Positions 1 to 64,000 of a DNA stretch of 64,000 bases are shown here, one piece after another; position 1 is the stretch's first letter, and every line of letters starts with the position of its first letter. The stretch comes from Acidobacteriota bacterium (GTDB taxonomy: Bacteria > Acidobacteriota > UBA890 > WLXD01). A program made the translations under genes and the position numbers. The stretch is from contig JAJCXT010000053.1 in the NCBI GenBank assembly GCA_029263295.1, forward strand, positions 3,889 to 67,888, given 5' to 3'. The notes beneath the pieces are model-generated. The model saw nothing but the letters and a program-made list of their open reading frames with translations, had not been told where the DNA came from and made no database searches.

Positions 1-317
1 TGGCCATCTTCAATCGCAGAGGCGTCGTTCACCGTCAATCGCTGTACGGTGGCCAGCGCGTCGCTACCGGAAAGCCTGATCTCGCCCATGTGGCTGACGT
101 CGAACAGGCCTGCGCACTCGCGCACGGCAACGTGCTCATCCATGAGGCCGCTGTACTGCACTGGCATGCGCCAGCCCGCGAAATCGACCATGCGCCCGTC
201 GTGGCGGACGTGCCAATCGTGCAGAGGTGTCTGGCGGATTTCGGACAAGGAGTATCTCCAGATTGGCTGGAGGCGGCAGACCGCCGCGACAGCGTGGAAC
301 CGGGTCGAACGTACCAT
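1..317 (-). CDS. gcvT: glycine cleavage system aminomethyltransferase GcvT, N-terminal part (gene runs off window start)
   Basis: Absent from the ORF track because there is no stop inside the window. My minus-strand translation from ATG 317 reads MVRSTRFHAVAAVCRLQPIWRYSLSEIRQTPLHDWHVRHDGRMVDFAGWRMPVQYSGLMDEHVAVRECAGLFDVSHMGEIRLSGSDALATVQRLTVNDASAIEDG and is open to nt 1. The TPLHDWH..MVDFAGW.MPVQY..GLFDVSHMG block is the canonical GcvT N-terminus. The true start may be TTG at 248. Confidence 0.8.
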   Translation of the reverse strand, partial: MVRSTRFHAVAAVCRLQPIWRYSLSEIRQTPLHDWHVRHDGRMVDFAGWRMPVQYSGLMDEHVAVRECAGLFDVSHMGEIRLSGSDALATVQRLTVNDASAIEDG

Positions 318-394
318 AGGCACCAGGGGTGCGCTACCGTGAGCACGCCCCGGCAGCGTTCCCCAAAACGCCCGTCATCGCACGCTGCGGGGCC

Positions 395-976
395 TCATCT
401 TCGCAGGGCCCACCTGGGACGATCTGGCGCCCGCGCCCAGACCGATATTCGCCCGGAAACGCCGTGCACCCGGACCGCGGCGCATCGCTCCCAGGCGTCG
501 CACAGATAGACCGACCCGCTACTGGTGGTGCCGCGGGGATGAACGGCCAGTAGGTCGGCCCGGCCAAACGCCACGCCGTCCGCGGGACGAGTGCCTCCCG
601 CTGGCGGCCGGAGGCCGGCAGGAAGCCCGACTCGCACCCCCCGGTAGCGCGTCGACAGGACATGCGGCCCCGCTATCACGACATCTATACCGCGCCGGAC
701 ATCGTCGGACCGGATTCCGTCCCCATCGCCATCCCTGACGATGTCCCATTCAAGATCCGGCGGGTCGGCGCGGAACACAATGCCGAAGGCATGCCCAGTG
801 CTGGCGCTGCGAACACGGAGCGCCACCACCAGTAGCGCCAGCTCGTCGGCCGCCCCCTCCACCCGTTGCCGCTGTCGCCACCGCACCCACTCGGGGGCAA
901 CGGCATGCAGGAGCGCAGCCATGACCCCGAGCAGGATGACGATCTCCGGCAGCGAGCTACCGGCCTCTTGTCGCAC
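395..976 (-). CDS. prepilin-type N-terminal domain protein, GspH/FimT-like minor pseudopilin
   Basis: ORF 395..1060. Contains QEAG/SSLPEIVILLGVMAALL, i.e. Gly at -1, Glu at +5 and a hydrophobic helix, which is a class III (prepilin) signal. GTG at 976 gives a short 6-aa leader typical of type IV pilins. The longer ATG start at 1060 would overlap comEA by 104 nt. The body is weakly GspH-like. Start and family are uncertain. Confidence 0.5.
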   Translation of the reverse strand: MRQEAGSSLPEIVILLGVMAALLHAVAPEWVRWRQRQRVEGAADELALLVVALRVRSASTGHAFGIVFRADPPDLEWDIVRDGDGDGIRSDDVRRGIDVVIAGPHVLSTRYRGVRVGLPAGLRPPAGGTRPADGVAFGRADLLAVHPRGTTSSGSVYLCDAWERCAAVRVHGVSGRISVWARAPDRPRWALRR

Positions 977-1310
977 TCTTCGGATGAACGACCACGTACG
1001 GTCGCAGCTTCTCGAGAGTCGTCGTGCCGATGCCGCGGACATTGAGCAAGTCCTCGACACGCTCGAAGGGACCGTTCTGTTCGCGCCACGCGATGATCCG
1101 TTGGGCCATCGCAGGCCCGATCCCGGGAATGAGCTCGAGTTGTTCTTCCGACGCGGTGTTCACGTCGATCGGTTCCTGGGGCTCCTGCACCGACGTAGCC
1201 GCTGCCCCGTAGCCGTATCCTGGTGCCACGTCTCCCGCATTTGTCGCATCCGGCGTCGGCACCACCAGCAAAGATGCCGCCATGGCCAAGATCATAGGAA
1301 CTGCCTGCAT
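957..1310 (-). CDS. comEA: ComEA-family helix-hairpin-helix DNA-binding competence protein
   Basis: 117 aa with an N-terminal signal/anchor. The C-terminus IDVNTASEEQLELIPGIGPAMAQRIIAWREQNGPFERVEDLLNVRGIGTTTLEKLRPYV is the ComEA tandem HhH signature. Strong SD (GGGGGGAG) lies before the ATG. Confidence 0.8.
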   Translation of the reverse strand: MQAVPMILAMAASLLVVPTPDATNAGDVAPGYGYGAAATSVQEPQEPIDVNTASEEQLELIPGIGPAMAQRIIAWREQNGPFERVEDLLNVRGIGTTTLEKLRPYVVVHPKSATRGR

Positions 1311-1643
1311 ACTCCCCCCTCGCTTATCGCGGCTCTACCCGCCGCGTGGGTGACCGGCAAAGTGCCGCTCACCGAACCAGAGACGGTCGCCGGCCCCATC
1401 TTTCGGCGCATTGCAGCCACCGACCTCCGCGTGGGCGGCCCGTGGTGGGAGGCCGATGGGCCTCGCGGCAGCGGGGTGCGAGGTGGAAGGCAGGAGGGAG
1501 AAGGAGGCGATGCTAAAGTATCGCCTGCGTCTGGCCGCCCTGTAACTGCCCGCATGTCGCAGGAACAAGGTCCGCCATACTCCCGCTACGACTGCTAGAC
1601 CGCCAATTCGCCTCCCGACCCTCTCTTCAGGCACCACTGCGTC

Positions 1644-3095
1644 ATGGCCAAGAACCGAAACGACGACTTCGTCACCGAGATCACGCCCAAGTCCGAGGAC
1701 TTCTCCCGCTGGTACACAGACGTAGTGCGTAAGGCCGAGTTGGCCGACTATTCGCCGGTGAAAGGTTGCATGGTCATCCGCCCCTACGGCTACGCCTTGT
1801 GGGAAAACGCGCGCGATCTGCTCGACGCACGTATCAAGGCAACTGGGCACATGAACGCCTACTTCCCTCTGTTCATTCCGGAGAGCCTGCTGAAGAAGGA
1901 AGCTGAGCACGTCGAAGGCTTCGCACCGGAGGTGGCCTGGGTCACTCACGGCGGCAGCAACGAGCTGGAGGAACGACTCGCGGTGCGTCCCACCTCGGAA
2001 GCCATCATCTGCAGCATGTACAGCAAGTGGGTGCAGTCGTGGCGTGATTTGCCCCTCCTGATCAACCAGTGGGGCAACGTAGTCCGCTGGGAGAAGGTGA
2101 CACGCTTCTTCCTTCGTACCACGGAGTTCCTCTGGCAGGAGGGTCACACCGCACACGCCACTGCCGAGGAAGCCCAGGAAGAAACTCTGAAAATGCTCGG
2201 CGTCTACAAGGACTTCCTGGAGGAAGATCTCGGCATTCCGGTCATCACCGGAATCAAGACCGAGAAGGAGAAGTTTGCAGGCGCTGACCGGACGTACGCG
2301 GTCGAGGCGTTGATGTCAGACGGCCGGGCGCTGCAGGCAGGTACCTCGCACAATCTCGGCCAGAACTTCGCCAAGGCGTTCGATATCCAATTCGAGGACA
2401 AGAACCAGGAGATCCAGTACGCATGGAGCACCTCCTGGGGCATGACAACCCGTACAATCGGCGCCCTCGTAATGACGCACGGCGACGACAACGGCCTGCG
2501 CCTGCCGCCGCGTGTAGCGCCGTATCACGTCGTAATCGTGCCGATCAAAGCCGGTAACTACGAGGAGGAGGTACTCCCCGCCGCCCGAGAGCTCGAGGAG
2601 CTACTGCGTACCGCCGGCCTACGCGTGTACCTGGACGACCGCGAGGAATACACCCCCGGCTGGAAGTACAACGAGTGGGAAATGCGTGGCGTGCCGCTGC
2701 GCGCAGAGATCGGTCCGCGCGACGTCAAGAACAAGCAGACGGTCCTGGTACGGAGGGACACCCGCGACAAGACCTTCGTGCCCATCGACCACGTGCCGGG
2801 TGCCGCAGCAACGCTGCTCGATGACATTCAGACGAGCATGCTCTCGACCGCACGCGACTTCATGGAGACCAACACCCATCCGGTGAAGGACTTCGACAAG
2901 TTCCGCGAGATCATGAGCGGGCCCCGCGGCTTCCTGAAAGCGAACTGGTGCGGCGACCGCGACCTCGAGGTCGAAATTCAGCAGGAGACGTCGGCGACGA
3001 TCCGGTGCCTGTTGCCCGACGAGGAGCCCACGGGCCCTTGCTTCTACAGCGGCAAGCCGGCCAAGCACGTCGCGATCTTCGCCAAGGCGTATTAG
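1644..3095 (+). CDS. proS: proline--tRNA ligase (archaeal/eukaryote-like short type)
   Basis: 483 aa. FSRWYTDVVRKAELADYSPVKGCMVIRPYGYALWE, the class II aaRS core and the C-terminal ..VAIFAKAY are typical of ProRS type 3. Confidence 0.95.
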   Translation: MAKNRNDDFVTEITPKSEDFSRWYTDVVRKAELADYSPVKGCMVIRPYGYALWENARDLLDARIKATGHMNAYFPLFIPESLLKKEAEHVEGFAPEVAWVTHGGSNELEERLAVRPTSEAIICSMYSKWVQSWRDLPLLINQWGNVVRWEKVTRFFLRTTEFLWQEGHTAHATAEEAQEETLKMLGVYKDFLEEDLGIPVITGIKTEKEKFAGADRTYAVEALMSDGRALQAGTSHNLGQNFAKAFDIQFEDKNQEIQYAWSTSWGMTTRTIGALVMTHGDDNGLRLPPRVAPYHVVIVPIKAGNYEEEVLPAARELEELLRTAGLRVYLDDREEYTPGWKYNEWEMRGVPLRAEIGPRDVKNKQTVLVRRDTRDKTFVPIDHVPGAAATLLDDIQTSMLSTARDFMETNTHPVKDFDKFREIMSGPRGFLKANWCGDRDLEVEIQQETSATIRCLLPDEEPTGPCFYSGKPAKHVAIFAKAY

Positions 3096-3637
3096 CGCCT
3101 GGCCGCCGCTTCGATCCGTTCGGCGACCTGGGCCGCGGCATCGTCCGCGTTCACGGTGATCGACGCCTGCGCATAGTCGGACTGCCGTTCGTCGAACAGC
3201 CTGCGCACGGCCTCCGGATCACCGAACAGCGGGCGCCCCGCTCCCTCCCCCACGCGCTCCATGCACGTCGCGAAGGCCACCCGTAGCCACACGCTCATCG
3301 CGTGGTCGCTAATCAGTTCGCGATTCTGCTCGCGCAGCATCGTGCCGCCGCCCAGCGCCACGACCGTGCAGGGCTTCTGTATCGCTTGCCGCAGGACATG
3401 GCTCTCCATGTCGCGAAACGCCCCCTCGCCATCGGATGCAAAGATCTCGGCGATGCTCGCTCCGGCGTGACGCGCGATGAGCACATCCAGATCGACGTAG
3501 TTCCAGACAAGACGCCGCGCAAGCAACTGCGCCACCGTGCTCTTGCCGCAGCCCATGAAGCCTGCCAGGTGGATCTGTGAGTGTCCCGACGCGGTTCGCG
3601 CCAGCGGCTCCAGACCATTGCGTGCAGCCTCGCTCAC
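3092..3637 (-). CDS. aroK: shikimate kinase
   Basis: 181 aa with P-loop GFMGCGKSTVAQLLA and the DLD motif. ATGA overlap with the aroA stop. Its stop shares 4 nt with the convergent proS stop. Confidence 0.9.
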   Translation of the reverse strand: MSEAARNGLEPLARTASGHSQIHLAGFMGCGKSTVAQLLARRLVWNYVDLDVLIARHAGASIAEIFASDGEGAFRDMESHVLRQAIQKPCTVVALGGGTMLREQNRELISDHAMSVWLRVAFATCMERVGEGAGRPLFGDPEAVRRLFDERQSDYAQASITVNADDAAAQVAERIEAAARR

Positions 3638-4929
3638 GCCGCGCCTCCGAGGGCCACCAGGTCGCGAAGGAAGCCCGGATACGAAACATCCGCTACCTCG
3701 GCGCCATCGATCCTCACCGGCCCCGCAGCCCCAGCCGCCACCGCCGCGGCAGCCAAAGCAACTCGATGATCCCCCGCCGCGGCGACAACGCCGCCGCTTA
3801 GCCGCTGCCCACCGGGCACCGTGAATCCATCCTCGAACGTCTCGAGTTCACCGCCCAGCGCGCGCAGCGAGGCGGCGACGGTGACGATTCGGTCGCTCTC
3901 CTTGACCCGCAGCTCGGCCCCATCACGCACCGCGATACCGTCTCGGGTGGTGGCTCCCAGCAGCGCGAGCGCCGGCAGCTCATCGATCAGGCGTGCCGTC
4001 AGATCCCCCTCAATGAGTCCGCCGAGCAAAGGTCGCCCATGACCCCGGACGCGGAGAGTCGCCGTGGGCTCGCCGTACCAGTCGGAACCCCTGACCACTT
4101 CAATGTCTGCCCCCCAGGCCTGCAGGAGATCGATGACCGCTGCTCGGCCGGGGTTGACGCCAACGTACTCCAGCGTCAAATCGGACCGTGGAGCCAGGAC
4201 CGCCGCAACGAGCCAGAAAGTCGCAGACGAGATATCTCCCGGCACCTCTCCGGACAACGGCCTGAGGCCCTCCGGAGGGCGCAACGTGGTGCCGCCACGA
4301 GCAGCGGCACCGCTGATCTCAACCCCCATTGCCTGCAGCAAACGTTCGGTATGGTCGCGGCTCGGCCGCGGCTCCCTCAGGGTCGTAGCGCCCGCAGCGT
4401 AGAGTCCGGCGAGCAGTACGCATGACTTGATCTGCGCTGATGGAACGGGTGTCTCGTATGCAATCCCGGACAAATTGCCGCCGCCAACAGCCATCGGAGC
4501 ACGGCCTTCGGCGGTCTTGATTGTCGCACCCATCAGCCGGAGCGGCGCGGCGACACGTTCCATCGGCCGGCGCTGCAGCGACGCATCGCCGTCCAGCGTT
4601 GCGGTGAACGGCTGCCCGGCCAGGATCCCAGCGAGCAACCGCATGGTCGTGCCACTGTTGCCGCAATCGAGCACTCCGCTCGGCGCGCGGAGGCCGCGCA
4701 GTCCACGCCCCTGAACGTGCACACTGTTCGCGTCGAGGGCTACCTCGCAGCCGAGTTGCCGCAGGCAACTTGCGGTCGCCGCCACGTCGCCACCCGCCGG
4801 CAGGTTCCCGATGTGCGACTCGCCATCCGCGATGGCAGCCAGGAGCAGCGCCCGGTGGGCGATGGACTTGTCACCAGGGAGGCGCGTGAGCCCTCGGGGA
4901 CACAACCCCGGTTCGATCGTCCAGCGCAT
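3634..4929 (-). CDS. aroA: 3-phosphoshikimate 1-carboxyvinyltransferase (EPSP synthase)
   Basis: 431 aa. LPGDKSIAHRALLLAAIADGES, NSGTTMRLLAG and VKESDRI are EPSPS signatures. Confidence 0.95.
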   Translation of the reverse strand: MRWTIEPGLCPRGLTRLPGDKSIAHRALLLAAIADGESHIGNLPAGGDVAATASCLRQLGCEVALDANSVHVQGRGLRGLRAPSGVLDCGNSGTTMRLLAGILAGQPFTATLDGDASLQRRPMERVAAPLRLMGATIKTAEGRAPMAVGGGNLSGIAYETPVPSAQIKSCVLLAGLYAAGATTLREPRPSRDHTERLLQAMGVEISGAAARGGTTLRPPEGLRPLSGEVPGDISSATFWLVAAVLAPRSDLTLEYVGVNPGRAAVIDLLQAWGADIEVVRGSDWYGEPTATLRVRGHGRPLLGGLIEGDLTARLIDELPALALLGATTRDGIAVRDGAELRVKESDRIVTVAASLRALGGELETFEDGFTVPGGQRLSGGVVAAAGDHRVALAAAAVAAGAAGPVRIDGAEVADVSYPGFLRDLVALGGAA

Positions 4930-4965
4930 CGCTAGCAGTCCCTGGGAGTTCCGGAATGAACGACG

Positions 4966-5076
4966 TCAGTTGTCGCGGTGCCGTTCCGCTCGCATCGACA
5001 TCCAAAGCAATACGGCGAAACCACCCCAGACGAGTCCCAATACCAGGACCATCATCACAATAGTACCGTTTTCCAT
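4966..5076 (-). CDS. 36-aa single-TM micro-protein, MetS-like small subunit of the NSS transporter
   Basis: Only the last 36 codons of track ORF 4966..5202 are used: MENGTIVMMVLVLGLVWGGFAVLLWMSMRAERHRDN. That is one TM helix with a basic tail. Its ATG (5076-5074) shares one nt with the transporter TGA (TGATG). It resembles the methionine/alanine importer small-subunit family found downstream of NSS genes. Confidence 0.55.
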   Translation of the reverse strand: MENGTIVMMVLVLGLVWGGFAVLLWMSMRAERHRDN

Positions 5077-6551
5077 CAGGCCTCCGACTGGTCGAGTGTC
5101 GCCGCGGCCATTCGTCCGTTGAACACGCGGAACAGGATGAACGCAACGCCCCACTGGAACAGGCATGTCCCCAGATTGAACACGGCGACCGGATTCCACC
5201 ACCGCGGGTCACTGATCGTCGCCTGGTAGAGCCACCAGGCGATCATCACCAGGAACTCCGCCGGGATGACCCATTTCAGCAGAATGTCGAACCAGCGGCC
5301 GATCGGAATATCGTTGCGCGCGGGCTCGATCAGTTCCTCCCGGAATCGACGGGCCCCGAACTTGTTGACGGCAACCGCAAACAGGAAGCCCGACACCATG
5401 AGACCGATTCCCCACACGTTGTCCTGGTTCATCAAGAAACTCATCGAAAGCGCGGACGGCAGCCCCAGCAGGAATCCTCCCACTACAACGAACTTCACCG
5501 CGCTCTGCCGACTCATGCCGGCGTCCATGAAGATGCGGGTGCCGAGTTCGATCATGGCGATCAGGGACGAAATCGCGGCTACCACGAGCGCGACGAAGAA
5601 CAAGATGAGCGACACCTGGCCAAACGGCATCTGCTGGAACAGCGCGGGGATCCACAGGAAGCTCAACGCGGTGTTGCCCGGGCCGCCGAGCTGCAGCAGC
5701 TCCCCGGCTGGGGGGGCGCCAGGATCCGCCGGGGCAAGCGCGAACACGGAACAGATAACCATGAGGCCGGCCAGCAGCGACGCCGAGTTGTTGCCGAAGC
5801 CAATCGTCATCGAGTTCATGACGATGTCGTCGCGCTTGCTGGTATACACCGCGTAGCTCAGAAGCAGCCCATAACCCGCTCCCGTGGACCATGCCGACTG
5901 AGTCAGGCCCTCGAGCCAGATCCGGTAGTCGAGCAACATACTCAGATCGGGATTGAACAGGAAGTTCAGGCCCTCCGTGGCGCCGGGCAGGGTAACCGCG
6001 CGCAGGGTGCCCGCCAGCAGCAAGATGAAAAGTAGAGGGATCAGGACCTTACTCGCCTTCTCGATACCGTCGATCACACCACGATAGACGATCGCACCGG
6101 CGACGCTCATGGCGATGAGATGGAACAGGACCGACTCCCATCCGTTGGCCTGGAACGTTGCCCAGTACTGCTGACCAGACTGCTCCACCAAGCCCCCGCC
6201 GATGGCGCCCGACAGATACTTGAAGCACCAGCCAGCGACTACCGAGTAGTAGAACATGATGGCCATCGAGCAGAACCCGACGAAGGCACCTAGCCAGGCG
6301 TAGTTCGGGCCCATGAGCTTGCTGAAGGCACCGATCGTGCCCTTGCGGGCATGCCGCCCCATTGCCGTCTCGACCATCAGAAGCGGGATCGACCAGAGCA
6401 GCAGGAAGACGATCCACGGAATCAGGAAGGCGCCACCGCCGTTCTGAGCAACCACCCGTGGGAAACGCCAGATGTTGCCGGTGCCGACAGCCATCCCGAT
6501 GGCGGCCAGCAACAGGCCCCAGCGCGACGTGAACATGTCTTTTGTTTGCAT
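5076..6551 (-). CDS. sodium-dependent transporter, neurotransmitter:sodium symporter (SNF/NSS) family
   Basis: 491 aa and polytopic. N-terminal GTGNIWRFPRVVAQNGGGAFLIPW is the NSS signature. Confidence 0.9.
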   Translation of the reverse strand: MQTKDMFTSRWGLLLAAIGMAVGTGNIWRFPRVVAQNGGGAFLIPWIVFLLLWSIPLLMVETAMGRHARKGTIGAFSKLMGPNYAWLGAFVGFCSMAIMFYYSVVAGWCFKYLSGAIGGGLVEQSGQQYWATFQANGWESVLFHLIAMSVAGAIVYRGVIDGIEKASKVLIPLLFILLLAGTLRAVTLPGATEGLNFLFNPDLSMLLDYRIWLEGLTQSAWSTGAGYGLLLSYAVYTSKRDDIVMNSMTIGFGNNSASLLAGLMVICSVFALAPADPGAPPAGELLQLGGPGNTALSFLWIPALFQQMPFGQVSLILFFVALVVAAISSLIAMIELGTRIFMDAGMSRQSAVKFVVVGGFLLGLPSALSMSFLMNQDNVWGIGLMVSGFLFAVAVNKFGARRFREELIEPARNDIPIGRWFDILLKWVIPAEFLVMIAWWLYQATISDPRWWNPVAVFNLGTCLFQWGVAFILFRVFNGRMAAATLDQSEA

Positions 6552-6608
6552 GGGCCGCGACTTTAGTCGGGCGCGACGGCCGGCGTCAAACCGCAGGGCC
6601 GTGCAGCC

Positions 6609-7954
6609 CTACCCACGCAGGTCGACGTTCGGCAGAATCTCGTCCATCAGGTGCGTGTCGTAATCGCCAGCCACGAAGCCAGGATGTTCGAGTACCTTGC
6701 GAAGAAGCGGGATATTCGTGCGAATGCCCTCGATGACCATCAGGTCGAGACTTCGCCTCATGCGCGCCAAGGCCTCCTCGCGATCACGCCCGTGGACTAT
6801 CACCTTCGCGATCATCGAATCGTAGAACGGCGAGACGAAGGCCTCCTCGTGCGCCGCGGTATCCACCCGCACGCCTGGCCCTTTCGGAATGTTGAACGCC
6901 GTGATCTGTCCGGGCGCGGGCGCCAGCGTCTCCGGGTCCTCGGCATTGATGCGGCACTCGATCGCGTGGCCACGGAAGGTCACATCCTCCTGTGTGTAGC
7001 TCAGCGGAGCTCCACCGGCAATGAGGATCTGCTCCTTGACCAGGTCAATCAGCGTGACCTCCTCCGTAATCGGATGCTCCACCTGGATGCGAGTGTTCAT
7101 CTCCATGAAGTAGTGCTTCCCCTCGCCATCAACGAGGAATTCCATGGTTCCTGCCGAGTAGTAATCGAGCGCTGATGCACCCTTTACCGCGTCGGCCCAG
7201 ATGGCCTCCCTCTGCTGGTCCGTCAACGCAACCGTCGGGGTCTCCTCGAGAATCTTCTGGTACTTGCGCTGCACGCTGCATTCGCGCTCGCCGAGATGGA
7301 TCAAGTTGCCGTGCTTGTCGCCGAGGAGCTGCACTTCCACGTGCCGCGGCCGGGCCAGGTACTTCTCCATGTACATCTCGCCATTGCCGAACGCCGCCTC
7401 AGCCTCACGCGAGGCGGTCTGGTAGGCCTTGGGAAGCTCCTCAGGACGAAGGACCACCCGCATCCCTCGACCGCCGCCGCCTTGAGCAGTACCGGGTAAC
7501 CAATCTCCTGGGCGATCGTCTCCGCCTCGGCCATACCCGTGATCGGACCTGGCGAGCCGGGCAACATGGGCAGCCCGGATCCGACCATCAGCTTCTTCGC
7601 TTCCGCCTTGTCGCCCATCCGGCGGATGTGTTCGGGTGAAGGACCGATGAAGATCAGGCCGCACGCCTCGCAGACCTCGGCGAAATGGGCATTCTCCGAA
7701 AGGAGACCGTAGCCAGGGTGGATGGCGTCGACCTTCATCGCCTCGGCAGCGGCAATCACCGAGGCCATGTTCAAGTACGACTCACCAACCGGGCCCGGAC
7801 CGATACAAACAGCCTCATCGGCGAAACTCACATGGAGCGAATCGCGATCGGCTTCGGAATACACCGCTACCGGACGGATCCCGAGATCGCGACAGGCCCA
7901 GATCACGCGGAGGGCGATCTCCCCACGATTGGCTACGAGAACGGACTCGATCAT
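6609..7954 (-). pseudogene. accC: acetyl-CoA carboxylase biotin carboxylase subunit, frameshifted as sequenced
   Basis: Two overlapping track ORFs in different frames. 7301..7954 matches AccC residues 1 to about 158 ([18 protein letters not shown]...[10 protein letters not shown]). 6609..7664 matches from [10 protein letters not shown] to the C-terminus. The frames join in the run AAGGCGGCGGCGG at 7471-7483. One missing nt restores [11 protein letters not shown]. Confidence 0.9.
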
Positions 7955-7978
7955 TTGCTCACGCTGCCTGAAGAGAAG

Positions 7979-8467
7979 CTAGCCGGTACGGACGGCGAAC
8001 AGCTCTTGCCCGTATTCCACGGGCTGGCCGTTCTCCTGCAATATGGCGATAACCTCGCCATCGACATCCGCCGTGATCTCGTTCATGAGCTTCATCGCCT
8101 CGACGATGCACAACGTCTGCCCAGCGGTAACCTGGTCGCCGATTTCGACAAACGCATCGGACCCCGGTTCAGCCGCCGTGTAGAACGTGCCGACCATCGG
8201 TGAGGTGATCATGTGGGCGCCGGCGTATGCCGGCTCCGCCTCGGCCGCCACCTCTCCCACCGCCGCTGCGACGGGAACTGGTGCTCCGGCGGCCATCGGC
8301 GCCGCGACGACATGGGGCTCCGGGCGGCGGAGCCGCACAGTGACGCCATGCTGCTCGATCTCGATCTCGGCGAGGTTCTTCTCGATCGCCAGATCAGCGA
8401 GTTTCCGTATGTGGTCGATGTCCAAGCCTTCCTCCTGGCGGCTGCTGCGCTCGCCAGAGAATACCAC
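7979..8467 (-). CDS. accB: acetyl-CoA carboxylase biotin carboxyl carrier protein
   Basis: 162 aa with an Ala/Pro-rich linker and the C-terminal biotinyl domain ..CIVEAMKLMNEITADVDGEV.. (EAMKLMN biotinylation motif). Confidence 0.9.
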   Translation of the reverse strand: MVFSGERSSRQEEGLDIDHIRKLADLAIEKNLAEIEIEQHGVTVRLRRPEPHVVAAPMAAGAPVPVAAAVGEVAAEAEPAYAGAHMITSPMVGTFYTAAEPGSDAFVEIGDQVTAGQTLCIVEAMKLMNEITADVDGEVIAILQENGQPVEYGQELFAVRTG

Positions 8468-8491
8468 CGCCGCTGGGGCGCTTCAGGCCGC

Positions 8492-9562
8492 TCAGCGGGT
8501 GGGCAGAATCGCCGTATCCAGTCGGTTGAGGCGTTCGCCCCCGCTTTCGGTCACCAGGACCATGTCCTCCAGCCGAATGCCGCCTCTCCCGGGCAGATAG
8601 ACCCCCGGCTCGACGGTGACCACCATGCCAGCAGCGAGCACGTCGTCGGAGCGCGCCGACAGCCGTGGAGCCTCGTGCACTTCGAGTCCGACGCCATGTC
8701 CCAGGCTGTGGCTGAAGTGCTCCGCGAGCCCATTCTGGGTCAGCACCTCACGAGCCGCACGATCCACGTCGCTCGCCGCGGCCCCAGGTCGGATGGCCGA
8801 CACGCCCGCGACGCGCGCCGCGTCCACGGCGGCGTGAATCTCCTGCCACTCATCATCGATGGCGTCGCCAACGACAAGAGCACGGGTGATATCGCTGCAG
8901 TACCCATCCACAACACAGCCGAAGTCGACAACCATCAAGTCGCCTTGGACCAGTGCGGCACGGCCCGGTCGGGCATGCGGCAGGGCCCCGTGCGCACCGG
9001 CAGCCACGATGGTGTCGAATGCCATGGCGGTCGCGCTGCGGGTGCGGCACTCGTAGTCGAGACGGGCGGCCACCTGCAGTTCGGTCATACCCGCACAGAC
9101 CTCCGCCGCAACGTCGCACAGCACCGCCTCGGCTAGCCCCAGAGCGCGCCGAATCGCATCGACCTCCGCAGGCTCTTTGGCGCTACGAACCGCCGCAACC
9201 ACACCCTCCACGTCTACCCATTCGAGGGAGCTCTCGTGCGTCAGTTTCTGCCAAGTTGCGTGGCTGGTGCAGGTGGGATCGAAGCCGACGCGCTTGATGC
9301 CGGTGGGAACATGCGGTCGGAGCGCCGTCGACAGCGCCCCTTTGGCGACAACCGCGGTGTACTCCGGTGCCTCCAGGGCGGCCTGCTCTCTGTAGCGGGA
9401 ATCTGTCAGCAGAAGTCGCGAACCGGCGCCTACGAGGAGCCAGCCGTTACTGCCCGTGAAGCCACTGAGATAGCGGACATCGGCAGGAGCGGTAACGAGC
9501 AGGGCGTCCAGACCAAGAAGTCTGGTGCCCTGCTCGACCTTGTCCAGTCGCTGGCTGTCGAT
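8492..9562 (-). CDS. pepP: Xaa-Pro aminopeptidase / M24B family peptidase
   Basis: Track ORF 8492..9211 (GTG start) holds only the catalytic pita-bread domain (DFGCVVDGYCSDITR, HSLGHGVGLEVHE, VEPGVYLPGRGGIRLED). My translation upstream in the same frame is open to 9619. It reads ..TAIDSQRLDKVEQGTRLLGLDALLVTAPADVRYLSGFTGSNGWLLVGAGSRLLLTDSRY.., a clear creatinase/prolidase N-domain. No ATG, GTG or TTG occurs in that stretch. The start is provisionally placed at ATC 9562, with CTG 9547 or ATT 9595 as alternatives. Confidence 0.75.
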   Translation of the reverse strand: MDSQRLDKVEQGTRLLGLDALLVTAPADVRYLSGFTGSNGWLLVGAGSRLLLTDSRYREQAALEAPEYTAVVAKGALSTALRPHVPTGIKRVGFDPTCTSHATWQKLTHESSLEWVDVEGVVAAVRSAKEPAEVDAIRRALGLAEAVLCDVAAEVCAGMTELQVAARLDYECRTRSATAMAFDTIVAAGAHGALPHARPGRAALVQGDLMVVDFGCVVDGYCSDITRALVVGDAIDDEWQEIHAAVDAARVAGVSAIRPGAAASDVDRAAREVLTQNGLAEHFSHSLGHGVGLEVHEAPRLSARSDDVLAAGMVVTVEPGVYLPGRGGIRLEDMVLVTESGGERLNRLDTAILPTR

Positions 9563-9581
9563 GGCTGTGTGCCGCGTGGAG

Positions 9582-10790
9582 CTAGATGGTCGAATAGACG
9601 ATCTGGTTGGATCGACCGATCACCTCGCCCGTGGCTGGATCCAAGGCTTCAGCCTCGATCACCACAACCGCACCCGAATCGTGGGTGATGATGGCGTTGA
9701 AGGCCAGTCCTAGGGAGTCTGTGGCGCTCGAGCTCGAATTGGCCAGCTCAGCGCGGTCGAAGAGTGACGTGTCGGTAGTGTCGCTGACGATGCGGAATCG
9801 GACAGGAACACCTACCAGGACCGCACCATTGCGTTCGCTGAACACCCTTGCGGTCATACCAGTCGGCAAATCGACCGTACCAGTGCCCGTCGTGGACCCG
9901 TCGTCCAGCGTCAAGGAAACTGACGTCTGCGCCTGGATCTCCGTGGTGATCATGGTGATCGGCCCGGACTCCGCGATCAGGTCACCGGTCAAGGGGTCGA
10001 GTAGACGGGCGCTAACCACGACCTCGCCGACTCCATTGACGAACAGAGTGTTGTAAGCCTCGCCGGACGAGTTGGTCAGCGATTTCGGCGGGGCGCCGAG
10101 GTACGCGGTTCCCTGCCCGGAGCTGGCCGTAGTATCGCGGCCGATCCTGAAACGAATCTCCATGCCGCCGATAACCGTGCCGGTGGTGTCACGCGCCGTA
10201 CCGACGATAAGCGCGTTCGTCGGTGCGGTGGTGACCACGTTGGGGAGATCCCCGCCCGCGATACGGAATGTGATGTCGACGGAGCCTTCCAAGGCAACGC
10301 GCTCGAAGTCAATCGTCACGCGGCTCGCGACGTCCGCGATCCATGCGGTGACCTCTGCTGTGCCCGCTGAACTACTGCGCACGGCAACCACGGCCACACC
10401 TTCGAAGGTGGTCACGGGCGTGCTGGCCCCGGCCGTCGTGGGGTCCGCGCCGCTGGCGCGAACACTGCCGAGGTTCGTTGCGAAGTTGACGGCAATGCCG
10501 TTGGCGATGGGATTGCCCGACGTGTCGACCGCGCTCGCTCTCACGAGAACGTCCGTTGTCCCATCCGCCGGAACGCTGCCCCCCTGGCCAGCAAGGCTGA
10601 TAACGCCACTGAATGTCCCGCTGGTGTTCGGGGTGGTGCCCGTCAGGGAATTATTGGGACCTGCCGGATCGCTGAGGCCAGAACAGCTCACGAGAACCAG
10701 CAGCAGGAAGACTACGCTCGCGGCTGCTGACCCGCGGCCGGATCGCCCAGTTAGTCGAGAAAGTGTCGATTGACGCATGGCCTTCCTCAA
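9582..10790 (-). CDS. lipoprotein with about 3 bacterial Ig-like (Big/invasin-type) repeats
   Basis: 402 aa with a signal peptide and lipobox LLVLVS-C-SG. The first module (ADGTTDVLVRASAVDTSGNPIANGIAVNFATNLG...GVAVVAVRSSSAGTAEVTAWI) looks Big_1-like. Two further modules share [IV]RFRI..DTT and VV[VI].A..LDP.TG..I. The start overlaps the stop of the upstream lipoprotein gene by 4 nt. Confidence 0.6.
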   Translation of the reverse strand: MRKAMRQSTLSRLTGRSGRGSAAASVVFLLLVLVSCSGLSDPAGPNNSLTGTTPNTSGTFSGVISLAGQGGSVPADGTTDVLVRASAVDTSGNPIANGIAVNFATNLGSVRASGADPTTAGASTPVTTFEGVAVVAVRSSSAGTAEVTAWIADVASRVTIDFERVALEGSVDITFRIAGGDLPNVVTTAPTNALIVGTARDTTGTVIGGMEIRFRIGRDTTASSGQGTAYLGAPPKSLTNSSGEAYNTLFVNGVGEVVVSARLLDPLTGDLIAESGPITMITTEIQAQTSVSLTLDDGSTTGTGTVDLPTGMTARVFSERNGAVLVGVPVRFRIVSDTTDTSLFDRAELANSSSSATDSLGLAFNAIITHDSGAVVVIEAEALDPATGEVIGRSNQIVYSTI

Positions 10791-11434
10791 TTGGAGCCCC
10801 CTTGACGACCGCCGGCACCGCGACCGGCGCCCTCGTCACCCGCGTAGTTGGCGAATTGAATGGTGATCGCACCCTGCACGGCGACCTGATCGCCCGCGAC
10901 AGTGTGACCAAAGAAGCGCAGGGTGGCGTCGACGGTGACCGTCGGGAAGCCGGTGTCGGGCTCGAAACCCGGTGAGATCAGATGAGAAAGGGGCGGCTGC
11001 AACTTCTGTGATGCGGGCACCAGGGTGATCGTGACGGTCGTAGTGCGTTCCGTGACCACTCCATTGGGAGTGACCTGCACTTTGGCGACCAGTGCGCGCT
11101 GCATCCCAGCAGGTAGCCTTTCGCCTCCGTCCGTGCGGGCGTACGTCACTTCGTAGCGCTCGATCACGATCTCTTGCAACTCCGGCGCGGTGGTGTTGTT
11201 GGAGCTCTTGAGGCGGGCAACGAAGGAAGCCACGACCGGAGTGTCGGAGACCGTACCGTCATCGTTGACGACATCGCCGAAATTCCCTCCAACCGCGGAG
11301 AGACTCGTCAGGATCAACGAGACCGGGGCAACGGTGTTGTCAATATCGCCCGGCGCCTTGCAGCCGGCCAGGAGGGTCAGGACAAGCAGGACACCAACTG
11401 TGGATATCCCGCGCATCACGTTGGGGGTACGCAT
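10787..11434 (-). CDS. lipoprotein of unknown function, coupled to pilQ
   Basis: 215 aa with lipobox LTLLAG-C-K, a beta-rich body and a Gly/Arg-rich tail (GDEGAGRGAGGRQGGSN). The ATG lies 2 nt after the pilQ stop. I recognise no family. Confidence 0.5.
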   Translation of the reverse strand: MRTPNVMRGISTVGVLLVLTLLAGCKAPGDIDNTVAPVSLILTSLSAVGGNFGDVVNDDGTVSDTPVVASFVARLKSSNNTTAPELQEIVIERYEVTYARTDGGERLPAGMQRALVAKVQVTPNGVVTERTTTVTITLVPASQKLQPPLSHLISPGFEPDTGFPTVTVDATLRFFGHTVAGDQVAVQGAITIQFANYAGDEGAGRGAGGRQGGSN

Positions 11435-11436
11435 GG

Positions 11437-12930
11437 TTATTGCTCCAGGATCCTTGGCGTGATGAAGATCAGCAACTCGTTGTTCTGCTGCGCGGTGTCG
11501 CGACTCTTGAAGAGGTTCCCGAGAAGGGGAACGCGGTGCAGGAACGGCACCCTCCGTTCGTCCTCGGTGGCCGACATCTGGAAGATGCCACCGATGACTG
11601 TGGTGCCGCCGTCGCGGACGAGAAGCTTGGTCACCGCCCGACGAGTGAAGATCGTGGGAATACCGAGCACCTGGTTGCCGAAGTCCGGCTCGCTCTTGTC
11701 GACCACGATATCCAGCATCACCGTGTGATCGGCGGTGATCTGAGGCGTGACGGCGAGCGACAGGTTGGCGTTAATGAACGTGATGGATGCGGTGTTGTCG
11801 ATCAGCGTCTGCACCGGGATGCGACGGCCACTCTCGATCGAGGCCGGGACATTGTCCTGGGCCGTGACTTTCGGTGAAGAAATGATCTTGCCTCGCCCTT
11901 CCTCCTCCATCGCCGTCAGGGCCACATCGAGGCGGAACGTGTCGAGAATGCTACCCATTGTCAGTGCCACGCCAGCCGTCGGGTTGGTGGCCGGCAGGTT
12001 CACCGCGAAGGGCACGCCGCTGATGCCGCTGGGCTGGGGCCCCGTTCCCGCGTTCGTGTTCCCGACAATGCCTACGTCGTTGGGAAAGACGAGGCCCGTT
12101 GTATTGCCGTGCGCCGCATCGGCAACTGCGCCGAAGCCCCACTGAATTCCCAGCGAACGGCTGAAGTTCTTCGTAGTCTCGACTATCCGAGATTCGATGA
12201 GCACCTGCGGCGCCGCGATATCGAGCGCGGCAATAAGCTCGTTGATCTCGCTGAGCGCCGCCGGCGTGTCTTTGATGATGAGGGAGTTCGTGCGGACATC
12301 GACGATCACCTCGCCACGCTGCGACAGCTGCGGTTCCACCACCGGCTGCAGCTCCGTGGCATCGGCATAGGAGAGCCGAACCGCGGTCGTCTCGAGCGGC
12401 GTGGCGAGCTCACGTTGCTCCGCCAGCAGGGCGCGGTCACCGGCTTCAGCAGCCAGGGTGCCCAGCGACGCGACGCGCACGATGTTGTCGTCCACCTGGT
12501 AGCCGAAGCGATGCGACTTCAGGATCGCCTCGAAGGCGACGTCCCAGGGGACGTCGAACAGGCGCACAGTGACAGGCCCCGCAAGGTCGGGGTCGACGAC
12601 GACGTTCAGACCGGTCAACTGCGAGAAGAACCGTGAGACGTCGCGGATGTCCGTGCCGACGAAGTTGATGTCGATCGGGTAACCGGTGAGGTCAGCCGAA
12701 CGCAGAATGTCCGACTCCAGGGGAAGCTGCCCTGCCGCGATACGCTCGTCCTGCAAAGCTGCGACAGGACCCGGGATTCCTGACTGCGCCGCCGACTGGG
12801 AGTCCTGTTGCCAGGCCCCTGCCAGCCCCGGCAGCGCGAACAGCATGAGCGCAGACACGACCAGCCGCCGTCCAACTGGGAGCACGCGCGGCGACATCTT
12901 CTGAAGCTGATGTTCTGGTTCTGGGATCAT
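11437..12930 (-). CDS. pilQ: type IV pilus secretin PilQ
   Basis: 497 aa. The secretin N-domains (..VRLFDVPWDVAFEAILKSHRFGYQVDDNIVRVASL..) and the C-terminal secretin core (GGTTVIGGIFQ...VPFLHRVPLLGNLFKSR...ELLIFITPRIL) are present. It is the last gene of pilMNOPQ. Confidence 0.9.
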   Translation of the reverse strand: MIPEPEHQLQKMSPRVLPVGRRLVVSALMLFALPGLAGAWQQDSQSAAQSGIPGPVAALQDERIAAGQLPLESDILRSADLTGYPIDINFVGTDIRDVSRFFSQLTGLNVVVDPDLAGPVTVRLFDVPWDVAFEAILKSHRFGYQVDDNIVRVASLGTLAAEAGDRALLAEQRELATPLETTAVRLSYADATELQPVVEPQLSQRGEVIVDVRTNSLIIKDTPAALSEINELIAALDIAAPQVLIESRIVETTKNFSRSLGIQWGFGAVADAAHGNTTGLVFPNDVGIVGNTNAGTGPQPSGISGVPFAVNLPATNPTAGVALTMGSILDTFRLDVALTAMEEEGRGKIISSPKVTAQDNVPASIESGRRIPVQTLIDNTASITFINANLSLAVTPQITADHTVMLDIVVDKSEPDFGNQVLGIPTIFTRRAVTKLLVRDGGTTVIGGIFQMSATEDERRVPFLHRVPLLGNLFKSRDTAQQNNELLIFITPRILEQ

Positions 12931-12936
12931 TCGCTA

Positions 12937-13587
12937 TTACTCTTGGTTGCCGGTTACCAAACGCTTTGAAACTCGCCGCGTGCTGCGGGCGCCGAGAAGG
13001 TCCTCTACTTCCTGCTCGAAGATCACTTCGTCGCCCGAAATCTCGACCACACGCCCGTCGTACAGTGCGGCTCCGACCTCGATGAAGTAGCTGCGCTGAT
13101 CGAGGCCGACGATCATTGCCTGCCAGCGCCCCTGGTAGCTCGCTGTCGCGGCAACCTTGATCTCGTTGATCAGAAAGCCCGCGAGGCCAGCCGGCCGCAA
13201 CTCGGGCGCCTCGATTTCGCGGCGCCGGGCCGCAAGGAGACTGCGGAACGGGTCACGACGGCCGCCGGGCTGATACACGAAGTTCTGGCCCGACAACAGC
13301 AGTCGCTGCTCGGCGAGGATCTCCTCCACCAGGCGCAACGCGGCCTCCTGCTCATCCGTAGTATCGATATTGATCGTGGGCAGCGTGGAAGGATCGACGA
13401 CACCGGCATCGCGTTCGTCCGCCTGCTCGGCCTCCACCTGGCCGACTTCAGCCGCTGCCTCTGTTGCCTGAATCGGATCCTGGGCTACGGCCACGGAAGC
13501 GCTCGCCTGCGCGCCGTACGCAACGGCACCAATGCCGATAGCCGAGACAGAAACGAGGAACATGAGCAGCGGACCTGAAACTCTCAT
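12937..13587 (-). CDS. pilP: pilus assembly protein PilP-like
   Basis: 216 aa with a signal peptide, an acidic linker and a C-terminal beta-domain (..GGRRDPFRSLL....LINEIKVAATASYQGRWQAMIVG..YFIEVGAALYDGRVVEISGDEVIFEQ). Positioned between pilO and pilQ. ATGA overlap with pilO. Confidence 0.65.
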   Translation of the reverse strand: MRVSGPLLMFLVSVSAIGIGAVAYGAQASASVAVAQDPIQATEAAAEVGQVEAEQADERDAGVVDPSTLPTINIDTTDEQEAALRLVEEILAEQRLLLSGQNFVYQPGGRRDPFRSLLAARRREIEAPELRPAGLAGFLINEIKVAATASYQGRWQAMIVGLDQRSYFIEVGAALYDGRVVEISGDEVIFEQEVEDLLGARSTRRVSKRLVTGNQE

Positions 13588-14183
13588 TGGCGCAACAAGT
13601 CCTCGAGATCGTCGCCGAGCTCGTCGGTTCCATCATCGATGAACGTGAACGTCATGGCCGTGACCGTGGCGGACACTGTCGCCGTGTCACCGGCATTCGC
13701 CGCGATATCAACTTCGTCGATATTGATGATGCGCGAGAACTTGCCGATGCGATCAAAGAAGCGGGCGAGATCGTGGTAGGTGCCCACCAACTCCAGCTCG
13801 ATCGGAGACTCGGCATAGAACTCGTAGGGCACCGCGTCGCGAAAGGCGAGTTCGCGGAGCCCGAGGTTCGACTGCGCCGCGATCGTCCCCAGGCCGCGCA
13901 ACAACTCCGCCGTCTCGAAGTCCTCAGGAAGGATGTGGGAAAGAATCTCGAGTCGTTCGTCCAGCGACCGCATCTCTTCGCGCAGCTCTGGCAGGTTGAC
14001 CGCCACCGCCTGCATCTCCTGGACCTCAGTGCGCAGCGTGGCGATCTGGTTGCTGAGCTGGCGCGTCTGCGCGGCGCTGGGCCGCCAGAACTGCACGTAG
14101 TAGATACCCGTCAGGACGATGCACAGGACAGCGCTCACGAGCCACTGCTGTTTCGGAGGAAGCTCACTCAACGACTTCGCCAT
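13584..14183 (-). CDS. pilO: type IV pilus assembly protein PilO
   Basis: 199 aa with one TM, a coiled coil and a C-terminal ferredoxin-like domain (IELELVGTYHDLARFFDRIGKFSRIINI). TGATG overlap with pilN. Confidence 0.8.
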   Translation of the reverse strand: MAKSLSELPPKQQWLVSAVLCIVLTGIYYVQFWRPSAAQTRQLSNQIATLRTEVQEMQAVAVNLPELREEMRSLDERLEILSHILPEDFETAELLRGLGTIAAQSNLGLRELAFRDAVPYEFYAESPIELELVGTYHDLARFFDRIGKFSRIINIDEVDIAANAGDTATVSATVTAMTFTFIDDGTDELGDDLEDLLRQ

Positions 14184-14791
14184 CAGGACCCTCCCCCGCC
14201 GGCCGCCGGCGTTTCAGACATGGCCGCCGCCATCGTCGGGCGGAAGTCGAGCGAGATATAGAAATTCTGAGCGTCCCCGCTGTCACCGAGCGACCGCAGC
14301 CGCACACCCTGGAAGTACTCGGAACCCTCGAGGTTCGTGACGAAATCGGCGACGTTGTTCTCCGACATGGCCGATCCGTTGATCTCGACGGACGCCTCAT
14401 CGAGCTGCAGCCGGGTCAGCCAAACACCATCAACCATCAGTCGACTGACCTGGTCCAGCAACATCACCGGCCCGGTCTGGTTCGCCTTCAGATCGACGAT
14501 CACCTGCATCTTTCGCTGCATCAGATCCGCACGGTCCTGCAGCTGCGCAACCTGATCGGCGATCTCTTGCAGGCGCGCTCGTTCCGCCTGGATGCCGGCA
14601 AGTTCCATGCGCAGCTCAGTGAGACCCTGGCTCTGCATGAACCATGCCGTCCCGATGCCACCGAGCACGACGACGAAGAGCGCCGCCATCCCGGCCTGTG
14701 TCATGCCGAGGCTGACATCCGGCATGCGCAGCGAGCGCAGTCCCTTGCTCTGCTTTTCAGCGTCACCGCCCAGCAGATTGATGCGAATCAT
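14183..14791 (-). CDS. pilN: type IV pilus assembly protein PilN
   Basis: 202 aa. N-terminal MIRINLL (the PilM-binding motif), one TM and a coiled coil. Confidence 0.8.
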   Translation of the reverse strand: MIRINLLGGDAEKQSKGLRSLRMPDVSLGMTQAGMAALFVVVLGGIGTAWFMQSQGLTELRMELAGIQAERARLQEIADQVAQLQDRADLMQRKMQVIVDLKANQTGPVMLLDQVSRLMVDGVWLTRLQLDEASVEINGSAMSENNVADFVTNLEGSEYFQGVRLRSLGDSGDAQNFYISLDFRPTMAAAMSETPAAGGGGS

Positions 14792-14798
14792 CGGCGCA

Positions 14799-15941
14799 TC
14801 ACTCCATCACCCCGCGCAGTGCCAACCCCAGGGCCACTGTCGACTCTGGAGCGCTGTCGCGGATGTATTCAGGATCGAACATCCCTTCGGGGATATGGAC
14901 CCGACGCAAGGGATCGAAGATCTCCACTGGCCATCCCATTCGGTTCTGCAGGCGTTCGGCCAGGTCCGTGATGTGAGCACCGCCGCCGGCCAGAAACACG
15001 GCATCGAAATGCTCGCGCATGGCCTGTGCCTGGTAGAAGTCGAACGTCTTGCTGATCTCGCCGATGATCCGATCCGAGACCTGCCCGATCACCTCCAACA
15101 CCCGCGGATCGGTAGCCGCGTCCTGCAGGTCCGCGCCCTCTTCTCCGTCTTCGGACCACTCGGTCAGGCTGTGATCCTGGGCCGAACCGTCGTCGGCAGC
15201 GGCGTTACGACTGACCCGGCGCAATACCTCTTCGGCGTCGAAGGCGTCCAGCATGAACTGTCGCTGCAAGGCCACCACGTACTGCTGCATGCCGATCGCG
15301 ATGTCGCGCCAGAATGACGGATTCCCGCCTTCCAGTACCGCCATGTTGATAACGGAAGAGCCGAGGTTCAGGATCGCGACATCCTCAAACTGGCGCTCTG
15401 GATAGTTGAACTCGAAGGCGTTCTGCACGGCGAACGCGTCGATATCCATGATCGTCGCGGTACGCTTGGCCGCCTCGATGACCGCCACGTGCTCGTCGAC
15501 TCGCTCGCGCTTCGCGGCCACCAGCACGACGTCCATGCTGTCGGAGTCTTCGTCTTCGCCAAGTATCGCAAAGTCCAGGTCGACATCGTCGATGTCGAAC
15601 GGAATATGTTCGTCGGCCTCGTACGGCAGCGCTTCGCGCAATGCATCGGCATCCTGCCGTGGCATCGTGACGCGGCGCACGATCACCGCGTTGCCGGACA
15701 CTGAGGCGGCAACGAAGGGACTCTTGACCTTGTGCTGCTCGAGCAGCTCGCTGATCGTCTGGGTTACTGGTTCTTCGTTGGTGATCGCACCGTCGACGAT
15801 CGTCTCCTCCGGCAACTCAGCTACGCCGAAGTGAACCAACTCGAAGGGCATTTCACCCTTCGTCGGACGCAACGCGACCATCTTGATCGCATGCGACCCG
15901 ATATCCAGCCCAATAATTTGTCGGGTCCGGTTCAGGAACAT
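14799..15941 (-). CDS. pilM: type IV pilus assembly ATPase-fold protein PilM
   Basis: 380 aa, actin-like fold. IIGLDIGSHAIKMVAL...VAASVSGNAVIVRRVTMP..; first gene of the cluster. Confidence 0.9.
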   Translation of the reverse strand: MFLNRTRQIIGLDIGSHAIKMVALRPTKGEMPFELVHFGVAELPEETIVDGAITNEEPVTQTISELLEQHKVKSPFVAASVSGNAVIVRRVTMPRQDADALREALPYEADEHIPFDIDDVDLDFAILGEDEDSDSMDVVLVAAKRERVDEHVAVIEAAKRTATIMDIDAFAVQNAFEFNYPERQFEDVAILNLGSSVINMAVLEGGNPSFWRDIAIGMQQYVVALQRQFMLDAFDAEEVLRRVSRNAAADDGSAQDHSLTEWSEDGEEGADLQDAATDPRVLEVIGQVSDRIIGEISKTFDFYQAQAMREHFDAVFLAGGGAHITDLAERLQNRMGWPVEIFDPLRRVHIPEGMFDPEYIRDSAPESTVALGLALRGVME

Positions 15942-15988
15942 CTATTCCCACCCCAGTTCAGACCCGGCTTGCTTTCCGCCCGGCCCTA

Positions 15989-16018
15989 TTTGTACTGGTC
16001 TACAGCAGTCACTGTCAA
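15989..16018 (-). promoter_or_regulatory. candidate sigma70-type promoter for pilM operon
   Basis: On the minus strand there is a perfect TTGACA (16018-16013), an 18-nt spacer and TACAAA (15994-15989). This sits about 45 nt upstream of the pilM ATG, in the only AT-richer stretch of the 270-bp gap. Sequence match only. Confidence 0.3.
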
Positions 16019-16211
16019 GCGGTACCGGAAAAAAGTGCTCTCGAATGCGCAGACATGCGCAGAAGAAGACACCTCGACTTCGATGCGGACGACAGGGGAC
16101 GGCCGATCGCGCATGCCGTCATGCCTAGACGGCCACGGCCCCGGCTATGCCGGGGGTGGAGATAGGCGACGGGCTCTAGCAGTCCGTGGTCGAAGTCTGA
16201 CGGGCTGCTCG

Positions 16212-16604
16212 CTAGCGGTAGGCGACCGCCTCGATCTCGACGCGGACGCCCTTGGGCAGCCCGCTCACAGCCACTGTGGCGCGCGCCGGCGGGACTTCGC
16301 CGAAGTAGCGGCCATATACGTCATTGACGACGGCGAAGTCATCCATGCTCTGCAGAAAGACCGTGGTCTTGACGACCCGATCGAAGCCACTCCCCGCCTC
16401 CTCCAGAACCGCCTGAAGGTTCTTCATCACCTGCTCCACCTGCTCCTCGACCGCCCCGTCGAGCAGTTCCCCCGTGCTCGGCACGAGAGGGATCTGCCCG
16501 GCAAGGAACAGCAACTCTCGATCACCGAGCGGCAACGCGATGGCCTGAGAGTACGGCCCCAGTGCGGCAGGTGCGTGGTCAGTATGGATGGCACGGTGAG
16601 ACAT
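16212..16604 (-). CDS. ridA: RidA/YjgF family reactive intermediate deaminase
   Basis: 130 aa. APAALGPYSQAI....AGQIPL...G....G...Q..QV..NL..VLEEAG....VVKTTVFL..M.DF..VN.VY..YF....PAR..V.V..LPKGV.VEIE. Confidence 0.9.
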   Translation of the reverse strand: MSHRAIHTDHAPAALGPYSQAIALPLGDRELLFLAGQIPLVPSTGELLDGAVEEQVEQVMKNLQAVLEEAGSGFDRVVKTTVFLQSMDDFAVVNDVYGRYFGEVPPARATVAVSGLPKGVRVEIEAVAYR

Positions 16605-16631
16605 TAGGCAACCTCGGGGGTGGGTTTGCTG

Positions 16632-18857
16632 CTAGGGGTGTCCAGCTCGAGGAGCGCGACCGCGACGAACCTGCCGCACGCCGTCAATGGAGTAGATCGC
16701 GGACGAGATGCGCCGGAGATGGCCCGAATCTGACACCTCCAAGACGACCTCCACGACTCCACGATAAGGCTCCATCTTGGACTCGATGTGGCGAATATTA
16801 CTTCCGGCTTCGGCAATAACGGACGTGAGTTGCGCGAGCAGACCCTTGCGATCGTCAACATCCACGCGCAGCCTGATGGGTTGCACCGCCCCCTCGGGCG
16901 GCTGCCAGTCGACATCGATCCGACGCTCGTCAGTAGCCAGGAGCCGACTGAGATTGCCGCAGTCCACCGCATGTACGGCCACGCCCTTGCCTCGAGTCAC
17001 GTACCCGACGATCGGCTCGCCCGGCACCGGCCCGCAACAGCGAGCCCGGTAGACCATGATGCCGTCCATCCCGTGGACGCTGATGCTGTCCTGCGCGGTC
17101 CATCCCAGAGCGCGATCCACCAGCGCCCGCACGCGTGAAGGTCTGCGCTTGGCGCGCTCGTCGAGATCCTCGTCCGGCAGCAGGCGTCCCGCGATGGTGC
17201 GGGCGTCCATCTTGCCGAAGCCAACCGCGATGACGAGGTCTTCTCCCGTGGGCATGCCGAATTGCGACCCGAGACCAGCCAGAGTCCCGTCCGACAGCAG
17301 CTTCCGGAGCCGGAGCCCGTACTTGCGAAACTCTTTCTCGAGGATCTTGCGACCAACCTCGAAGCTACGCTCGCGCTCCTGCTTGTTGATCCAGTTCTTG
17401 ATGCGTGTGCGAGCGCGGCTGGTGTTGGCGATGTCGAGCCAGTCGCGACTCGGGGTCGCGTCGGCGCTCGTAACGATCTGCACGATGTCGCCGTTACGCA
17501 GTTCCTGGCGGAGCGGCACGAGTTTGCCGTTGACCTTCGCACCGCTCGTCCTGAATCCGACCTCGCTGTGGATCAGAAAAGCGAAGTCAAGCGGCGTTGC
17601 GCCGCGGGCCATGGACTTCACGTCGCCCTTGGGCGTGAAGACGTAGACCTCGTCCGGGTAGAGATTGAGCTTCAAAGAGGAGAGAAACTCGCGCGGATCG
17701 GTCACGTCGCGCTGCTGGTCGACCAGCTGGCGCAGCCACACCAGCGGCTGGGTTTCGCTGTCGCTGTACTCAGCCCCCTCTTTGTATAGCCAGTGAGCCG
17801 CGATCCCCTCCTCGGCGACGCGGTGCATCTCCTCGGTCCGGATCTGCACCTCGAACGGCGTGCCGCTCTCGATAAGCGTCGTGTGCAGCGACTGATACAT
17901 GTTGCGCTTCGGCATGGCCAGGAAGTCTTTGAATCGACCGGGCACAGGACTCCAGCGGTTGTGGATGATGCCCAGCGCGCCGTAGCAGTTGCGCACCGAA
18001 TCGGTGATCACACGGTAGGCAACAACGTCGTAAACCTGGTCCAGGTCCACATGGCGCTTCCGCATCTTGCGATGGAGACTCAGCAGCCCCTTCACGCGAT
18101 GGGTCACCCGACACGGGATCTCGTGCTCGGCCATCGTCGCCTCGATTCGAGCTTCTTTCTCCGCAGTCGTTTCCCGCGCCTGCCGCAACCGTTCTTGAAC
18201 TGCCGCTTCGAGCTGCTCGAACGCCTCGGGCTCGAGGTAGCGGAAGGCGAGGTCCTCGAGCTCCGTGTGCAGACGCCACATGCCCAGCCGGTGAGCCAGC
18301 GGCGCGTAGATGTCCTGGGTCTCGCGAGCGATGCGGCGCCGCTTGCCCTCGGGCAGCCAGTGCAGCGTCCGCATGTTGTGGAGTCTGTCTGCCAATTTCA
18401 CCAGCAGGACGCGCACGTCATCCACCATCGCCAGCAGGAGCTTGCGGAAGTTGTCCGCCTGCTCCTCCAGCTTGGAGTTGAACTCCATCTGGCCGATCTT
18501 CGTCACTCCCGCGACAAGCTTTACGACCTCCGCGCCGAAATCCTCGGTCATCTGCTCGGAGCTGAAGTCGGTGTCCTCAAGCACGTCATGGAGCAGACCA
18601 ACGGCGATGCTCGCCGCGTCTAGGTGCCACTCACAGAGGATCGTCGCCACCGCGAGCGGGTGCTCCACGTACGGTGCCCCCGACCTGCGCGCCTGCCCTT
18701 CGTGGGCGCTATCGGCGACCTCGTAGGCCCGACGTACCAGGTCGACGTCTGCCTCCGAGTGCCCCTGGGCCACGCGCGCAAGAAGCCCATGGATATCCGG
18801 GGATCCCGTCGACGGCTGTGACGTGGTCGGTGCGGGCAACGCCAGCTCCAGAGGCAA
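16632..18857 (-). CDS. rel: bifunctional (p)ppGpp synthetase/hydrolase, RelA/SpoT family
   Basis: 741 aa. The HD hydrolase domain (PYVEHPLAVATIL..LLHDVLEDT), synthetase domain (..YRVITDSVRNCYGALGIIHNRW..DFLAMPKRNMYQSLHT), TGS and C-terminal ACT domains are all present. The start at 18857 is TTG. Confidence 0.95.
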   Translation of the reverse strand: MPLELALPAPTTSQPSTGSPDIHGLLARVAQGHSEADVDLVRRAYEVADSAHEGQARRSGAPYVEHPLAVATILCEWHLDAASIAVGLLHDVLEDTDFSSEQMTEDFGAEVVKLVAGVTKIGQMEFNSKLEEQADNFRKLLLAMVDDVRVLLVKLADRLHNMRTLHWLPEGKRRRIARETQDIYAPLAHRLGMWRLHTELEDLAFRYLEPEAFEQLEAAVQERLRQARETTAEKEARIEATMAEHEIPCRVTHRVKGLLSLHRKMRKRHVDLDQVYDVVAYRVITDSVRNCYGALGIIHNRWSPVPGRFKDFLAMPKRNMYQSLHTTLIESGTPFEVQIRTEEMHRVAEEGIAAHWLYKEGAEYSDSETQPLVWLRQLVDQQRDVTDPREFLSSLKLNLYPDEVYVFTPKGDVKSMARGATPLDFAFLIHSEVGFRTSGAKVNGKLVPLRQELRNGDIVQIVTSADATPSRDWLDIANTSRARTRIKNWINKQERERSFEVGRKILEKEFRKYGLRLRKLLSDGTLAGLGSQFGMPTGEDLVIAVGFGKMDARTIAGRLLPDEDLDERAKRRPSRVRALVDRALGWTAQDSISVHGMDGIMVYRARCCGPVPGEPIVGYVTRGKGVAVHAVDCGNLSRLLATDERRIDVDWQPPEGAVQPIRLRVDVDDRKGLLAQLTSVIAEAGSNIRHIESKMEPYRGVVEVVLEVSDSGHLRRISSAIYSIDGVRQVRRGRAPRAGHP

Positions 18858-18969
18858 ACGGCGTCGTGCCGCAGCTACAACGCCAGATACAACGACGGCG
18901 CCCCGGGGCTGGGACGCCGCTCACCACTCAGGATACCACCGCAAACGCCTACAACGAGGAATACCGACC

Positions 18970-19127
18970 GCCGGGAGCGGGCATCAGCCCGCGACCCAAG
19001 AGACGCTGGCCAGGGCACGGGTCAGCTTCGCCGCTGGAGCGGGCGGCAGCCCACGGCTAATGGCCACTGCCGTCGGCTTCGCCGCTGGAGCGCGCGTCAG
19101 CGCGCGACCAATGGACACTGCCCCAGG
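18970..19127. repeat. three tandem degenerate REP-like units, each with a 6-bp GC hairpin
   Basis: Units at about 18970-19025, 19026-19076 and 19077-19127. Units 2 and 3 align at 41/51 nt and both begin cttcgccgctggagcg. Hairpins are gcgggc-atca-gcccgc (18977-18992), gcgggc-ggca-gcccac (19039-19054) and gcgcgc-gtca-gcgcgc (19090-19105). Confidence 0.6.
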
Positions 19128-19154
19128 CATTAGTCGGCGCAGCCGACTAATGCC
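19126..19154 (-). terminator. 13-bp perfect hairpin overlapping the secF stop codon (terminator-like, no U tract)
   Basis: ggcattagtcggc-gca-gccgactaatgcc. The secF stop TAA (19147-19149) lies inside the 3' arm. No T run follows on the minus strand, so any intrinsic-terminator function is uncertain. Confidence 0.4.
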
Positions 19155-20319
19155 TCTTATCGATCTCCCGCTGCTGCCACGCCCACACCGTCGGGCTCGC
19201 CACGAACAGCGACGAGTAGGTTCCGACCATCACGCCGATCAGCAGGGCAAACGCGAAGTCATTGATCACCGGGCCGCCGAACAGGAACAGGCCCGTCACC
19301 ACGATCAACGTCGTGACCGATGTCAACAGCGTTCGCGACAGGGTCTGGTTCAAGCTGGTATTGATGCGGTCGTACAGATTCATGCGTCGCAAGGCCGTCG
19401 TGTTCTCGCGCACGCGGTCGAAGACCACTACCGTATCGTTCAGCGAATAGCCGACAATCGTCAGAAAGGCGGCTACGACCGGCAGGTTGAACTCCCGCCC
19501 GGTAAGCACGAAAGCGCCGAGCACGATCAACACATCGTGAGCCAGCGCGACAACCGCCGCCACGCCGAACTTGAATTCGAAGCGATACGTGATGTACGCG
19601 AGCATGCCGATCAGCGCCCAGACGATGGCCTGAATCGTCTGGTTACGAAGATCCTGCCCTACCTGGGCCCCGACAAAGTCACTGCCGACAATGGCGTAAT
19701 CCCCGAGATGCCCCTGGTCGCGCAGCACTGCGAGGACAGCGGGATCGAGCCCGATGGCGTCAAGCTCGGTCCAGTCCCTGAACAGGCCGAGCTCTGACTT
19801 GGCATTGAACAGATCGTTGAGCGCCGCCTGATAGACAGCGTCGGCGCTCTCGGGATCCGCGACCAGATCGAAGCCGAGCGGGTTGGCGAACGTGAGCATC
19901 GCCATCAAGTCGCCGCGCGCGGCAGTGTTGAGGTCGACTCCCTCGGCACTCGAACCCATCAGGCCCTGGAGGAGCTCATTAACGCTGGTAACCAACGCAT
20001 CGAGTTCCGCGCCGTCCTCGAGCCCAGGTGCACGGATGATCACCTCTTCGGACTCCGCCTCGAACGCCGTTGACCGGAACTCCTGGATGGTAGCGCCATC
20101 CAATCCCGCGTCGCCCAGCGCGTCACGCAACTGGTTCAGGTCAGGAGGAGCGCTGAAATGAACGACGATCTGAGAGCCGCCGGCAAAGTCGATGCCCAGC
20201 TTCGGGCCGCCCTGGAGGATGAGTGCCCCCATTCCGACGCCGATAAGCAACGTGGATACACCGAGGGCAATCCAACGCTTGCCGAGAAAATCGATACTAG
20301 GAGTTTTTAGAATGCGCAT
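19147..20319 (-). CDS. secF: protein translocase subunit SecF (enlarged periplasmic domain)
   Basis: 390 aa. N-terminal IDFLGKRWIALGVS..GIDFAGGSQIVVHF and C-terminal TM bundle with ..LSRTLLTSVTTLIVVTGLFLFGG.. About 190 aa lie between TM1 and TM2. Confidence 0.9.
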   Translation of the reverse strand: MRILKTPSIDFLGKRWIALGVSTLLIGVGMGALILQGGPKLGIDFAGGSQIVVHFSAPPDLNQLRDALGDAGLDGATIQEFRSTAFEAESEEVIIRAPGLEDGAELDALVTSVNELLQGLMGSSAEGVDLNTAARGDLMAMLTFANPLGFDLVADPESADAVYQAALNDLFNAKSELGLFRDWTELDAIGLDPAVLAVLRDQGHLGDYAIVGSDFVGAQVGQDLRNQTIQAIVWALIGMLAYITYRFEFKFGVAAVVALAHDVLIVLGAFVLTGREFNLPVVAAFLTIVGYSLNDTVVVFDRVRENTTALRRMNLYDRINTSLNQTLSRTLLTSVTTLIVVTGLFLFGGPVINDFAFALLIGVMVGTYSSLFVASPTVWAWQQREIDKRH

Positions 20320-20329
20320 CGTGGGCCTT

Positions 20330-21865
20330 TTAGATGCTCAGCGTCTGTGAACGCTGGACGATCCAGAACTCGAATAGGGCGCGGGACACGAAGATGGCCG
20401 TGAACATCGACGCCATGATGCCGATCGAAAGTGTGACCGCGAAGCCCTTCACGGGCCCGGTGCCAAACTGGAACAGAAAGACCGCCGCGATCAGCGTGGT
20501 GACGTTCGCGTCGATGATCGCAGAGAAAGCCTTGTTGAAGCCGGCGTCGACAGCCGAGCGCACGGTCTTGCCGATATCGAGCTCCTCGCGGATGCGTTCG
20601 AAGATCAGCACGTTGGCGTCGACCGCCATCCCGATCAACAGGATCATGCCGGCGATACCCGGCAAGGTCAGCGTCGCCCCTAGAGCGTTCATGACGCCGA
20701 GGATGATCACGATATTCAGACCCAGAGCTACCAAGGCATTGATTCCGGATCCTCTGTAGTACACGAGCATGAAGGCAGCGACGATCGCGAGGCCGACAAC
20801 CGCGGCCATCACGCCCTGGTCGATCGACTCCTGGCCGAGAGACGGGCCAACGTAGCGCTGGAACAGGTACTCCACCGAAGCCGGCAGCGCGCCCGAGCGC
20901 AACACCAGCGCCAGGTCCTGCGCCTCCTGCACCGTGAACTGACCGCTGATCTGGGCCTGCGGTGTGGAAATACGCTCCTCGATTACCGGCGCCGTGCGCA
21001 CCTTGTCATCGAGCACGATCGCCATCTGACGGCCGACATTCGCGCCGGTGGCGGCGCCGAACTTGCGCGAACCTTCCGTGTTCAGTGTGAAACTGACCGA
21101 CGGTAGTCCCAGTTCGTCTCGACCGAGACCCGCCGTCTTGAGATCACGGCCCGTGATCAGCGGCGCGCTCCTCACCAGGTAGAAGCCGACCGACTGGCCG
21201 TCCCGCGGGTCAGCTTCGAGGATCTGCGCGCCTGCGGGAACCTGGCCGTCCGCGTCGAGTAGCGCCTGGCGGGTGGGAAGCGGGCCGGCCTCCACTAACT
21301 TGAGTTCGAGCAACGCGGTGTTGCTCAACAGCGACTTCACCCGCTCCGGGTTCTGCACCCCCGGCAACTGGATGAGAATGCGATCGCCCGCCAGGCCCAG
21401 CCTCTGGATGGTCGGCTCTGCCACGCCATACTCGTCAACGCGGTTGCGGATGATCTGCAGCGCCTGCCGGATCGCTCCGTCGCGCTCTTCGTCCTCGGCC
21501 GCCGCGACCATCGAGATCGTTACAACAGCCCCCGAGCGACGCGCCGTGTACGTGTTCGCGTAGTACTCACCGATGAGATCAACGAGTCGCACAGCGTCTG
21601 CGTCGGACGCGCCGGTCAGTGTGGCGCTGTTGGTGGCGTACTCCGTCCCCGCCAGCGTGATCCCCTCGTCCGCGAGCAGTCGCGATAGCCCTTCAGCGTC
21701 GTCCTGGACCGTGGCCGCTACGGCCTCGTCGACAACCACCTGCATGACGAGGTGAATTCCGCCTCTGAGATCGAGGCCGAGATTCACCGGCTGGGTAAAC
21801 GCAAGGAATCCGAAGACCGCCGCGACGACCACGGCCAGGATGAGTTTCCAACGCAACTCTTGCAT
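20330..21865 (-). CDS. secD: protein translocase subunit SecD
   Basis: 511 aa. NLGLDLRGGIHLV..., the P1 domain, and C-terminal TMs with AGMILLIGMAVDANVLIFERIREE. Confidence 0.95.
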   Translation of the reverse strand: MQELRWKLILAVVVAAVFGFLAFTQPVNLGLDLRGGIHLVMQVVVDEAVAATVQDDAEGLSRLLADEGITLAGTEYATNSATLTGASDADAVRLVDLIGEYYANTYTARRSGAVVTISMVAAAEDEERDGAIRQALQIIRNRVDEYGVAEPTIQRLGLAGDRILIQLPGVQNPERVKSLLSNTALLELKLVEAGPLPTRQALLDADGQVPAGAQILEADPRDGQSVGFYLVRSAPLITGRDLKTAGLGRDELGLPSVSFTLNTEGSRKFGAATGANVGRQMAIVLDDKVRTAPVIEERISTPQAQISGQFTVQEAQDLALVLRSGALPASVEYLFQRYVGPSLGQESIDQGVMAAVVGLAIVAAFMLVYYRGSGINALVALGLNIVIILGVMNALGATLTLPGIAGMILLIGMAVDANVLIFERIREELDIGKTVRSAVDAGFNKAFSAIIDANVTTLIAAVFLFQFGTGPVKGFAVTLSIGIMASMFTAIFVSRALFEFWIVQRSQTLSI

Positions 21866-21894
21866 GCTCAGGTCACTCCGAGACGGGAACTTGG

Positions 21895-22233
21895 TTAGCT
21901 GCCAGAGTCGCCGTCGGCGAGGCTCGCGACGCTCTGCTTGGTGATTTCGATCTTTACCTGGTCGGCGATTTTGATCCGCAGCCGATCATCCTGGATTCCC
22001 ACCACGGTACCGAAGACGCCGCCGTTGGTGATGATGCGGGCACCGTTCTTCAGGTTCGCGATCATCTCGTCGTGCTTCTTCTGACGTTTGCGCACGGGTG
22101 CGATGAGCAGGAAATAGAAGATCAGCACCATCGCTACGACAGGAATCAACCCGGCGATGGGACTCTGCCCAGGAGAGGGCGCTAGTAGCAGCAACGGAGA
22201 GTTCAGCGGCTTGCCTCCAGCGGACCGGCACAC
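21895..22233 (-). CDS. yajC: preprotein translocase subunit YajC
   Basis: One TM (VVAMVLIFYFLLIAPVRKRQKKHDEM) followed by ..NGGVFGTVVGIQDDRLRIKIADQVKIEI.. The start is probably downstream of the track start. Confidence 0.85.
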   Translation of the reverse strand: MCRSAGGKPLNSPLLLLAPSPGQSPIAGLIPVVAMVLIFYFLLIAPVRKRQKKHDEMIANLKNGARIITNGGVFGTVVGIQDDRLRIKIADQVKIEITKQSVASLADGDSGS

Positions 22234-22284
22234 GACCGGCGAATAACAGAGAAAGAGCGGGCTATGACCGAAGGAACCGGGCGT

Positions 22285-23403
22285 CTAGTCCCGGCCGTTC
22301 GGAGCGCCGCTGCGCGCGAATTCAGCGCGCAACTCGGCCAATGAACCCGAGGCGATAGCGTGCCGGATGCGCCCCATAGTGTCAAGGTAATGCCATAGGT
22401 TGTGGAGCGTCATCAGGACCCCGCCGAGCATCTCGCCGCGGAGCTTCAGGTGGCGCAGATACGCCCTGCTGTAGCGCGCGCATGCTGGGCAACCACAGTC
22501 AACATCGAGCGGTCGCGGGTCTTTCGCGTAGCGCGCGTGACGAATGGTGATCCGGCCTTCCGGAGTGAACGCCACACCGTTGCGAGCGTGGCGCGTGGGA
22601 ATCACGCAGTCGAACAGGTCGACGCCACGCGCCACGGCCTCCACGAGATCGGCCGGGTACCCCATGCCCATCACGTAACGGAGGCGATCGTCTGGCAACT
22701 CGGGGATCGCGGCCTCGACAGCCTCCCAGGTCTGCTCCTTCGACTCGCCCACCGCCAGCCCCCCAATCGCGTACGCATCGAAGTCGAGCTCAACGAGTCG
22801 GCGCGCATGATCGCTGCGCAGCTCGGGGTACACGCTGCCCTGCACGATCCCGAGCAACCCTCCCGCCAGATTCTCCGCCAACGGGCGACTGCGTTCAGCC
22901 CAGCGCTGACTGCGTTCAACGGCTCGCGCCGCCACCTCGCGATCGGCCGGACTCGCGACACATTCGTCGAGCACCATGGCCAGATCCACTCCGAGCGTGG
23001 CTTGAATCTCGATGACCGTCTCCGGAGTCAGCCGACGGTGTTCTCCATCCAACGGTGACTGGAAGGTCACGCCGTCGTCGTCGATCTTGCGACGGTCAGC
23101 GAGCGACATGACCTGGTATCCGCCGCTGTCCGTGAGAATCGGCCGCCGCCACCCCATGAAGGAGTGCAGGCCGCCGACTTCACGGATCACTTCCAGCCCG
23201 GGCCTCTCCCACAGGTGATACGCGTTCGAGAGAATCACCTGCGTGCCAATGGCCTCGAGGTCCTCGCCGCGCAGTCCCTTCACCGAGCCATAGGTGCCCA
23301 CCGGCATGAATGCCGGGGTTTCGATGATCCCGTGCGGTGTCTCCAGGCGTCCCGTCCGTGCGGCCGACGTAGCGCACCGATGCTGAACTTCGAACTTGAT
23401 CAC
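22285..23403 (-). CDS. tgt: queuine tRNA-ribosyltransferase
   Basis: 372 aa. RTGRLETPHGIIETPAFMPVGT.GSVKG...TDSGGYQV, with Zn site CGCPACARYSRAYLRHL. Confidence 0.95.
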   Translation of the reverse strand: MIKFEVQHRCATSAARTGRLETPHGIIETPAFMPVGTYGSVKGLRGEDLEAIGTQVILSNAYHLWERPGLEVIREVGGLHSFMGWRRPILTDSGGYQVMSLADRRKIDDDGVTFQSPLDGEHRRLTPETVIEIQATLGVDLAMVLDECVASPADREVAARAVERSQRWAERSRPLAENLAGGLLGIVQGSVYPELRSDHARRLVELDFDAYAIGGLAVGESKEQTWEAVEAAIPELPDDRLRYVMGMGYPADLVEAVARGVDLFDCVIPTRHARNGVAFTPEGRITIRHARYAKDPRPLDVDCGCPACARYSRAYLRHLKLRGEMLGGVLMTLHNLWHYLDTMGRIRHAIASGSLAELRAEFARSGAPNGRD

Positions 23404-24404
23404 TCGGTCGCTCCGCTGAACGGATCCCAGCCAGTCGCCGGCAATGCACTCCGCATGTCGCCTGCCACCAACACGATACCGGGCTCCGCTTCGGTCACGG
23501 CACCGATTCGTCGGGCCGTCACACCCCCCGTGGCTGCGGCCACGTCCGCGCCAGGGCGAACGGCACAGAGCATCGCGTAGTCGTCGCCGCCCTGCAGCGC
23601 CAGGTCCAGCGAGGTCGAGCCCACGCTCGTGGCGACGTCGGCTGGCGTTGCTTCCGACAAGACGTCACCGGCCGCCTCCGCACCAACGCCCGACTCCGCG
23701 CACATCCGGTGCAGATCAAGGCCGAGGCCATCGGAGACATCCATCATCGCGTGGACATCCGGCGAACTCGCTGCCCAGCGGCAAAAAGCGACCGGCGTCT
23801 GTGGGCGACGGAACGCCGCCACGCACCTCAGTTCGGCGTCACTCTGCGGTGCCCTATCGATCTCCAGCAGCAGGCGTCCGGCGGCGGCCCACCCGAGATC
23901 CCCGACGACCCACAACTCGTCGCCCGCGCGCGCGCGCGAGCGCAAGAGCGGCTCCGCGCCGTCAGCGAGTTGCCCGCCGACCGTGGTCACCAGGCCTAGG
24001 CTGCTACCCAAACCAACATCACCTCCGACGATCTCCGCACCTGCCGCCCGGGCCCCATCGCGCAGTCCCACGATCAGGTCCTCGAACTCCACCACCGACA
24101 GCCCCGCAGGCAATTCCAGCGCGCTCAGTATCCAGCGCGGCTCAGCGCCCATCGCCCAAATATCGCTCGCCGCGATCGTCACCGCGCGATACCCGATCTC
24201 GCCGGGCGTGAGCCAGGCGGAAGCGAAGTGGATCCCCTCGCGCTGGCGATCCACGCTCCATGCCTGTTGCCCGGAGCCGCCGTGGAGCACGGCCGCATCG
24301 TCGCCCGGGCCGATGGTGCCAGCATCGCGCGCCTCGCCGAGGAGCCTCCGGATCGTCTGCACCAGGTTCCGCTCACCCAGCCCGCCCACGTTCGCGGCCG
24401 TCAT
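23400..24404 (-). CDS. thiL: thiamine-monophosphate kinase
   Basis: 334 aa, AIR-synthase-like fold. GERNLVQTIRRLL....IGPGDDAAVL...; ATGA overlaps with cca upstream and tgt downstream. Confidence 0.8.
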   Translation of the reverse strand: MTAANVGGLGERNLVQTIRRLLGEARDAGTIGPGDDAAVLHGGSGQQAWSVDRQREGIHFASAWLTPGEIGYRAVTIAASDIWAMGAEPRWILSALELPAGLSVVEFEDLIVGLRDGARAAGAEIVGGDVGLGSSLGLVTTVGGQLADGAEPLLRSRARAGDELWVVGDLGWAAAGRLLLEIDRAPQSDAELRCVAAFRRPQTPVAFCRWAASSPDVHAMMDVSDGLGLDLHRMCAESGVGAEAAGDVLSEATPADVATSVGSTSLDLALQGGDDYAMLCAVRPGADVAAATGGVTARRIGAVTEAEPGIVLVAGDMRSALPATGWDPFSGATE

Positions 24405-25606
24405 GAGTCCCCCGCCGACCGCACTGCGGCCCAGGCGCGCGCCTCATCCGCGCTGCCCCATGTGCGGAGCACTTGCCCACGCGCGGCCTCCGACAACAGG
24501 CTCCCGAGTTCCGGTCCCGGCTCCATCCCCAGTCGGCGCAGATCCTCGCCCGTGACCCATCGTGGCTCGCGGGCTCTTCGCGCCAGGCGCGCCAGACAAG
24601 ATGGTGCGCCGGCGCCCACCGCGTAAGCGAGATCGCCCGCAATGGCCGCAGCGGACGGATCGAGCAGCGCCAGGCTCGCGAACTCGGCTTCGTCGGCGCC
24701 GCGCAGGCTCGCCCAGCACGCTGCCCGCGACGCCGTACGTGCGAGCTGTTTCGGCCACCGCCGCGCAGCCAGGGACGCTGCCAGCGAGTCGCTGCTGCCG
24801 CCTTGCTCCAGATCGAACAGCATCGCGGCAAGCCGTCCGGTGAGGCGATCTTCGGTAGCCCCACCGCGCGCCTCGTGAGTCGCCCACGCTCGTGCCCCAG
24901 CGTCGGTGCGCCGTGCCCCCAGTGTCACCGCGCCGACGCCGATACTCCACGCCAACTCCAACGCCTCGACCCAACCCGCCGAGGAGAGGATTGACTGCCA
25001 TTCGTTGCTCACACGTTCAGCGGCCACCCCGCCGAGCGCCGGCACGTTGGCGCGCAGCATTGACCGCGTTCCATCGCCGAGGCTGAAGCCGGGAAGGTCA
25101 CCGGCGTAGCGAACGCCGCGCATCACGCGCAGCGGGTCGGCGGCTATCGTCGCGGCCGATACAGGGCACAACTGCCCTGCCTGCAGATCCTGCAGGCCAC
25201 CGTGCGGATCGACCAATGCGGCGCGCGCCTCCCCGGCAACTGGCAGCCGCAGGGCCATGGCGTTGATGGTGAAGTCACGGCGTGAGAGGTCTTCCGCCAG
25301 GGTGCCGATGGCCGCGGCGATATCCACTGGACGCCCGTACCAGCGAAAGCGGTGGGTGTTCTGAAAGTCGTCGCCGATACTCGCGGGCCGCGAGCCGCGC
25401 TCGTGCTCCACCGCATCGATCACGCCCGTCAGATCTCGCTCGGTGATCAGATCGACATCCTGTGGGTCGCGGCCCAGCAACGCGTCGCGAATCGCCCCAC
25501 CCACCAGGATTAGTCCGTTTCCTGCATCCGAGAGGTCCGCCAGGCGTCTCAGGTGGGGCTCGCGCAGCAAGCTGTCGAGACGCGGCCAGTCCACTTGATC
25601 TCTCAC
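24401..25606 (-). CDS. cca: CCA tRNA nucleotidyltransferase / poly(A) polymerase family (class II NTase)
   Basis: 401 aa. LVGGAIRDALLGRDPQDVDL (GG.RD..L..DxD head domain) and RRDFTINAMAL. Confidence 0.8.
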   Translation of the reverse strand: MRDQVDWPRLDSLLREPHLRRLADLSDAGNGLILVGGAIRDALLGRDPQDVDLITERDLTGVIDAVEHERGSRPASIGDDFQNTHRFRWYGRPVDIAAAIGTLAEDLSRRDFTINAMALRLPVAGEARAALVDPHGGLQDLQAGQLCPVSAATIAADPLRVMRGVRYAGDLPGFSLGDGTRSMLRANVPALGGVAAERVSNEWQSILSSAGWVEALELAWSIGVGAVTLGARRTDAGARAWATHEARGGATEDRLTGRLAAMLFDLEQGGSSDSLAASLAARRWPKQLARTASRAACWASLRGADEAEFASLALLDPSAAAIAGDLAYAVGAGAPSCLARLARRAREPRWVTGEDLRRLGMEPGPELGSLLSEAARGQVLRTWGSADEARAWAAVRSAGDS

Positions 25607-25647
25607 CTCAGACCTCTACCACGGACTTCTGGCTCGGAACCTCAGGC

Positions 25648-26106
25648 TCAGGACTGGGACCCTAGCAGGCCCTTGAGTTCGTCCATGAACGCGTTCACGT
25701 CGCGGAATTGGCGATACACCGACGCGAAGCGCACGTAGGCAACCTCGTCGATATCGCGCAGCTGATCCATCACCTGTTCGCCGATCTGCTGGCTGTCGAT
25801 CTCCCGCTCTCCCTGCTCCTGGGCGACCGCCTGCACCTCGTCGCAGATGGACTCGAGTTGCGAGCCTGTGACCGGCCGCTTCTCGCAGGCACGAAGCAGC
25901 CCGTCCATCAGCTTGGCGCGATCGAACCGCTCGCGGCTCCCGTCTTTCTTCACCACCATCAGTGGAGTCAGTTCGACCTGTTCGTACGTCGTCATCCGCC
26001 GGCCGCAATCGAGGCACTCGCGACGACGACGGATTGCCGTGCCATCGCGACTATCACGCGAATCCACGACCTTGTGTTTGCTCAGACCGCAATAGGGGCA
26101 CTTCAT
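25648..26106 (-). CDS. nrdR: transcriptional repressor NrdR
   Basis: 152 aa. MKCPYCG....VVDSR.......IRRRRECL.CG.R.TTYE zinc ribbon plus an ATP-cone. Confidence 0.95.
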   Translation of the reverse strand: MKCPYCGLSKHKVVDSRDSRDGTAIRRRRECLDCGRRMTTYEQVELTPLMVVKKDGSRERFDRAKLMDGLLRACEKRPVTGSQLESICDEVQAVAQEQGEREIDSQQIGEQVMDQLRDIDEVAYVRFASVYRQFRDVNAFMDELKGLLGSQS

Positions 26107-26172
26107 GACGCTTCTCTACCTTCGCCTCGAACGCCCGCCACGGGCAGTGAGGAGCCGCACGATACGGTCGGA

Positions 26173-27207
26173 TTATACCGCCCGCGGCGGCTGTTTCTCT
26201 GCGCCTAGATTCCGCCCCAGGCCGCGGAACGTCTCAGAGACAAGGCCGCCGCGCACGAGCAGAACGAGGCCGACGGCGGCTAGCGGAAGGAAAGCGACCG
26301 CGTGACTGATGATCGCGTAGGCCACCGCCGCGTCATTGTCCACGCCAAACAGCCCTACCAGGCCGAGTTGCGCGACCTTGTGAAATGCGCCCACTCCCGC
26401 GGGCGTCGGGACGGCGGCGCCCACCACGAGCAATGTCAGGAGCGGAATCGCGCCGTACCAGGGGACCGCGATGTCGACGGCCGCGAACAGCAGCACATAG
26501 GTAAGCACCACAGTCGCCCAGAGGGCGACCGAGCGCAGCAACACCCGCAAGACAGCCATCCGACTGCGCAACCCGGACATACCCGTGAGAAAGGAAACGA
26601 GTACTCTCGCCGCCGCAGCCGGCAGCAACCGCTCAACACCCGACTCCACCCTTCGACGGATGGACGTATTGCGCGCGGCAGCGATCCCCACAACGCCACC
26701 CACCGCAAGAGCTGCTAGCAGCCCCATGCCGGCAGACCGCAGCACCGTCATCGTGGCGGCGCCGTCGACGGTCAGTGCTGTTGGGGCCGGCGCCAGCAGG
26801 AGATAGCCCGCCAGCAGGGTGAGGATCGCAACCACGTCGAACAGCCGCTCGAGAACTACGGAGCCAAGTCCGGCGCTCGCGGCGACGGGCGCCCGGCGCG
26901 AGAGAAACACCGGCCGCGCTACCTCCCCCAGCCTGCCCGGCAGCAGCACCGACACCGACCAGCCCATCAGAATCGCGGCCCAGAGGTCGCGCACGGCATA
27001 GCTCCCGAGCGGTGACAGCAACTGCCGCCAGCGCCAGGCACGCTGCAGACTCGTGAACGCGACCGTCAGGCATGCCAGGGCCACCAGGCGCAGGTCAGCC
27101 TGGCGCAGAAGGATGGCGACCTGAGACAAATCCGCGCGGCGCAGGAACCATGCGACCAGGGCCACTGCCAGGACAACGCCAACCACGAACTGTGTTCGCC
27201 TGGACAT
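26173..27207 (-). CDS. flippase-like membrane protein (lysylphosphatidylglycerol synthase TM region / UPF0104 family)
   Basis: Polytopic. ..FLRRADLSQVAILLRQADLRLVALACLTVAFTSLQRAWRWRQLL.. is typical of the family. I prefer ATG 27207 (MSRRTQFVV) over the track start at 27312. Confidence 0.65.
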   Translation of the reverse strand: MSRRTQFVVGVVLAVALVAWFLRRADLSQVAILLRQADLRLVALACLTVAFTSLQRAWRWRQLLSPLGSYAVRDLWAAILMGWSVSVLLPGRLGEVARPVFLSRRAPVAASAGLGSVVLERLFDVVAILTLLAGYLLLAPAPTALTVDGAATMTVLRSAGMGLLAALAVGGVVGIAAARNTSIRRRVESGVERLLPAAAARVLVSFLTGMSGLRSRMAVLRVLLRSVALWATVVLTYVLLFAAVDIAVPWYGAIPLLTLLVVGAAVPTPAGVGAFHKVAQLGLVGLFGVDNDAAVAYAIISHAVAFLPLAAVGLVLLVRGGLVSETFRGLGRNLGAEKQPPRAV

Positions 27208-27327
27208 TGGATCGGGTTCTCGGTTGGCGGTGCGCAGGAGATTCCGCCGAACCGTACCGGCTGGGCAGTTGCGTCGCAATCGAATAGACTGCGCGGCTCT
27301 ATCCGCCGCCAATCCACGCAGCGAGCC

Positions 27328-28074
27328 ATGTCCACTAACCCCGACGTCGCCAACGCGATCGCGGCGGCTGGACGCGACCTGAACAGCCGCGGCCTACTCG
27401 CCTCGTACGAGGGCAACATCAGTGTCCGGCTGGACTCTGAGCGTCTGCTCACAACGCCCACCGGGGTGCATAAAGGCCGCCTCGACCCGGGCGAAATGGT
27501 AGTGGTGGATCGGCGCGGCGCGGCCATCGGTGGCGGCCAGCCCTCGTCCGAAATCAAACTGCACCTGGCCATCTACGAGGAACGCGAGGACGCGGGCGCG
27601 ATCGTCCACGCCCATCCGCCCACGGCTACCGGGTACGCCGTCGCTGGCAAGGAGCTGCCCCGCGCCGCACTCGCGGAGACCGTCGCGATGTTCGGGTGTG
27701 TGCCGGTGGCGCCCTACGGCACTCCTTCGACGGAAGCTCTCGCCGACTCGGTGCGCGAGCCGATCCGGACTTTCGACGTCGTTCTGTTGGCCAACCATGG
27801 GGCGGTTACTGTGGGCGCTGACCTGGAGCAGGCCGTCGAGCGCATGGCACAGCTCGAGCACTTCGCCCACATCGCCCTCGTTGCCCATCTACTGGGAGGC
27901 GCGCACAGCTTCAGCCCCGCCCAGGTAGACGAACTCTCGCGCCTGCGACAATCTGCCGGTGCCGGGCCCGTCCCTTCAGCCTGTTACCCTGCGGCAGACG
28001 AATCCGGCAACATTACGCTCACCCGCAAGGAACTCGTCGGTTTGATCGCCGACGCCGTACGACGCATCCGCTAG
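27328..28074 (+). CDS. class II (Zn-dependent) aldolase/adducin-family enzyme with C-terminal encapsulation-peptide-like extension
   Basis: 248 aa. The FucA/RhaD-like core has YEGNISVR, PSSEIKLH (Glu), VHAHPP (2 His) and LANHGAVTVG (His). It is followed by a Gly/Pro/Ala linker (aa 209-228) and the amphipathic helix ITLTRKELVGLIADAVRRIR (aa 229-248). It sits directly upstream of the BMC shell genes. Confidence 0.85.
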   Translation: MSTNPDVANAIAAAGRDLNSRGLLASYEGNISVRLDSERLLTTPTGVHKGRLDPGEMVVVDRRGAAIGGGQPSSEIKLHLAIYEEREDAGAIVHAHPPTATGYAVAGKELPRAALAETVAMFGCVPVAPYGTPSTEALADSVREPIRTFDVVLLANHGAVTVGADLEQAVERMAQLEHFAHIALVAHLLGGAHSFSPAQVDELSRLRQSAGAGPVPSACYPAADESGNITLTRKELVGLIADAVRRIR

Positions 28075-28122
28075 CATGGAGGCGGATGACGGCCGGCGCG
28101 CTTGGAACCAGGAGGAACTGTG

Positions 28123-28413
28123 ATGGCAGAATACGGGGAAGCCCTCGGGCTGGTGGAAACACGTGGCTTCGTGGGGATGGTGGAGGCCTCCGACGCGATG
28201 GTGAAGGCCGCCAAGGTCACGATCATCGGTTACGAGAAGGTCGGCGGTGGCCTCGTTACAGCGATCGTTCGAGGCGATGTCGCTGCCGTGAAATCGGCGA
28301 CCGACGCTGGCGCTGCCGCGGCACGCCGCGTAGGCGAGTTGGTCTCGGTGCACGTGATCCCGCGTCCGCACGACAGTCTTGAAGAGACTCTGCCGATCGG
28401 ACAGAGCACCTAG
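28123..28413 (+). CDS. bacterial microcompartment shell protein BMC-H (PduA/EutM/CcmK fold)
   Basis: [83 protein letters not shown] is a canonical PF00936 sequence. ATG 28123 follows AGGAGG (28110-28115). The track start at TTG 28102 was rejected. Confidence 0.92.
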
Positions 28414-28431
28414 CCGAACGGAGTCGCAGCA

Positions 28432-28704
28432 GTGTTCCTGGCACGCGTCGTCGGTTCTGTCGTGGCCACTCATAAGGACCCGCGGCTGGAGAGCCTGAAG
28501 CTCCTCCTGGTGGTACCGGTGACTCCTGACGGCGAAGACGAGGGCGGCTATCAGGTGGCGGTCGACACTGTGAATGCGGGGTTTCGCGAAACGGTGATCT
28601 GCGTGCGCGGATCGTCCGCGCGCATGGCGCATGGCATCGGCGATCGGCCGGTCGACACCGCCATCATCGGCATCGTCGATAGCGCCGATCTAGACGAAGC
28701 CTGA
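28432..28704 (+). CDS. BMC vertex protein BMC-P (EutN/CcmL family), paralog 1
   Basis: 90 aa. MFLARVVGSVVATHKDPRLESLKLLLV.P......GGYQVAVDTVNAG..E.V....GSSAR......PVDTAIIGIVDS. GTG start with GGAG 8 nt upstream. Confidence 0.9.
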   Translation: MFLARVVGSVVATHKDPRLESLKLLLVVPVTPDGEDEGGYQVAVDTVNAGFRETVICVRGSSARMAHGIGDRPVDTAIIGIVDSADLDEA

Positions 28705-28715
28705 GCTGACGCGCC

Positions 28716-29012
28716 GTGGACCTCGCGCGCGTCGTCGGCACCGTGGTGAGCGTGGTCAAGGACCCGCAACTTGTCGGCATCAAGCTACTGCTGATTCGTC
28801 CGGTCGACCCACAGGGCCAGTTCACGGGAAGCGCCATGATCGCGCTCGATGCGATCGGCGCGGGTCCTGGTGAGACAGTCTTCTACGTAACCGGTAAGGA
28901 AGCGTCGTTCGCGTTCCTGCCAGAGCACGTGCCGGCGGATGTTTCGGTTGTCGCGATCGTCGACCACGTGGACGAGTCCACCGACGCTCGCGGCAAGCGG
29001 AGGCAGACATGA
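28716..29012 (+). CDS. BMC vertex protein BMC-P (EutN/CcmL family), paralog 2
   Basis: 98 aa. MDLARVVGTVVSVVKDPQLVGIKLLLIRPVD...MIALDAIGAGPGETVFYVTG.E........PADVSVVAIVDHV plus the basic tail ESTDARGKRRQT. Confidence 0.9.
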   Translation: MDLARVVGTVVSVVKDPQLVGIKLLLIRPVDPQGQFTGSAMIALDAIGAGPGETVFYVTGKEASFAFLPEHVPADVSVVAIVDHVDESTDARGKRRQT

Positions 29013-29281
29013 TTCTCGGACGCGTCGTGGGAACTGTCGTCGCGTCGCAGAAACACGAGAAGTACGCCGGCAGTAAGCTCCTCCTCGTGCAGCCCGTGAA
29101 CTTGGCGGGCGACGATGATGGCGATGAGTTGATCGCTGTCGACAGCGTAGGCGCGGGGGCGGGCGAGACCGTTCTTGTCGTGCAGGAGGGCCGGTCGACC
29201 AGCATGGCCATGGGGACCGACCTGGCGCCCGCCAATGCCGCCATCGTTGGCGTCGTCGATCAGGTAGACCTGCACGACTGA
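29009..29281 (+). CDS. BMC vertex protein BMC-P (EutN/CcmL family), paralog 3
   Basis: 90 aa. MILGRVVGTVVASQKHEKYAGSKLLLVQPVN.....ELIAVDSVGAGAGETVLVVQEGRS......PANAAIVGVVDQV. ATGA overlap with paralog 2 and a GGAGG SD. Confidence 0.9.
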   Translation: MILGRVVGTVVASQKHEKYAGSKLLLVQPVNLAGDDDGDELIAVDSVGAGAGETVLVVQEGRSTSMAMGTDLAPANAAIVGVVDQVDLHD

Positions 29282-29326
29282 TCGCGTCCGCAGAATCTCA
29301 TCAGTGACAATCTCAGGAGAACGTTC

Positions 29327-30256
<930 letters not shown>

Positions 30257-30262
30257 CGGCCG

Positions 30263-30907
30263 GTGGCCGCCACGACACTGCGCGTCGGACTCACCGGCAA
30301 CATCGGCGCGGGCAAGTCCACCGTGGCGGCGCTGCTGGATGGACCCGGCTTCATGATCGTGGATGCCGACCGCCTCGGCCACCTGGTCCTCGAGGATGAT
30401 GAGGCGCGCGAGCTGATCGTCGATCAACTCGGTGCGGACATCCTCGACGCCACCGGCAGAATCGACCGAACGCTTCTGGGCAAGCTCGTTTTCAGTGATT
30501 CAGGGGCTCGCGAGCGGCTCGAAGCGATCGTGCACCCGCGAATCAGGGCGACCGAGGATGAGCGCGTTGCCACGTGGGGCGTGACCCCGGGCATCGCGGT
30601 GACTGAGGCTGCCCTCCTGGTCGAGACCGGCGGCCACGAGCGCTATCACCGGCTGGTGGTGGTGAACGCACCGCGGCACACGCGGGTGGCGCGCCTGGCC
30701 GTTCGAGGTATGCGCCCGGCAGATGCTGAACGGCGCATGGCGGCCCAGATGTCCGACGCCGACAAGGCAGCTGCCGCGGACTATGTCGTAGACAACGGTG
30801 GAGATCCCGAAGACACCGCCGCACAGGTCGCGACGGTCCGTGAGCATCTCCAGGAGGACCTGCGCGCACTCTGCGCCGGGCTCAGCCTTCCACCTCGCCA
30901 ACGGTGA
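30263..30907 (+). CDS. coaE: dephospho-CoA kinase
   Basis: 214 aa. VGLTGNIGAGKSTVAALL P-loop, then ..DADRLGH.... with typical CoaE length and layout. Confidence 0.85.
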   Translation: MAATTLRVGLTGNIGAGKSTVAALLDGPGFMIVDADRLGHLVLEDDEARELIVDQLGADILDATGRIDRTLLGKLVFSDSGARERLEAIVHPRIRATEDERVATWGVTPGIAVTEAALLVETGGHERYHRLVVVNAPRHTRVARLAVRGMRPADAERRMAAQMSDADKAAAADYVVDNGGDPEDTAAQVATVREHLQEDLRALCAGLSLPPRQR

Positions 30908-31265
30908 AGTCGATCCGCGGGTCACATCCGACCGTCACCCTGGCAATGCGGTAGGTCTCGCCCACCGCCTGGCTGCGCAGTTGCTCCAACAGCCATGTTG
31001 CGACCGCAACCGGCGAAGCGTCCGTCGCGCGCAGCTCCTCCGTTTCCTCGAGGGTCGCGCCCTGCAGACGCGCCAGCAGATCGTCCGTCTGCTGCCGCAG
31101 CTTGCGAAAGTCAACGACGATCGCGATGCGGTCGAGTTGTTCGGACGCGGCGCATACCGATACCCGCCAGCGGTGCTCGTGAACGGGGATCTCCGCTCCG
31201 TCCGCCCCCAACCCATGGCTGGCAACGAATTCCACGTCGACCTGTACGCCGTAAGAGTCACTCAA
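30882..31265 (-). CDS. 6-pyruvoyl-tetrahydropterin synthase / QueD family protein
   Basis: 127 aa. VEFVASHGL....VHEHRWRV (His triad pattern) and ..IVVDFRKL.. The catalytic Cys of bona fide QueD is not evident. ATGA overlap with the lapB stop. Confidence 0.55.
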   Translation of the reverse strand: MSDSYGVQVDVEFVASHGLGADGAEIPVHEHRWRVSVCAASEQLDRIAIVVDFRKLRQQTDDLLARLQGATLEETEELRATDASPVAVATWLLEQLRSQAVGETYRIARVTVGCDPRIDFTVGEVEG

Positions 31266-32434
31266 TCCTGGCGCTCCTCAGCCATGGTGTTCCACCGATG
31301 GCAATGCAGGCAGCGCGCAAATAGCTCCACGCTCTTGAATCCACAGCGCAGGCAGACGAACGGATCCATGAGGCGCGAATCGTCGAGCACCGCTTCGAGC
31401 ATCTCGCTGAACTCCTCGATACCGCCGCCGCGCTGCCGCAGCAATCGCCACACCTCCCGCTGTACGGCGAGCGACCCCGGTCGCTCGCGCAGCGCCCGCT
31501 GCAGAATGAGCTCCGCTTGCTCAGTATCACCCTGTGCGAGGCGAACTCGGGCCAAGTACAGCCCGGCTCGCCAGGCACGCGCGTCGCGTTCCAGAATGGA
31601 CTCACAGGCTGCTGCCAGCGGCGCATCATCGGCCAGTACCTCGCACAGTTCGGCCAGCGTGGACAAAGCCGCTGTGGCCCACGGGGTCGGTGCACCGACG
31701 GCCTGCTCGAGCTGTTCGAGCGCCTCGGCGTGCCTGCCGTTGCTCATGAATGACACGGCAAGCCCTTGGCGTGCCGGCGCGTAGTCCGGTCGAATGTCCA
31801 GCGCGGTGCGGAAGTGCCGCGCGGCCCGTTCGGGATCGTGGCCGACGAGCGCGCGGCCCCACTCAGTTTCGAGGGCCGCCAGAAGGTTCGGCTCGGTCCC
31901 ACGCGAGGCGCGCTGGATTCGTCTTTGGAAGGCAAGCGCGTCTTCCCATCGCCCGGTCTCTTCGGCGATCCGCTGCAGCCCATACAAACACGCGACGTTG
32001 TCCGGCTCTCGCTCAGCCACCTCACGAAACGTCCGCTCGGCGCGATCGACAAAGCCGGCCCGTTTGAAATCCATCGCGAGGCAGAACAACACCTGCGTAC
32101 GTTCCCATTCGGACAGGTTCGGTCGGTGCAGGAGACTCTTGTGAGCATCGATCGCCCGCTCTGTCTGCCCGCTCTCTCGAAACAGGTTGCCAAGCGCCAG
32201 GTACGCCTCCACCGCCTCGGTTTCCTGGCGCACCGCCTGTGACAACTCGCGGATCGCCTGGTCCGGCTCGTGCGAAACGAGGTAGTTCAAGCCGAGAAGA
32301 TAGTGGGGCCGGCCACGGCGACTGGGCGACTTCGAGGCCGGCGTGCGGACGCGAGCCCACAGGTCACCTAGCAGAGCACCCACCGCCAACAGGGCAAGCG
32401 CCATGCCGAGCGTCAGGGGCCAGCCTCCCCCCAT
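31262..32434 (-). CDS. lapB: LPS assembly regulator LapB/YciM-like TPR protein
   Basis: 390 aa with an N-terminal TM, multiple TPR repeats and a C-terminal rubredoxin-like CxxC...CxxC (FVCLRCGFKSVELFARCLHCHRWNTM). Embedded in the Kdo gene block. Confidence 0.8.
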   Translation of the reverse strand: MGGGWPLTLGMALALLAVGALLGDLWARVRTPASKSPSRRGRPHYLLGLNYLVSHEPDQAIRELSQAVRQETEAVEAYLALGNLFRESGQTERAIDAHKSLLHRPNLSEWERTQVLFCLAMDFKRAGFVDRAERTFREVAEREPDNVACLYGLQRIAEETGRWEDALAFQRRIQRASRGTEPNLLAALETEWGRALVGHDPERAARHFRTALDIRPDYAPARQGLAVSFMSNGRHAEALEQLEQAVGAPTPWATAALSTLAELCEVLADDAPLAAACESILERDARAWRAGLYLARVRLAQGDTEQAELILQRALRERPGSLAVQREVWRLLRQRGGGIEEFSEMLEAVLDDSRLMDPFVCLRCGFKSVELFARCLHCHRWNTMAEERQD

Positions 32435-32988
32435 CAGCCCTTCCCTGCCCGATCCTGATAGTCGGCCATCACCTGCTCCCCGAGGCCTCGCGCCTGGACG
32501 ATGTCATCGATCAACTCACGGAGAGCGCCTCGCCCTCCAGCCGTCGACAGAACCCAGTCGGCCTCCGCCAGCACCCTGCGATTGGCATCGGCTACCGCAA
32601 CGCCGAGGCCGGCGCGACGCATGGCGGGGAGATCGACCAGGTCGTCGCCCAGGAACGCCGTGAGGTCGGAGTCGATTCCCAGATCCGCCTCCACTTCTGC
32701 GCACGCCGAGACCTTGTCGAACGTAGCCTGTCGCAGGCTCAGGACTGGTAGCTCGGAGAATCGCCGGGCAACCGCGGCCGATTCGCGAGCCGTCACCACC
32801 AGGACTGGCAGCCCGATGACGCGAGCGATGTAAACCGCGCTCCCATCGCGAACATTGAAGATCTTGGTCTCTGTATCGGCGCCCGTGTAAGCGATCGACC
32901 CGTCCGTGAGCACACCGTCGACGTCAGTCGTCAGGAGCCGCAGGTCGCGGAGCCGCTCTTCGTACTGCTCGCGCGTCAGCCTGGCCAT
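32434..32988 (-). CDS. kdsC: 3-deoxy-D-manno-octulosonate-8-phosphate phosphatase (HAD IIIA)
   Basis: ..LLTTDVDGVLTDGSIAY.......K.FNVRDG......R..G.PV.VVT.R.S..V..R..EL.. I prefer ATG 32988 (TGATG overlap with the kdsD stop) over the track start at 33009. Confidence 0.85.
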   Translation of the reverse strand: MARLTREQYEERLRDLRLLTTDVDGVLTDGSIAYTGADTETKIFNVRDGSAVYIARVIGLPVLVVTARESAAVARRFSELPVLSLRQATFDKVSACAEVEADLGIDSDLTAFLGDDLVDLPAMRRAGLGVAVADANRRVLAEADWVLSTAGGRGALRELIDDIVQARGLGEQVMADYQDRAGKG

Positions 32989-33986
32989 CAGATCATCTGG
33001 GTACGCCACAGGTCGTGCAGATGCACGACCCCGACGAGACGAGCGGACTCGTCAGTCACCGTCAGACAGGTGATCCGGCCCTCCTCCAACAGACGCAGCG
33101 CCTCGGTGGCGAGGGCATCCGGACCGATCCGTGCGGGATCTACCGTCATGCATTCGGCCACGGGCAGGTCGAGAGATGTCTCGCGCTCCATCAGCCGGCG
33201 CAGATCGCCGTCGGTCAGAATGCCGGCAACGCCTTGGTCAGGATCACAGATGACCGTCATCCCGAGCCCCTTGGCGCTCATCTCGGCAACGGCGTCGCGC
33301 AGCGGTGCGGCCTGAGGCACGCATGGCAGCTGAGCGCCCGTGTGCATGACCGTGGCGACGCGAAGGAGACGCCGGCCAAGCGATCCACGGGGATGGAAAC
33401 CGGCGAAGTCCTCCGGCCCGAAGCCGCGCTCCTGCAGTAGAGCCATCGCCAGCGCGTCACCCAGGGCGAGCGCGGCGGTCGTGGAGGCGGTTGGCGCGAG
33501 CCCTAGCGGGCAGGCCTCCTCCTCTATCCCCACGTGCAGCACAACGTCAGACTCCCGGGCCAGCGATGAATCCATGTTGCCGACAAACGCGATCAAGCGA
33601 ACATCGAGCCGGCGCATTGAAGGCAGCAAGCCGACAATCTCAGCCGTGTTGCCGGAATGGCTGAGCGCGATGACCGCGTCGCCATCGACGATCATACCGA
33701 GATCCCCGTGGCCGGCCTCGGCCGGATGCAGGAAGAAAGCGGGGCTGCCGGTGGAAGCCAGCGTACCCGCCAGCTTCTTCGCTATGATCCCCGACTTACC
33801 CATCCCGGTACAGACGATGCGGCCGGAGCACTCGAGCAGCACGTCCAGTGCAGCACCGAAGGCCGCCTCGTCGAACTCACGTTCGAGCTTCTCCAGCGCC
33901 TCCGCCTCGGTGCGCACCACCTGGCGCGCGACTTCCAGACTGATCCTACGCCGCTCGGCCTGATCGCCGCCCGAGCCTTCACTCAT
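32988..33986 (-). CDS. kdsD: arabinose-5-phosphate isomerase (KdsD/KpsF; SIS + tandem CBS)
   Basis: 332 aa. RIVCTGMGKSGIIAKKLAGTLASTGSPAFFLHPAEAGHGDLG, followed by the CBS pair. Confidence 0.9.
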   Translation of the reverse strand: MSEGSGGDQAERRRISLEVARQVVRTEAEALEKLEREFDEAAFGAALDVLLECSGRIVCTGMGKSGIIAKKLAGTLASTGSPAFFLHPAEAGHGDLGMIVDGDAVIALSHSGNTAEIVGLLPSMRRLDVRLIAFVGNMDSSLARESDVVLHVGIEEEACPLGLAPTASTTAALALGDALAMALLQERGFGPEDFAGFHPRGSLGRRLLRVATVMHTGAQLPCVPQAAPLRDAVAEMSAKGLGMTVICDPDQGVAGILTDGDLRRLMERETSLDLPVAECMTVDPARIGPDALATEALRLLEEGRITCLTVTDESARLVGVVHLHDLWRTQMI

Positions 33987-34799
33987 CAGACGTCTCCTGC
34001 ACGGCCGCGTGCACCCGCGTGACGCGATCGAGCAACCGCGGCAACCTCACGAGCGGCAACTGCGTCGTCGCGTCGCTCAGCGCGGCCGGCGGGTTCTCGT
34101 GCACCTCGATGAACAACACGTCGACCCCCGCGGCTACGCCAGCGGCGGCAAGCGGCACCGCGAACTCAGGCTGGCCACCTGTTCGCCCGCCGGCAGCTGC
34201 AGGCTATGGGTCACATCCAGGATCACCGGGTAGCCGAGCTTCGCGAGCACGGCGAGACCCTTGAAGTCCACGACCAGGTTGTTGTACCCGAAGGAGGCTC
34301 CGCGCTCGGTGATCAGAATCCTCTCGTTGCCCGCCGCCGCTACCTTCTCCGCAACCTTGCCCATGTCCCACGGCGCTAGAAACTGCCCCTTCTTCAGATT
34401 CACGGGGAGTCCGGTCTCGGCGGCGGCGACGATCAAGTCCGTCTGGCGGCAAAGGAACGCGGGAATCTGCAGAACATCCACGACCTCGGCAGCGGCAGCG
34501 ACCTGGCGCACATCGTGCACGTCGGTGAGCAAGGGAACTCCTAGGGCGTCCCCCACCTCTTCGAGTATGCGTAAGCCCTCATCGGGTCCCGGACCGCGGA
34601 AGGAATCTCCCGACGTCCGGTTGGCCTTGTCGTACGAGGCCTTGAACACCCAGTCCACTCCAGCGCTCGCCACGACTTTCTGGATCTGCTCGGCCAACTG
34701 CAGAGCATGGTCGCGGCCCTCGATTACACACGGCCCCGCGATCAGGCCCAGCGCCCCTCCGCCGAAGGTCACGCCGTTCGCGATTCGAACACTGCTCAT
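33979..34799 (-). pseudogene. kdsA: 3-deoxy-8-phosphooctulonate synthase, frameshifted as sequenced
   Basis: From ATG 34799 the sequence is a clean KdsA (MSSVRIANGVTFGGGALGLIAGPCVIEG...KASYDKANRTS...DVTHSLQLPAG). The track frame then ends aberrantly at 34134. My translation of the -1 frame from about 34190 gives RTGGQPEFAVPLAAAGVAAGVDVLFIEVHENPPAALSDATTQLPLVRLPRLLDRV...SDE*, the expected KdsA C-terminus, ending at 33979. One nt appears to be missing near 34190-34193 (CTGCC-GGCGGG). Confidence 0.9.
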
Positions 34800-34803
34800 T
34801 ACG

Positions 34804-37324
<2,521 letters not shown>

Positions 37325-37404
37325 GGCAACTCCTCAGGGCCACCGTGGCCCGACCGACGTTACACCGGCGCCGCCCCAGCCTCAAACTGGAGGTTTCTCG
37401 ACCG

Positions 37405-38367
37405 CTAGGGCAATAGCACGTCCAGAGTGCGCGGAAGTACCGCGAATTCGGCGGGAAGGCGCCCGGGAAACTCTCCGTCGGCCTCGATGAGCGCGTCGCC
37501 GTCCACCCTCAGTGCGGTCACGCTACTAACCTCTACGCCGCGCAGTTGGAGCCGGCGAGGTGAATACGCTTCAGACATCGTGCGTAGCAGGTCAGCCAGG
37601 GTCCCGCGCTCGAATCGCGCGAGATGCAGCAGACCGTCGCGCAGCGTGGCCGCGGGCGCGAGCAACAATCCACCACCGAACCGCGGGCCATTGCAGACCG
37701 ACAGATTGAGCAGATCGTCTGTGGTCTCCGCAGTTCCGGGCTCCGCCCAGACGAACCTCGTCGTCGGCCTCGCTATCACCTCGGGAAGCCCCGCCGCCAC
37801 ATAGGCGAGCGCCCCTGCCTGCTTGAAGAGGCCGCTGTCCTTGACCCTGCGGGCCGATGCGGTGCTGGCGCCCATGTTCGCCGCGTTGAGAAAGAACCGT
37901 TCCAAGGTCCCGCCGTCAGTGGTGCAGCGCACTACGCCAACGTCCACGCGCACCGCGCGGGAAGGCTCCGCTCCGGAGATCCGTGCGGGCAGCCCCAGGC
38001 TGCGCGCGAAGTCACACCCGGTGCCGACGGGAATGACGGCGAGCGCGGGACGCACCCCGGCGTTCGCAGCGAGGATCCCGTTAACGACCTCATGCACGGT
38101 GCCATCACCTCCGACGGCCACCACCACGTCGATACCCTCGGACACGGCCGCGGCCGCGAGACGCTCGGCGTCGCCGCGCCTGGTCGTGGCCCTGACACGC
38201 AGCCGGCCGGGCCACCCCTCGAGCGCCCCGCGCAGCGGCCCGAAGCGCCGCGCCCCGCGGCCACCGCCGGCCGCCGGGTTCACGATGGCCAGGATTCGTC
38301 GCGTTGGCGCTGACTTACCTGTCATTCGAGGTCCATGGCAACAGCCCGATGGGCTTCCTTGACTCAC
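37405..38367 (-). CDS. diacylglycerol/lipid kinase family protein (YegS/BmrU-like)
   Basis: ILAIVNPAAGGGRGARRF...VVAVGGDGTVHEVVNGI...LAVIPVGTGCDFAR. The start may be ATG 38325. Confidence 0.8.
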   Translation of the reverse strand: MSQGSPSGCCHGPRMTGKSAPTRRILAIVNPAAGGGRGARRFGPLRGALEGWPGRLRVRATTRRGDAERLAAAAVSEGIDVVVAVGGDGTVHEVVNGILAANAGVRPALAVIPVGTGCDFARSLGLPARISGAEPSRAVRVDVGVVRCTTDGGTLERFFLNAANMGASTASARRVKDSGLFKQAGALAYVAAGLPEVIARPTTRFVWAEPGTAETTDDLLNLSVCNGPRFGGGLLLAPAATLRDGLLHLARFERGTLADLLRTMSEAYSPRRLQLRGVEVSSVTALRVDGDALIEADGEFPGRLPAEFAVLPRTLDVLLP

Positions 38368-38507
38368 TGGGGGTCCCGCCCTATCGTAGCGGCGCCAGGT
38401 CGAGGAACCAAAACTGCGAAGTTCTTGTCGTCCACCGCACGAGCTCCGGCGCCGTGCGGCTCCGCTTTCAAGCCCCGAATCCGGGATGTCTGAGGCAGCA
38501 GCCTGAC

Positions 38508-39245
38508 ATGATCAGCGAAGCAATTGGACGCGCTGGGCTGGCGCTCAAGGCGATGATCGCCCACATCGTGGGCGCAGCGGGCATCCCCCCGAACGTACTC
38601 ACCCTGTCATCGTTGGTGCCCATGGCCCTGGCGGGGTGGAACCTGGGGCAAGGCAATCTCGGCGCTGCCGCCGCATGGACTCTGGTCGGCGGCGTTCTCG
38701 ACCTGATCGATGGCGCCGTTGCGCGTTTGAGCGGCAAGACGTCCACGTTCGGGGCCGTCCTCGACTCGGTGGTCGATCGCGCCTCGGACACCCTCGTGTA
38801 CGTGGGCGGCATCTATTACTTCCACGTAACAGGGCAGTCGCTGTACGTGATCCTGGGCGCCATTGCTTTGGGCGGAGCGATTGGGGTCTCCTACACCCGA
38901 GCGCGGGCCGAGAACGTCATCCCCGAATGCCGGGTCGGTTTCACCGAACGCGGCGAACGCCTGGGGCTCATCATCTTCGGGCTCTTTCTGGACCGCCTGG
39001 GCCAAGCCTTCATGCTGCTCGCCTTCCTCGCCTGGCTGACAACCGTTCAGCGCCTGCTGCACGCCTATCGCGTGATCGCCCGTGTCGAGCGTGCCGGCGG
39101 CAGCGTCGAGAACCTGCCGGTCGGGCTTGCCATCTGGGGCACCGTAGGCCGCTGGCTCTTCCTGAACTGGCCCCGTGGCTCGTGGCAGTACGATCTGGTC
39201 TGCGCAGCCATCATCGCTGCGCTCTGGTACCTGCCCCAGCTCTGA
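38508..39245 (+). CDS. CDP-alcohol phosphatidyltransferase family protein
   Basis: The motif DLIDGAVARLSGKTSTFGAVLDSVVD matches D-x2-D-G-x2-A-R-x8-G-x3-D-x3-D. Polytopic. The start is trimmed to ATG 38508. Confidence 0.8.
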   Translation: MISEAIGRAGLALKAMIAHIVGAAGIPPNVLTLSSLVPMALAGWNLGQGNLGAAAAWTLVGGVLDLIDGAVARLSGKTSTFGAVLDSVVDRASDTLVYVGGIYYFHVTGQSLYVILGAIALGGAIGVSYTRARAENVIPECRVGFTERGERLGLIIFGLFLDRLGQAFMLLAFLAWLTTVQRLLHAYRVIARVERAGGSVENLPVGLAIWGTVGRWLFLNWPRGSWQYDLVCAAIIAALWYLPQL

Positions 39246-39264
39246 CGGCGGTTCGTTTCCGGGT

Positions 39265-40263
39265 TCAGTGCCCGCGAGTTACTACGAAGGCGGGCAGCTC
39301 GCCCAGGGCCTCACGAGCCTCGCTGGGCGGCAACGCCGCGAGCGCTGTGCGCGCCTGCTCGGCGTACCGAATGGCTACCTCGCGCGTGGCGTCGAACGAA
39401 CCGGCGCGCCGCATCGCGGCTACAACCTGACCGAAACACAGGCCGGTCTCTTCTGCATCGCCCAGCGCCCTGAGCGCCGTAGCGCGCTCGTCTTCTGATC
39501 CGTTCTCGAGCAGATGGATCAACGGGTACGTCATCTTGCCTTCGCGCAGATCTGCACCGACTTGCTTCCCCAGCTGGTCCGCGTCCGCAGCGTAGTCGAG
39601 AAGGTCATCGATCAGCTGGAAGGCAACGCCAATATCGTGGCCGAACGTCTCGAGCGCCGCCTCTTGTTCCTGGCTGACGCCCGCGAGCACGCCCGCCGCC
39701 AGCGTGGATCCGGCAAACAACGAGGCGGTCTTGCGATCGATGATGTCCATGTAGGTCGCGATGTCGAGTTCCGCGTTGCCGTTGTGCAGTACATCGAGCA
39801 TCTCGCCCTCGACGAGACGACTCGTCGCTTCGGTCAGGACCTCGACCAGGCGTAACTTGCCCAGGGACACGCTGAGCGCCAGCGCGCGCGCGTACAGGAA
39901 ATCACCGAACAGCACCGCGAGCTGGTTCCCCCACACGCGATTCGCGGGCTCGCTGCCACGCCGCTTGACCGCGTCATCAACGATGTCATCGTGAACCAAT
40001 GACGCCGTGTGGATGAACTCGACGATCACCCCCAGATCGATATCAGCGTCACCCTTGTAGCCACACGCCTTGGCGCAGAGCGCGACCAGCGCTGGACGTA
40101 GGCGCTTGCCTCCGTTGCCCAGCAGGTACGTCGCCACGTCCTGGATCAACGGAATCTCGGAAGCCTGGAGCTCCCGGATTCGCGCCTCGATCAACTCCAG
40201 GCGATCTTTCGCCAGGTGATACGCGGCGGTCTGCGTGTGGACAGGTTGACCTTGGGAATGCAT
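39265..40263 (-). CDS. polyprenyl diphosphate synthase (IspB/octaprenyl-diphosphate-synthase-like)
   Basis: GGKRLRPALV...FIHTASLVHDDIVDD (first DDxxD) and FQLIDDLLDY (second). The start is trimmed to ATG 40263, just after the lolA stop. Product chain length is unknown. Confidence 0.85.
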   Translation of the reverse strand: MHSQGQPVHTQTAAYHLAKDRLELIEARIRELQASEIPLIQDVATYLLGNGGKRLRPALVALCAKACGYKGDADIDLGVIVEFIHTASLVHDDIVDDAVKRRGSEPANRVWGNQLAVLFGDFLYARALALSVSLGKLRLVEVLTEATSRLVEGEMLDVLHNGNAELDIATYMDIIDRKTASLFAGSTLAAGVLAGVSQEQEAALETFGHDIGVAFQLIDDLLDYAADADQLGKQVGADLREGKMTYPLIHLLENGSEDERATALRALGDAEETGLCFGQVVAAMRRAGSFDATREVAIRYAEQARTALAALPPSEAREALGELPAFVVTRGH

Positions 40264-40273
40264 ACGTGGGGCC

Positions 40274-40954
40274 TCAGTTGCCCAGGTTCTCGACTTCGAC
40301 GCCAGGCGGAATCGTGAACTGAAACAGCTCATCTGCCAAGTCGGCACCGGGTTCGATCTCCGTGAAGCGGAACTCGTTCGGCTCGCCGAAGAGACCGAAA
40401 GATACCAGCCTTACGATGATCGCGGCGTCCGGTTCGACTTCTAACATCAACTGAGAGTAATCCGTGTCCGGCACCAGCGGCTCGAGCAGGAGCTGAATGT
40501 TCCCGGGAGACAGCTTGGTTCGCCACTCCGTGCCCGACACAACGAAGTCCTCGCGCATGTCACCCTGGCCGCTCAGGTACAGCAGCGCGTTGCCCCGCTG
40601 CGCGAACTCGCTCTGCGCTCGTACGTGCACCTGCATCTCTGCGGGCAGATACCAGTAGAGCTTCTCTCCATCTGTCACCAGCACGCGGCCGCTCTCGTCG
40701 TACGCAACGCGCATGCGGCCTGGCGCCCGCATCTGCCAGGAGCCGGTCGCGATCTTCGGGGGCATCCCGGGGCGAGTTTCCTGCCGCTGCTCGAACCGAG
40801 CGCTCATACTCTGGCCGCGGTAGTTCTCCTGCACGCGCGCCAGCAGTTCCTCAACAGGCAGTTCCTGCATCGCGGCACCAGCTTGCCCGGCGCCACCGGT
40901 ACCGGTCACAACCAGTACCAGCAGCACTCCGCACGCGATCCTTCCTCGTCTCAC
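40274..40954 (-). CDS. lolA: outer-membrane lipoprotein carrier protein LolA family
   Basis: 226 aa with a signal peptide. ..ARFEQRQE.......ATGSWQMRAPGRMRVAYDESGRVLVTDGEKLYWYLP.. is the LolA-type open beta-barrel pattern. Confidence 0.7.
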   Translation of the reverse strand: MRRGRIACGVLLVLVVTGTGGAGQAGAAMQELPVEELLARVQENYRGQSMSARFEQRQETRPGMPPKIATGSWQMRAPGRMRVAYDESGRVLVTDGEKLYWYLPAEMQVHVRAQSEFAQRGNALLYLSGQGDMREDFVVSGTEWRTKLSPGNIQLLLEPLVPDTDYSQLMLEVEPDAAIIVRLVSFGLFGEPNEFRFTEIEPGADLADELFQFTIPPGVEVENLGN

Positions 40955-41093
40955 TCGACCTCCACGTCAGCCGTCTGTCCGGGCCAGCCCAGCCTGCCCC
41001 ATCCTGTTAATATAGCTCGATCTGGGCGCTGCCCGCTCTGGCAATTTGCGCCGGCCTTCATCGGTCTCTTCTCGTCTTGCACCAGGCCAGCCT

Positions 41094-41813
41094 ATGTCCG
41101 CACGCACCGTTATCCTGAACACCCTCGATCCCAGCGGTCAGCAGGGTTTGGCGATCGATGTGCAGGCAGCTTTTGAGGCCGGGGCCACCGACGTTATGCC
41201 CATCGCGACCTCAACTCTGGTCGACGGCGCGATGCACGCCGTCGACGCGAAGGTACTCGCGGCGACGCTGGCCGCGGCGTTGGAACACCCTGTTGAAGCG
41301 CTGCTCGTGGGACGCCTCCCGAGTTCCAAGGTCGCTGGCGTGATCGCTGCCGCCCTGGCCCACAACCTGCCCGAGACCATGGTCTTCGCGCCGGGCGAGT
41401 TTGTCCCTTCGCGGGCGTGGTTCGCCGGCTCGGCCGAAAGGCAGCAACGAGCCCACTTTCAGACCCTCACGCGCGAGTGCACCGTGGCGGTAATGACCGC
41501 TGCACAGGTCACGGCGTGGCTGGGCAACGGCGAGCTCGGCAACGAGCAGGCGGGCGAACACCTGTGTTCAGCGGGCGCCTACGCCTCCTGGATCCGCGAC
41601 GCTACGGGTTCTGTGCGTGCACTGGACCACATCATCACCGGCGAGCACAAAGCCGTCCTCGACTATCCTGGTATCAGCGACACCGAGCCCGACAGGATTC
41701 CCGGGGCGCTCACTTCGCTGCTCGCGGGCGGACTGACGCTGGAAGAAGCCGTCGCTGGCGCGCAGCGCCACGCCGCGTGCCCGAACACCAGCGGCGCCGC
41801 GGTTTGTCGTTAG
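41094..41813 (+). CDS. ribokinase-superfamily, ThiD/PdxK-like protein with degenerate active-site motifs
   Basis: VILNTLDPSGQQGLAIDVQAAFEAGA aligns to the ThiD motif AGTDPSGGAGIQADLKTFSALGA. The C-terminal DRIPGALTSLLAGGLTLEEAVAGAQ aligns to THGTGCTLSAA..G..L.EAV..A, but the GTGC anion-hole motif is lost. The start is trimmed to ATG 41094. Confidence 0.45.
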   Translation: MSARTVILNTLDPSGQQGLAIDVQAAFEAGATDVMPIATSTLVDGAMHAVDAKVLAATLAAALEHPVEALLVGRLPSSKVAGVIAAALAHNLPETMVFAPGEFVPSRAWFAGSAERQQRAHFQTLTRECTVAVMTAAQVTAWLGNGELGNEQAGEHLCSAGAYASWIRDATGSVRALDHIITGEHKAVLDYPGISDTEPDRIPGALTSLLAGGLTLEEAVAGAQRHAACPNTSGAAVCR

Positions 41814-41855
41814 GCGGATGCCGCCTCTGGACGACCTGCCGGCGCGAACGCTCCC

Positions 41856-43454
41856 CTACTCGGACTGTTGTTCCGCTCTCTCGGTGAAGCTCGGCACGGA
41901 CTTGGCATCGATCCGCGGGAAGAGTGCCTCGCCTTTCTCGACACCGCCCGCGCTCGAGACAGACAGGAATCGCCGATCACCCGCGTAACGGTAGTCAGCC
42001 AGACTCCCCTCGCCTCCCAACGATTCCCAGAGCACGCTCATCTGACCGGGCATCACGGGAAACAGGAGCGCAGCGAGGCTCTGCAGGATCGATCCTGACG
42101 TGCGCATGACCTCGTCGTACAGCGCACCGGCCGCCGGGTCCTCGTCGCGTTCCTTACACAGGCGCCAGGGCTCCGTGTCCTGGATGAGCTTGTTGGTGGC
42201 AGCCAGGGCCTCCCACAGCCGTCGCAACGCGGTCGCAAAGCCCAACGCAGCGAAGTCGCGCTCGAAGTCCGCGGCCGCGGCGTTGAATCCGTCGATCACC
42301 GGCTGGGTCGCTGCCGTTGGCTCACCCGGGGTGAAAGTGCCGCCATCGCGAGCGACGAGGTTGAGCACCCGCGACGCGAGGTTGCCAAGATCGTTGGCAA
42401 GGTCCGAGTTGATGCGCTCAACCAATCCGGCAGCGGCAAAATCGCCATCCTGACCGAACGGCATCTGCCGCAAGGCGAAGTAACGCAATGCGTCCGCGCC
42501 GAATTCGTCGATCAGCCGATTCGGATCGACGACGTTGCCCATGCTCTTGGACATCTTTTGCCCCTCGAACGTCCACCATCCGTGCGCAAAGATCCTGCGT
42601 GGCAACGGCAACTCCAACGCCATGAGGATCGTCGTCCAGTAGACCGAATGAGTCGTGAGGATGTCCTTGCCGATCAGGTGGTAGTCCGCCGGCCAGAACG
42701 GGCCGTACAGATCGTCGGCCGGTGTCCCGTCGTTCAGGTAACGGAGCGCGGTGCAATAGTTCAGCAACGCATCTACCCAGACATAGCAGACATGGTCGGT
42801 CGCAAACGGTAGCTCCACGCCCCAGCCGAGCCTCGACTTCGGGCGGCTAATCGACAGGTCACCGAGCGGCTGGCGCAGGAACCCGAGTACCTCGTTGCGC
42901 CGCGAGTCAGGCTGGATCACTAACTCACCCGACTCGATCGCACCGACGAGGCGATCCTGAAAGGCACTCATCTTGAAGAAGTAGTTCGACTCCTTCACGA
43001 ACTCCACCTTGCCGGCAGCCTTCAGACGCTCGATCTCAGTGTCATCGGTGACAAACATCTCCTCGCTGACGCTGTACCAGCCTTCGTAGTCCTGCTCGTA
43101 GATCCAGCCGCCATCCCAGAGCTTCCGCAGCGCCGCCTTCACCTGCTCCTTGTGCTCCGGATCGGTGGTGCGGATGAATGCGTCATTGGAAATGTCGAGC
43201 CGCTCCCAGAGGGCGCGGAAGTTCTCGTGCAGCTCGTCGCAGTGCGCCTGTTCGCTCAGCTCACGCGCCGCCGCGGCCTGCGCCACCTTCTGCCCATGCT
43301 CGTCCGTACCCGTAAGAAAGAACACGTCCACCGAACGCATGCGGTGAAACCGCGAGATCGCGTCGGCGGCTATCGTTGTGTACGCGTGCCCCAGGTGAGG
43401 GACATCGTTGACGTAGTAGATCGGCGTGGTGATGTAGAAACGCTCGTCGCCCAT
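41856..43454 (-). CDS. metG: methionine--tRNA ligase (short form, no C-terminal tRNA-binding domain)
   Basis: 532 aa. FYITTPIYYVNDVPHLGHAYT (HIGH) and KMSKSMGN (KMSKS). Confidence 0.95.
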   Translation of the reverse strand: MGDERFYITTPIYYVNDVPHLGHAYTTIAADAISRFHRMRSVDVFFLTGTDEHGQKVAQAAAARELSEQAHCDELHENFRALWERLDISNDAFIRTTDPEHKEQVKAALRKLWDGGWIYEQDYEGWYSVSEEMFVTDDTEIERLKAAGKVEFVKESNYFFKMSAFQDRLVGAIESGELVIQPDSRRNEVLGFLRQPLGDLSISRPKSRLGWGVELPFATDHVCYVWVDALLNYCTALRYLNDGTPADDLYGPFWPADYHLIGKDILTTHSVYWTTILMALELPLPRRIFAHGWWTFEGQKMSKSMGNVVDPNRLIDEFGADALRYFALRQMPFGQDGDFAAAGLVERINSDLANDLGNLASRVLNLVARDGGTFTPGEPTAATQPVIDGFNAAAADFERDFAALGFATALRRLWEALAATNKLIQDTEPWRLCKERDEDPAAGALYDEVMRTSGSILQSLAALLFPVMPGQMSVLWESLGGEGSLADYRYAGDRRFLSVSSAGGVEKGEALFPRIDAKSVPSFTERAEQQSE

Positions 43455-43529
43455 CGCGCTCAGAACTCCGGAATGTGATGCCGCGACAGCGAACAGCGCG
43501 GCGAGTGGGTCAGTCTACTCAACGCGCTC

Positions 43530-44228
43530 CTAAGCTGCCGGCGTCTTATCGCGATATCCGCACAGGTCGCTCACCGCACAGCCGACGCACTGGGGTTTGC
43601 GCGCGTGGCACACCTCGCGACCGTGTCGGATGACGTTCATGTGGAGAACGAAATGCGTGCCATCCGGCACCGCGTCGCGCAATTCGAGGTTGGCGACGGC
43701 CAGGTCACGCGTCTTGTGAATTCCGATTCGATGCAGCACCCGGTATACATGGGTGTCGACCGGGAAGGCGGGCCGCCCCAACGAGAAGAGCAGGATGCAG
43801 TTGGCGCTCTTGGCACCGATGCCCTTGATCGCCGAGAGCTCCAGACGCGCTACCTCGACGTCCATGCCCGCCAGGTGGCTGAGGTCGTAGTCGCCGTGCT
43901 GCTCGCGCACGCGTGCCAACGTCGCTCGGATCCGTTTCGCCTTCACACGATGCAGCCCCCCGGGCCGCAACGCCTCCTCGACGTCGCCGAGCGGCGCCGC
44001 CTCCACATCGGCCCAGTCGGGAAACCTGGACTTCAGCCGCTCCCAGGCGCGGTTGCGATTCGTGTCGCTGGTGTTCTGCGACAGAATCGTCAGAACCAGT
44101 TCGTCGACAGGGTCGAGCTGACGCTGTGGGCGCGGCGTACCGTAGACCTCGACGAGCCGCTCATGCAGCGTCGCGAGAGCGTCGTGCTGCGTGCCCCGGG
44201 CAACAGACCGACGTCGCTTCCGCGCCAC
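43530..44228 (-). CDS. nth: endonuclease III family HhH-GPD DNA glycosylase
   Basis: HhH-GPD (..LSAIKGIGAKSANCILLFSLGRPAFPVDTHVYRV..) and a C-terminal 4Fe-4S-type cluster motif (CHARKPQCVGCAVSDLC). I prefer GTG 44228, because the track start at 44321 overlaps glyQS by 80 nt. Confidence 0.8.
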   Translation of the reverse strand: MARKRRRSVARGTQHDALATLHERLVEVYGTPRPQRQLDPVDELVLTILSQNTSDTNRNRAWERLKSRFPDWADVEAAPLGDVEEALRPGGLHRVKAKRIRATLARVREQHGDYDLSHLAGMDVEVARLELSAIKGIGAKSANCILLFSLGRPAFPVDTHVYRVLHRIGIHKTRDLAVANLELRDAVPDGTHFVLHMNVIRHGREVCHARKPQCVGCAVSDLCGYRDKTPAA

Positions 44229-44241
44229 TGGTCGTCCGCCG

Positions 44242-45630
44242 CTAGCGGTGGATACGCACGGCGAGATACTCGGCCAGGGCGTCGAGTCCGATGCGCTCCT
44301 GTTCCGTCGTATCCCGGTCACGAACCGTCACGGCGTTGTCGTCCAGACTGTCGAAATCAAACGTCACGCAATACGGCGTGCCGACCTCGTCTTCCCGTCG
44401 ATAACGCTTGCCGATGCTGCCGGAGTCGTCGTAGATCGCGTGGAACCGCTTACGCAGATCATCGGCGAGCTTCCTGGCAGGCTCACCGAGCTTCTTGGAA
44501 AGCGGGAATACGGCCACCTGGCGCGGCGCAACATGCGGCGCGAGTCGCAGCACGATCCGTTCCTCGCCGGCGACCTCGTCTACTGCGTAGGCGTCGGCGA
44601 GCACGGTCAGCAGCGTGCGGTCGAGACCTGCCGAGGTCTCGATCACCGAAGGCACGTACTTCTCGTTGCGCGTGGGATCGAAGTACGCCTGGTCCTTGCC
44701 GGAATGCTCGCCGTGCTGAACCAGATCGAAGTTGCCGCGATTGGCTACGCCCTCCAACTCGGCCCAGCCGAACGGGAACTGGTACTCCACATCGGTGGTG
44801 TAGCGCGCGTAGTGCGCCAACTCGTCCGTCGCGTGCTCGCGGCGCCGCAGCCGAGACGGTTCGATCCCTAGATGTTCGTACCAGGCATGCCGTGAATCGA
44901 TCCAGTAGTCGAACCACTCCCGCTCTTCGTCCGGATGCACGAAGAACTCCATCTCCATCTGCTCGAATTCGCGCGAGCGAAAGGTGAAGTTACGCGGCGT
45001 AACCTCGTTGCGGAACGCTTTGCCGACCTGGGCGATGCCGAAAGGCACCTTCTGGCGTGAGGACATCTGCACGTTCTTGAAGTTCACGAAGATCGCCTGA
45101 GCGGTCTCCGGCCGCAGATAGGCCACGGACTTCGAATCGGTCGCTGCCCCCACGTGCGTCTCGAACATCAGGGCGAACTGGCGCGGCTCGGTAAGCTCGC
45201 CGCCGCAGGCGGGACAGCGCGTAGGCAGTTCACCCTCGCCGGGAGGGGAACTGTTGTCGCGATCAGGGAAGATCTCGTCGAGCGTGCCGCCATCGATCGC
45301 GCCCTGGATGAGATGATCGAGCCGGAATCGGCGTTTGCATTCGCGGCAGTCCACCATCATGTCGTAGAAGGACTCCACGTGGCCTGAAGCTTCCCAGACC
45401 CGCGGGTGCATGATGATGGACGCATCCATGCCGACCACGTCCTCGCGCTGCGACACCATCGCCGACCACCAGGAGTCGAAGATCCGGCGGCGCAGCTCGA
45501 CCCCGAGAGGGCCGTAGTCCCAGAAACCGTTCAGCCCCCCGTAGATCTCACTACTCTGGAAGATGTAACCCCGTCGCTTGGACAGCGAAACGAGGGCTTC
45601 GAGGCTTTCGAGTCGGCTTTCGTCGGTCAT
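44242..45630 (-). CDS. glyQS: glycine--tRNA ligase (homodimeric alpha2 type)
   Basis: 462 aa. RRGYIFQSSEIYGGLNGFWDYGPLGVELRRRI, FRNE..PR.F.FR.REF.QME.EFF. Confidence 0.95.
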   Translation of the reverse strand: MTDESRLESLEALVSLSKRRGYIFQSSEIYGGLNGFWDYGPLGVELRRRIFDSWWSAMVSQREDVVGMDASIIMHPRVWEASGHVESFYDMMVDCRECKRRFRLDHLIQGAIDGGTLDEIFPDRDNSSPPGEGELPTRCPACGGELTEPRQFALMFETHVGAATDSKSVAYLRPETAQAIFVNFKNVQMSSRQKVPFGIAQVGKAFRNEVTPRNFTFRSREFEQMEMEFFVHPDEEREWFDYWIDSRHAWYEHLGIEPSRLRRREHATDELAHYARYTTDVEYQFPFGWAELEGVANRGNFDLVQHGEHSGKDQAYFDPTRNEKYVPSVIETSAGLDRTLLTVLADAYAVDEVAGEERIVLRLAPHVAPRQVAVFPLSKKLGEPARKLADDLRKRFHAIYDDSGSIGKRYRREDEVGTPYCVTFDFDSLDDNAVTVRDRDTTEQERIGLDALAEYLAVRIHR

Positions 45631-45653
45631 CAGATGCGGTCTCTCATTTCGAT

Positions 45654-46736
45654 TTAGAGGGAGTCTTCCATGCCGGCCGCGGCGACCTTTTCGCGCAGCG
45701 CCTTGATGTCCTGGGACCGGTCCAGACGGGCAACCAACAGCACGTCGCCCGCCCGCACTATCGCGAGCCCTTCTACGCCAAGCAGAGCAACCTTCTCGCC
45801 GGGCGCGTGGACGAGATTGCCGCTCGCGTCCAACGCCGCCACGCCACCGCGGGCGACGTTACCGCCGTCATCGGCCGGAAGCAGCTCGGCGAGTGCCTCC
45901 CACGAGCCGACGTCCGACCAGTCGAACTGGGCCTCCACACAGGCCACGTTCGTGGCCTGCTCCATGATGCCGTAGTCAATTGAAGTGGCAGGCATCGCTG
46001 CGTAGGCTGCGGCCCGCTCGGCCTCGTCGCTCGCGTCCAGCATGGCCGCTGCGGCGCTGGCGGCCTCAGGGAGATGTTGTTCCATCGCTGCCAGCAGCGC
46101 ACGGGACTCCCAGACGAACATGCCGCTGTTCCACATGAACGTCCCGGCATCGACGTATTCCTGCGCCGTCTTGCTGTCTGGCTTCTCGCGAAATGCCACT
46201 ACGTGGCGAACCGGGGCGGCCGCCTCCGGATCGATCTCCAGCGCTGCCGCCACTTCCACATAACCGTAGCCCGTCTCCGCGTAACGAGGCGGAACGCCGA
46301 AGGTCACGAGCGCACCCGTGCGCGCCGCCGCGCAGGCGGCCTCGGCCGAGCGTCGCAATCCATCGACGTCCTCGATGACATGGTCTGCCGGAAAGACCAG
46401 CATCAGCGAATCCGGGTCACGACGCTGCAACTCTGCCGCGGTCCAGGCGAGGCACGGCGCGGTGTTGCGTGCCTCCGGTTCGGCCAGCAGGTTGGCGGCC
46501 GGCAGGTCGGGCAGCTGCGCACGCGTCAGATCAGCGTAGCGCGCCCCGGTCACAACGAGGATCCGCTGTGGGTCGCCCACCAATGCCAGGCACCGGTTCC
46601 AGGTCTGCAGCATCATCGATTCATCGCCGATGATCGACAGGAACTGTTTGGGGTGGTCGTTACGCGACAGAGGCCAGAACCGTGTGCCGCTGCCACCTGC
46701 CATGATCACCGCATAGGCGTTCGCATCCAGTGCCAT
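45654..46736 (-). CDS. mannose-1-phosphate guanylyltransferase
   Basis: 360 aa. AVIMAGGSGTRFWPLSR...PKQFL nucleotidyltransferase N-terminus. No C-terminal PMI/cupin domain. Confidence 0.85.
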   Translation of the reverse strand: MALDANAYAVIMAGGSGTRFWPLSRNDHPKQFLSIIGDESMMLQTWNRCLALVGDPQRILVVTGARYADLTRAQLPDLPAANLLAEPEARNTAPCLAWTAAELQRRDPDSLMLVFPADHVIEDVDGLRRSAEAACAAARTGALVTFGVPPRYAETGYGYVEVAAALEIDPEAAAPVRHVVAFREKPDSKTAQEYVDAGTFMWNSGMFVWESRALLAAMEQHLPEAASAAAAMLDASDEAERAAAYAAMPATSIDYGIMEQATNVACVEAQFDWSDVGSWEALAELLPADDGGNVARGGVAALDASGNLVHAPGEKVALLGVEGLAIVRAGDVLLVARLDRSQDIKALREKVAAAGMEDSL

Positions 46737-46742
46737 GGGTCG

Positions 46743-48119
46743 TCAGACCTCGCTCGCCACGCCGAGGTCACGCTCGATACGGGCCATCCTCGACTCCACG
46801 AGATCCCGAATCTCCGCCAGTCGCTCCGCGGTCTGCGCCTCGAAGCGAAGAATGATCTGCGGACCGGTATTCGACGCTCGCGCCAGCCCCCAGCCGTCTT
46901 CGAACTCCACTCGCACGCCGTCGATGGCGATCACGTCATATTCCGCCGCCAACTCGTCGCGCAACCGCTCGCAAATGACGAACTTGTGCTCCTCGGAGGA
47001 AGGGTGGCGAATCTCGGGTGTCGAGAACACCTCCGGCAGGTCCGCCAGCTGACCGGAGAACGGACCGTCCTGACGGGCGTAGATCTCCATCAACTTGGCG
47101 CCCGCGTAGACGGCATCATCGTGGCCGTAGAAGTTCTCACCGAAGAACAGGTGCCCGCTCATCTCACCGGCCAGCAGGGCCTTCTCCTCGCGGATCTTCT
47201 GCTTGATGAACGAATGTCCCGTCTTCCACATCAGCGGCTTGCCACCGTGCGCAGTGATGTCGTCGGCGAGAACCTTGGAGCACTTCACGTCAAAGATCAC
47301 GGTGGCGCCCGGGTTTCGCGACAGGACGTCGCGCGCCAGAAGCACCGTGAGTCGGTCACCCCATACGATCTCGCCCCTCTCGTCGATCAATCCCACGCGG
47401 TCGCCATCACCATCGAAGCCCAGCCCTAGGTCGAACCCACCTTCGAGTACGCGGGCGCGCAGTTCCTCGACGGCTTCGGGAACCGTGGGGTCCGGATGGT
47501 GATTCGGGAAGGTCCCGTCGACATCGCAGTACATCTCCTCGACCTCGCAGCCGAGTTCACGATAGAGCCGCGGGGCGATCATGCCCGCGATGCCATTACC
47601 CGCGTCGATGATCACCTTCACGGGACGATCGAGCTTGATCCGCTCCTTGACCATGACGAGGTAGGGCTCCACCAGGTCGACCTCTTCGACAGTACCCTCC
47701 CCGCTCTCGAAGTCCTCGTCGTCGATCATCTTGCGGATCAACTGAATGTCATCGCCGAACAGGGTGCGTTTGCCGAGAACTGACTTCACGCCGTTGTACT
47801 CGCCGGGGTTGTGGCTGGCCGTGATGACGACCCCACCGTCGGCGTTGAGATGGCGGATGCCGAAGTAGACCATCGGCGTGGGCACCGCGCCGGCGTCCAG
47901 CACGTCGCAGCCTGCCGCGTTGGAGCCCGCCGCGAACGCCGCCGCCATGGCAGGACTCGACAATCGCCCGTCGCGGCCTACGAGGACGTTCTTGCCACCC
48001 TCGCGACGCACGAGCGTCCCGAAAGCACGGCCAATACTCTCGACGATCGACACATCGAGGTCCTTATCGACGATCCCGCGGATGTCATAAGCACGGAAGA
48101 TCCCCGCCGGGACAGACAT
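46743..48119 (-). CDS. phosphomannomutase/phosphoglucomutase
   Basis: IFRAYDIRGIV, active-site loop ITASHNPGEYNGVK and metal loop FDGDGDR. Start at ATG 48119 or 48158. Confidence 0.9.
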   Translation of the reverse strand: MSVPAGIFRAYDIRGIVDKDLDVSIVESIGRAFGTLVRREGGKNVLVGRDGRLSSPAMAAAFAAGSNAAGCDVLDAGAVPTPMVYFGIRHLNADGGVVITASHNPGEYNGVKSVLGKRTLFGDDIQLIRKMIDDEDFESGEGTVEEVDLVEPYLVMVKERIKLDRPVKVIIDAGNGIAGMIAPRLYRELGCEVEEMYCDVDGTFPNHHPDPTVPEAVEELRARVLEGGFDLGLGFDGDGDRVGLIDERGEIVWGDRLTVLLARDVLSRNPGATVIFDVKCSKVLADDITAHGGKPLMWKTGHSFIKQKIREEKALLAGEMSGHLFFGENFYGHDDAVYAGAKLMEIYARQDGPFSGQLADLPEVFSTPEIRHPSSEEHKFVICERLRDELAAEYDVIAIDGVRVEFEDGWGLARASNTGPQIILRFEAQTAERLAEIRDLVESRMARIERDLGVASEV

Positions 48120-48233
48120 GTGGCGCGCTCCTTGGAGAAAAATCTGGATAGCGGCCATTCTTCCACACCTTCGCCGCAGCTACGTGCCCCTGGCGGAGCA
48201 GAGCGAGGCGCGCCGGGCCTCTACGTCAATGCG

Positions 48234-49754
48234 CTATAGCGCCCACTCCGGCAGTGCCCCATCCAGGTCGATTCCGAAGACGATCGGCGCCAGCCACCGG
48301 CACACCAGCGTGAGCAGGATGATCCCGATGAAGTTGAGCCAGACGCCGTGCCGCACCATCGCCCGCATGGAGATCGCGCCGGAGCCGAAGATCACCGCGT
48401 TGGGCGGCGTGGCCACAGGCAGCATGAACGCGAACGACGCGGCCACCGTTACGGGCAGCATGATGATGAGCGGGTTCACGCCGATGGTTGCGACCGCCAG
48501 CACCGCTGCCAGCGGCAACATGATCTCGGCGGTCGCCGTGTTCGAGGTGATTTCGGTTAGGAAGGTCAACAGCGTGGCCGCTAGCAGGATCAGCAGGAAC
48601 GGTGCCAGCCCCGCCATGAAGCCCATCTGCGCTCCGACCCATGCCGCCGCTCCGGAAGTGGAAATCGCGTCAGCCAGGGCATAGCCGCCACCGAACAAGA
48701 GCAGGATCCCCCACGGCATCTTGCGGCGCACCTGCTGCCAGTCGAGCACCGCGCCACGCCCATCGACGCCGCCTGCGGGGAGCACGAAGAGCAGCAGCCC
48801 CATCGCCATGGCCACCACGCCGTCGTTAATCGCCGAGCCGGGCAGCAAGCCCGCCCACCCGGGCACCGTGAAGAACGGCAACTCGATTGGCTGGCGGAAG
48901 ACCCACAACAGTGCCGTGGTGGCGAACACGGCGAACACGCGACGCTCCACTGGCAGCGCGCTGCCCAGTTCGCGAATCTCGGAAGCGATCACAGTGCTGG
49001 CATCGCCACCGTCGTCCTCGACCCTGCGCACCAGCACCAGCCACGCGATGGGCAGGAAAACGACGACCAGCGGCAGGGCGAACATCATCCACTGCCCGAA
49101 GCCAATCGCTGGCGCCATCGGGTAGAGGCGCGCATAGATCCCGAGGAAGGCAATATTGGGTGGAGTGCCAATCGGCGTCCCCACACCACCAATGCTGGCG
49201 CCGTATGCGATTCCGAGCATCAAAGCCGTGGCGAACTTCGGCCTGTCTTTGAATTGCCGTATCACCGCCATGCCGATCGGCAGCATCATCAGGGCCGTCG
49301 CGGTGTTCGAGATCCACATGGAAAGGCCGGCCGCCGCCACCATGAACCCGAGCACGATACGGCGCGGGCGCGTGCCGATCGCCCTCACCGTATAGAGCGC
49401 GATGCGCCGGTGGAGCCCGCTGGTCTCCATGGAAATGGCGATCAGAAAACCGCCGAAATACAGGTACACCCGCCAGTTGGCGTAGTTGGATGACACTCGC
49501 GTAAGGTCGAACGGCGCGCCTGCCAATAGCGGCAGCAGTACCAGCGGTAGCAGGCTGGTCACCGGAATCGGCACCGCCTCGCTGATCCACCACGTGGCCA
49601 TCAGCACGACGATGGCAACCACGGCAGCCACCTGCGCCGGATCGGCCGGGCTCGCAACATCCGGTCGCCACAGAACGACGATCGCCAGCGCGGCGAATAG
49701 CCCGCCCCAGAACGGTCGCGAATGCGTCGTCGACAACACGCGGATTTCGCTCAT
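48234..49754 (-). CDS. DASS/SLC13 family divalent-anion:Na+ symporter
   Basis: 506 aa with about 12-14 TM. WWISEAVPIPVTSLLP.., and the ..SNTATA.. hairpin motif occurs twice (WISNTATALMMLP and TEITSNTATAEIMLP). Confidence 0.8.
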   Translation of the reverse strand: MSEIRVLSTTHSRPFWGGLFAALAIVVLWRPDVASPADPAQVAAVVAIVVLMATWWISEAVPIPVTSLLPLVLLPLLAGAPFDLTRVSSNYANWRVYLYFGGFLIAISMETSGLHRRIALYTVRAIGTRPRRIVLGFMVAAAGLSMWISNTATALMMLPIGMAVIRQFKDRPKFATALMLGIAYGASIGGVGTPIGTPPNIAFLGIYARLYPMAPAIGFGQWMMFALPLVVVFLPIAWLVLVRRVEDDGGDASTVIASEIRELGSALPVERRVFAVFATTALLWVFRQPIELPFFTVPGWAGLLPGSAINDGVVAMAMGLLLFVLPAGGVDGRGAVLDWQQVRRKMPWGILLLFGGGYALADAISTSGAAAWVGAQMGFMAGLAPFLLILLAATLLTFLTEITSNTATAEIMLPLAAVLAVATIGVNPLIIMLPVTVAASFAFMLPVATPPNAVIFGSGAISMRAMVRHGVWLNFIGIILLTLVCRWLAPIVFGIDLDGALPEWAL

Positions 49755-49766
49755 TCTGCTCTCCCC

Positions 49767-50894
49767 CTACGGCCTGAGGGTCTCCCTGGCTACCTGATAA
49801 CGCTCGAGAAGGTCGTCGCGCACGGTGTGCCCGATTCCGGGGCCAGTTGGCACCGCCACGCACCCGTCCGCGTCCAGCTCCACCTCGGGGTCGATGATGT
49901 CGCGTTTCCAGTAGCGACGCGAAGCGGAGAGGTCATTAGACATCGTGAAGTTCGGGAGCGTGGCCACCGCGACGTTGTGCAGTCGACCAACTCCGGCTTC
50001 GAGCATGCCGCCGCACCACACAGGGACGCCGCGCTCCTCGCACAGATCGTGTACCGCGATCCCCGCGGCACGGCCTCCGAGCCGCGAGCACTTGATATTG
50101 ATGATCCGCGCCGCGCCCATGTCGAGCGCTCTGGCGGTGATCGCGGGCGACTTCGCCGACTCATCCAGGCAGATCGGCGTGTCGATGCGCGACTGCAGCG
50201 CCGCGTGGGTCTCCAGTTCGTCATATTCGAATGGCTGTTCGATCATGACCAGCCCCAGGTCATCGAGCTCGACCAGCAGGTCCATGTCCTCGGAGGTGTA
50301 GCCGCAGTTGGCGTCGACCATGAGCGGAATGTCGCCGAACCGATCGCGCACACTGCGCAACACGGCGAGGTCGTGCCCGCGCGCGATCTTCAGCTTGATC
50401 CGCCGGTAGCCGTCGGCAAGAGCCTTCTCGATCTGTTCGGCAAGGACCTCGAACTCGTCCTGGATGCCGAGGGAGATGCCGACCTCGACACGGTCGCGGG
50501 TCGGGCGGCCCCCCGAATACAGTTCGGCCACCGGCACGCCGCGGCGCCTTGCTTCGAGGTCCCAGAAGGCTTCTTCGATCGCCGCTTTCGCCATCGGGTG
50601 CCACGGCCATTTGCCATGGTGCTCGGCAACAGCAAGCGCGCCGCCCTCGTCAGGCCAATCACGCCCGAGTATCTCTTCGGCAAAGAGGTCTGCGATCACA
50701 TGACGCACCGTCCCGACCGTCTCGTAGGTGTACAGCGGCAGCAGGTCCGCTCCCGCCTCTGCCCACCCAAAGGCACCCTCGGAGTGAACCCGCACGAGCA
50801 GCATGTGCCGGTCGCTGATGACGCCGCGCGAAATCCTGAACGGACTGACCAGCGGAATACTGATGTGGATCAGGTCGATGGCTTCGATTCGCAC
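49767..50894 (-). CDS. enolase-superfamily enzyme, o-succinylbenzoate synthase / N-acylamino-acid racemase subgroup
   Basis: 375 aa. KxK motif (RRIKLKIARG), metal ligands (MVDANCGY, MIEQP, CLDES) and a second catalytic Lys (INIKCSRLGG). Confidence 0.8.
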   Translation of the reverse strand: MRIEAIDLIHISIPLVSPFRISRGVISDRHMLLVRVHSEGAFGWAEAGADLLPLYTYETVGTVRHVIADLFAEEILGRDWPDEGGALAVAEHHGKWPWHPMAKAAIEEAFWDLEARRRGVPVAELYSGGRPTRDRVEVGISLGIQDEFEVLAEQIEKALADGYRRIKLKIARGHDLAVLRSVRDRFGDIPLMVDANCGYTSEDMDLLVELDDLGLVMIEQPFEYDELETHAALQSRIDTPICLDESAKSPAITARALDMGAARIINIKCSRLGGRAAGIAVHDLCEERGVPVWCGGMLEAGVGRLHNVAVATLPNFTMSNDLSASRRYWKRDIIDPEVELDADGCVAVPTGPGIGHTVRDDLLERYQVARETLRP

Positions 50895-50920
50895 GTTGTG
50901 TTCCTTTTCGCCTGGAGTTC

Positions 50921-51784
50921 CTAGGCGAGTTGAGGCTCGCCGCTCCTAAGCAGGTAGTAGGTGTGACCATCGTGTCGCAGGCACTCGGCCACGTGGAACC
51001 CCGACGCGAAGGCCCGAGTGAACGCGGCGCGGGTTGCCATCCGCCATCGTCGTGCCAGATCCGGGTCCGCCGCTTTGACCGCCTGGATCTGAGAGGGAAT
51101 CTCGATGGTGAACTCGGGCGATGCGCCCACCTCGCCAACCGGCCCCGGCGGCGTCAAGTTCGCGTGGTCACCGGCGACGGCCAGCAGGCAAGGGAGCGTT
51201 GGCAACAAGGCAGGGTCGTACGACGGCCGGCCGCCGGCGGCGCGGCGCTCTACGCGAGGCGAAACGAGAGCCCACTCCGCCCGCAGTCTGTCCGTAGGAG
51301 TACCACTGTGAAGTCCGCTGCTGGTCTGCCCGTACAGGTCCTCCCAGTACGTACACGCGGTCACGCCAAGCTTGGTGAAGTTGAGATAACCGTTGAGCGA
51401 CTCCAGCGGGTCGTAGGTCCACGCCATGCTCTTGATCCCCTGCGCAAGCACGGCGTCGCGCTGAGCCCACTTCAATGCGGCGCCCAGGCCCGCGGAGCGA
51501 ACCCTGTCATCGACAGCGAGCATATGCGAGTGATGCAGCAGCTCACCGTTCGCTCGCCGTCCCAGGAAGCTGTAGCAGAAGCCCAGCATGGAATCGTCTT
51601 CCGCAAAGGCGCCGAGCATGACACCACCCACCTTGTGCGCGGACACCAGTTGGGTGAGTGGGATGATGTCGAGATCGCCGGCGAAATTCCAGACGTGACG
51701 CTGTAGGTCTTCGCAGGCGTGGTACTCGGAGATCCGCTCGAGCGGCCGGATGGTCCATGCGGGGCGCGATGCCTGCGACTCCAT
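50921..51784 (-). CDS. GNAT-superfamily acyltransferase (COG3375-like)
   Basis: 287 aa from ATG 51784 (TGATG overlap with the nif3 stop). GNAT motif A, VRSAGLGAALKWAQR. The track ORF 50921..52336 is an over-extension across nif3. Confidence 0.6.
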   Translation of the reverse strand: MESQASRPAWTIRPLERISEYHACEDLQRHVWNFAGDLDIIPLTQLVSAHKVGGVMLGAFAEDDSMLGFCYSFLGRRANGELLHHSHMLAVDDRVRSAGLGAALKWAQRDAVLAQGIKSMAWTYDPLESLNGYLNFTKLGVTACTYWEDLYGQTSSGLHSGTPTDRLRAEWALVSPRVERRAAGGRPSYDPALLPTLPCLLAVAGDHANLTPPGPVGEVGASPEFTIEIPSQIQAVKAADPDLARRWRMATRAAFTRAFASGFHVAECLRHDGHTYYLLRSGEPQLA

Positions 51785-52542
51785 CAGATGCCTGTTGGCA
51801 AGTGAATCCACTCCGTTGCCACACCGAACGTCTCCGCAAGTCGTTCCCCCACTGCTCGCACGCCAAAGGTCTCTGTCGCGTAGTGACCAGCAAAGATGCA
51901 GTTGATCCCCGCCTCGCGCGCCAGGTGATACGCGGAGTGTCTGCTCTCGCCGGTGATGAAGCAGTCGGCGCCGGCCTCGATCGCCTCCTCCAGGAAGCTG
52001 CAGCCGCTGCCGGTCAACACCGCGAGCCTCTGGACCGGGTCGGGGCCAAACGCCCACATGGTCTGATCGTCGCACCCGGCCACAGCCAGCCGACCTGCGA
52101 GTTCGGCCAGCGGCATCGCGTCCGGCAAGGCCGCCAGAGTGCCCAAGCGCACGCCGCCGTACTCCCCAAAACCTGACTCCGGCTGCGCCCCCAGCGCCCT
52201 GGCCAGCAGGGCGTTGTTGCCCAGCTCCGCGTGCACATCCAGCGGCAGATGAGACGCGTAAACCGACAGTCCGCCGCGGAAACACGCGCCGATACGGGCG
52301 CCCGGGCCGCCTCGCAGCGGCTGCTGCTCGCCCCACAAAAGCCCGTGGTGAACCAGCAACATCTGGCAGTCGCTCTCCACGGCCATCTCGATCGTCGCCA
52401 GCGCGGCGTCGACAGCGATCCCCACCTTGGCGACGCCCTCACTCGCCTCGACCTGGAGACCGTTCAGCGAAGCGTCCTGCACGCGCTCGGCATCCAGCAG
52501 CTGGTCCAGATAGTCGACGATCTCATTTAGCGGCGCGCTCAA
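51784..52542 (-). CDS. Nif3-like dinuclear metal center protein (YbgI/GTP cyclohydrolase 1 type 2 family)
   Basis: 252 aa. ..DASLNGLQVE.....V.KVGIAVDA........A.....MLLVHHGL.W.., C-terminal ..IFAGHYATE.. Confidence 0.85.
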   Translation of the reverse strand: MSAPLNEIVDYLDQLLDAERVQDASLNGLQVEASEGVAKVGIAVDAALATIEMAVESDCQMLLVHHGLLWGEQQPLRGGPGARIGACFRGGLSVYASHLPLDVHAELGNNALLARALGAQPESGFGEYGGVRLGTLAALPDAMPLAELAGRLAVAGCDDQTMWAFGPDPVQRLAVLTGSGCSFLEEAIEAGADCFITGESRHSAYHLAREAGINCIFAGHYATETFGVRAVGERLAETFGVATEWIHLPTGI

Positions 52543-52620
52543 AGGACCCTCCGAGAGAAGAACCGAAGCCTGTTCCGCGTACCTTAGCAGCCCGCTGGCA
52601 CCGGCAAAGCCCGGCCGCGA

Positions 52621-53901
52621 TCAGGGCGTGGGCGGCTGCATTGGGCCAGCAACGGAAAGAGACAACGCCTCGGGGTGCAGCAGTTCCCGCGCCGCGGCGT
52701 TGGCCGCCGCCAGGTCGACCTCGCCCATGATCTCGGCGTACCGCGCCGGATAGTCCCACCCGAGATCAAACAGCTCGATCTGATGGAGCAGCCCGGCCAT
52801 GCCCTCATTGCTCTCCAGCGTCCGCGGCAGCGAACCAATGGCGGCAGCGCGTGCGTCATTCAACTCCGTCTCCCGTACTCCGGAGGTACGCACCGCCTCG
52901 ACCTGCTCGCGAATTGACGTGATCGCCGCCTCCATGTGCTGAGGCTGGACGCCCGCGCGAACCGTGAACGGGCCGGCGCCGAGTCCCGCGCCGAAGTCGC
53001 TGTAGGTGTAGTACGCCATGCCCTGCTCCTCGCGCACCACGCGTCCCAGACGGCCACCCATCGCGAAACGACCCAGGACCGAGTTCATCAAGGCGGCCGC
53101 ATAGAAGCGCGGATCCGCCCTGCGGATTCCCGAATGCCCCATCAACAGACTGATCTGGGCCTTGTCCGGCATGTCCACCCGACGCTCCACTGGCGCACCG
53201 ACGGGCACGTCGGGAATCTCGTCGTGTGCAGCGCGATAGCCACCACGGTCGCCGCCTTGCCAGGTGCCGAAATGTCGCTGCGCCAGCGCCAGGGTCTCTT
53301 CCCAGTTGACCGCGCCGACGACGATCAACAGCGCTGCCGACGGCGCGTAGTGGGCTTCATGGAAGGCGCGCAGGTGATCGATCTCGATACTCTCGACGGT
53401 CTCGAGCGTGCCACGTACCGCCGCAGCGTAAGGGTGTCCGTTCGGATAGAGGATCTCGCGAAAGCCGCGGGCCGCCATCACGTCAGGATCGTCGAGATCC
53501 TCGCGTAGTGCCGTGAGTCGGTTACCGCGCAGTTTCTCGAGTTCCTCGGACGGGAACGATGGATTGCGAGCGCAGTCAGCCATGAGTTCGATTAGGTCGG
53601 CTGCATCAACCCCACGCATCTTCGCCACCACGCTGGCGCCATGCCGTGAAGCCGAACAACCCAGGTGAGCCCCGCGAAAGTCGAGAATCTCTCCGATGTC
53701 GCCCTTGCTCCGCGACGCGGTACCGCGCCGCGACGCTGCCGCGGTGAGGGTCGCGAGGCCGCCATGCTCAACCGGTTCCAGAATGGCCCCCGCGACAACC
53801 GAAAGACTGGCGATGACCGCCGGTGAAACTGGGTTGTGCTGGTGGATGACCGTGAGGCCATTGTCCAGAACGGCGCGCTGTGGCGCGAAAGACGAACTCA
53901 T
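52621..53901 (-). CDS. M16 (pitrilysin) family protein, non-catalytic beta-like subunit
   Basis: 426 aa with the M16 fold (LDNGLTVIHQHNP...). The HxxEH position reads GGLATLTAAA, so there is no zinc motif. ATGA overlap with the upstream M16 gene. Confidence 0.75.
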   Translation of the reverse strand: MSSSFAPQRAVLDNGLTVIHQHNPVSPAVIASLSVVAGAILEPVEHGGLATLTAAASRRGTASRSKGDIGEILDFRGAHLGCSASRHGASVVAKMRGVDAADLIELMADCARNPSFPSEELEKLRGNRLTALREDLDDPDVMAARGFREILYPNGHPYAAAVRGTLETVESIEIDHLRAFHEAHYAPSAALLIVVGAVNWEETLALAQRHFGTWQGGDRGGYRAAHDEIPDVPVGAPVERRVDMPDKAQISLLMGHSGIRRADPRFYAAALMNSVLGRFAMGGRLGRVVREEQGMAYYTYSDFGAGLGAGPFTVRAGVQPQHMEAAITSIREQVEAVRTSGVRETELNDARAAAIGSLPRTLESNEGMAGLLHQIELFDLGWDYPARYAEIMGEVDLAAANAAARELLHPEALSLSVAGPMQPPTP

Positions 53902-55199
53902 GCCTCACCTCGCGGGACGACCCAGCCAACTGTTCGCTGCTCGGCACGCAGCACCGTGGCCGCCACGCGGTGAACCTCATCGGCGCCCGTCGCCGCGACT
54001 CTCGCCGGCAGGGTGTCGAGATCGTCCAGCGACGCGATCGTCGCGTAGTACCCCAACTGGTGGGCGATCTGGGTGATCTGCTCCGATTCGAATGCCAGTG
54101 ATGCCAGCACCTGGTTCTTTGCCTTCGTGAGGGCGTGATCATCGACACCGTCCGACACGAGCCTCTCGAATGCCGCGAACAGTGCGTCCTCTACGCGCCG
54201 GTGCTCCACCCCGTCGCGCAACGTCGCCGAGAAGCTGTACAGATAGGGCTCCTCGGTCGGCAGCAAGGCCGAGCCGATCGAGACCACCAACTCGGGCTCG
54301 ATGAGTGCCGCGTACAACGGCGAGGTGGTTCTCGCGTTGCGCCCGAAACCACCGCTCCACAGGTTCGCACCCTTGCCGCCAGAAAGGACCGCGTCTGCCA
54401 ACAGCAGCGGCACAAAGTCCGGGTCGGCGAAGGCCGGCGCGCGAAACGCGACTTCGAAATACCCGGTGGCACCCGGCCGCTCCAACACCACGCGACGCTC
54501 GCCATGCTGGATCGGCTCGACGACGGTGGGAGGCGCGCCGGCGTCGCCAGCTGGAATGTCCCCGAAACGTGCCGCGACCGCGTCGACGGCCGCTCCAGTT
54601 TCGACATCGCCGGCGACCACCACGATGGCATTCGACGGCACGTAGTAGCGGCGATAGTGATCGAGCAGGGCCTGCCGGCCCATGGTTTCCACATCACTCT
54701 GCCAGCCGATCGTCGGCCAGCCATAGCCGTGCATTCGAAACGCGGCCGCGGTGAGATCGATGTCGAGTTCATGCTGCGGATCGTTTCGGTTGCCATGCAT
54801 CTCGGCGAGAACCACCGTGCGCTCCGACTCGAATTCGTCGGGCTCATACAGGCACGAATCCATCCGCTCGGCCTCGATGCGCAGCGCCAGGTCGAGGGAA
54901 TCGGAGGCCAACGTCTCGAAGTAGGTCGTCTGGTCGAGCCAGGTATAGCCATTCCAGGTGCCGCCGGCGCGCTCGATCCACACCTTCAGGTCCTCGCGCG
55001 AAATCCCTTCGGTCCCCTTGAAATTCATGTGCTCGACGAAGTGCGAGATCCCGGTCGTTCCTGGCCCCTCGTTCTTCGAACCGACGTGGTACCAGCACCA
55101 CACCGATACCAGCGGCGCCGTGTGAATGGGCCGAACCAGAACACGCAGGCCGTTGTCCAGCCGCGTTTCGTGCAGGTCCTCGAGAATCGACTCACTCAT
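53898..55199 (-). CDS. M16 (pitrilysin) family zinc peptidase, catalytic subunit
   Basis: 433 aa from ATG 55199. RLDNGLRVLVRPIHTAPLVSVWCWYHVGSKNEGPGTTGISHFVEHMNFKGT contains the inverted zinc motif HFVEH. The track ORF to 55850 is an over-extension. Confidence 0.85.
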   Translation of the reverse strand: MSESILEDLHETRLDNGLRVLVRPIHTAPLVSVWCWYHVGSKNEGPGTTGISHFVEHMNFKGTEGISREDLKVWIERAGGTWNGYTWLDQTTYFETLASDSLDLALRIEAERMDSCLYEPDEFESERTVVLAEMHGNRNDPQHELDIDLTAAAFRMHGYGWPTIGWQSDVETMGRQALLDHYRRYYVPSNAIVVVAGDVETGAAVDAVAARFGDIPAGDAGAPPTVVEPIQHGERRVVLERPGATGYFEVAFRAPAFADPDFVPLLLADAVLSGGKGANLWSGGFGRNARTTSPLYAALIEPELVVSIGSALLPTEEPYLYSFSATLRDGVEHRRVEDALFAAFERLVSDGVDDHALTKAKNQVLASLAFESEQITQIAHQLGYYATIASLDDLDTLPARVAATGADEVHRVAATVLRAEQRTVGWVVPRGEA

Positions 55200-55585
55200 T
55201 CGCTGGCCTCCTGGCCGAACACTTCGGGGGCGTATTGCCGCATGAACGCGAGCGTCGTGTCGTCCGCGGGAGCGAAAGCGTCCTGTCCGACATGCACGCG
55301 CCAGATGAACGTCTGCGGATTCTCTCGGCTCGTGCATGAGACGTCGAGCGTGCCATAGAACCGCGAGATCATCTCGGCGACGCACTCCACCGGCCCTACC
55401 CGCGCCTCGAGAAAGTCCCCGAACGTGGGCTGCCCCTCGACCTCGTACGTGGTCACGACCTGAATCGAACGGCGGAGGTCGCCCGCGCGGTACATCTGAT
55501 TGACCGTGTAGAGCGCAACGAAGCCCATGATCGCGGCCGGAATTACCAGGAACCAGTTGTCCCAGCCGATATGCCATTTCGCCAT
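55196..55585 (-). CDS. hypothetical membrane-anchored protein
   Basis: 129 aa. One N-terminal TM (WFLVIPAAIMGFVALYTV) and a soluble domain of about 95 aa containing 2 Cys. It starts 3 nt after the nhaC stop and has an ATGA overlap with the M16 start. I recognise no family. Confidence 0.45.
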   Translation of the reverse strand: MAKWHIGWDNWFLVIPAAIMGFVALYTVNQMYRAGDLRRSIQVVTTYEVEGQPTFGDFLEARVGPVECVAEMISRFYGTLDVSCTSRENPQTFIWRVHVGQDAFAPADDTTLAFMRQYAPEVFGQEASE

Positions 55586-55588
55586 GGG

Positions 55589-56983
55589 CTAGATCGCCAG
55601 TCCAACGACAAAGTACAGAACCGTCGCGCCGATTCCACCGACCAGCGCGTAGGGAATCTGCGTGGTGACATGCTCGATGTGGTCGCAGCCGGCCGAAAGC
55701 GAAGACACCACCGTCGAGTCGGAGATAGGCGAGCAGTGATCGCCGAAAATCCCGCCTCCCATGACTGCGCCGATGACCAGCGGCAAGAAAGCCCCGCCCT
55801 CGATGGCCAGCGGTACCGCGAGCGGCATCAAGATGGCGAACGTCCCCCACGAACTACCCGTCGAGAACGCGATGACACACCCGGTCAGGAAGACCAGCGG
55901 CGCGACTGTGGCCGGCGAGAGCATTGGTGCCACGATACTCGCTACCCATGGCCCCGTGCCGAGTGCCTTGACGATGGCGCCGATTCCCAGCGCGAGCCCG
56001 AGAATCACGGCGATGGGAAGTAGCTGCTGGAATCCCTTCATCGAGATTTCGACCATCTCGACAACCCCGAAGAGCCCCTGCACCCAGTACATGATCATGG
56101 CCACGACCACGGCCCCCGAGACGGCCCAGAACACCGCCGTCGAACCCGAGCCCTGCGTCCAATCGCCATCGCCGGTGGCCAGCAGCGCGAACGGGACGAT
56201 CGCCACGAGAACGATCACGGGGATCAGCAAGTTACGGGCCTTCTTACCCTTCTCGGGCACCTCGCCGTCGAGATCCTCGCTGGTGCCGACCTTACCGCGG
56301 CCGGAGCGCGCAGCCTCTTCCGCCACCCGCATCGGGCCGTAGTCGCGTCCAGAGAGCGCTATGAACAGGACCGTCGCCAACGCCAGCCAAGCATAGAAAT
56401 TAAACGGGATCGCGGCAATGAGTACGCTGATCGGGTCCTCTATTCCCTCCGCCACCAGCAAGCTCAGCAGCATGGCCCCCCAAGCATTGATCGGGATCAA
56501 CACGCAAATTGGCGCCGAGGTCGAGTCGCAGACGTAGGCCAGCTTGGCGCGCGAGAGCCCGACGCTATCGTAGAGTGGCCGCGATACCGTGCCGGTCACC
56601 AGGCAGGTGATGTTGGACTCGATGAAGATCGAAACGCCGAGCGCCGCCGAGATCAGCTGCGCTGACACGCGCCCGCGCACCCATCCCCGCGCCACCATCC
56701 ATTCGGCGAAACCGGTCACGCCACCTGAACGCTGCATCAGCAAGATCAGGGCACCGATCACAAGCGTGAACAGGAGCGTGGGCGTGTTTGCCGGATCGCT
56801 GACCACCGCTGTGAGCTGCTCGAGGCTGCCAACCAATCCCGCGACCGGATTGAATCCGGCGAGGATCGTCGCGCCAGCCCAGATTCCAGCAAACAACGAC
56901 AGGTGGACCTGCTTGGTGCGCAGCGCCAACACGATGGCTATCGCGGGAGGCAGTATCGACAACCAGCCGTAGTCAGGAGTCAT
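55589..56983 (-). CDS. Na+/H+ antiporter NhaC-family transporter
   Basis: 464 aa and polytopic. N-terminal SILPPAIAIVLALRTKQVHLSLFAGIW and C-terminal ..GDHCSPISDSTV.SS.. are typical of the NhaC family. Confidence 0.8.
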   Translation of the reverse strand: MTPDYGWLSILPPAIAIVLALRTKQVHLSLFAGIWAGATILAGFNPVAGLVGSLEQLTAVVSDPANTPTLLFTLVIGALILLMQRSGGVTGFAEWMVARGWVRGRVSAQLISAALGVSIFIESNITCLVTGTVSRPLYDSVGLSRAKLAYVCDSTSAPICVLIPINAWGAMLLSLLVAEGIEDPISVLIAAIPFNFYAWLALATVLFIALSGRDYGPMRVAEEAARSGRGKVGTSEDLDGEVPEKGKKARNLLIPVIVLVAIVPFALLATGDGDWTQGSGSTAVFWAVSGAVVVAMIMYWVQGLFGVVEMVEISMKGFQQLLPIAVILGLALGIGAIVKALGTGPWVASIVAPMLSPATVAPLVFLTGCVIAFSTGSSWGTFAILMPLAVPLAIEGGAFLPLVIGAVMGGGIFGDHCSPISDSTVVSSLSAGCDHIEHVTTQIPYALVGGIGATVLYFVVGLAI

Positions 56984-57109
56984 AGGATCCTTTCGCGCAG
57001 GGAGGGTGGCTCATGGTACACGCCAGCGCCGGCGCCGTGCTGCCGGGGCCCATCACGCCTGTGGCACGAGCCTCAATCGTGCTCCGACGCCCTGCTAGAC
57101 TGCCTGGTC

Positions 57110-57838
57110 ATGCCAACAGCCCAGGGTCGATTCCACTACTACTACGGCCTTGAGCAAGTGCGTTGCTTCGCGAGCTGGATCGTAACGGTAGTCGCTTCGA
57201 TCTTCTTCGGCGGCGCCGGCGTCATCTTCTCGTTCGTTGATCGCAAGGGCAACGCGACGCAGGCATGCGCACGATACTGGGCCCGCACCGTATTGTGGAT
57301 TCACGGCGTGCACCTGACGGTCCTCGGCCTCGAGCACCTGGAACCCCGACAGAGCTACGTGTTCGTCGCGAACCACAACTCGCAACTGGATATCCCGACG
57401 CTTCTGGCGGCGCTGCCGGTGCGGTTTCGTATGTTCGCCAAGGAGTCTCTCTTCCATATCCCCTTCGTGGGTTGGTACATGCGCCGCGTGGGCTACGTGC
57501 CCGTGCCCAGAGGCGGCGCCGCCACCAATCTCAAATTCGCGGCTCAGCAGGTACTGAGCGGCGCTTCGATGCTCGTGTTCCCCGAGGGGACGCGTACCGA
57601 GGAGACGGAACTGACCCGCTTCCGCAAGGGCGGCTTCTACCTTGCTCGAAACGCCGGCGTCCCGCTCGTTCCTGTCTCGGTCATCAACAGCGGTCGCCTT
57701 CTGCCGCGCGGCAAGATCTGGGTGAACCTGGGCCTGGTCGAGGTCCGCATCGGCCAGCCAATCGCCTCGGACCAATCCGAGTCGTTGGCAGAACTGGCCG
57801 AGCGCTGCCGACAACGCGTCGCTGAGCTACCCCTGTGA
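57110..57838 (+). CDS. plsC: 1-acyl-sn-glycerol-3-phosphate acyltransferase
   Basis: HX4D motif (VANHNSQLD), FPEGTRT and PLVPVSV blocks. The start is trimmed to ATG 57110. Confidence 0.85.
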   Translation: MPTAQGRFHYYYGLEQVRCFASWIVTVVASIFFGGAGVIFSFVDRKGNATQACARYWARTVLWIHGVHLTVLGLEHLEPRQSYVFVANHNSQLDIPTLLAALPVRFRMFAKESLFHIPFVGWYMRRVGYVPVPRGGAATNLKFAAQQVLSGASMLVFPEGTRTEETELTRFRKGGFYLARNAGVPLVPVSVINSGRLLPRGKIWVNLGLVEVRIGQPIASDQSESLAELAERCRQRVAELPL

Positions 57839-58542
57839 TCCCACTTCGCGACGAGAACCCGAGCCGCCACAAGCCGTGGATGATGTGGCTCCTGCTGGCA
57901 GGCAACCTCGCGATGTTCGCCTACCAGATCCAGGTACGTGCCGCGGGCGGCGACGAGGCGTATGTGGCGTTGTTCTTCCGGCTCGGGCTGATCCCTGAAG
58001 CACTTACTTCGCCGAGCGCCTGGGGCAGCATGCCGCTGCCCGCGCCCCTGACACTCTTCAGTTCGATGTTCGTGCACGGCGACCTCTTCCACCTGGGGGG
58101 CAACATGCTCTACCTGTGGATATTCGGCGACAACGTCGAAGACGTCATGGGACCACTCCGCTTCCTCGTCTTCTACCTGCTTTGCGGGCTGGGCGCTGCA
58201 GCTACTCAGGTCGTTCTCATGCCCGGCAGCGACGTCCCGATGGTGGGGGCCTCGGGTGCCATCGCTGGCGTCCTCGGCGCCTATGCCCTTCTCTACCCCA
58301 GGGCCCAGGTGCTGACTCTGGTGTTTCTGCTGATATTCATCAGAATCATGTACCTGCCGGCCGTCGTACTGCTCGGCATCTGGTTCCTGATGCAGTTGCT
58401 GTCCGCCGGAAGCGGCGGTGGCGCGGGCGTCGCCTGGTGGGCGCACATCGGCGGCTTCGTCGTCGGAGTGCTGCTAGTCCGCGCATTCGCCGTACGCCTG
58501 CCCCAGCGCACGATACAGACTACCTACCACCGCATCGACTGA
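57835..58542 (+). CDS. rhomboid family intramembrane serine protease
   Basis: 235 aa. FVHGDLFHLGGNMLYLWIFG (H..N), catalytic GASGAIAGVLGAY and ..AHIGGF.. The GTG start overlaps the plsC stop. Confidence 0.9.
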   Translation: MIPLRDENPSRHKPWMMWLLLAGNLAMFAYQIQVRAAGGDEAYVALFFRLGLIPEALTSPSAWGSMPLPAPLTLFSSMFVHGDLFHLGGNMLYLWIFGDNVEDVMGPLRFLVFYLLCGLGAAATQVVLMPGSDVPMVGASGAIAGVLGAYALLYPRAQVLTLVFLLIFIRIMYLPAVVLLGIWFLMQLLSAGSGGGAGVAWWAHIGGFVVGVLLVRAFAVRLPQRTIQTTYHRID

Positions 58543-58637
58543 TGCGTGCTCCGGATCCACCCGCTCAATCGAAGCGGCCAAGGACTCCCGTGGTCGGTTC
58601 GGATCATCCATGGTTGTGGACATCTGCGGTGCGGCCA

Positions 58638-58777
58638 GAAGGGCGGGATTACACCCGCCTCAGCGTGCATCGCCTGCAGTGAGACGAGGAGTGTGCGGCC
58701 ACGACGCGCGCGCAAGAGCGTCGGAACCCCCCGACCGCCGGTCACCGCACGCTGCGGTGGGTGTAATCCCGCCCTTC
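58638..58777. repeat. 140-nt element bounded by 31-nt imperfect inverted repeats (29/31)
   Basis: The left arm 58638-58668, gaagggcgggattacacccgcctcagcgtgc, matches the reverse complement of 58747-58777, gaagggcgggattacacccaccgcagcgtgc. The 78-nt interior has its own small hairpin, cgacgc-N10-gcgtcg. It lies between the convergent rhomboid and sucD genes. Confidence 0.7.
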
Positions 58778-58787
58778 ACCCTACCCC

Positions 58788-59663
58788 CTAGGGGCCGAGA
58801 ACCTCGAGCGCCTTCGCACCGATCTCGGAAGGACTCTCCACAACGTGGGCGCCAGCCTCACGCAGCGCCTTCATCTTCTCGGCAGCGGTGCCCTTGCCGC
58901 CGGCGATGATCGCCCCGGCGTGCCCCATGCGCTTGCCCGGCGGCGCGGTCTGGCCGGCGATGAAAGCGATCACCGGAAGCGGATAGTCGTCGGCGATGTA
59001 TGCCGCCGCCTCCTCTTCACCACTGCCACCGATCTCGCCGATCATCACCACCGCCTCGGTCTTCTCGTCCTCCGCGAACCGTTCCAGGCAGTCCCTGTGG
59101 GTCGTGCCTATCACCGGGTCGCCGCCAATACCGATGCAGGTGGTCTGACCGAGCCCGACTCGGGTCAACTGGTCGACAGCCTCGTAGGTGAGCGTGCCCG
59201 AGCGCGAGATCACGCCCACGCGCCCTTCCTTGTGCACGAAGCCCGGCATGATGCCGACCTTGCACTGACCCGGCGTAATCACGCCTGGGCAGTTCGGTCC
59301 GATAAGGCGCGTGCCCCGCGCGTTGCAGTAGCCGACGACGTCGACCATGTCGAGGGTCGGAATACCTTCCGTAATGCAGATCGCCAGGCGCACGCCAGCA
59401 TCGGCCGCTTCCATGACAGCGTCCGCCGCGAATGGTGGCGGCACGAAGATCATCGACACGTCGGCTCCCGTAGCCTCGACCGCCTCGATCACCGTGTTGA
59501 AAATCGGCACCTCGTCCTGGAACAACAAGCCGCCCTTGCCCGGGGTCACCCCGGCTACCACATTGGTGCCGTACTCGCGGCACTGCTGGGTATGGAACGC
59601 ACCCTCGGAGCCGGTGATTCCCTGAACGACTATCCGCGAGTCGGAATCGACGAAAATACTCAT
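58788..59663 (-). CDS. sucD: succinate--CoA ligase subunit alpha
   Basis: 291 aa. [41 protein letters not shown] and MGHAGAII. Confidence 0.95.
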
Positions 59664-60848
59664 CTAGGCCTCCGCCTGTCCGCTTGCAGCGGCAACTGCT
59701 TTCTCGGCGGCTTCGTGCAATGTCTCGGCCACGATGAACTCGACGTCGGAGCCGCGCAGAATCTCGCGCCCCTCTTTGGCGTTGGTACCCTGCAGACGCA
59801 CGACAATCGGGACGTCCACCGCGACTGTATTGAGGGCCTCGATCACACCCTTGGCCACACGATCGCAGCGAACGATGCCCCCGAAGATATTGATCAAGAC
59901 GGCAGAGACGCGCTCGCCCTTCATGAGAATCCGGAATGCACTCGCCACCCGCTCCACGGAAGCGCCGCCGCCAACATCGAGGAAGTTGGCCGGGAACCCT
60001 CCGGCGTTGCTGATCTCGTCCATGGTGCCCATCGCCAGGCCGGCACCATTAACCATGCAGCCGACCGTTCCATCGAGCGCCACGTAACTGAGACTGTGCT
60101 CGGCGGCTTCCATCTCCAGCGGCTCCTCCTCGGAGGTGTCCCGCAAGGCAGTCAGTTCCGGGTGCCGATAGAGAGCGTTGTCGTCGATGTCGAACTTCGC
60201 ATCGAGCGCGATCACGCCATCGTCGCCCGTGATTACGAGAGGGTTGATCTCGGCGAGCGACGCATCGAGGTCGCGGTACGCGTGCGAGAGTTTCATCATC
60301 GTCGCCGCCACGCCGCGCGCCGCCTTACCGGTGAGACCGAGACGATAAGCCAGCCGCGTTGCCTGGAAGGAACGAAGTCCCCACCCCGGCTCGCAGTGCT
60401 CGCGCACAATCGCGTCCGGGTTGGTGTCCGCAACCTCCTCGATGTCCATGCCGCCTTCAGCGGATGCGATGACAACGGGGCAGCCCCGGCCGCGATCGAG
60501 CGTAAGGGCGACGTAGAGTTCATTCGCAATGTCGGCGCCGGCCTCGATGTAGACCTGGTTTACGGCCACGCCTTCTGGTCCGGTCTGCGGCGTCACCAGC
60601 TGACTCCCGAGCATCGCCGCCGCGAACTGCGCGGCCTCGTCGGCACTCGAGGCCAGCTTGATCCCGCCGCCTTTGCCGCGGCCGCCCGCATGCACTTGGG
60701 CCTTAACGGCTACCCGGGCGCTGCCCGCATCGAACAACTTCGCCGCGCCCGAGCGCGCCTCTTCCGCGGTAGTCGCGACGTGCCCTTCAGGAACAGCAAC
60801 GCCACGGTCACGTAGCAACGCCTTGGATTGGTATTCGTGGAGCTTCAA
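59664..60848 (-). CDS. sucC: succinate--CoA ligase subunit beta
   Basis: 394 aa. MKLHEYQSKALL...GV.VP.G....., ATP-grasp, ..NIFGGIVRCD..A.G...A. Confidence 0.95.
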   Translation of the reverse strand: MKLHEYQSKALLRDRGVAVPEGHVATTAEEARSGAAKLFDAGSARVAVKAQVHAGGRGKGGGIKLASSADEAAQFAAAMLGSQLVTPQTGPEGVAVNQVYIEAGADIANELYVALTLDRGRGCPVVIASAEGGMDIEEVADTNPDAIVREHCEPGWGLRSFQATRLAYRLGLTGKAARGVAATMMKLSHAYRDLDASLAEINPLVITGDDGVIALDAKFDIDDNALYRHPELTALRDTSEEEPLEMEAAEHSLSYVALDGTVGCMVNGAGLAMGTMDEISNAGGFPANFLDVGGGASVERVASAFRILMKGERVSAVLINIFGGIVRCDRVAKGVIEALNTVAVDVPIVVRLQGTNAKEGREILRGSDVEFIVAETLHEAAEKAVAAASGQAEA

Positions 60849-61498
60849 CGTAGGGACAATGGGTTAGGCCAGCGACGAACGATCGCCGACGCGGTGAGAA
60901 TCTTGAGCGCGTCGCCAGGCAGGAACGGCGCGACGCCCATCAGGAACGCCTGTTGCGGGCTGAGATCAAGCAGCAGTGCCAGATGCAACGCGCCACAACT
61001 GAGAATGATTGCGGAGCCCGCGGCCATCGCCAGGGCGGTCCGTGTGGTGCTCTTCTGTTCGCCATTCAGCAAACGCCCCACCACCATCACAGCCACGAAC
61101 CAGCCGAGGATGTACCCCCCCGTGGCACCCGCGAACGCAGCTATCCCACCTCGGAACCCTGACATCACGGGCGCGCCAATCAGCGCCACGCCGACATAGA
61201 GTGCCAGGCCGGGTTGCGCCACGCGCGTCCCCAGCCATGCGGCACCCACATAGAGCATGAACGTCTGGAGCGTAATCGGCACCGGCGTAAAGGGCAGCGG
61301 GATTCGCACCTGGGCAGCGATCGCCAGGGCCATAGCAAAGCCCACCACGCCAAGGGCAACACGTGCTGCGGAGAGACCATCCGTACGGGTTTCGAGGGCG
61401 CGGGTCAGAGCGTTAGGCAAGGCATACCTCCAGCGAGAACTTGCCCCCGAAGGAGCTGATGAACAGTCGGCCGGCCGACCTGCAAGCGAGGCTACCAT
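60845..61498 (-). CDS. bioY: biotin transporter BioY
   Basis: ..IAAQVRIPLPFTPVPITLQTFMLYVGAAWLG.....L.LY...G..G.PV......G......PTGGY..G.. is the BioY signature. The start is uncertain; the track start gives a long N-terminal extension. The stop overlaps the sucC start by 4 nt. Confidence 0.8.
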   Translation of the reverse strand: MVASLAGRPADCSSAPSGASSRWRYALPNALTRALETRTDGLSAARVALGVVGFAMALAIAAQVRIPLPFTPVPITLQTFMLYVGAAWLGTRVAQPGLALYVGVALIGAPVMSGFRGGIAAFAGATGGYILGWFVAVMVVGRLLNGEQKSTTRTALAMAAGSAIILSCGALHLALLLDLSPQQAFLMGVAPFLPGDALKILTASAIVRRWPNPLSLR

Positions 61499-61556
61499 TC
61501 AGACACGGTCGGTCAAGCGATTCCCGGCCGCTCCAGTGACCCGCGGCGGAGGTTGC

Positions 61557-62627
61557 CTAGCCGATCGAACGATCGAACGCCGGAGCGATCTGGCGCAGTT
61601 GCGCCACCAGCGTCTCGAACTGCTCTGGAAAGAGCGATTGGGGCCCGTCGGACAGTGCTTCCTCAGGCTTATGGTGCACCTCGATGAGGAGGCCATCGGC
61701 CCCGGCTGCCACGGCCGCACGGGCAAGCGGAGCAACTTTGTCGCGAATCCCGATGGCATGGCTCGGGTCGCCGATCACTGGCAGGTGCGAGAGTTTCTTG
61801 ACGATCGGGAATGCTGAGATATCGAAGGTATTGCGGCTGTGTCGCTCGAATGTTCGAATCCCGCGCTCGCAGAGAATTACGTCGTGGTTACCACCCGCCA
61901 TGATGTACTCGGCGGACATGAGCCACTCCTCGATTGTCGCTGACAGTCCGCGCTTCAACAGAACGGGCTGACGCTGGCGCCCGAGAGCCTTCAGCAGGGC
62001 GAAGTTCTGCATATTGCGCGCCCCGACCTGAAAGATGTCGACATACTCCGACATCAGCTCCAGTTGGGATGAGTCCATCACCTCCGAGATGGTCTTCAGC
62101 CCGTGTGCCTCAGCCGCCGCCCGCAAGTAGCGCAGGCCTTCGCCACCCAGTCCCTGGAACGAGTAGGGCGATGACCGCGGCTTGAAAGCTCCGCCCCGCA
62201 GCACCTTCGCACCGGCCTTGGCCACATGCTCGGCAACGATGTGGATCTGCTCTTCGCTTTCCACGCCGCAGGGGCCCGCCATCAGGACGACCTCGGGGCC
62301 GCCGATGACGACATCGCCAACCTCGATGAGGGTCGGTTCCTCACGGAACGACCGCGACACGAGCTTGTATGGCTTGGAGATCTTCAGGACCTCCTTCACT
62401 CCGGCAAGAACCCGCAGCTCGCGCGGGTCTATGGCGGAGGCGTTCCCTCCAACCGCTCCGATAACTGTGCGTTCGGCGCCGGACGACCGATGGGCGTCGA
62501 ATCCCATCGCCGTCAGCCGCTCGATCACCTTCTCGATCTCGACCGGCCCTGAACCGCTCTTCATGACGATGACCCTGCCCACTCCTCCGCCACTCACAAC
62601 CTTGGCGAGTTGCTCTGTTGCTTTCAT
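61557..62627 (-). CDS. aroF: 3-deoxy-7-phosphoheptulonate (DAHP) synthase, type I-beta with N-terminal ferredoxin-like regulatory domain
   Basis: 356 aa. The N-terminal ~80 aa (VIVMKSGSGPVEIEKVIERLTAMGFDAHRSSGAERTVIGAVG) are followed by a KdsA-like core (MAGPCGVESEEQ, LRGGAFKPRSSPYSFQGLG, KRG, DPSH). Confidence 0.9.
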   Translation of the reverse strand: MKATEQLAKVVSGGGVGRVIVMKSGSGPVEIEKVIERLTAMGFDAHRSSGAERTVIGAVGGNASAIDPRELRVLAGVKEVLKISKPYKLVSRSFREEPTLIEVGDVVIGGPEVVLMAGPCGVESEEQIHIVAEHVAKAGAKVLRGGAFKPRSSPYSFQGLGGEGLRYLRAAAEAHGLKTISEVMDSSQLELMSEYVDIFQVGARNMQNFALLKALGRQRQPVLLKRGLSATIEEWLMSAEYIMAGGNHDVILCERGIRTFERHSRNTFDISAFPIVKKLSHLPVIGDPSHAIGIRDKVAPLARAAVAAGADGLLIEVHHKPEEALSDGPQSLFPEQFETLVAQLRQIAPAFDRSIG

Positions 62628-62637
62628 ATCTTGGTAT

Positions 62638-62934
62638 TCAAGTCTGGTTCTTCAAACGTTCGAAGCGCCTTGCTTCGTCGAGGATTCTCTCAAAAAGTCG
62701 CCGTATCGCCTCATCATCCAGCGGGCCGCGATTCGCACCGAGAACTCGCTCAAAGATGACCTCCTCTCTGTCGGGCTGATAGATCGCCTGACCGAGACCC
62801 TGCTTCGCCCGACCGATCTCAGCGGCACGCTCGGCACGTGAGTTGAGCAGTCTCACCAGCTCCAGGTCAATCTCGTCGATCACGTCACGGGCGTTCTCGA
62901 TAGAGCGGCGGATGTCACTGTCTGCGCTCATCAA
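62638..62934 (-). CDS. chorismate mutase (AroQ class)
   Basis: 98 aa. ..IDEIDLELVRLLNSRAERAAEIGRAK......IYQPDREEVIFERV......PL.DEAIRRLFERI..E.R is a monofunctional AroQ helix bundle. ATGA overlap with trpA. Confidence 0.9.
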   Translation of the reverse strand: MMSADSDIRRSIENARDVIDEIDLELVRLLNSRAERAAEIGRAKQGLGQAIYQPDREEVIFERVLGANRGPLDDEAIRRLFERILDEARRFERLKNQT

Positions 62935-63743
62935 TCCACCTCCCGCAGGCCGCGCTCTCGCGCTGCCTCGGACAATTCAGACACCAACTCCGCCACGGCC
63001 GAGGTGGGATCCGAGCTCTGCCTCATCGCGTCAATCAGAGCGCTGCCGACAACGATGCCCGCGGCGTGAGGCCCGAGAACACGGACCTGCTCGGCTGACT
63101 TCACCCCAAACCCGACAACGAACGGTTTCTCGGCAAGCCCTGCTACCCGTTCGAGGAACTCTACGGTGCTTGCCGCGAGGCTGCCACGCGCCCCGGTCAC
63201 TCCAGTAACGCTCACGCAGTATGAGAAGTGCGTCGATGCCGCATCGACCGCCCGCACGCGATCATCCGGCGTGTTCGGTGCCATCAGGAATACAGTCGAC
63301 AATCCCGCGGCGGCACAGGCCTCGCGGTACTCGCCCGCTTCTTCGGGCGGCAGGTCGGGAACGATGAGCCCGTCTACGCCGGCCGCCGCCGCGTTGAGGG
63401 CAAAGCGATCGAGGCCGTACCGAAACAGCGGATTGCAGTAGCCCATCAACAGGATCGGGACCGCGTCGAGACTCGGGCCGGCACGCAGGTCGCGCACGAT
63501 GTCGAGCACCCCGGCGATCGTCATCCCGTTGCCCAAGGCGACTTCGCTGGCCGCCTGGATCGTCGGACCATCTGCGAGCGGGTCCGAGAACGGCATTCCT
63601 ATCTCGATCATGTCGGCCCCGGCACCGACCATCGCGCGAACCAGATCCGCGGTCGCGGCGATCTCCGGGTACCCCGCGGTCACGAACGGCATGACGAGGG
63701 GCCGCCGAGTTGAAGCACGCAGGGCGTTCTCGATGCGACTCAT
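62931..63743 (-). CDS. trpA: tryptophan synthase alpha chain
   Basis: 270 aa. ..PFVTAGYPE........GAD.IEIGMPFSDPLADGPTIQ.A...AL.. Confidence 0.95.
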   Translation of the reverse strand: MSRIENALRASTRRPLVMPFVTAGYPEIAATADLVRAMVGAGADMIEIGMPFSDPLADGPTIQAASEVALGNGMTIAGVLDIVRDLRAGPSLDAVPILLMGYCNPLFRYGLDRFALNAAAAGVDGLIVPDLPPEEAGEYREACAAAGLSTVFLMAPNTPDDRVRAVDAASTHFSYCVSVTGVTGARGSLAASTVEFLERVAGLAEKPFVVGFGVKSAEQVRVLGPHAAGIVVGSALIDAMRQSSDPTSAVAELVSELSEAARERGLREVD

Positions 63744-64000
63744 GACTCGCGACTCTCGAGATACGCGGCCATGCTGGCAACGTCCTTGTCACCGCGACCC
63801 GACAGGCAAACGACGACTCTGTCGTCGACCCGCAACTCACCCTTCTCCGCCAACACGTACAGCTGCGCGATCGCGTGCGCAGATTCGAGCGCCGGAATGA
63901 TCCCCTCGATCTCAGACAGGCGTTGAAAAGCCGCCACGGCCTGCGCGTCCGTGATCGCCACGTACTGCGCCCGACCGGTTTCCAGCAACCATGCGTGTTC
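63740..64000 (-). CDS. trpB: tryptophan synthase beta chain, C-terminal part (gene runs off window end)
   Basis: ..VAITDAQAVAAFQRLSEIEGIIPALESAHAIA........VVVCLSGRGDKDV is the TrpB C-terminus. The frame is open to nt 64000. ATGA overlap with trpA. Confidence 0.9.
   Translation of the reverse strand, partial: EHAWLLETGRAQYVAITDAQAVAAFQRLSEIEGIIPALESAHAIAQLYVLAEKGELRVDDRVVVCLSGRGDKDVASMAAYLESRES

Follow-up and report, generated by a model that had tools for sequence, protein, structure and literature searches.

The closest described system is the ACI type of bacterial microcompartment (BMC), which was catalogued in 2021 from 125 loci found only in Acidobacteria (Sutter, Melnicki, Schulz, Woyke and Kerfeld, Nat Commun 12:3809; PMC8217296). 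Its defining features are a PF00596 aldolase whose C-terminus bears an encapsulation peptide, a BMC-H protein and an adjacent BMC-P triplet; the main locus is also listed with a hydroxyacid dehydrogenase (PF00389/PF02826), and three proteins without known homologues are described, including a Cys-rich one of ~80 aa with an N-terminal encapsulation peptide (PMC8217296). According to the same catalogue (PMC8217296), the aldehyde dehydrogenase is found in "most" ACI genomes on a satellite locus, off the main locus, the shell proteins of Solibacter/Solibacterales are labelled ACI, and the aldolase of the HO (Haliangium ochraceum) type is the one most closely related to the ACI aldolase, which itself bears the C-terminal peptide. 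Looking in the literature for functional studies of ACI, we found only this catalogue and its preprint, in agreement with an earlier note on the DNA studied here, which had called its compartment type functionally undescribed. ACI is among the larger BMC types of undescribed function, and its host phylum is dominant in many soils.

The window analysed here is a 64-kb stretch of DNA from an Acidobacteriota bacterium, in which the five consecutive plus-strand genes reported by the earlier note, with their short gaps or overlap, are confirmed as open reading frames. The first (27328–28074, plus strand) encodes a class II (FucA-like, Zn-dependent) aldolase of 248 aa, the signature enzyme, which matches PF00596 (E = 6.4e-50; 170 bits against a cut-off of 22) and contains in its translation the motifs PSSEIKLH, VHAHPP and LANHGAV by which it had been recognized. 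It is followed on the same strand by a BMC-H hexamer shell protein of 96 aa that has the interface motifs DAMVKAA and PRPH (28123–28413; PF00936, 2e-29), whose start is an ATG, with an alternative TTG upstream at 28102 possible, and which scores 141.9 bits with the NCBIfam EutM model, exceeding its 133-bit cut-off. Three plus-strand BMC-P pentamer proteins complete the set: the first of the triplet has 90 aa (28432–28704; PF03319, 9.5e-29), the second 98 aa, ending in a short tail of basic character (28716–29012; PF03319, 7.5e-26) and the third 90 aa (29009–29281; PF03319, 2.8e-26). Successive gaps are 48, 18 and 11 nt; the last two genes have no gap but share 4 nt, where BMC-P2 stops and BMC-P3 starts. 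All five proteins score far beyond the Pfam cut-offs, so that the profile search proposed earlier (PF00936, PF03319 and PF00596) upholds the count of one BMC-H and three BMC-P, whose co-occurrence marks a BMC locus by the general definition.

Measured against three relatives, all five genes are under purifying selection similar to that on folD, with dN/dS between 0.01 and 0.34 (aldolase 0.14–0.34, BMC-H 0.008–0.044, BMC-P1 0.09–0.14, BMC-P2 0.16–0.28 and BMC-P3 0.04–0.22); they are therefore real genes and not chance reading frames. These values also bear on whether the cassette might be the relic, decaying or silent, of a microcompartment locus whose enzymes were lost. The main locus published for ACI does contain more genes, and in some Acidiferrales-like genomes the shell genes beside the aldolase have been lost; however, the five intact reading frames, the low dN/dS, a BMC-H that is 92–99% identical across the clade, and an arrangement maintained, with 4-nt gene overlaps, down to 54% aldolase identity all argue against decay, and we consider a remnant extremely unlikely.

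The cassette belongs to the already catalogued ACI kind and is not a new one. It shares the gene order ALD-H-P1-P2-P3 with a canonical ACI locus (L005), to which its BMC-H is 79% identical, its BMC-P proteins 66, 47 and 50%, and its aldolase 46%, and each BMC-P pairs best with the L005 BMC-P at the equal position (for the third, as seen with the L005 protein as query). The closest aldolases, among the matches listed, are from Acidobacteriota metagenome-assembled genomes, and the syntenic loci are likewise all from Acidobacteriota. As in the ACI type (Sutter 2021), then, the host is an acidobacterium, a PF00596 aldolase with an encapsulation peptide stands beside one standard-motif BMC-H and a same-order BMC-P triplet, and there is no aldehyde dehydrogenase, phosphotransacylase, BMC-T or regulator at the main locus; the dehydrogenase is absent from the 64 kb and from within 10 kb of any Acidobacteriota locus. 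Two listed components are not found, and this counts against an ACI reading: no hydroxyacid dehydrogenase (PF00389/02826) is present in the window or in its clade relatives, nor is there in either a homologue of the 91-aa YHS-like (Cys-rich) protein or the TPR protein of L005. On balance we think that the cassette probably represents an ACI-type BMC main locus in a minimal, core-only form.

The aldolase carries its C-terminal encapsulation peptide at residues 229–248 (ITLTRKELVGLIADAVRRIR; 28012–28071, plus strand), as judged from both a structural model and a sequence motif. In the AlphaFold2 model a flexible linker (disordered at 210–232, with pLDDT below 50 at 220–231) joins it to the enzyme, and a terminal helix spans 233–247. 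This peptide can be aligned with its counterpart in the canonical ACI aldolases, and the motif [ILV]x[LV][TS]xx[ED]Lxx[LI][IV]x[DE]A[VI] is present in 68 of 68 Acidobacteriota aldolases. The nearest solved structures to the enzyme are L-fuculose-1-phosphate aldolases (E about 2e-21). Escherichia coli FucA (PDB 1FUA and related entries) has the same fold family and shares the Zn-ligand and phosphate-pocket residues, but it lacks the additional C-terminal linker and targeting helix. Residues E75, H94, H96 and H157, and likewise N30, T43, G46 and S73, do not vary among 15 aligned relatives; the Zn-ligand and phosphate-pocket positions are assigned after those of FucA. None of the NCBIfam class II aldolase equivalogs attains its cut-off with this protein: the top models are OtnC (133 bits against 250) and ribulose-1-phosphate aldolase (117 against 300), and the FucA equivalog TIGR01086 gives 90 bits against 400. 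That the best-scoring model is that of a decarboxylase (OtnC) counts against a firm assignment of the enzyme's chemistry.

The earlier note had found no aldehyde dehydrogenase, PduL-type phosphotransacylase, alcohol dehydrogenase, acetate kinase or BMC-T in the 64 kb, and our searches concur. Pfam scans of 49 window ORFs, together with synteny-based Pfam assignments for 17–38 kb, give no PF00171, PF06130, PF00465, PF00871 or PF00389/02826 domain and no further BMC domain, and tblastn with EutE, EutD, EutG, EutL, EutS, EutK and an ACI 2-hydroxyacid dehydrogenase gives no additional match in the 64-kb window. Aldehyde dehydrogenase was likewise not found in the window with PROSITE motifs or with a two-sequence HMM whose seeds, EutE and the dehydrogenase of the PVM-like locus L064, include no ACI dehydrogenase. 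The only match near related loci, by tblastn with E. coli EutE, the HMM and the PROSITE motifs (the last applied to 986 ORFs, each 300 aa or longer), is that of L064 itself; within 10 kb, none of 79 loci from three Acidobacteriota lineages has the enzyme, and none of the partner enzymes occurs within 10 kb of the cassette in eight clade relatives. As the ACI dehydrogenase is reported to lie off the main locus, its absence here is expected rather than anomalous.

These absences might also be taken to mean that the aldolase is the sole cargo of a minimal compartment, in a genome without any aldehyde dehydrogenase, and that the shell has another purpose, for instance to confine the aldolase reaction or to let it run as a condensation. 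Besides the absences themselves, it speaks for such a compartment that the encapsulation motif or profile of the aldolase type is confined, across the ORFs of the window and of the retrieved loci, to the aldolases, and that a satellite dehydrogenase is found in "most" but not all ACI genomes (PMC8217296). The peptide of a dehydrogenase may differ from that of the aldolase, however, and because the ACI dehydrogenase never adjoins the main locus, its absence nearby is uninformative on this point; we regard an aldolase-only compartment as unlikely.

The earlier note had also placed the locus in a PVM or PVM-like frame, and this has to be replaced by the ACI core. PVM/PVM-like fucose/rhamnose metabolosomes (Erbilgin et al. 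2014; Sutter 2021) do resemble the window in that their signature enzyme is a class II aldolase bearing a C-terminal encapsulation peptide and their BMC-P come as a triplet. Loci of that type, as seen in L064, nevertheless include acetate kinase, sugar enzymes, a regulator and an aldehyde dehydrogenase whose encapsulation peptide is N-terminal, none of which is in the window. L064 is the sole PVM-like locus that we recovered, with the order P-P-P-AldDh-H-aldolase-acetate kinase, a LacI regulator and a fucose isomerase-like gene. A PVM-like assignment was therefore rejected on the lack in the window of aldehyde dehydrogenase, PduL-type phosphotransacylase, acetate kinase and alcohol dehydrogenase. 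The HO type resembles the cassette in its BMC-P triplet and in dividing its components over main and satellite loci; its main locus, however, holds the aldehyde dehydrogenase and BMC-T and its aldolase is on a satellite, the reverse of what is seen here.

A related possibility is that the cassette is itself a satellite that gives shell proteins and aldolase to some other complete main locus (PVM-like, SPU or HO-like). HO type I genomes do have satellites of an aldolase and two BMC-P genes (PMC8217296), and single SPU3 and PDU1D loci are known in some Acidobacteria. But the cassette contains the complete ACI shell set together with the signature enzyme and its encapsulation peptide, which indicates a main locus, it is orthologous to and colinear with ACI main loci, and the only PVM-like locus recovered is laid out differently; a satellite is accordingly very unlikely. 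Of the two readings that the earlier note had left side by side, a satellite or a minimal aldolase-only compartment, the former thus falls to the signature enzyme and full shell set, and the latter, judged unlikely above, is unsupported.

Comparison across genomes favours a core-only ACI main locus. The 79 loci, from species-representative genomes, make up three Acidobacteriota lineages that have the five-gene core in common, and among the sampled loci the hydroxyacid dehydrogenase and the YHS-like and TPR proteins occur only in those of Vicinamibacterales type. No hydroxyacid dehydrogenase lies within 10 kb of 14 Bryobacterales/Acidiferrales-type ALD-H-PPP loci, and thus this enzyme looks like a Vicinamibacterales add-on and not a universal ACI feature; since the Bryobacterales and Acidiferrales loci lack the small proteins as well, the five genes are the shared core. 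The published ACI description can be refined in this respect, in that the conserved unit is an aldolase with an encapsulation peptide, BMC-H and three BMC-P. Compared with Vicinamibacterales ACI loci, the window has no 2-hydroxyacid dehydrogenase, YHS-like Cys protein (~90 aa) or TPR protein flanking the core, and its aldolase is shorter (248 against about 270–306 aa) through a shorter linker. Core-only aldolase-H-P-P-P loci of Bryobacterales/Acidiferrales (for example L068, L071, L078, L081, L040, L058 and L066) are identical to the window cassette in gene content and order and, like it, have no dehydrogenase within 10 kb, but they differ in context (gdh, cassette, ruvA-ruvB); their aldolases are 41–46% identical and their encapsulation peptides end with a few added residues. 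The window clade differs from other ACI loci in having a context of its own, and in the aldolase tree its sequences stand apart on a long branch.

How such a cassette might work can be outlined from its gene content. The single BMC-H would tile the facets, and the three paralogous BMC-P would fill the vertices, of a small icosahedral shell; BMC-H and BMC-P of HO are able to form small shells on their own. The FucA-like zinc aldolase would be pulled into this shell through its C-terminal amphipathic helix, where it would most likely cleave a phosphorylated ketose to dihydroxyacetone phosphate and a short reactive aldehyde. The shell may then hold the aldehyde until it is oxidised by an aldehyde dehydrogenase with an encapsulation peptide of its own, which in ACI genomes is reportedly encoded at a separate locus and which the window genome presumably also has. 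The lack of a BMC-T at the locus counts against this scheme with respect to cofactor traffic. These five genes also offer a compact candidate for expressing a natural shell of BMC-H and BMC-P together with the encapsulation peptide that goes with it.

The flanking genes are as previously described, with Pfam identifying nrdR (25648–26106, minus strand) and a membrane protein upstream and two housekeeping genes, folD (29327–30256, plus) and coaE (30263–30907, plus), neither of them cargo, downstream. The membrane protein is an LPG-synthase-like one (PF03706, LPG_synthase_TM; 26173–27312, minus); because the PF03706 product of one relative (L001) has 344 aa, the window gene probably starts at the internal Met at 27207 and not at 27312. 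In every relative examined the cassette lies between nrdR and folD-coaE, usually with the LPG-synthase-like gene after nrdR, and this synteny is kept in L001/L006, L002, L004/L008, L007, L086, L087 and L088; it is complete in Acidobacteriota bacterium OFTM137 (L006), whose aldolase is 82% identical. A closed relative, OZ244217.1 (5.87 Mb), likewise shares both the cassette and its surroundings. The cassette in this lineage is an old insertion at that site.

The BMC-P3 stop overlaps the folD start by 4 nt in L004/L008, L086, L087 and L088, and a scan of 29281–30907 found no terminator-like site in the window; folD and coaE probably share a transcript with the cassette, and if so its expression may be constitutive. 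Throughout the three lineages the cassette sits in a conserved housekeeping neighbourhood without a dedicated regulator, which together with the folD coupling hints at constitutive rather than substrate-induced expression; this would be unusual among catabolic microcompartments. Going further, one can picture, for this lineage, a constitutive organelle of just these five genes, translationally coupled to folD-coaE within a housekeeping operon and with no cargo genome-wide other than the aldolase. We judge this improbable; if true, it would be the simplest natural metabolosome, with a logic other than aldehyde oxidation. The presumed promoter region is the interval between the divergent LPG-synthase-like and aldolase genes (27208–27327), where a scan gave no sigma-70-like or terminator-like site of note and where Rfam has no match. 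A riboswitch or other RNA control was considered and set aside, as Rfam has no match anywhere in the window. Farther downstream, the sucC/sucD genes of the window lie on the minus strand, in the region 58845–60815.

Five consecutive plus-strand genes lie exactly where the earlier note had placed them and encode a class II aldolase (27328-28074; PF00596, 6.4e-50), a BMC-H protein (28123-28413; PF00936, 2e-29) and three BMC-P proteins (28432-28704, 28716-29012 and 29009-29281; PF03319, 9.5e-29, 7.5e-26 and 2.8e-26); all five matches are significant and well beyond their Pfam cut-offs. The genes are separated, in order, by 48, 18 and 11 nt, and the last two overlap by 4 nt. In comparisons with three relatives, BMC-H has dN/dS values of 0.008-0.044 and the other four genes 0.04-0.34, with folD in a similar range; all five evolve under purifying selection and are functional genes.

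The catalytic motifs previously read from the aldolase are present, and in an alignment with 15 relatives E75, H94, H96 and H157, as well as N30, T43, G46 and S73, are invariant; in E. coli FucA these correspond to the Zn-ligand/catalytic and the phosphate-pocket positions. Judged by sequence, the active site and phosphate pocket are shown to be intact and FucA-like. The aldolase attains the cut-off of no NCBIfam equivalog; its top-scoring models, all sub-cut-off, are OtnC (a decarboxylase), ribulose-1-phosphate aldolase and L-ribulose-5-phosphate 4-epimerase, and the nearest solved structures are fuculose-1-phosphate aldolases. An AlphaFold2 model has the aldolase fold followed by a low-confidence linker (residues 210-232) and a terminal helix (233-247), which as modelled is typical encapsulation-peptide anatomy. 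The C-terminal peptide can be aligned with that of the aldolase of L005, a canonical locus of the Acidobacteria microcompartment (ACI) type (ITLTRKELVGLIADAVRRIR versus IRLTYRELTALIADAVKQLR). The encapsulation-peptide motif occurs in 68 of the 68 Acidobacteriota aldolases recovered and is absent from all other ORFs of the window and the fetched loci; the predicted targeting helix is shown to be conserved.

The ACI type comprises 125 loci, exclusively from Acidobacteria. In its main locus a PF00596 aldolase that bears an encapsulation peptide at its C-terminus is accompanied by a BMC-H and an adjacent BMC-P triplet, and a hydroxyacid dehydrogenase is encoded there too, along with three proteins that have no homologues; the encapsulated aldehyde dehydrogenase is reported to be encoded elsewhere in the genome (Sutter et al. 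2021, PMC8217296). In L005, home of the more distant aldolase homologue P0120, genes for a TPR protein and then a 91-aa YHS-like Cys protein precede the run of aldolase, BMC-H and three BMC-P, and a 2-hydroxyacid dehydrogenase gene follows it; the window cassette is colinear with the core of this locus. Identity to the L005 counterparts is 79% for BMC-H, 66, 47 and 50% for the BMC-P proteins and 46% for the aldolase, and each window BMC-P pairs best with its positional counterpart in L005. The window locus is thus quite probably a core-only, ordinary member of the known ACI type, with a shell set shown to be complete building blocks of the ACI kind; it differs from the ACI main locus in having no hydroxyacid dehydrogenase or small proteins, which we treat as subtype variation. 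The earlier note was right to see a microcompartment locus without partner enzymes, but colinearity with the canonical ACI core, aldolase and shell set included, speaks against its satellite shell locus. Nor does its planctomycete/verrucomicrobial (PVM or PVM-like) frame fit, since in the true PVM-like comparison locus L064, which is low-GC and the only locus with an adjoining aldehyde dehydrogenase, that enzyme is accompanied by a LacI regulator, an acetate kinase and a fucose-isomerase-like gene. What is new is a member or subtype of a known type, and the comparison adds, modestly, a five-gene common core and a housekeeping context coupled to folD.

The claimed absence of partner enzymes from the 64 kb held up when 49 called ORFs were scanned against Pfam (17-38 kb was also covered by precomputed Pfam annotation of syntenic relatives). 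All other functions found in the window are housekeeping or transport (pilMNOPQ, aroA/aroK, relA, secDF, tgt, nrdR, folD, coaE, lapB, kdsA/B/C/D, pyrG, aminoacyl-tRNA synthetases, sucCD, DAHP synthase and trpA); the cassette is flanked upstream by nrdR and a gene for an LPG-synthase-like membrane protein (PF03706), and downstream by folD and coaE. Searching the window by tblastn with EutE, EutD, EutG, EutL, EutS, EutK and an ACI hydroxyacid dehydrogenase gave nothing further, and an aldehyde dehydrogenase HMM and PROSITE aldehyde dehydrogenase motifs were negative. The same HMM and motifs found no aldehyde dehydrogenase within 10 kb at any Acidobacteriota locus, in agreement with the catalogue. 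An aldolase-only compartment would also match these absences, and we consider it improbable beside the ordinary ACI reading with a dehydrogenase encoded elsewhere. Shells can be closed by BMC-H and BMC-P without BMC-T, as in synthetic Haliangium ochraceum (HO) and carboxysome shells. On the ordinary ACI reading, the shell would enclose the aldolase, which would split a ketose phosphate into DHAP and a short aldehyde, the latter to be consumed by the encapsulated aldehyde dehydrogenase that the ACI report places elsewhere.

The cassette and its context recur in MAG OFTM137 (L001/L006; aldolase 82% identical to the window's), GCA_012271395 (L002; 71%), the 1.37-Mb ENA metagenome contig ctg124487 (L086; 68%), Acidobacteria MAG B66T1B5 (L007; 59%, partial, the contig stopping in BMC-H), the closed 5.87-Mb chromosome OZ244217.1 (L004/L008; 57%) and Logan contigs SRR25893899 and SRR25893898 (L087/L088; 54%). 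Among the matches listed from a public collection, about 96 protein clusters are at least 54% identical to the window aldolase, so this lineage is widespread in metagenomes. In L004/L008 (11988-11991), L086 (12322-12325), L087 (5967-5970) and L088 (6116-6119), the stop of the third BMC-P gene and the start of folD overlap by 4 nt, which suggests translational coupling of a shell gene to a housekeeping folate enzyme. The corresponding window gap is 45 nt and contains no terminator-like site; no dedicated regulator was found near the cassette and no Rfam element in the window. Aldolase-H-P-P-P-folD-coaE is probably one transcription unit.

A scan of species-representative genomes gave 79 loci, which tblastn and a neighbour-joining aldolase tree (no bootstrap) sort into three Acidobacteriota lineages. 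Lineage A (Vicinamibacterales-type) has TPR, YHS-like protein, aldolase, BMC-H, three BMC-P and hydroxyacid dehydrogenase between glmM-pdxJ and nth-queE-queC. Lineage B (Bryobacterales, Acidiferrales and other Terriglobia) has aldolase, BMC-H and three BMC-P, or in some genomes the aldolase alone, between gdh and ruvA-ruvB; lineage C, the window's, has the same five genes between nrdR (usually with LPG-synthase) and folD-coaE. Solibacter and Solibacterales shell proteins carry the ACI label in the catalogue (PMC8217296), so core-only loci of the lineage B kind probably fall inside the published type, and the hydroxyacid dehydrogenase and small proteins therefore look like lineage A-specific additions.

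The housekeeping neighbourhoods (L005 8946-13282; lone-aldolase loci L036/L059 ~8600-13400; window 25648-30907) differ between lineages and are conserved within each, and none contains a dedicated regulator. In L061 (Terriglobia MAG, CAVXCR010000048.1) the whole aldolase-H-P-P-P cassette occurs twice in tandem (10001-12405 and 14881-17311). Lone aldolases that keep the encapsulation-peptide motif occur in Acidiferrales-like L024 (at 6322), L035, L036, L042, L044, L055, L059, L063 and L067 (each near 10001), flanked by a gene for glutamate dehydrogenase and, in the majority of them, by ruvA/ruvB; in sister genomes (L040, L046, L058, L066) the cassette is complete and its surroundings are similar, and the shell genes of the lone-aldolase genomes were either lost or moved.

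Elsewhere in the window, five called ORFs have no Pfam match (7685-9136, 41046-41813, 50930-51706 and 54135-55358 on the plus strand, 10787-11434 on the minus strand), and some of these, with low third-position GC, may not be genes. Four consecutive minus-strand genes at 45654-50894 (ManC-like nucleotidyltransferase, phosphoglucomutase/phosphomannomutase, DASS-family Na+ symporter and enolase-superfamily MR_MLE enzyme) could be a sugar-acid module; nothing was found to tie it to the microcompartment. Minus-strand genes at 11437-15941 (pilM-pilN-pilO-pilP-like-secretin) form a type IV pilus assembly cluster. Finally, the 309-aa FolD (29327-30256, plus strand) exceeds the Pfam profile by about 20 residues inside its NAD(P)-binding domain, where 177 residues span 157 profile positions.

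Follow-up and report, generated by a model that had tools for sequence, protein, structure and literature searches.

A putative C-terminal encapsulation peptide on a class II aldolase encoded beside microcompartment shell genes in Acidobacteriota

Encapsulation peptides and the ACI microcompartment type

The encapsulation peptides (EPs) of PduP and PduD from the Pdu system, EutC from the Eut system and CcmN from the beta-carboxysome have been shown by experiment to be sufficient for targeting, and shell partners of the Pdu and carboxysome peptides, namely PduA/J/K and CcmK2, have been established or proposed. The features by which such peptides are recognized, after Kinney 2012 and Aussignargues 2015, are a predicted helix in a terminal segment of ~15-20 residues, its amphipathic character, a flexible and poorly conserved linker, and restriction to BMC-associated orthologues. 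In PduP, the residues L6, L9, I10, I13 and L14, together with E7, have been reported to be important for encapsulation (Aussignargues et al., 2015, PMC4594438). Aussignargues et al. also described an EP of ~17 residues at the C-terminus of 21 of 23 BMC-associated class II aldolases, which was absent from the non-BMC controls. The linkers in front of this peptide measured 23-81 residues and were described as being without sequence conservation; a cysteine content of 5.5% is tabulated for them, and cysteine is never mentioned in the text (Aussignargues et al., 2015, PMC4594438).

More recently, Sutter et al. (Sutter et al., 2021, Nat Commun 12:3809, PMC8217296) catalogued an ACI microcompartment type of 125 loci, all in Acidobacteria, and recorded in Supplementary Data 2 that it contains "a pfam00596 aldolase with a C-terminal EP". 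The main ACI locus also encodes a hydroxyacid dehydrogenase (pfam00389/02826), a small Cys-rich protein of ~80 residues with an N-terminal EP and other unknown proteins; a satellite locus carries an aldehyde dehydrogenase with an EP, and a metal-binding role is suspected in the catalogue entry for this locus type (Sutter et al., 2021, PMC8217296). Literature searches turned up no experiments on ACI compartments. An earlier, sequence-only reading of the locus described here had invoked a C-terminal EP on microcompartment aldolases as precedent for its tail, and this precedent is real, both in the aldolases of Aussignargues et al. (PMC4594438) and in the ACI type itself (PMC8217296).

The aldolase gene and its locus

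The gene under study (27328..28074, + strand) encodes a class II aldolase/adducin-family protein of 248 residues, the putative cargo enzyme of the locus. Pfam PF00596 (Aldolase_II) matches aa 10-184 with E = 6e-50, and E. coli FucA structures superimpose on the AlphaFold2 (AF2) model of the protein with a target-normalised TM-score of 0.88. In an alignment with E. coli FucA (alignment A3, with the FucA sequence taken from NC_000913.3), the Zn ligands His92/94/155 and the catalytic Glu73 have their counterparts in H94, H96, H157 and E75, which are invariant among 74 homologues. The aldehyde-pocket tyrosines of FucA are replaced in the same alignment, Y113 by L115 and Y209 by A210. None of the NCBIfam equivalog cut-offs is reached by the protein: it scores 90 bits against the fucA equivalog TIGR01086, where 400 would be needed, and 133 bits against a cut-off of 250 in the best family, OtnC (3-oxo-tetronate-4-phosphate decarboxylase). 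Since neither tyrosine is conserved and the equivalog score lies below its cut-off, the term "FucA-type" is valid at the superfamily level only, and the enzyme, judged from its sequence, is not a bona fide FucA.

Four shell genes follow on the same strand. The first (28123..28413, +) encodes a BMC-H hexamer shell protein of 96 residues (Pfam PF00936, E = 2e-29), the likely docking partner, which also scores 141.9 bits with the NCBIfam EutM model, above the cut-off of 133. It starts 48 nt past the aldolase stop codon with an AGGAGG located 7 nt upstream of its ATG, and no terminator-like site was found on the + strand between the aldolase and the shell genes. A triplet of BMC-P pentamer genes of the EutN/CcmL type occupies 28432-29281, comprising 28432..28704 (Pfam PF03319, E = 1e-28), 28716..29012 (PF03319, E = 8e-26) and 29009..29281 (PF03319, E = 3e-26), all on the + strand, with the start of the third overlapping the stop of the second. 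The shell had previously been placed immediately downstream of the aldolase, and the Pfam assignment of BMC-H and three EutN/CcmL genes confirms this. Neither the aldolase gene nor any of the four shell genes is disrupted, and their codon bias is normal (GC3 0.77-0.81).

Past the BMC-P triplet lie FolD and CoaE, FolD occupying the usual slot of the hydroxyacid dehydrogenase, and upstream of the aldolase, on the opposite strand, lie NrdR and, as the divergent neighbour, an LPG_synthase_TM gene. FolD was considered as a further cargo protein and rejected, its termini being ordinary and without extension, and no EP HMM match being obtained. The rest of the window, meaning the whole 64-kb stretch of DNA that was analysed, is housekeeping in character (ProRS, EPSP synthase, pilus secretin, RelA, SecDF and TGT, then KdsA/C/D, CTP synthase, MetRS and others). 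Pfam scans of the 64-kb window detected no 2-Hacid_dh, nor did a phmmer search that used the enzyme of the canonical ACI locus L002 as query, and no small Cys-rich protein was detected there by phmmer with the YHS-like 88-aa protein of L002. Likewise, none of the scanned window ORFs has an aldehyde dehydrogenase domain (PF00171). Next to its shell genes, this reduced locus encodes no cargo but the aldolase.

More than 100 close homologues were obtained from a database search; almost all measure 247-249 residues, and the named ones come from Acidobacteria. The nearest genome loci (57-82% identity) are all Acidobacteriota. Around a 57%-identical homologue from a 5.87-Mb chromosome, the gene neighbourhood is that of the window, with NrdR and LPG synthase on one side and aldolase, BMC-H, three BMC-P, FolD and CoaE on the other. 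A 47%-identical homologue from Vicinamibacterales sits in a canonical ACI locus, where a YHS-like 88-aa protein, the aldolase, BMC-H, three BMC-P and a 2-hydroxyacid dehydrogenase are encoded. Close and distant homologues alike stand directly upstream of BMC-H plus three BMC-P. The gene after the triplet varies: it is the dehydrogenase in 34 related loci, neither dehydrogenase nor FolD in 21, and FolD in the window and under four locus ids (L001 and L005, which are the same contig, L003 and L067). As the hydroxyacid dehydrogenase is present in 34 loci and absent in 25 that have enough downstream sequence, it is a common ACI component and not a universal one. On gene content and homology, the locus is best described as a pared-down representative of the ACI microcompartment type of Acidobacteria.

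Anatomy, conservation and shell linkage of the C-terminal tail

The last 40 residues of the aldolase (aa 209-248) are encoded by bases 27952-28071, or 27952-28074 with the stop codon, and translate to SAGAGPVPSACYPAADESGNITLTRKELVGLIADAVRRIR. The sequence-only reading had put FucA at about 215 residues, which is the length of E. coli FucA, and had let the aldolase core end near aa 205. This boundary holds roughly, in that no NCBIfam profile of class II aldolases extends past aa ~204, but it is slightly early, because E. coli FucA (215 aa) ends opposite aa ~215 in alignment A3, its terminal ..KTYGLRIEE lying opposite aa 205-215. The equivalent of full-length FucA is aa 1-215 (27328..27972, +; from A3 and the NCBIfam profiles), and what the protein really has beyond E. 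coli FucA is therefore aa 216-248. About seven residues of what had been called linker are the counterpart of the mobile C-terminal tail of FucA. The linker proper, delimited by pLDDT and homologue comparison, consists of the 13 residues aa 216-228 (27973..28011, +), reading SACYPAADESGN with its boundary at I229, and the 20-residue encapsulation-peptide block, delimited by the AF2 model, the hydrophobic moment and the motif, is aa 229-248 (ITLTRKELVGLIADAVRRIR; 28012..28071, +).

The AF2 model, calculated with a 74-sequence alignment, has a mean pLDDT of 86.8 and a pTM of 0.79. The final helix of the core occupies aa 197-209, a stretch with pLDDT <50 at aa 222-229 is predicted to be disordered, and a helix with pLDDT ~86 is predicted at the extreme C-terminus, aa 233-247 (28024-28068, +). 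Among all 14-mers of the aldolase, KELVGLIADAVRRI (aa 234-247) ranks first in hydrophobic moment on two hydrophobicity scales, with a value of 0.70 that is reached by 1.9% of 20,000 shuffles (P = 0.019). On a 100-degree helical wheel, L236, V237, L239, I240, A243, V244 and I247 fall within one 160-degree arc, and K234, E235, G238, A241, D242, R245, R246 and R248 lie opposite this hydrophobic face. For windows of 18-20 residues, the amphipathicity of the tail was not significant against shuffles (P 0.05-0.33), so the functional helix would comprise about four turns and not ~18-20 residues. Of the amphipathic helix of about 18 residues that had been proposed, the amphipathic character stands, given the moment of 0.70 and the one-sided wheel, but the clearly amphipathic part is only ~14-15 residues long. 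A disordered or non-amphipathic segment had been named as a reason to abandon the proposal, and the model instead places an amphipathic helix (aa 233-247) behind a disordered linker.

In alignments of the homologues, the block follows the motif [IVF]x[LV][TS]xxELxxL[IV][AE][DE]A[VIL][RK]xx[RK], which is kept down to ~42% core identity. The motif is shared by 54 distinct sequences, and its positions E7, L8, L11 and A15 hardly vary. Mean pairwise identity is 60% in the 20-residue helix block versus 53% in the enzyme core. The linker, in 60 homologues, ranges from 13 to 82 residues with a median of 45 and is rich in A/P/G/D/E/S, and the 13-residue linker of this aldolase is the shortest in the family. 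Such a constrained helix on an unconstrained tether is the architecture of an EP. An HMM built from the homologue C-termini and run against all six frames of the 64-kb window gave a single match, at the aldolase tail (E = 9.6e-9), the next best having E = 0.45, and no second carrier of the motif was found with this HMM in the window or in 80 related loci. A phmmer search with aa 209-248 against 1.84 billion representatives, which is a weak test with a query of 40 residues, returned six matches. Three were short C-terminal pieces of aldolases and a fourth was an aldolase; the other two, P0121 and P0123, are giant repeat proteins. The two repeat proteins were judged spurious as tag carriers, as they match only query aa 9-30 via repeated Cys/Asp/Gly-rich modules.

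This conservation bears on the view that the tail is a chance amphipathic stretch or a vestige with no current function. Such a view could appeal to the moment of the 18-20-residue windows, which is no better than that of shuffles, and to the decay of related loci, seen as a fusion/deletion in L083 and a frameshift in L076. It is nevertheless highly improbable, given a motif retained in 54 distinct sequences at core identities down to ~42%, the single HMM match in the window at E = 9.6e-9, and an aldolase and four shell genes that are all intact with GC3 of 0.77-0.81.

The linkage of the helix to shell genes was examined in a scan of one genome per species, which yielded 79 loci with flanks of up to 10 kb, and 80 distinct aldolases were compared. 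In each locus, shell genes were called by phmmer, and the aldolase C-terminus was scored by the block HMM at E<1e-3. BMC-H and/or BMC-P was present in the locus for 66 of the 80 aldolases, and 14 of the 80 were without a shell gene. All 66 shell-linked aldolases carry a C-terminal amphipathic helix or encode it out of frame: 61 match the motif HMM at E<1e-3, four (L032, L071, L074 and L079) end in a divergent amphipathic helix, and in one (L076) a frameshift has put the block into another frame. Thirteen of the 14 shell-less relatives, at 41-50% identity, are without the helix. Their tails are short; eleven belong to Clostridia and end in ..GKHPGYKHYNK, and the other two are L064 (Acidobacteriota) and L081 (Edwardsbacteria). 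The association of helix and shell genes has a Fisher P of 8e-12, calculated on sequences that are not phylogenetically independent. As the shell-less set is dominated by one Clostridia clade, it provides few independent contrasts. The cleanest of these is between L064, which has no shell, helix or linker cysteine, and its relative L026, which has all three, the two cores being similar; L064 represents a natural loss contrast inside Acidobacteria.

The exception among the shell-less relatives is L070, from Ca. Acidiferrales, which keeps an EP-like helix, IPLTRRELESLVEEAIRNDRLRH (HMM E = 0.0018), together with the linker cysteine, and which has no shell gene in the 10 kb upstream or in the 3 kb downstream of it. 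The proposal survives the comparison with shell-less homologues that had been suggested as a check on it, with 13 of 14 lacking the helix and L070 as the exception. The L064 and L070 aldolases both lie between a glutamate dehydrogenase gene and DNA-repair genes.

L070 is among the points that would favour an intrinsic, microcompartment-independent role of the helix in the aldolase, as an active-site lid or as an oligomerisation or regulatory element, since it has kept the helix without a nearby shell gene. The C-terminal tail of FucA takes part in catalysis, as structures of Tyr209 mutants indicate, and the aldolase helix, at 60% pairwise identity, is unusually conserved for an EP and is modelled with a pLDDT of ~86. 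We consider this role improbable all the same: thirteen of the 14 shell-less relatives (41-50% identity), one of them from Acidobacteriota, lack the helix, which would not be expected of an intrinsic element, and a tether of 13 to 82 residues that is predicted to be disordered argues against a fixed geometry of intramolecular docking. Further, none of the NCBIfam and Pfam aldolase models or solved structures reaches into the helix.

The linker itself contains an invariant cysteine, Cys219 (codon 27982..27984, +), within a P-x-C-[PYAT] motif (alignments A1 and A2). All 65 shell-linked aldolases examined have its equivalent, whereas 13 of the 14 shell-less ones lack it, and the only carrier among these is the helix-bearing L070. 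The Vicinamibacterales aldolases have a second conserved cysteine, in a CQV[VL][EQ]AP motif, and outside the main ACI group, L071 (an uncultured bacterium) and L074 (Ca. Latescibacteria) show CxxCx3-4C at the place of the linker cysteine. The linker had been characterized as poorly conserved. This is borne out by its length of 13-82 residues and its A/P/G/D/E/S-rich composition, but with an invariant C219 it is not simply poorly conserved, and in this aldolase only 13 residues of it are left once the part equivalent to the FucA tail is removed. More speculatively, the linker may be more than a passive tether. C219 could have a function peculiar to the microcompartment, such as that of a switch in the mobile tail which responds to redox state or to metal and would couple aldolase activity or release to the lumen environment; we offer this as a tentative and rather doubtful idea.

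Proposed recruitment of the aldolase and comparison with known systems

The tail of the aldolase shows each of the four features of known EPs: it has a short terminal helix that is amphipathic and stands behind a flexible linker, and it is BMC-restricted, with the exception of L070. The helix-plus-tether anatomy, the conservation of the motif and the association with shell genes all support the earlier proposal that it is a BMC encapsulation peptide. We infer, with a rough probability of 0.8, that aa 229-248 constitute a C-terminal EP that would recruit the aldolase into the lumen of a BMC-H/BMC-P microcompartment. In the proposed mechanism, a four-turn amphipathic helix on a short flexible tether would bring the enzyme to the lumen of the microcompartment encoded downstream, and its hydrophobic face (L236, V237, L239, I240, A243, V244, I247) would, as in the PduP, PduD and CcmN peptides by analogy, dock on the lumenal side of the BMC-H hexamer layer. 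Alternatively or additionally, the aldolase EP could bundle with the EPs of other cargo and nucleate a core before the shell closes. On our analysis, it is quite likely that the EP binds the lumenal side of BMC-H, bundles with other EPs, or does both. FucA-type aldolases are C4 tetramers, and a tetramer would thus display four helices per enzyme particle, which would make binding multivalent and allow avidity.

The same tetramer would favour networking, and this leads to a version in which the helix serves mainly in the self-association of cargo, by EP-EP bundling into a pro-metabolosome aggregate, and some other protein recruits the shell. Self-association has been proposed as a second role of EPs, and enzymes that carry an EP have been noted to aggregate when produced by themselves (Aussignargues et al., 2015, PMC4594438). 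The motif, however, occurs on no other protein of the window or of the 80 loci, so heterotypic bundling of identical EPs is not evident, and since this reduced locus places no other cargo next to its shell genes, contact with the shell must be made by some part of the aldolase. A helix devoted mainly to self-association, which is compatible with the tail being an EP, seems on balance unlikely, though less so than an intrinsic role, and recruitment of the aldolase to the shell remains our preferred reading.

As the tag of this same ACI enzyme family was catalogued in 2021, its identification here adds little as a discovery and is a correct rediscovery of a feature reported by Sutter et al. (Sutter et al., 2021, PMC8217296). 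Modest novelty lies in the reduced variant of the ACI locus and in the shell-linked invariant cysteine. An Acidobacteriota region that otherwise looks like housekeeping encodes a microcompartment with a putatively targeted aldolase as its co-encoded cargo. The hosts of ACI compartments are abundant soil bacteria. A shell set of four genes together with a tag of 33 residues would be convenient for tests of ACI function or for engineering.

The closest described system is the ACI type (PMC8217296), with which the locus shares the pfam00596 family of its aldolase, the Acidobacteriota origin of the homologues and the gene order of aldolase, one BMC-H and a BMC-P triplet; the helix motif is common to the window aldolase and canonical ACI loci such as L002. 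Unlike the canonical ACI main locus, the window is without the hydroxyacid dehydrogenase and the small Cys-rich YHS-like protein and has FolD and CoaE instead, and its linker is 13 residues long where the family median is 45.

The BMC aldolases of Aussignargues et al. (PMC4594438) have the same layout: the enzyme core is followed by a linker in which small and polar residues abound, and the chain ends in an amphipathic helix of ~12-17 residues that only BMC-associated orthologues possess. The 5.5% cysteine of their linkers fits the conserved cysteine found here. They differ in the length of the linker, 23-81 residues against 13 in the window with an invariant cysteine, in the type of microcompartment, and probably in the substrate, given the loss of Tyr113/Tyr209 and scores below every equivalog cut-off.

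The EPs of PduP and PduD (Pdu), EutC (Eut) and CcmN (beta-carboxysome) belong to unrelated cargo enzymes, and sequence homology with them is not detectable. Those of PduP, PduD and EutC are N-terminal, unlike the C-terminal tag of the aldolase; the EP of CcmN is C-terminal too. All of them share with the aldolase tail a short amphipathic helix on a flexible tether, and the aldolase register E-L-x-x-L-I-x-x-A-V mirrors what we take to be the register of L6, L9, I10, I13 and L14 in PduP.

The linker cysteine and the C-terminal helix

The sequence-only reading had described the linker between the aldolase core and the C-terminal encapsulation peptide (EP) as poorly conserved, and this description does not hold throughout its length. 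The codon of Cys219 (27982-27984) lies inside this linker, and the residue was found to be invariant, within the motif P-x-C-[PYAT], in the window aldolase and at the homologous positions of the related loci L001-L081. All 65 shell-linked aldolases carry the linker cysteine, and it is missing from 13 of the 14 shell-less ones.

Two shell-less Acidobacteriota relatives, L070 (aldolase at 10001-10732) and L064 (9941-10663), have aldolases with a gene for glutamate dehydrogenase on one side and genes for DNA repair on the other; shell genes were searched for in the locus neighbourhood of both, and none were found. L070 has kept both the EP-like helix and the linker cysteine, while L064 has lost both, with Ser in place of the cysteine.

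Aldolases of the Vicinamibacterales (L006-L063) have long linkers with a second conserved element, D/xCQV[VL][EQ]AP[ST]xP..RLV, and part of the linker is thus constrained there. This element is absent from the window aldolase.

The aldolases of L071 (uncultured bacterium) and L074 (Ca. Latescibacteria) adjoin a single BMC-P. Their linkers contain a CxxCx3-4C cluster, and their C-terminal amphipathic helix is a different one (..EELIEEITRKVLSGL.., ..EQLVKSITERVMATL..). Both aldolases are probably members of another microcompartment type.

Fused, frameshifted and possibly duplicated loci

At L083, a relative that shares the housekeeping synteny, the aldolase is fused in frame to a BMC-P (6001-6954; protein P0035, 317 aa), and the junction, between ..STDESGT and MIVGRVV.., falls at the exact point where the EP helix would start. 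The EP helix, BMC-H and two BMC-P genes are absent, and the LPG synthase gene is cut down to a 54-aa ORF. Either the locus has decayed or it was collapsed during assembly. The aldolase of L076 (10001-10672) is frameshifted, with a further ORF at offset 10484 and the EP block (EIRLTYRELSALIEDAIRSLR) in another frame than the aldolase; if the frameshift is not an error of sequencing, the gene is a pseudogene.

A Terriglobia MAG locus, L047, holds two aldolase ORFs 4.9 kb apart (offsets 9967 and 14847), equal in length and score and with identical C-terminal tails. Each is followed by BMC-H and three BMC-P genes. The pair arose by tandem duplication or else is an artefact of the assembly.

Genes around the shell cluster

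FolD (29327-30256) lies directly 3' of the BMC-P triplet in the window sub-family (the window, L001, L003 and L067), followed in the window by CoaE (30263-30907), whereas canonical loci of the Acidobacteria microcompartment type (ACI) hold a 2-hydroxyacid dehydrogenase in the FolD slot. In L001 the FolD start overlaps the stop of the last BMC-P by 4 nt. FolD has neither a terminal extension nor an EP motif, and is therefore probably no more than a neighbour of the shell genes.

Elsewhere in the window, three ORFs have no Pfam match at E<=1e-5: one of 471 aa (50921-52336, reverse strand) and two with gene-like codon bias, of 307 aa (8213-9136) and 255 aa (41046-41813), both on the forward strand.

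Substrate of the aldolase

The window aldolase (27328-28074) reached no NCBIfam equivalog threshold, its best match being 3-oxo-tetronate-4-phosphate decarboxylase. Judged from sequence, L-fuculose-1-phosphate is probably not its substrate. The aldehyde-pocket residues Tyr113 and Tyr209 of E. coli FucA are not conserved and are replaced by L115 and A210, whereas the 'YG' of the FucA tail is retained in more distant ACI homologues.
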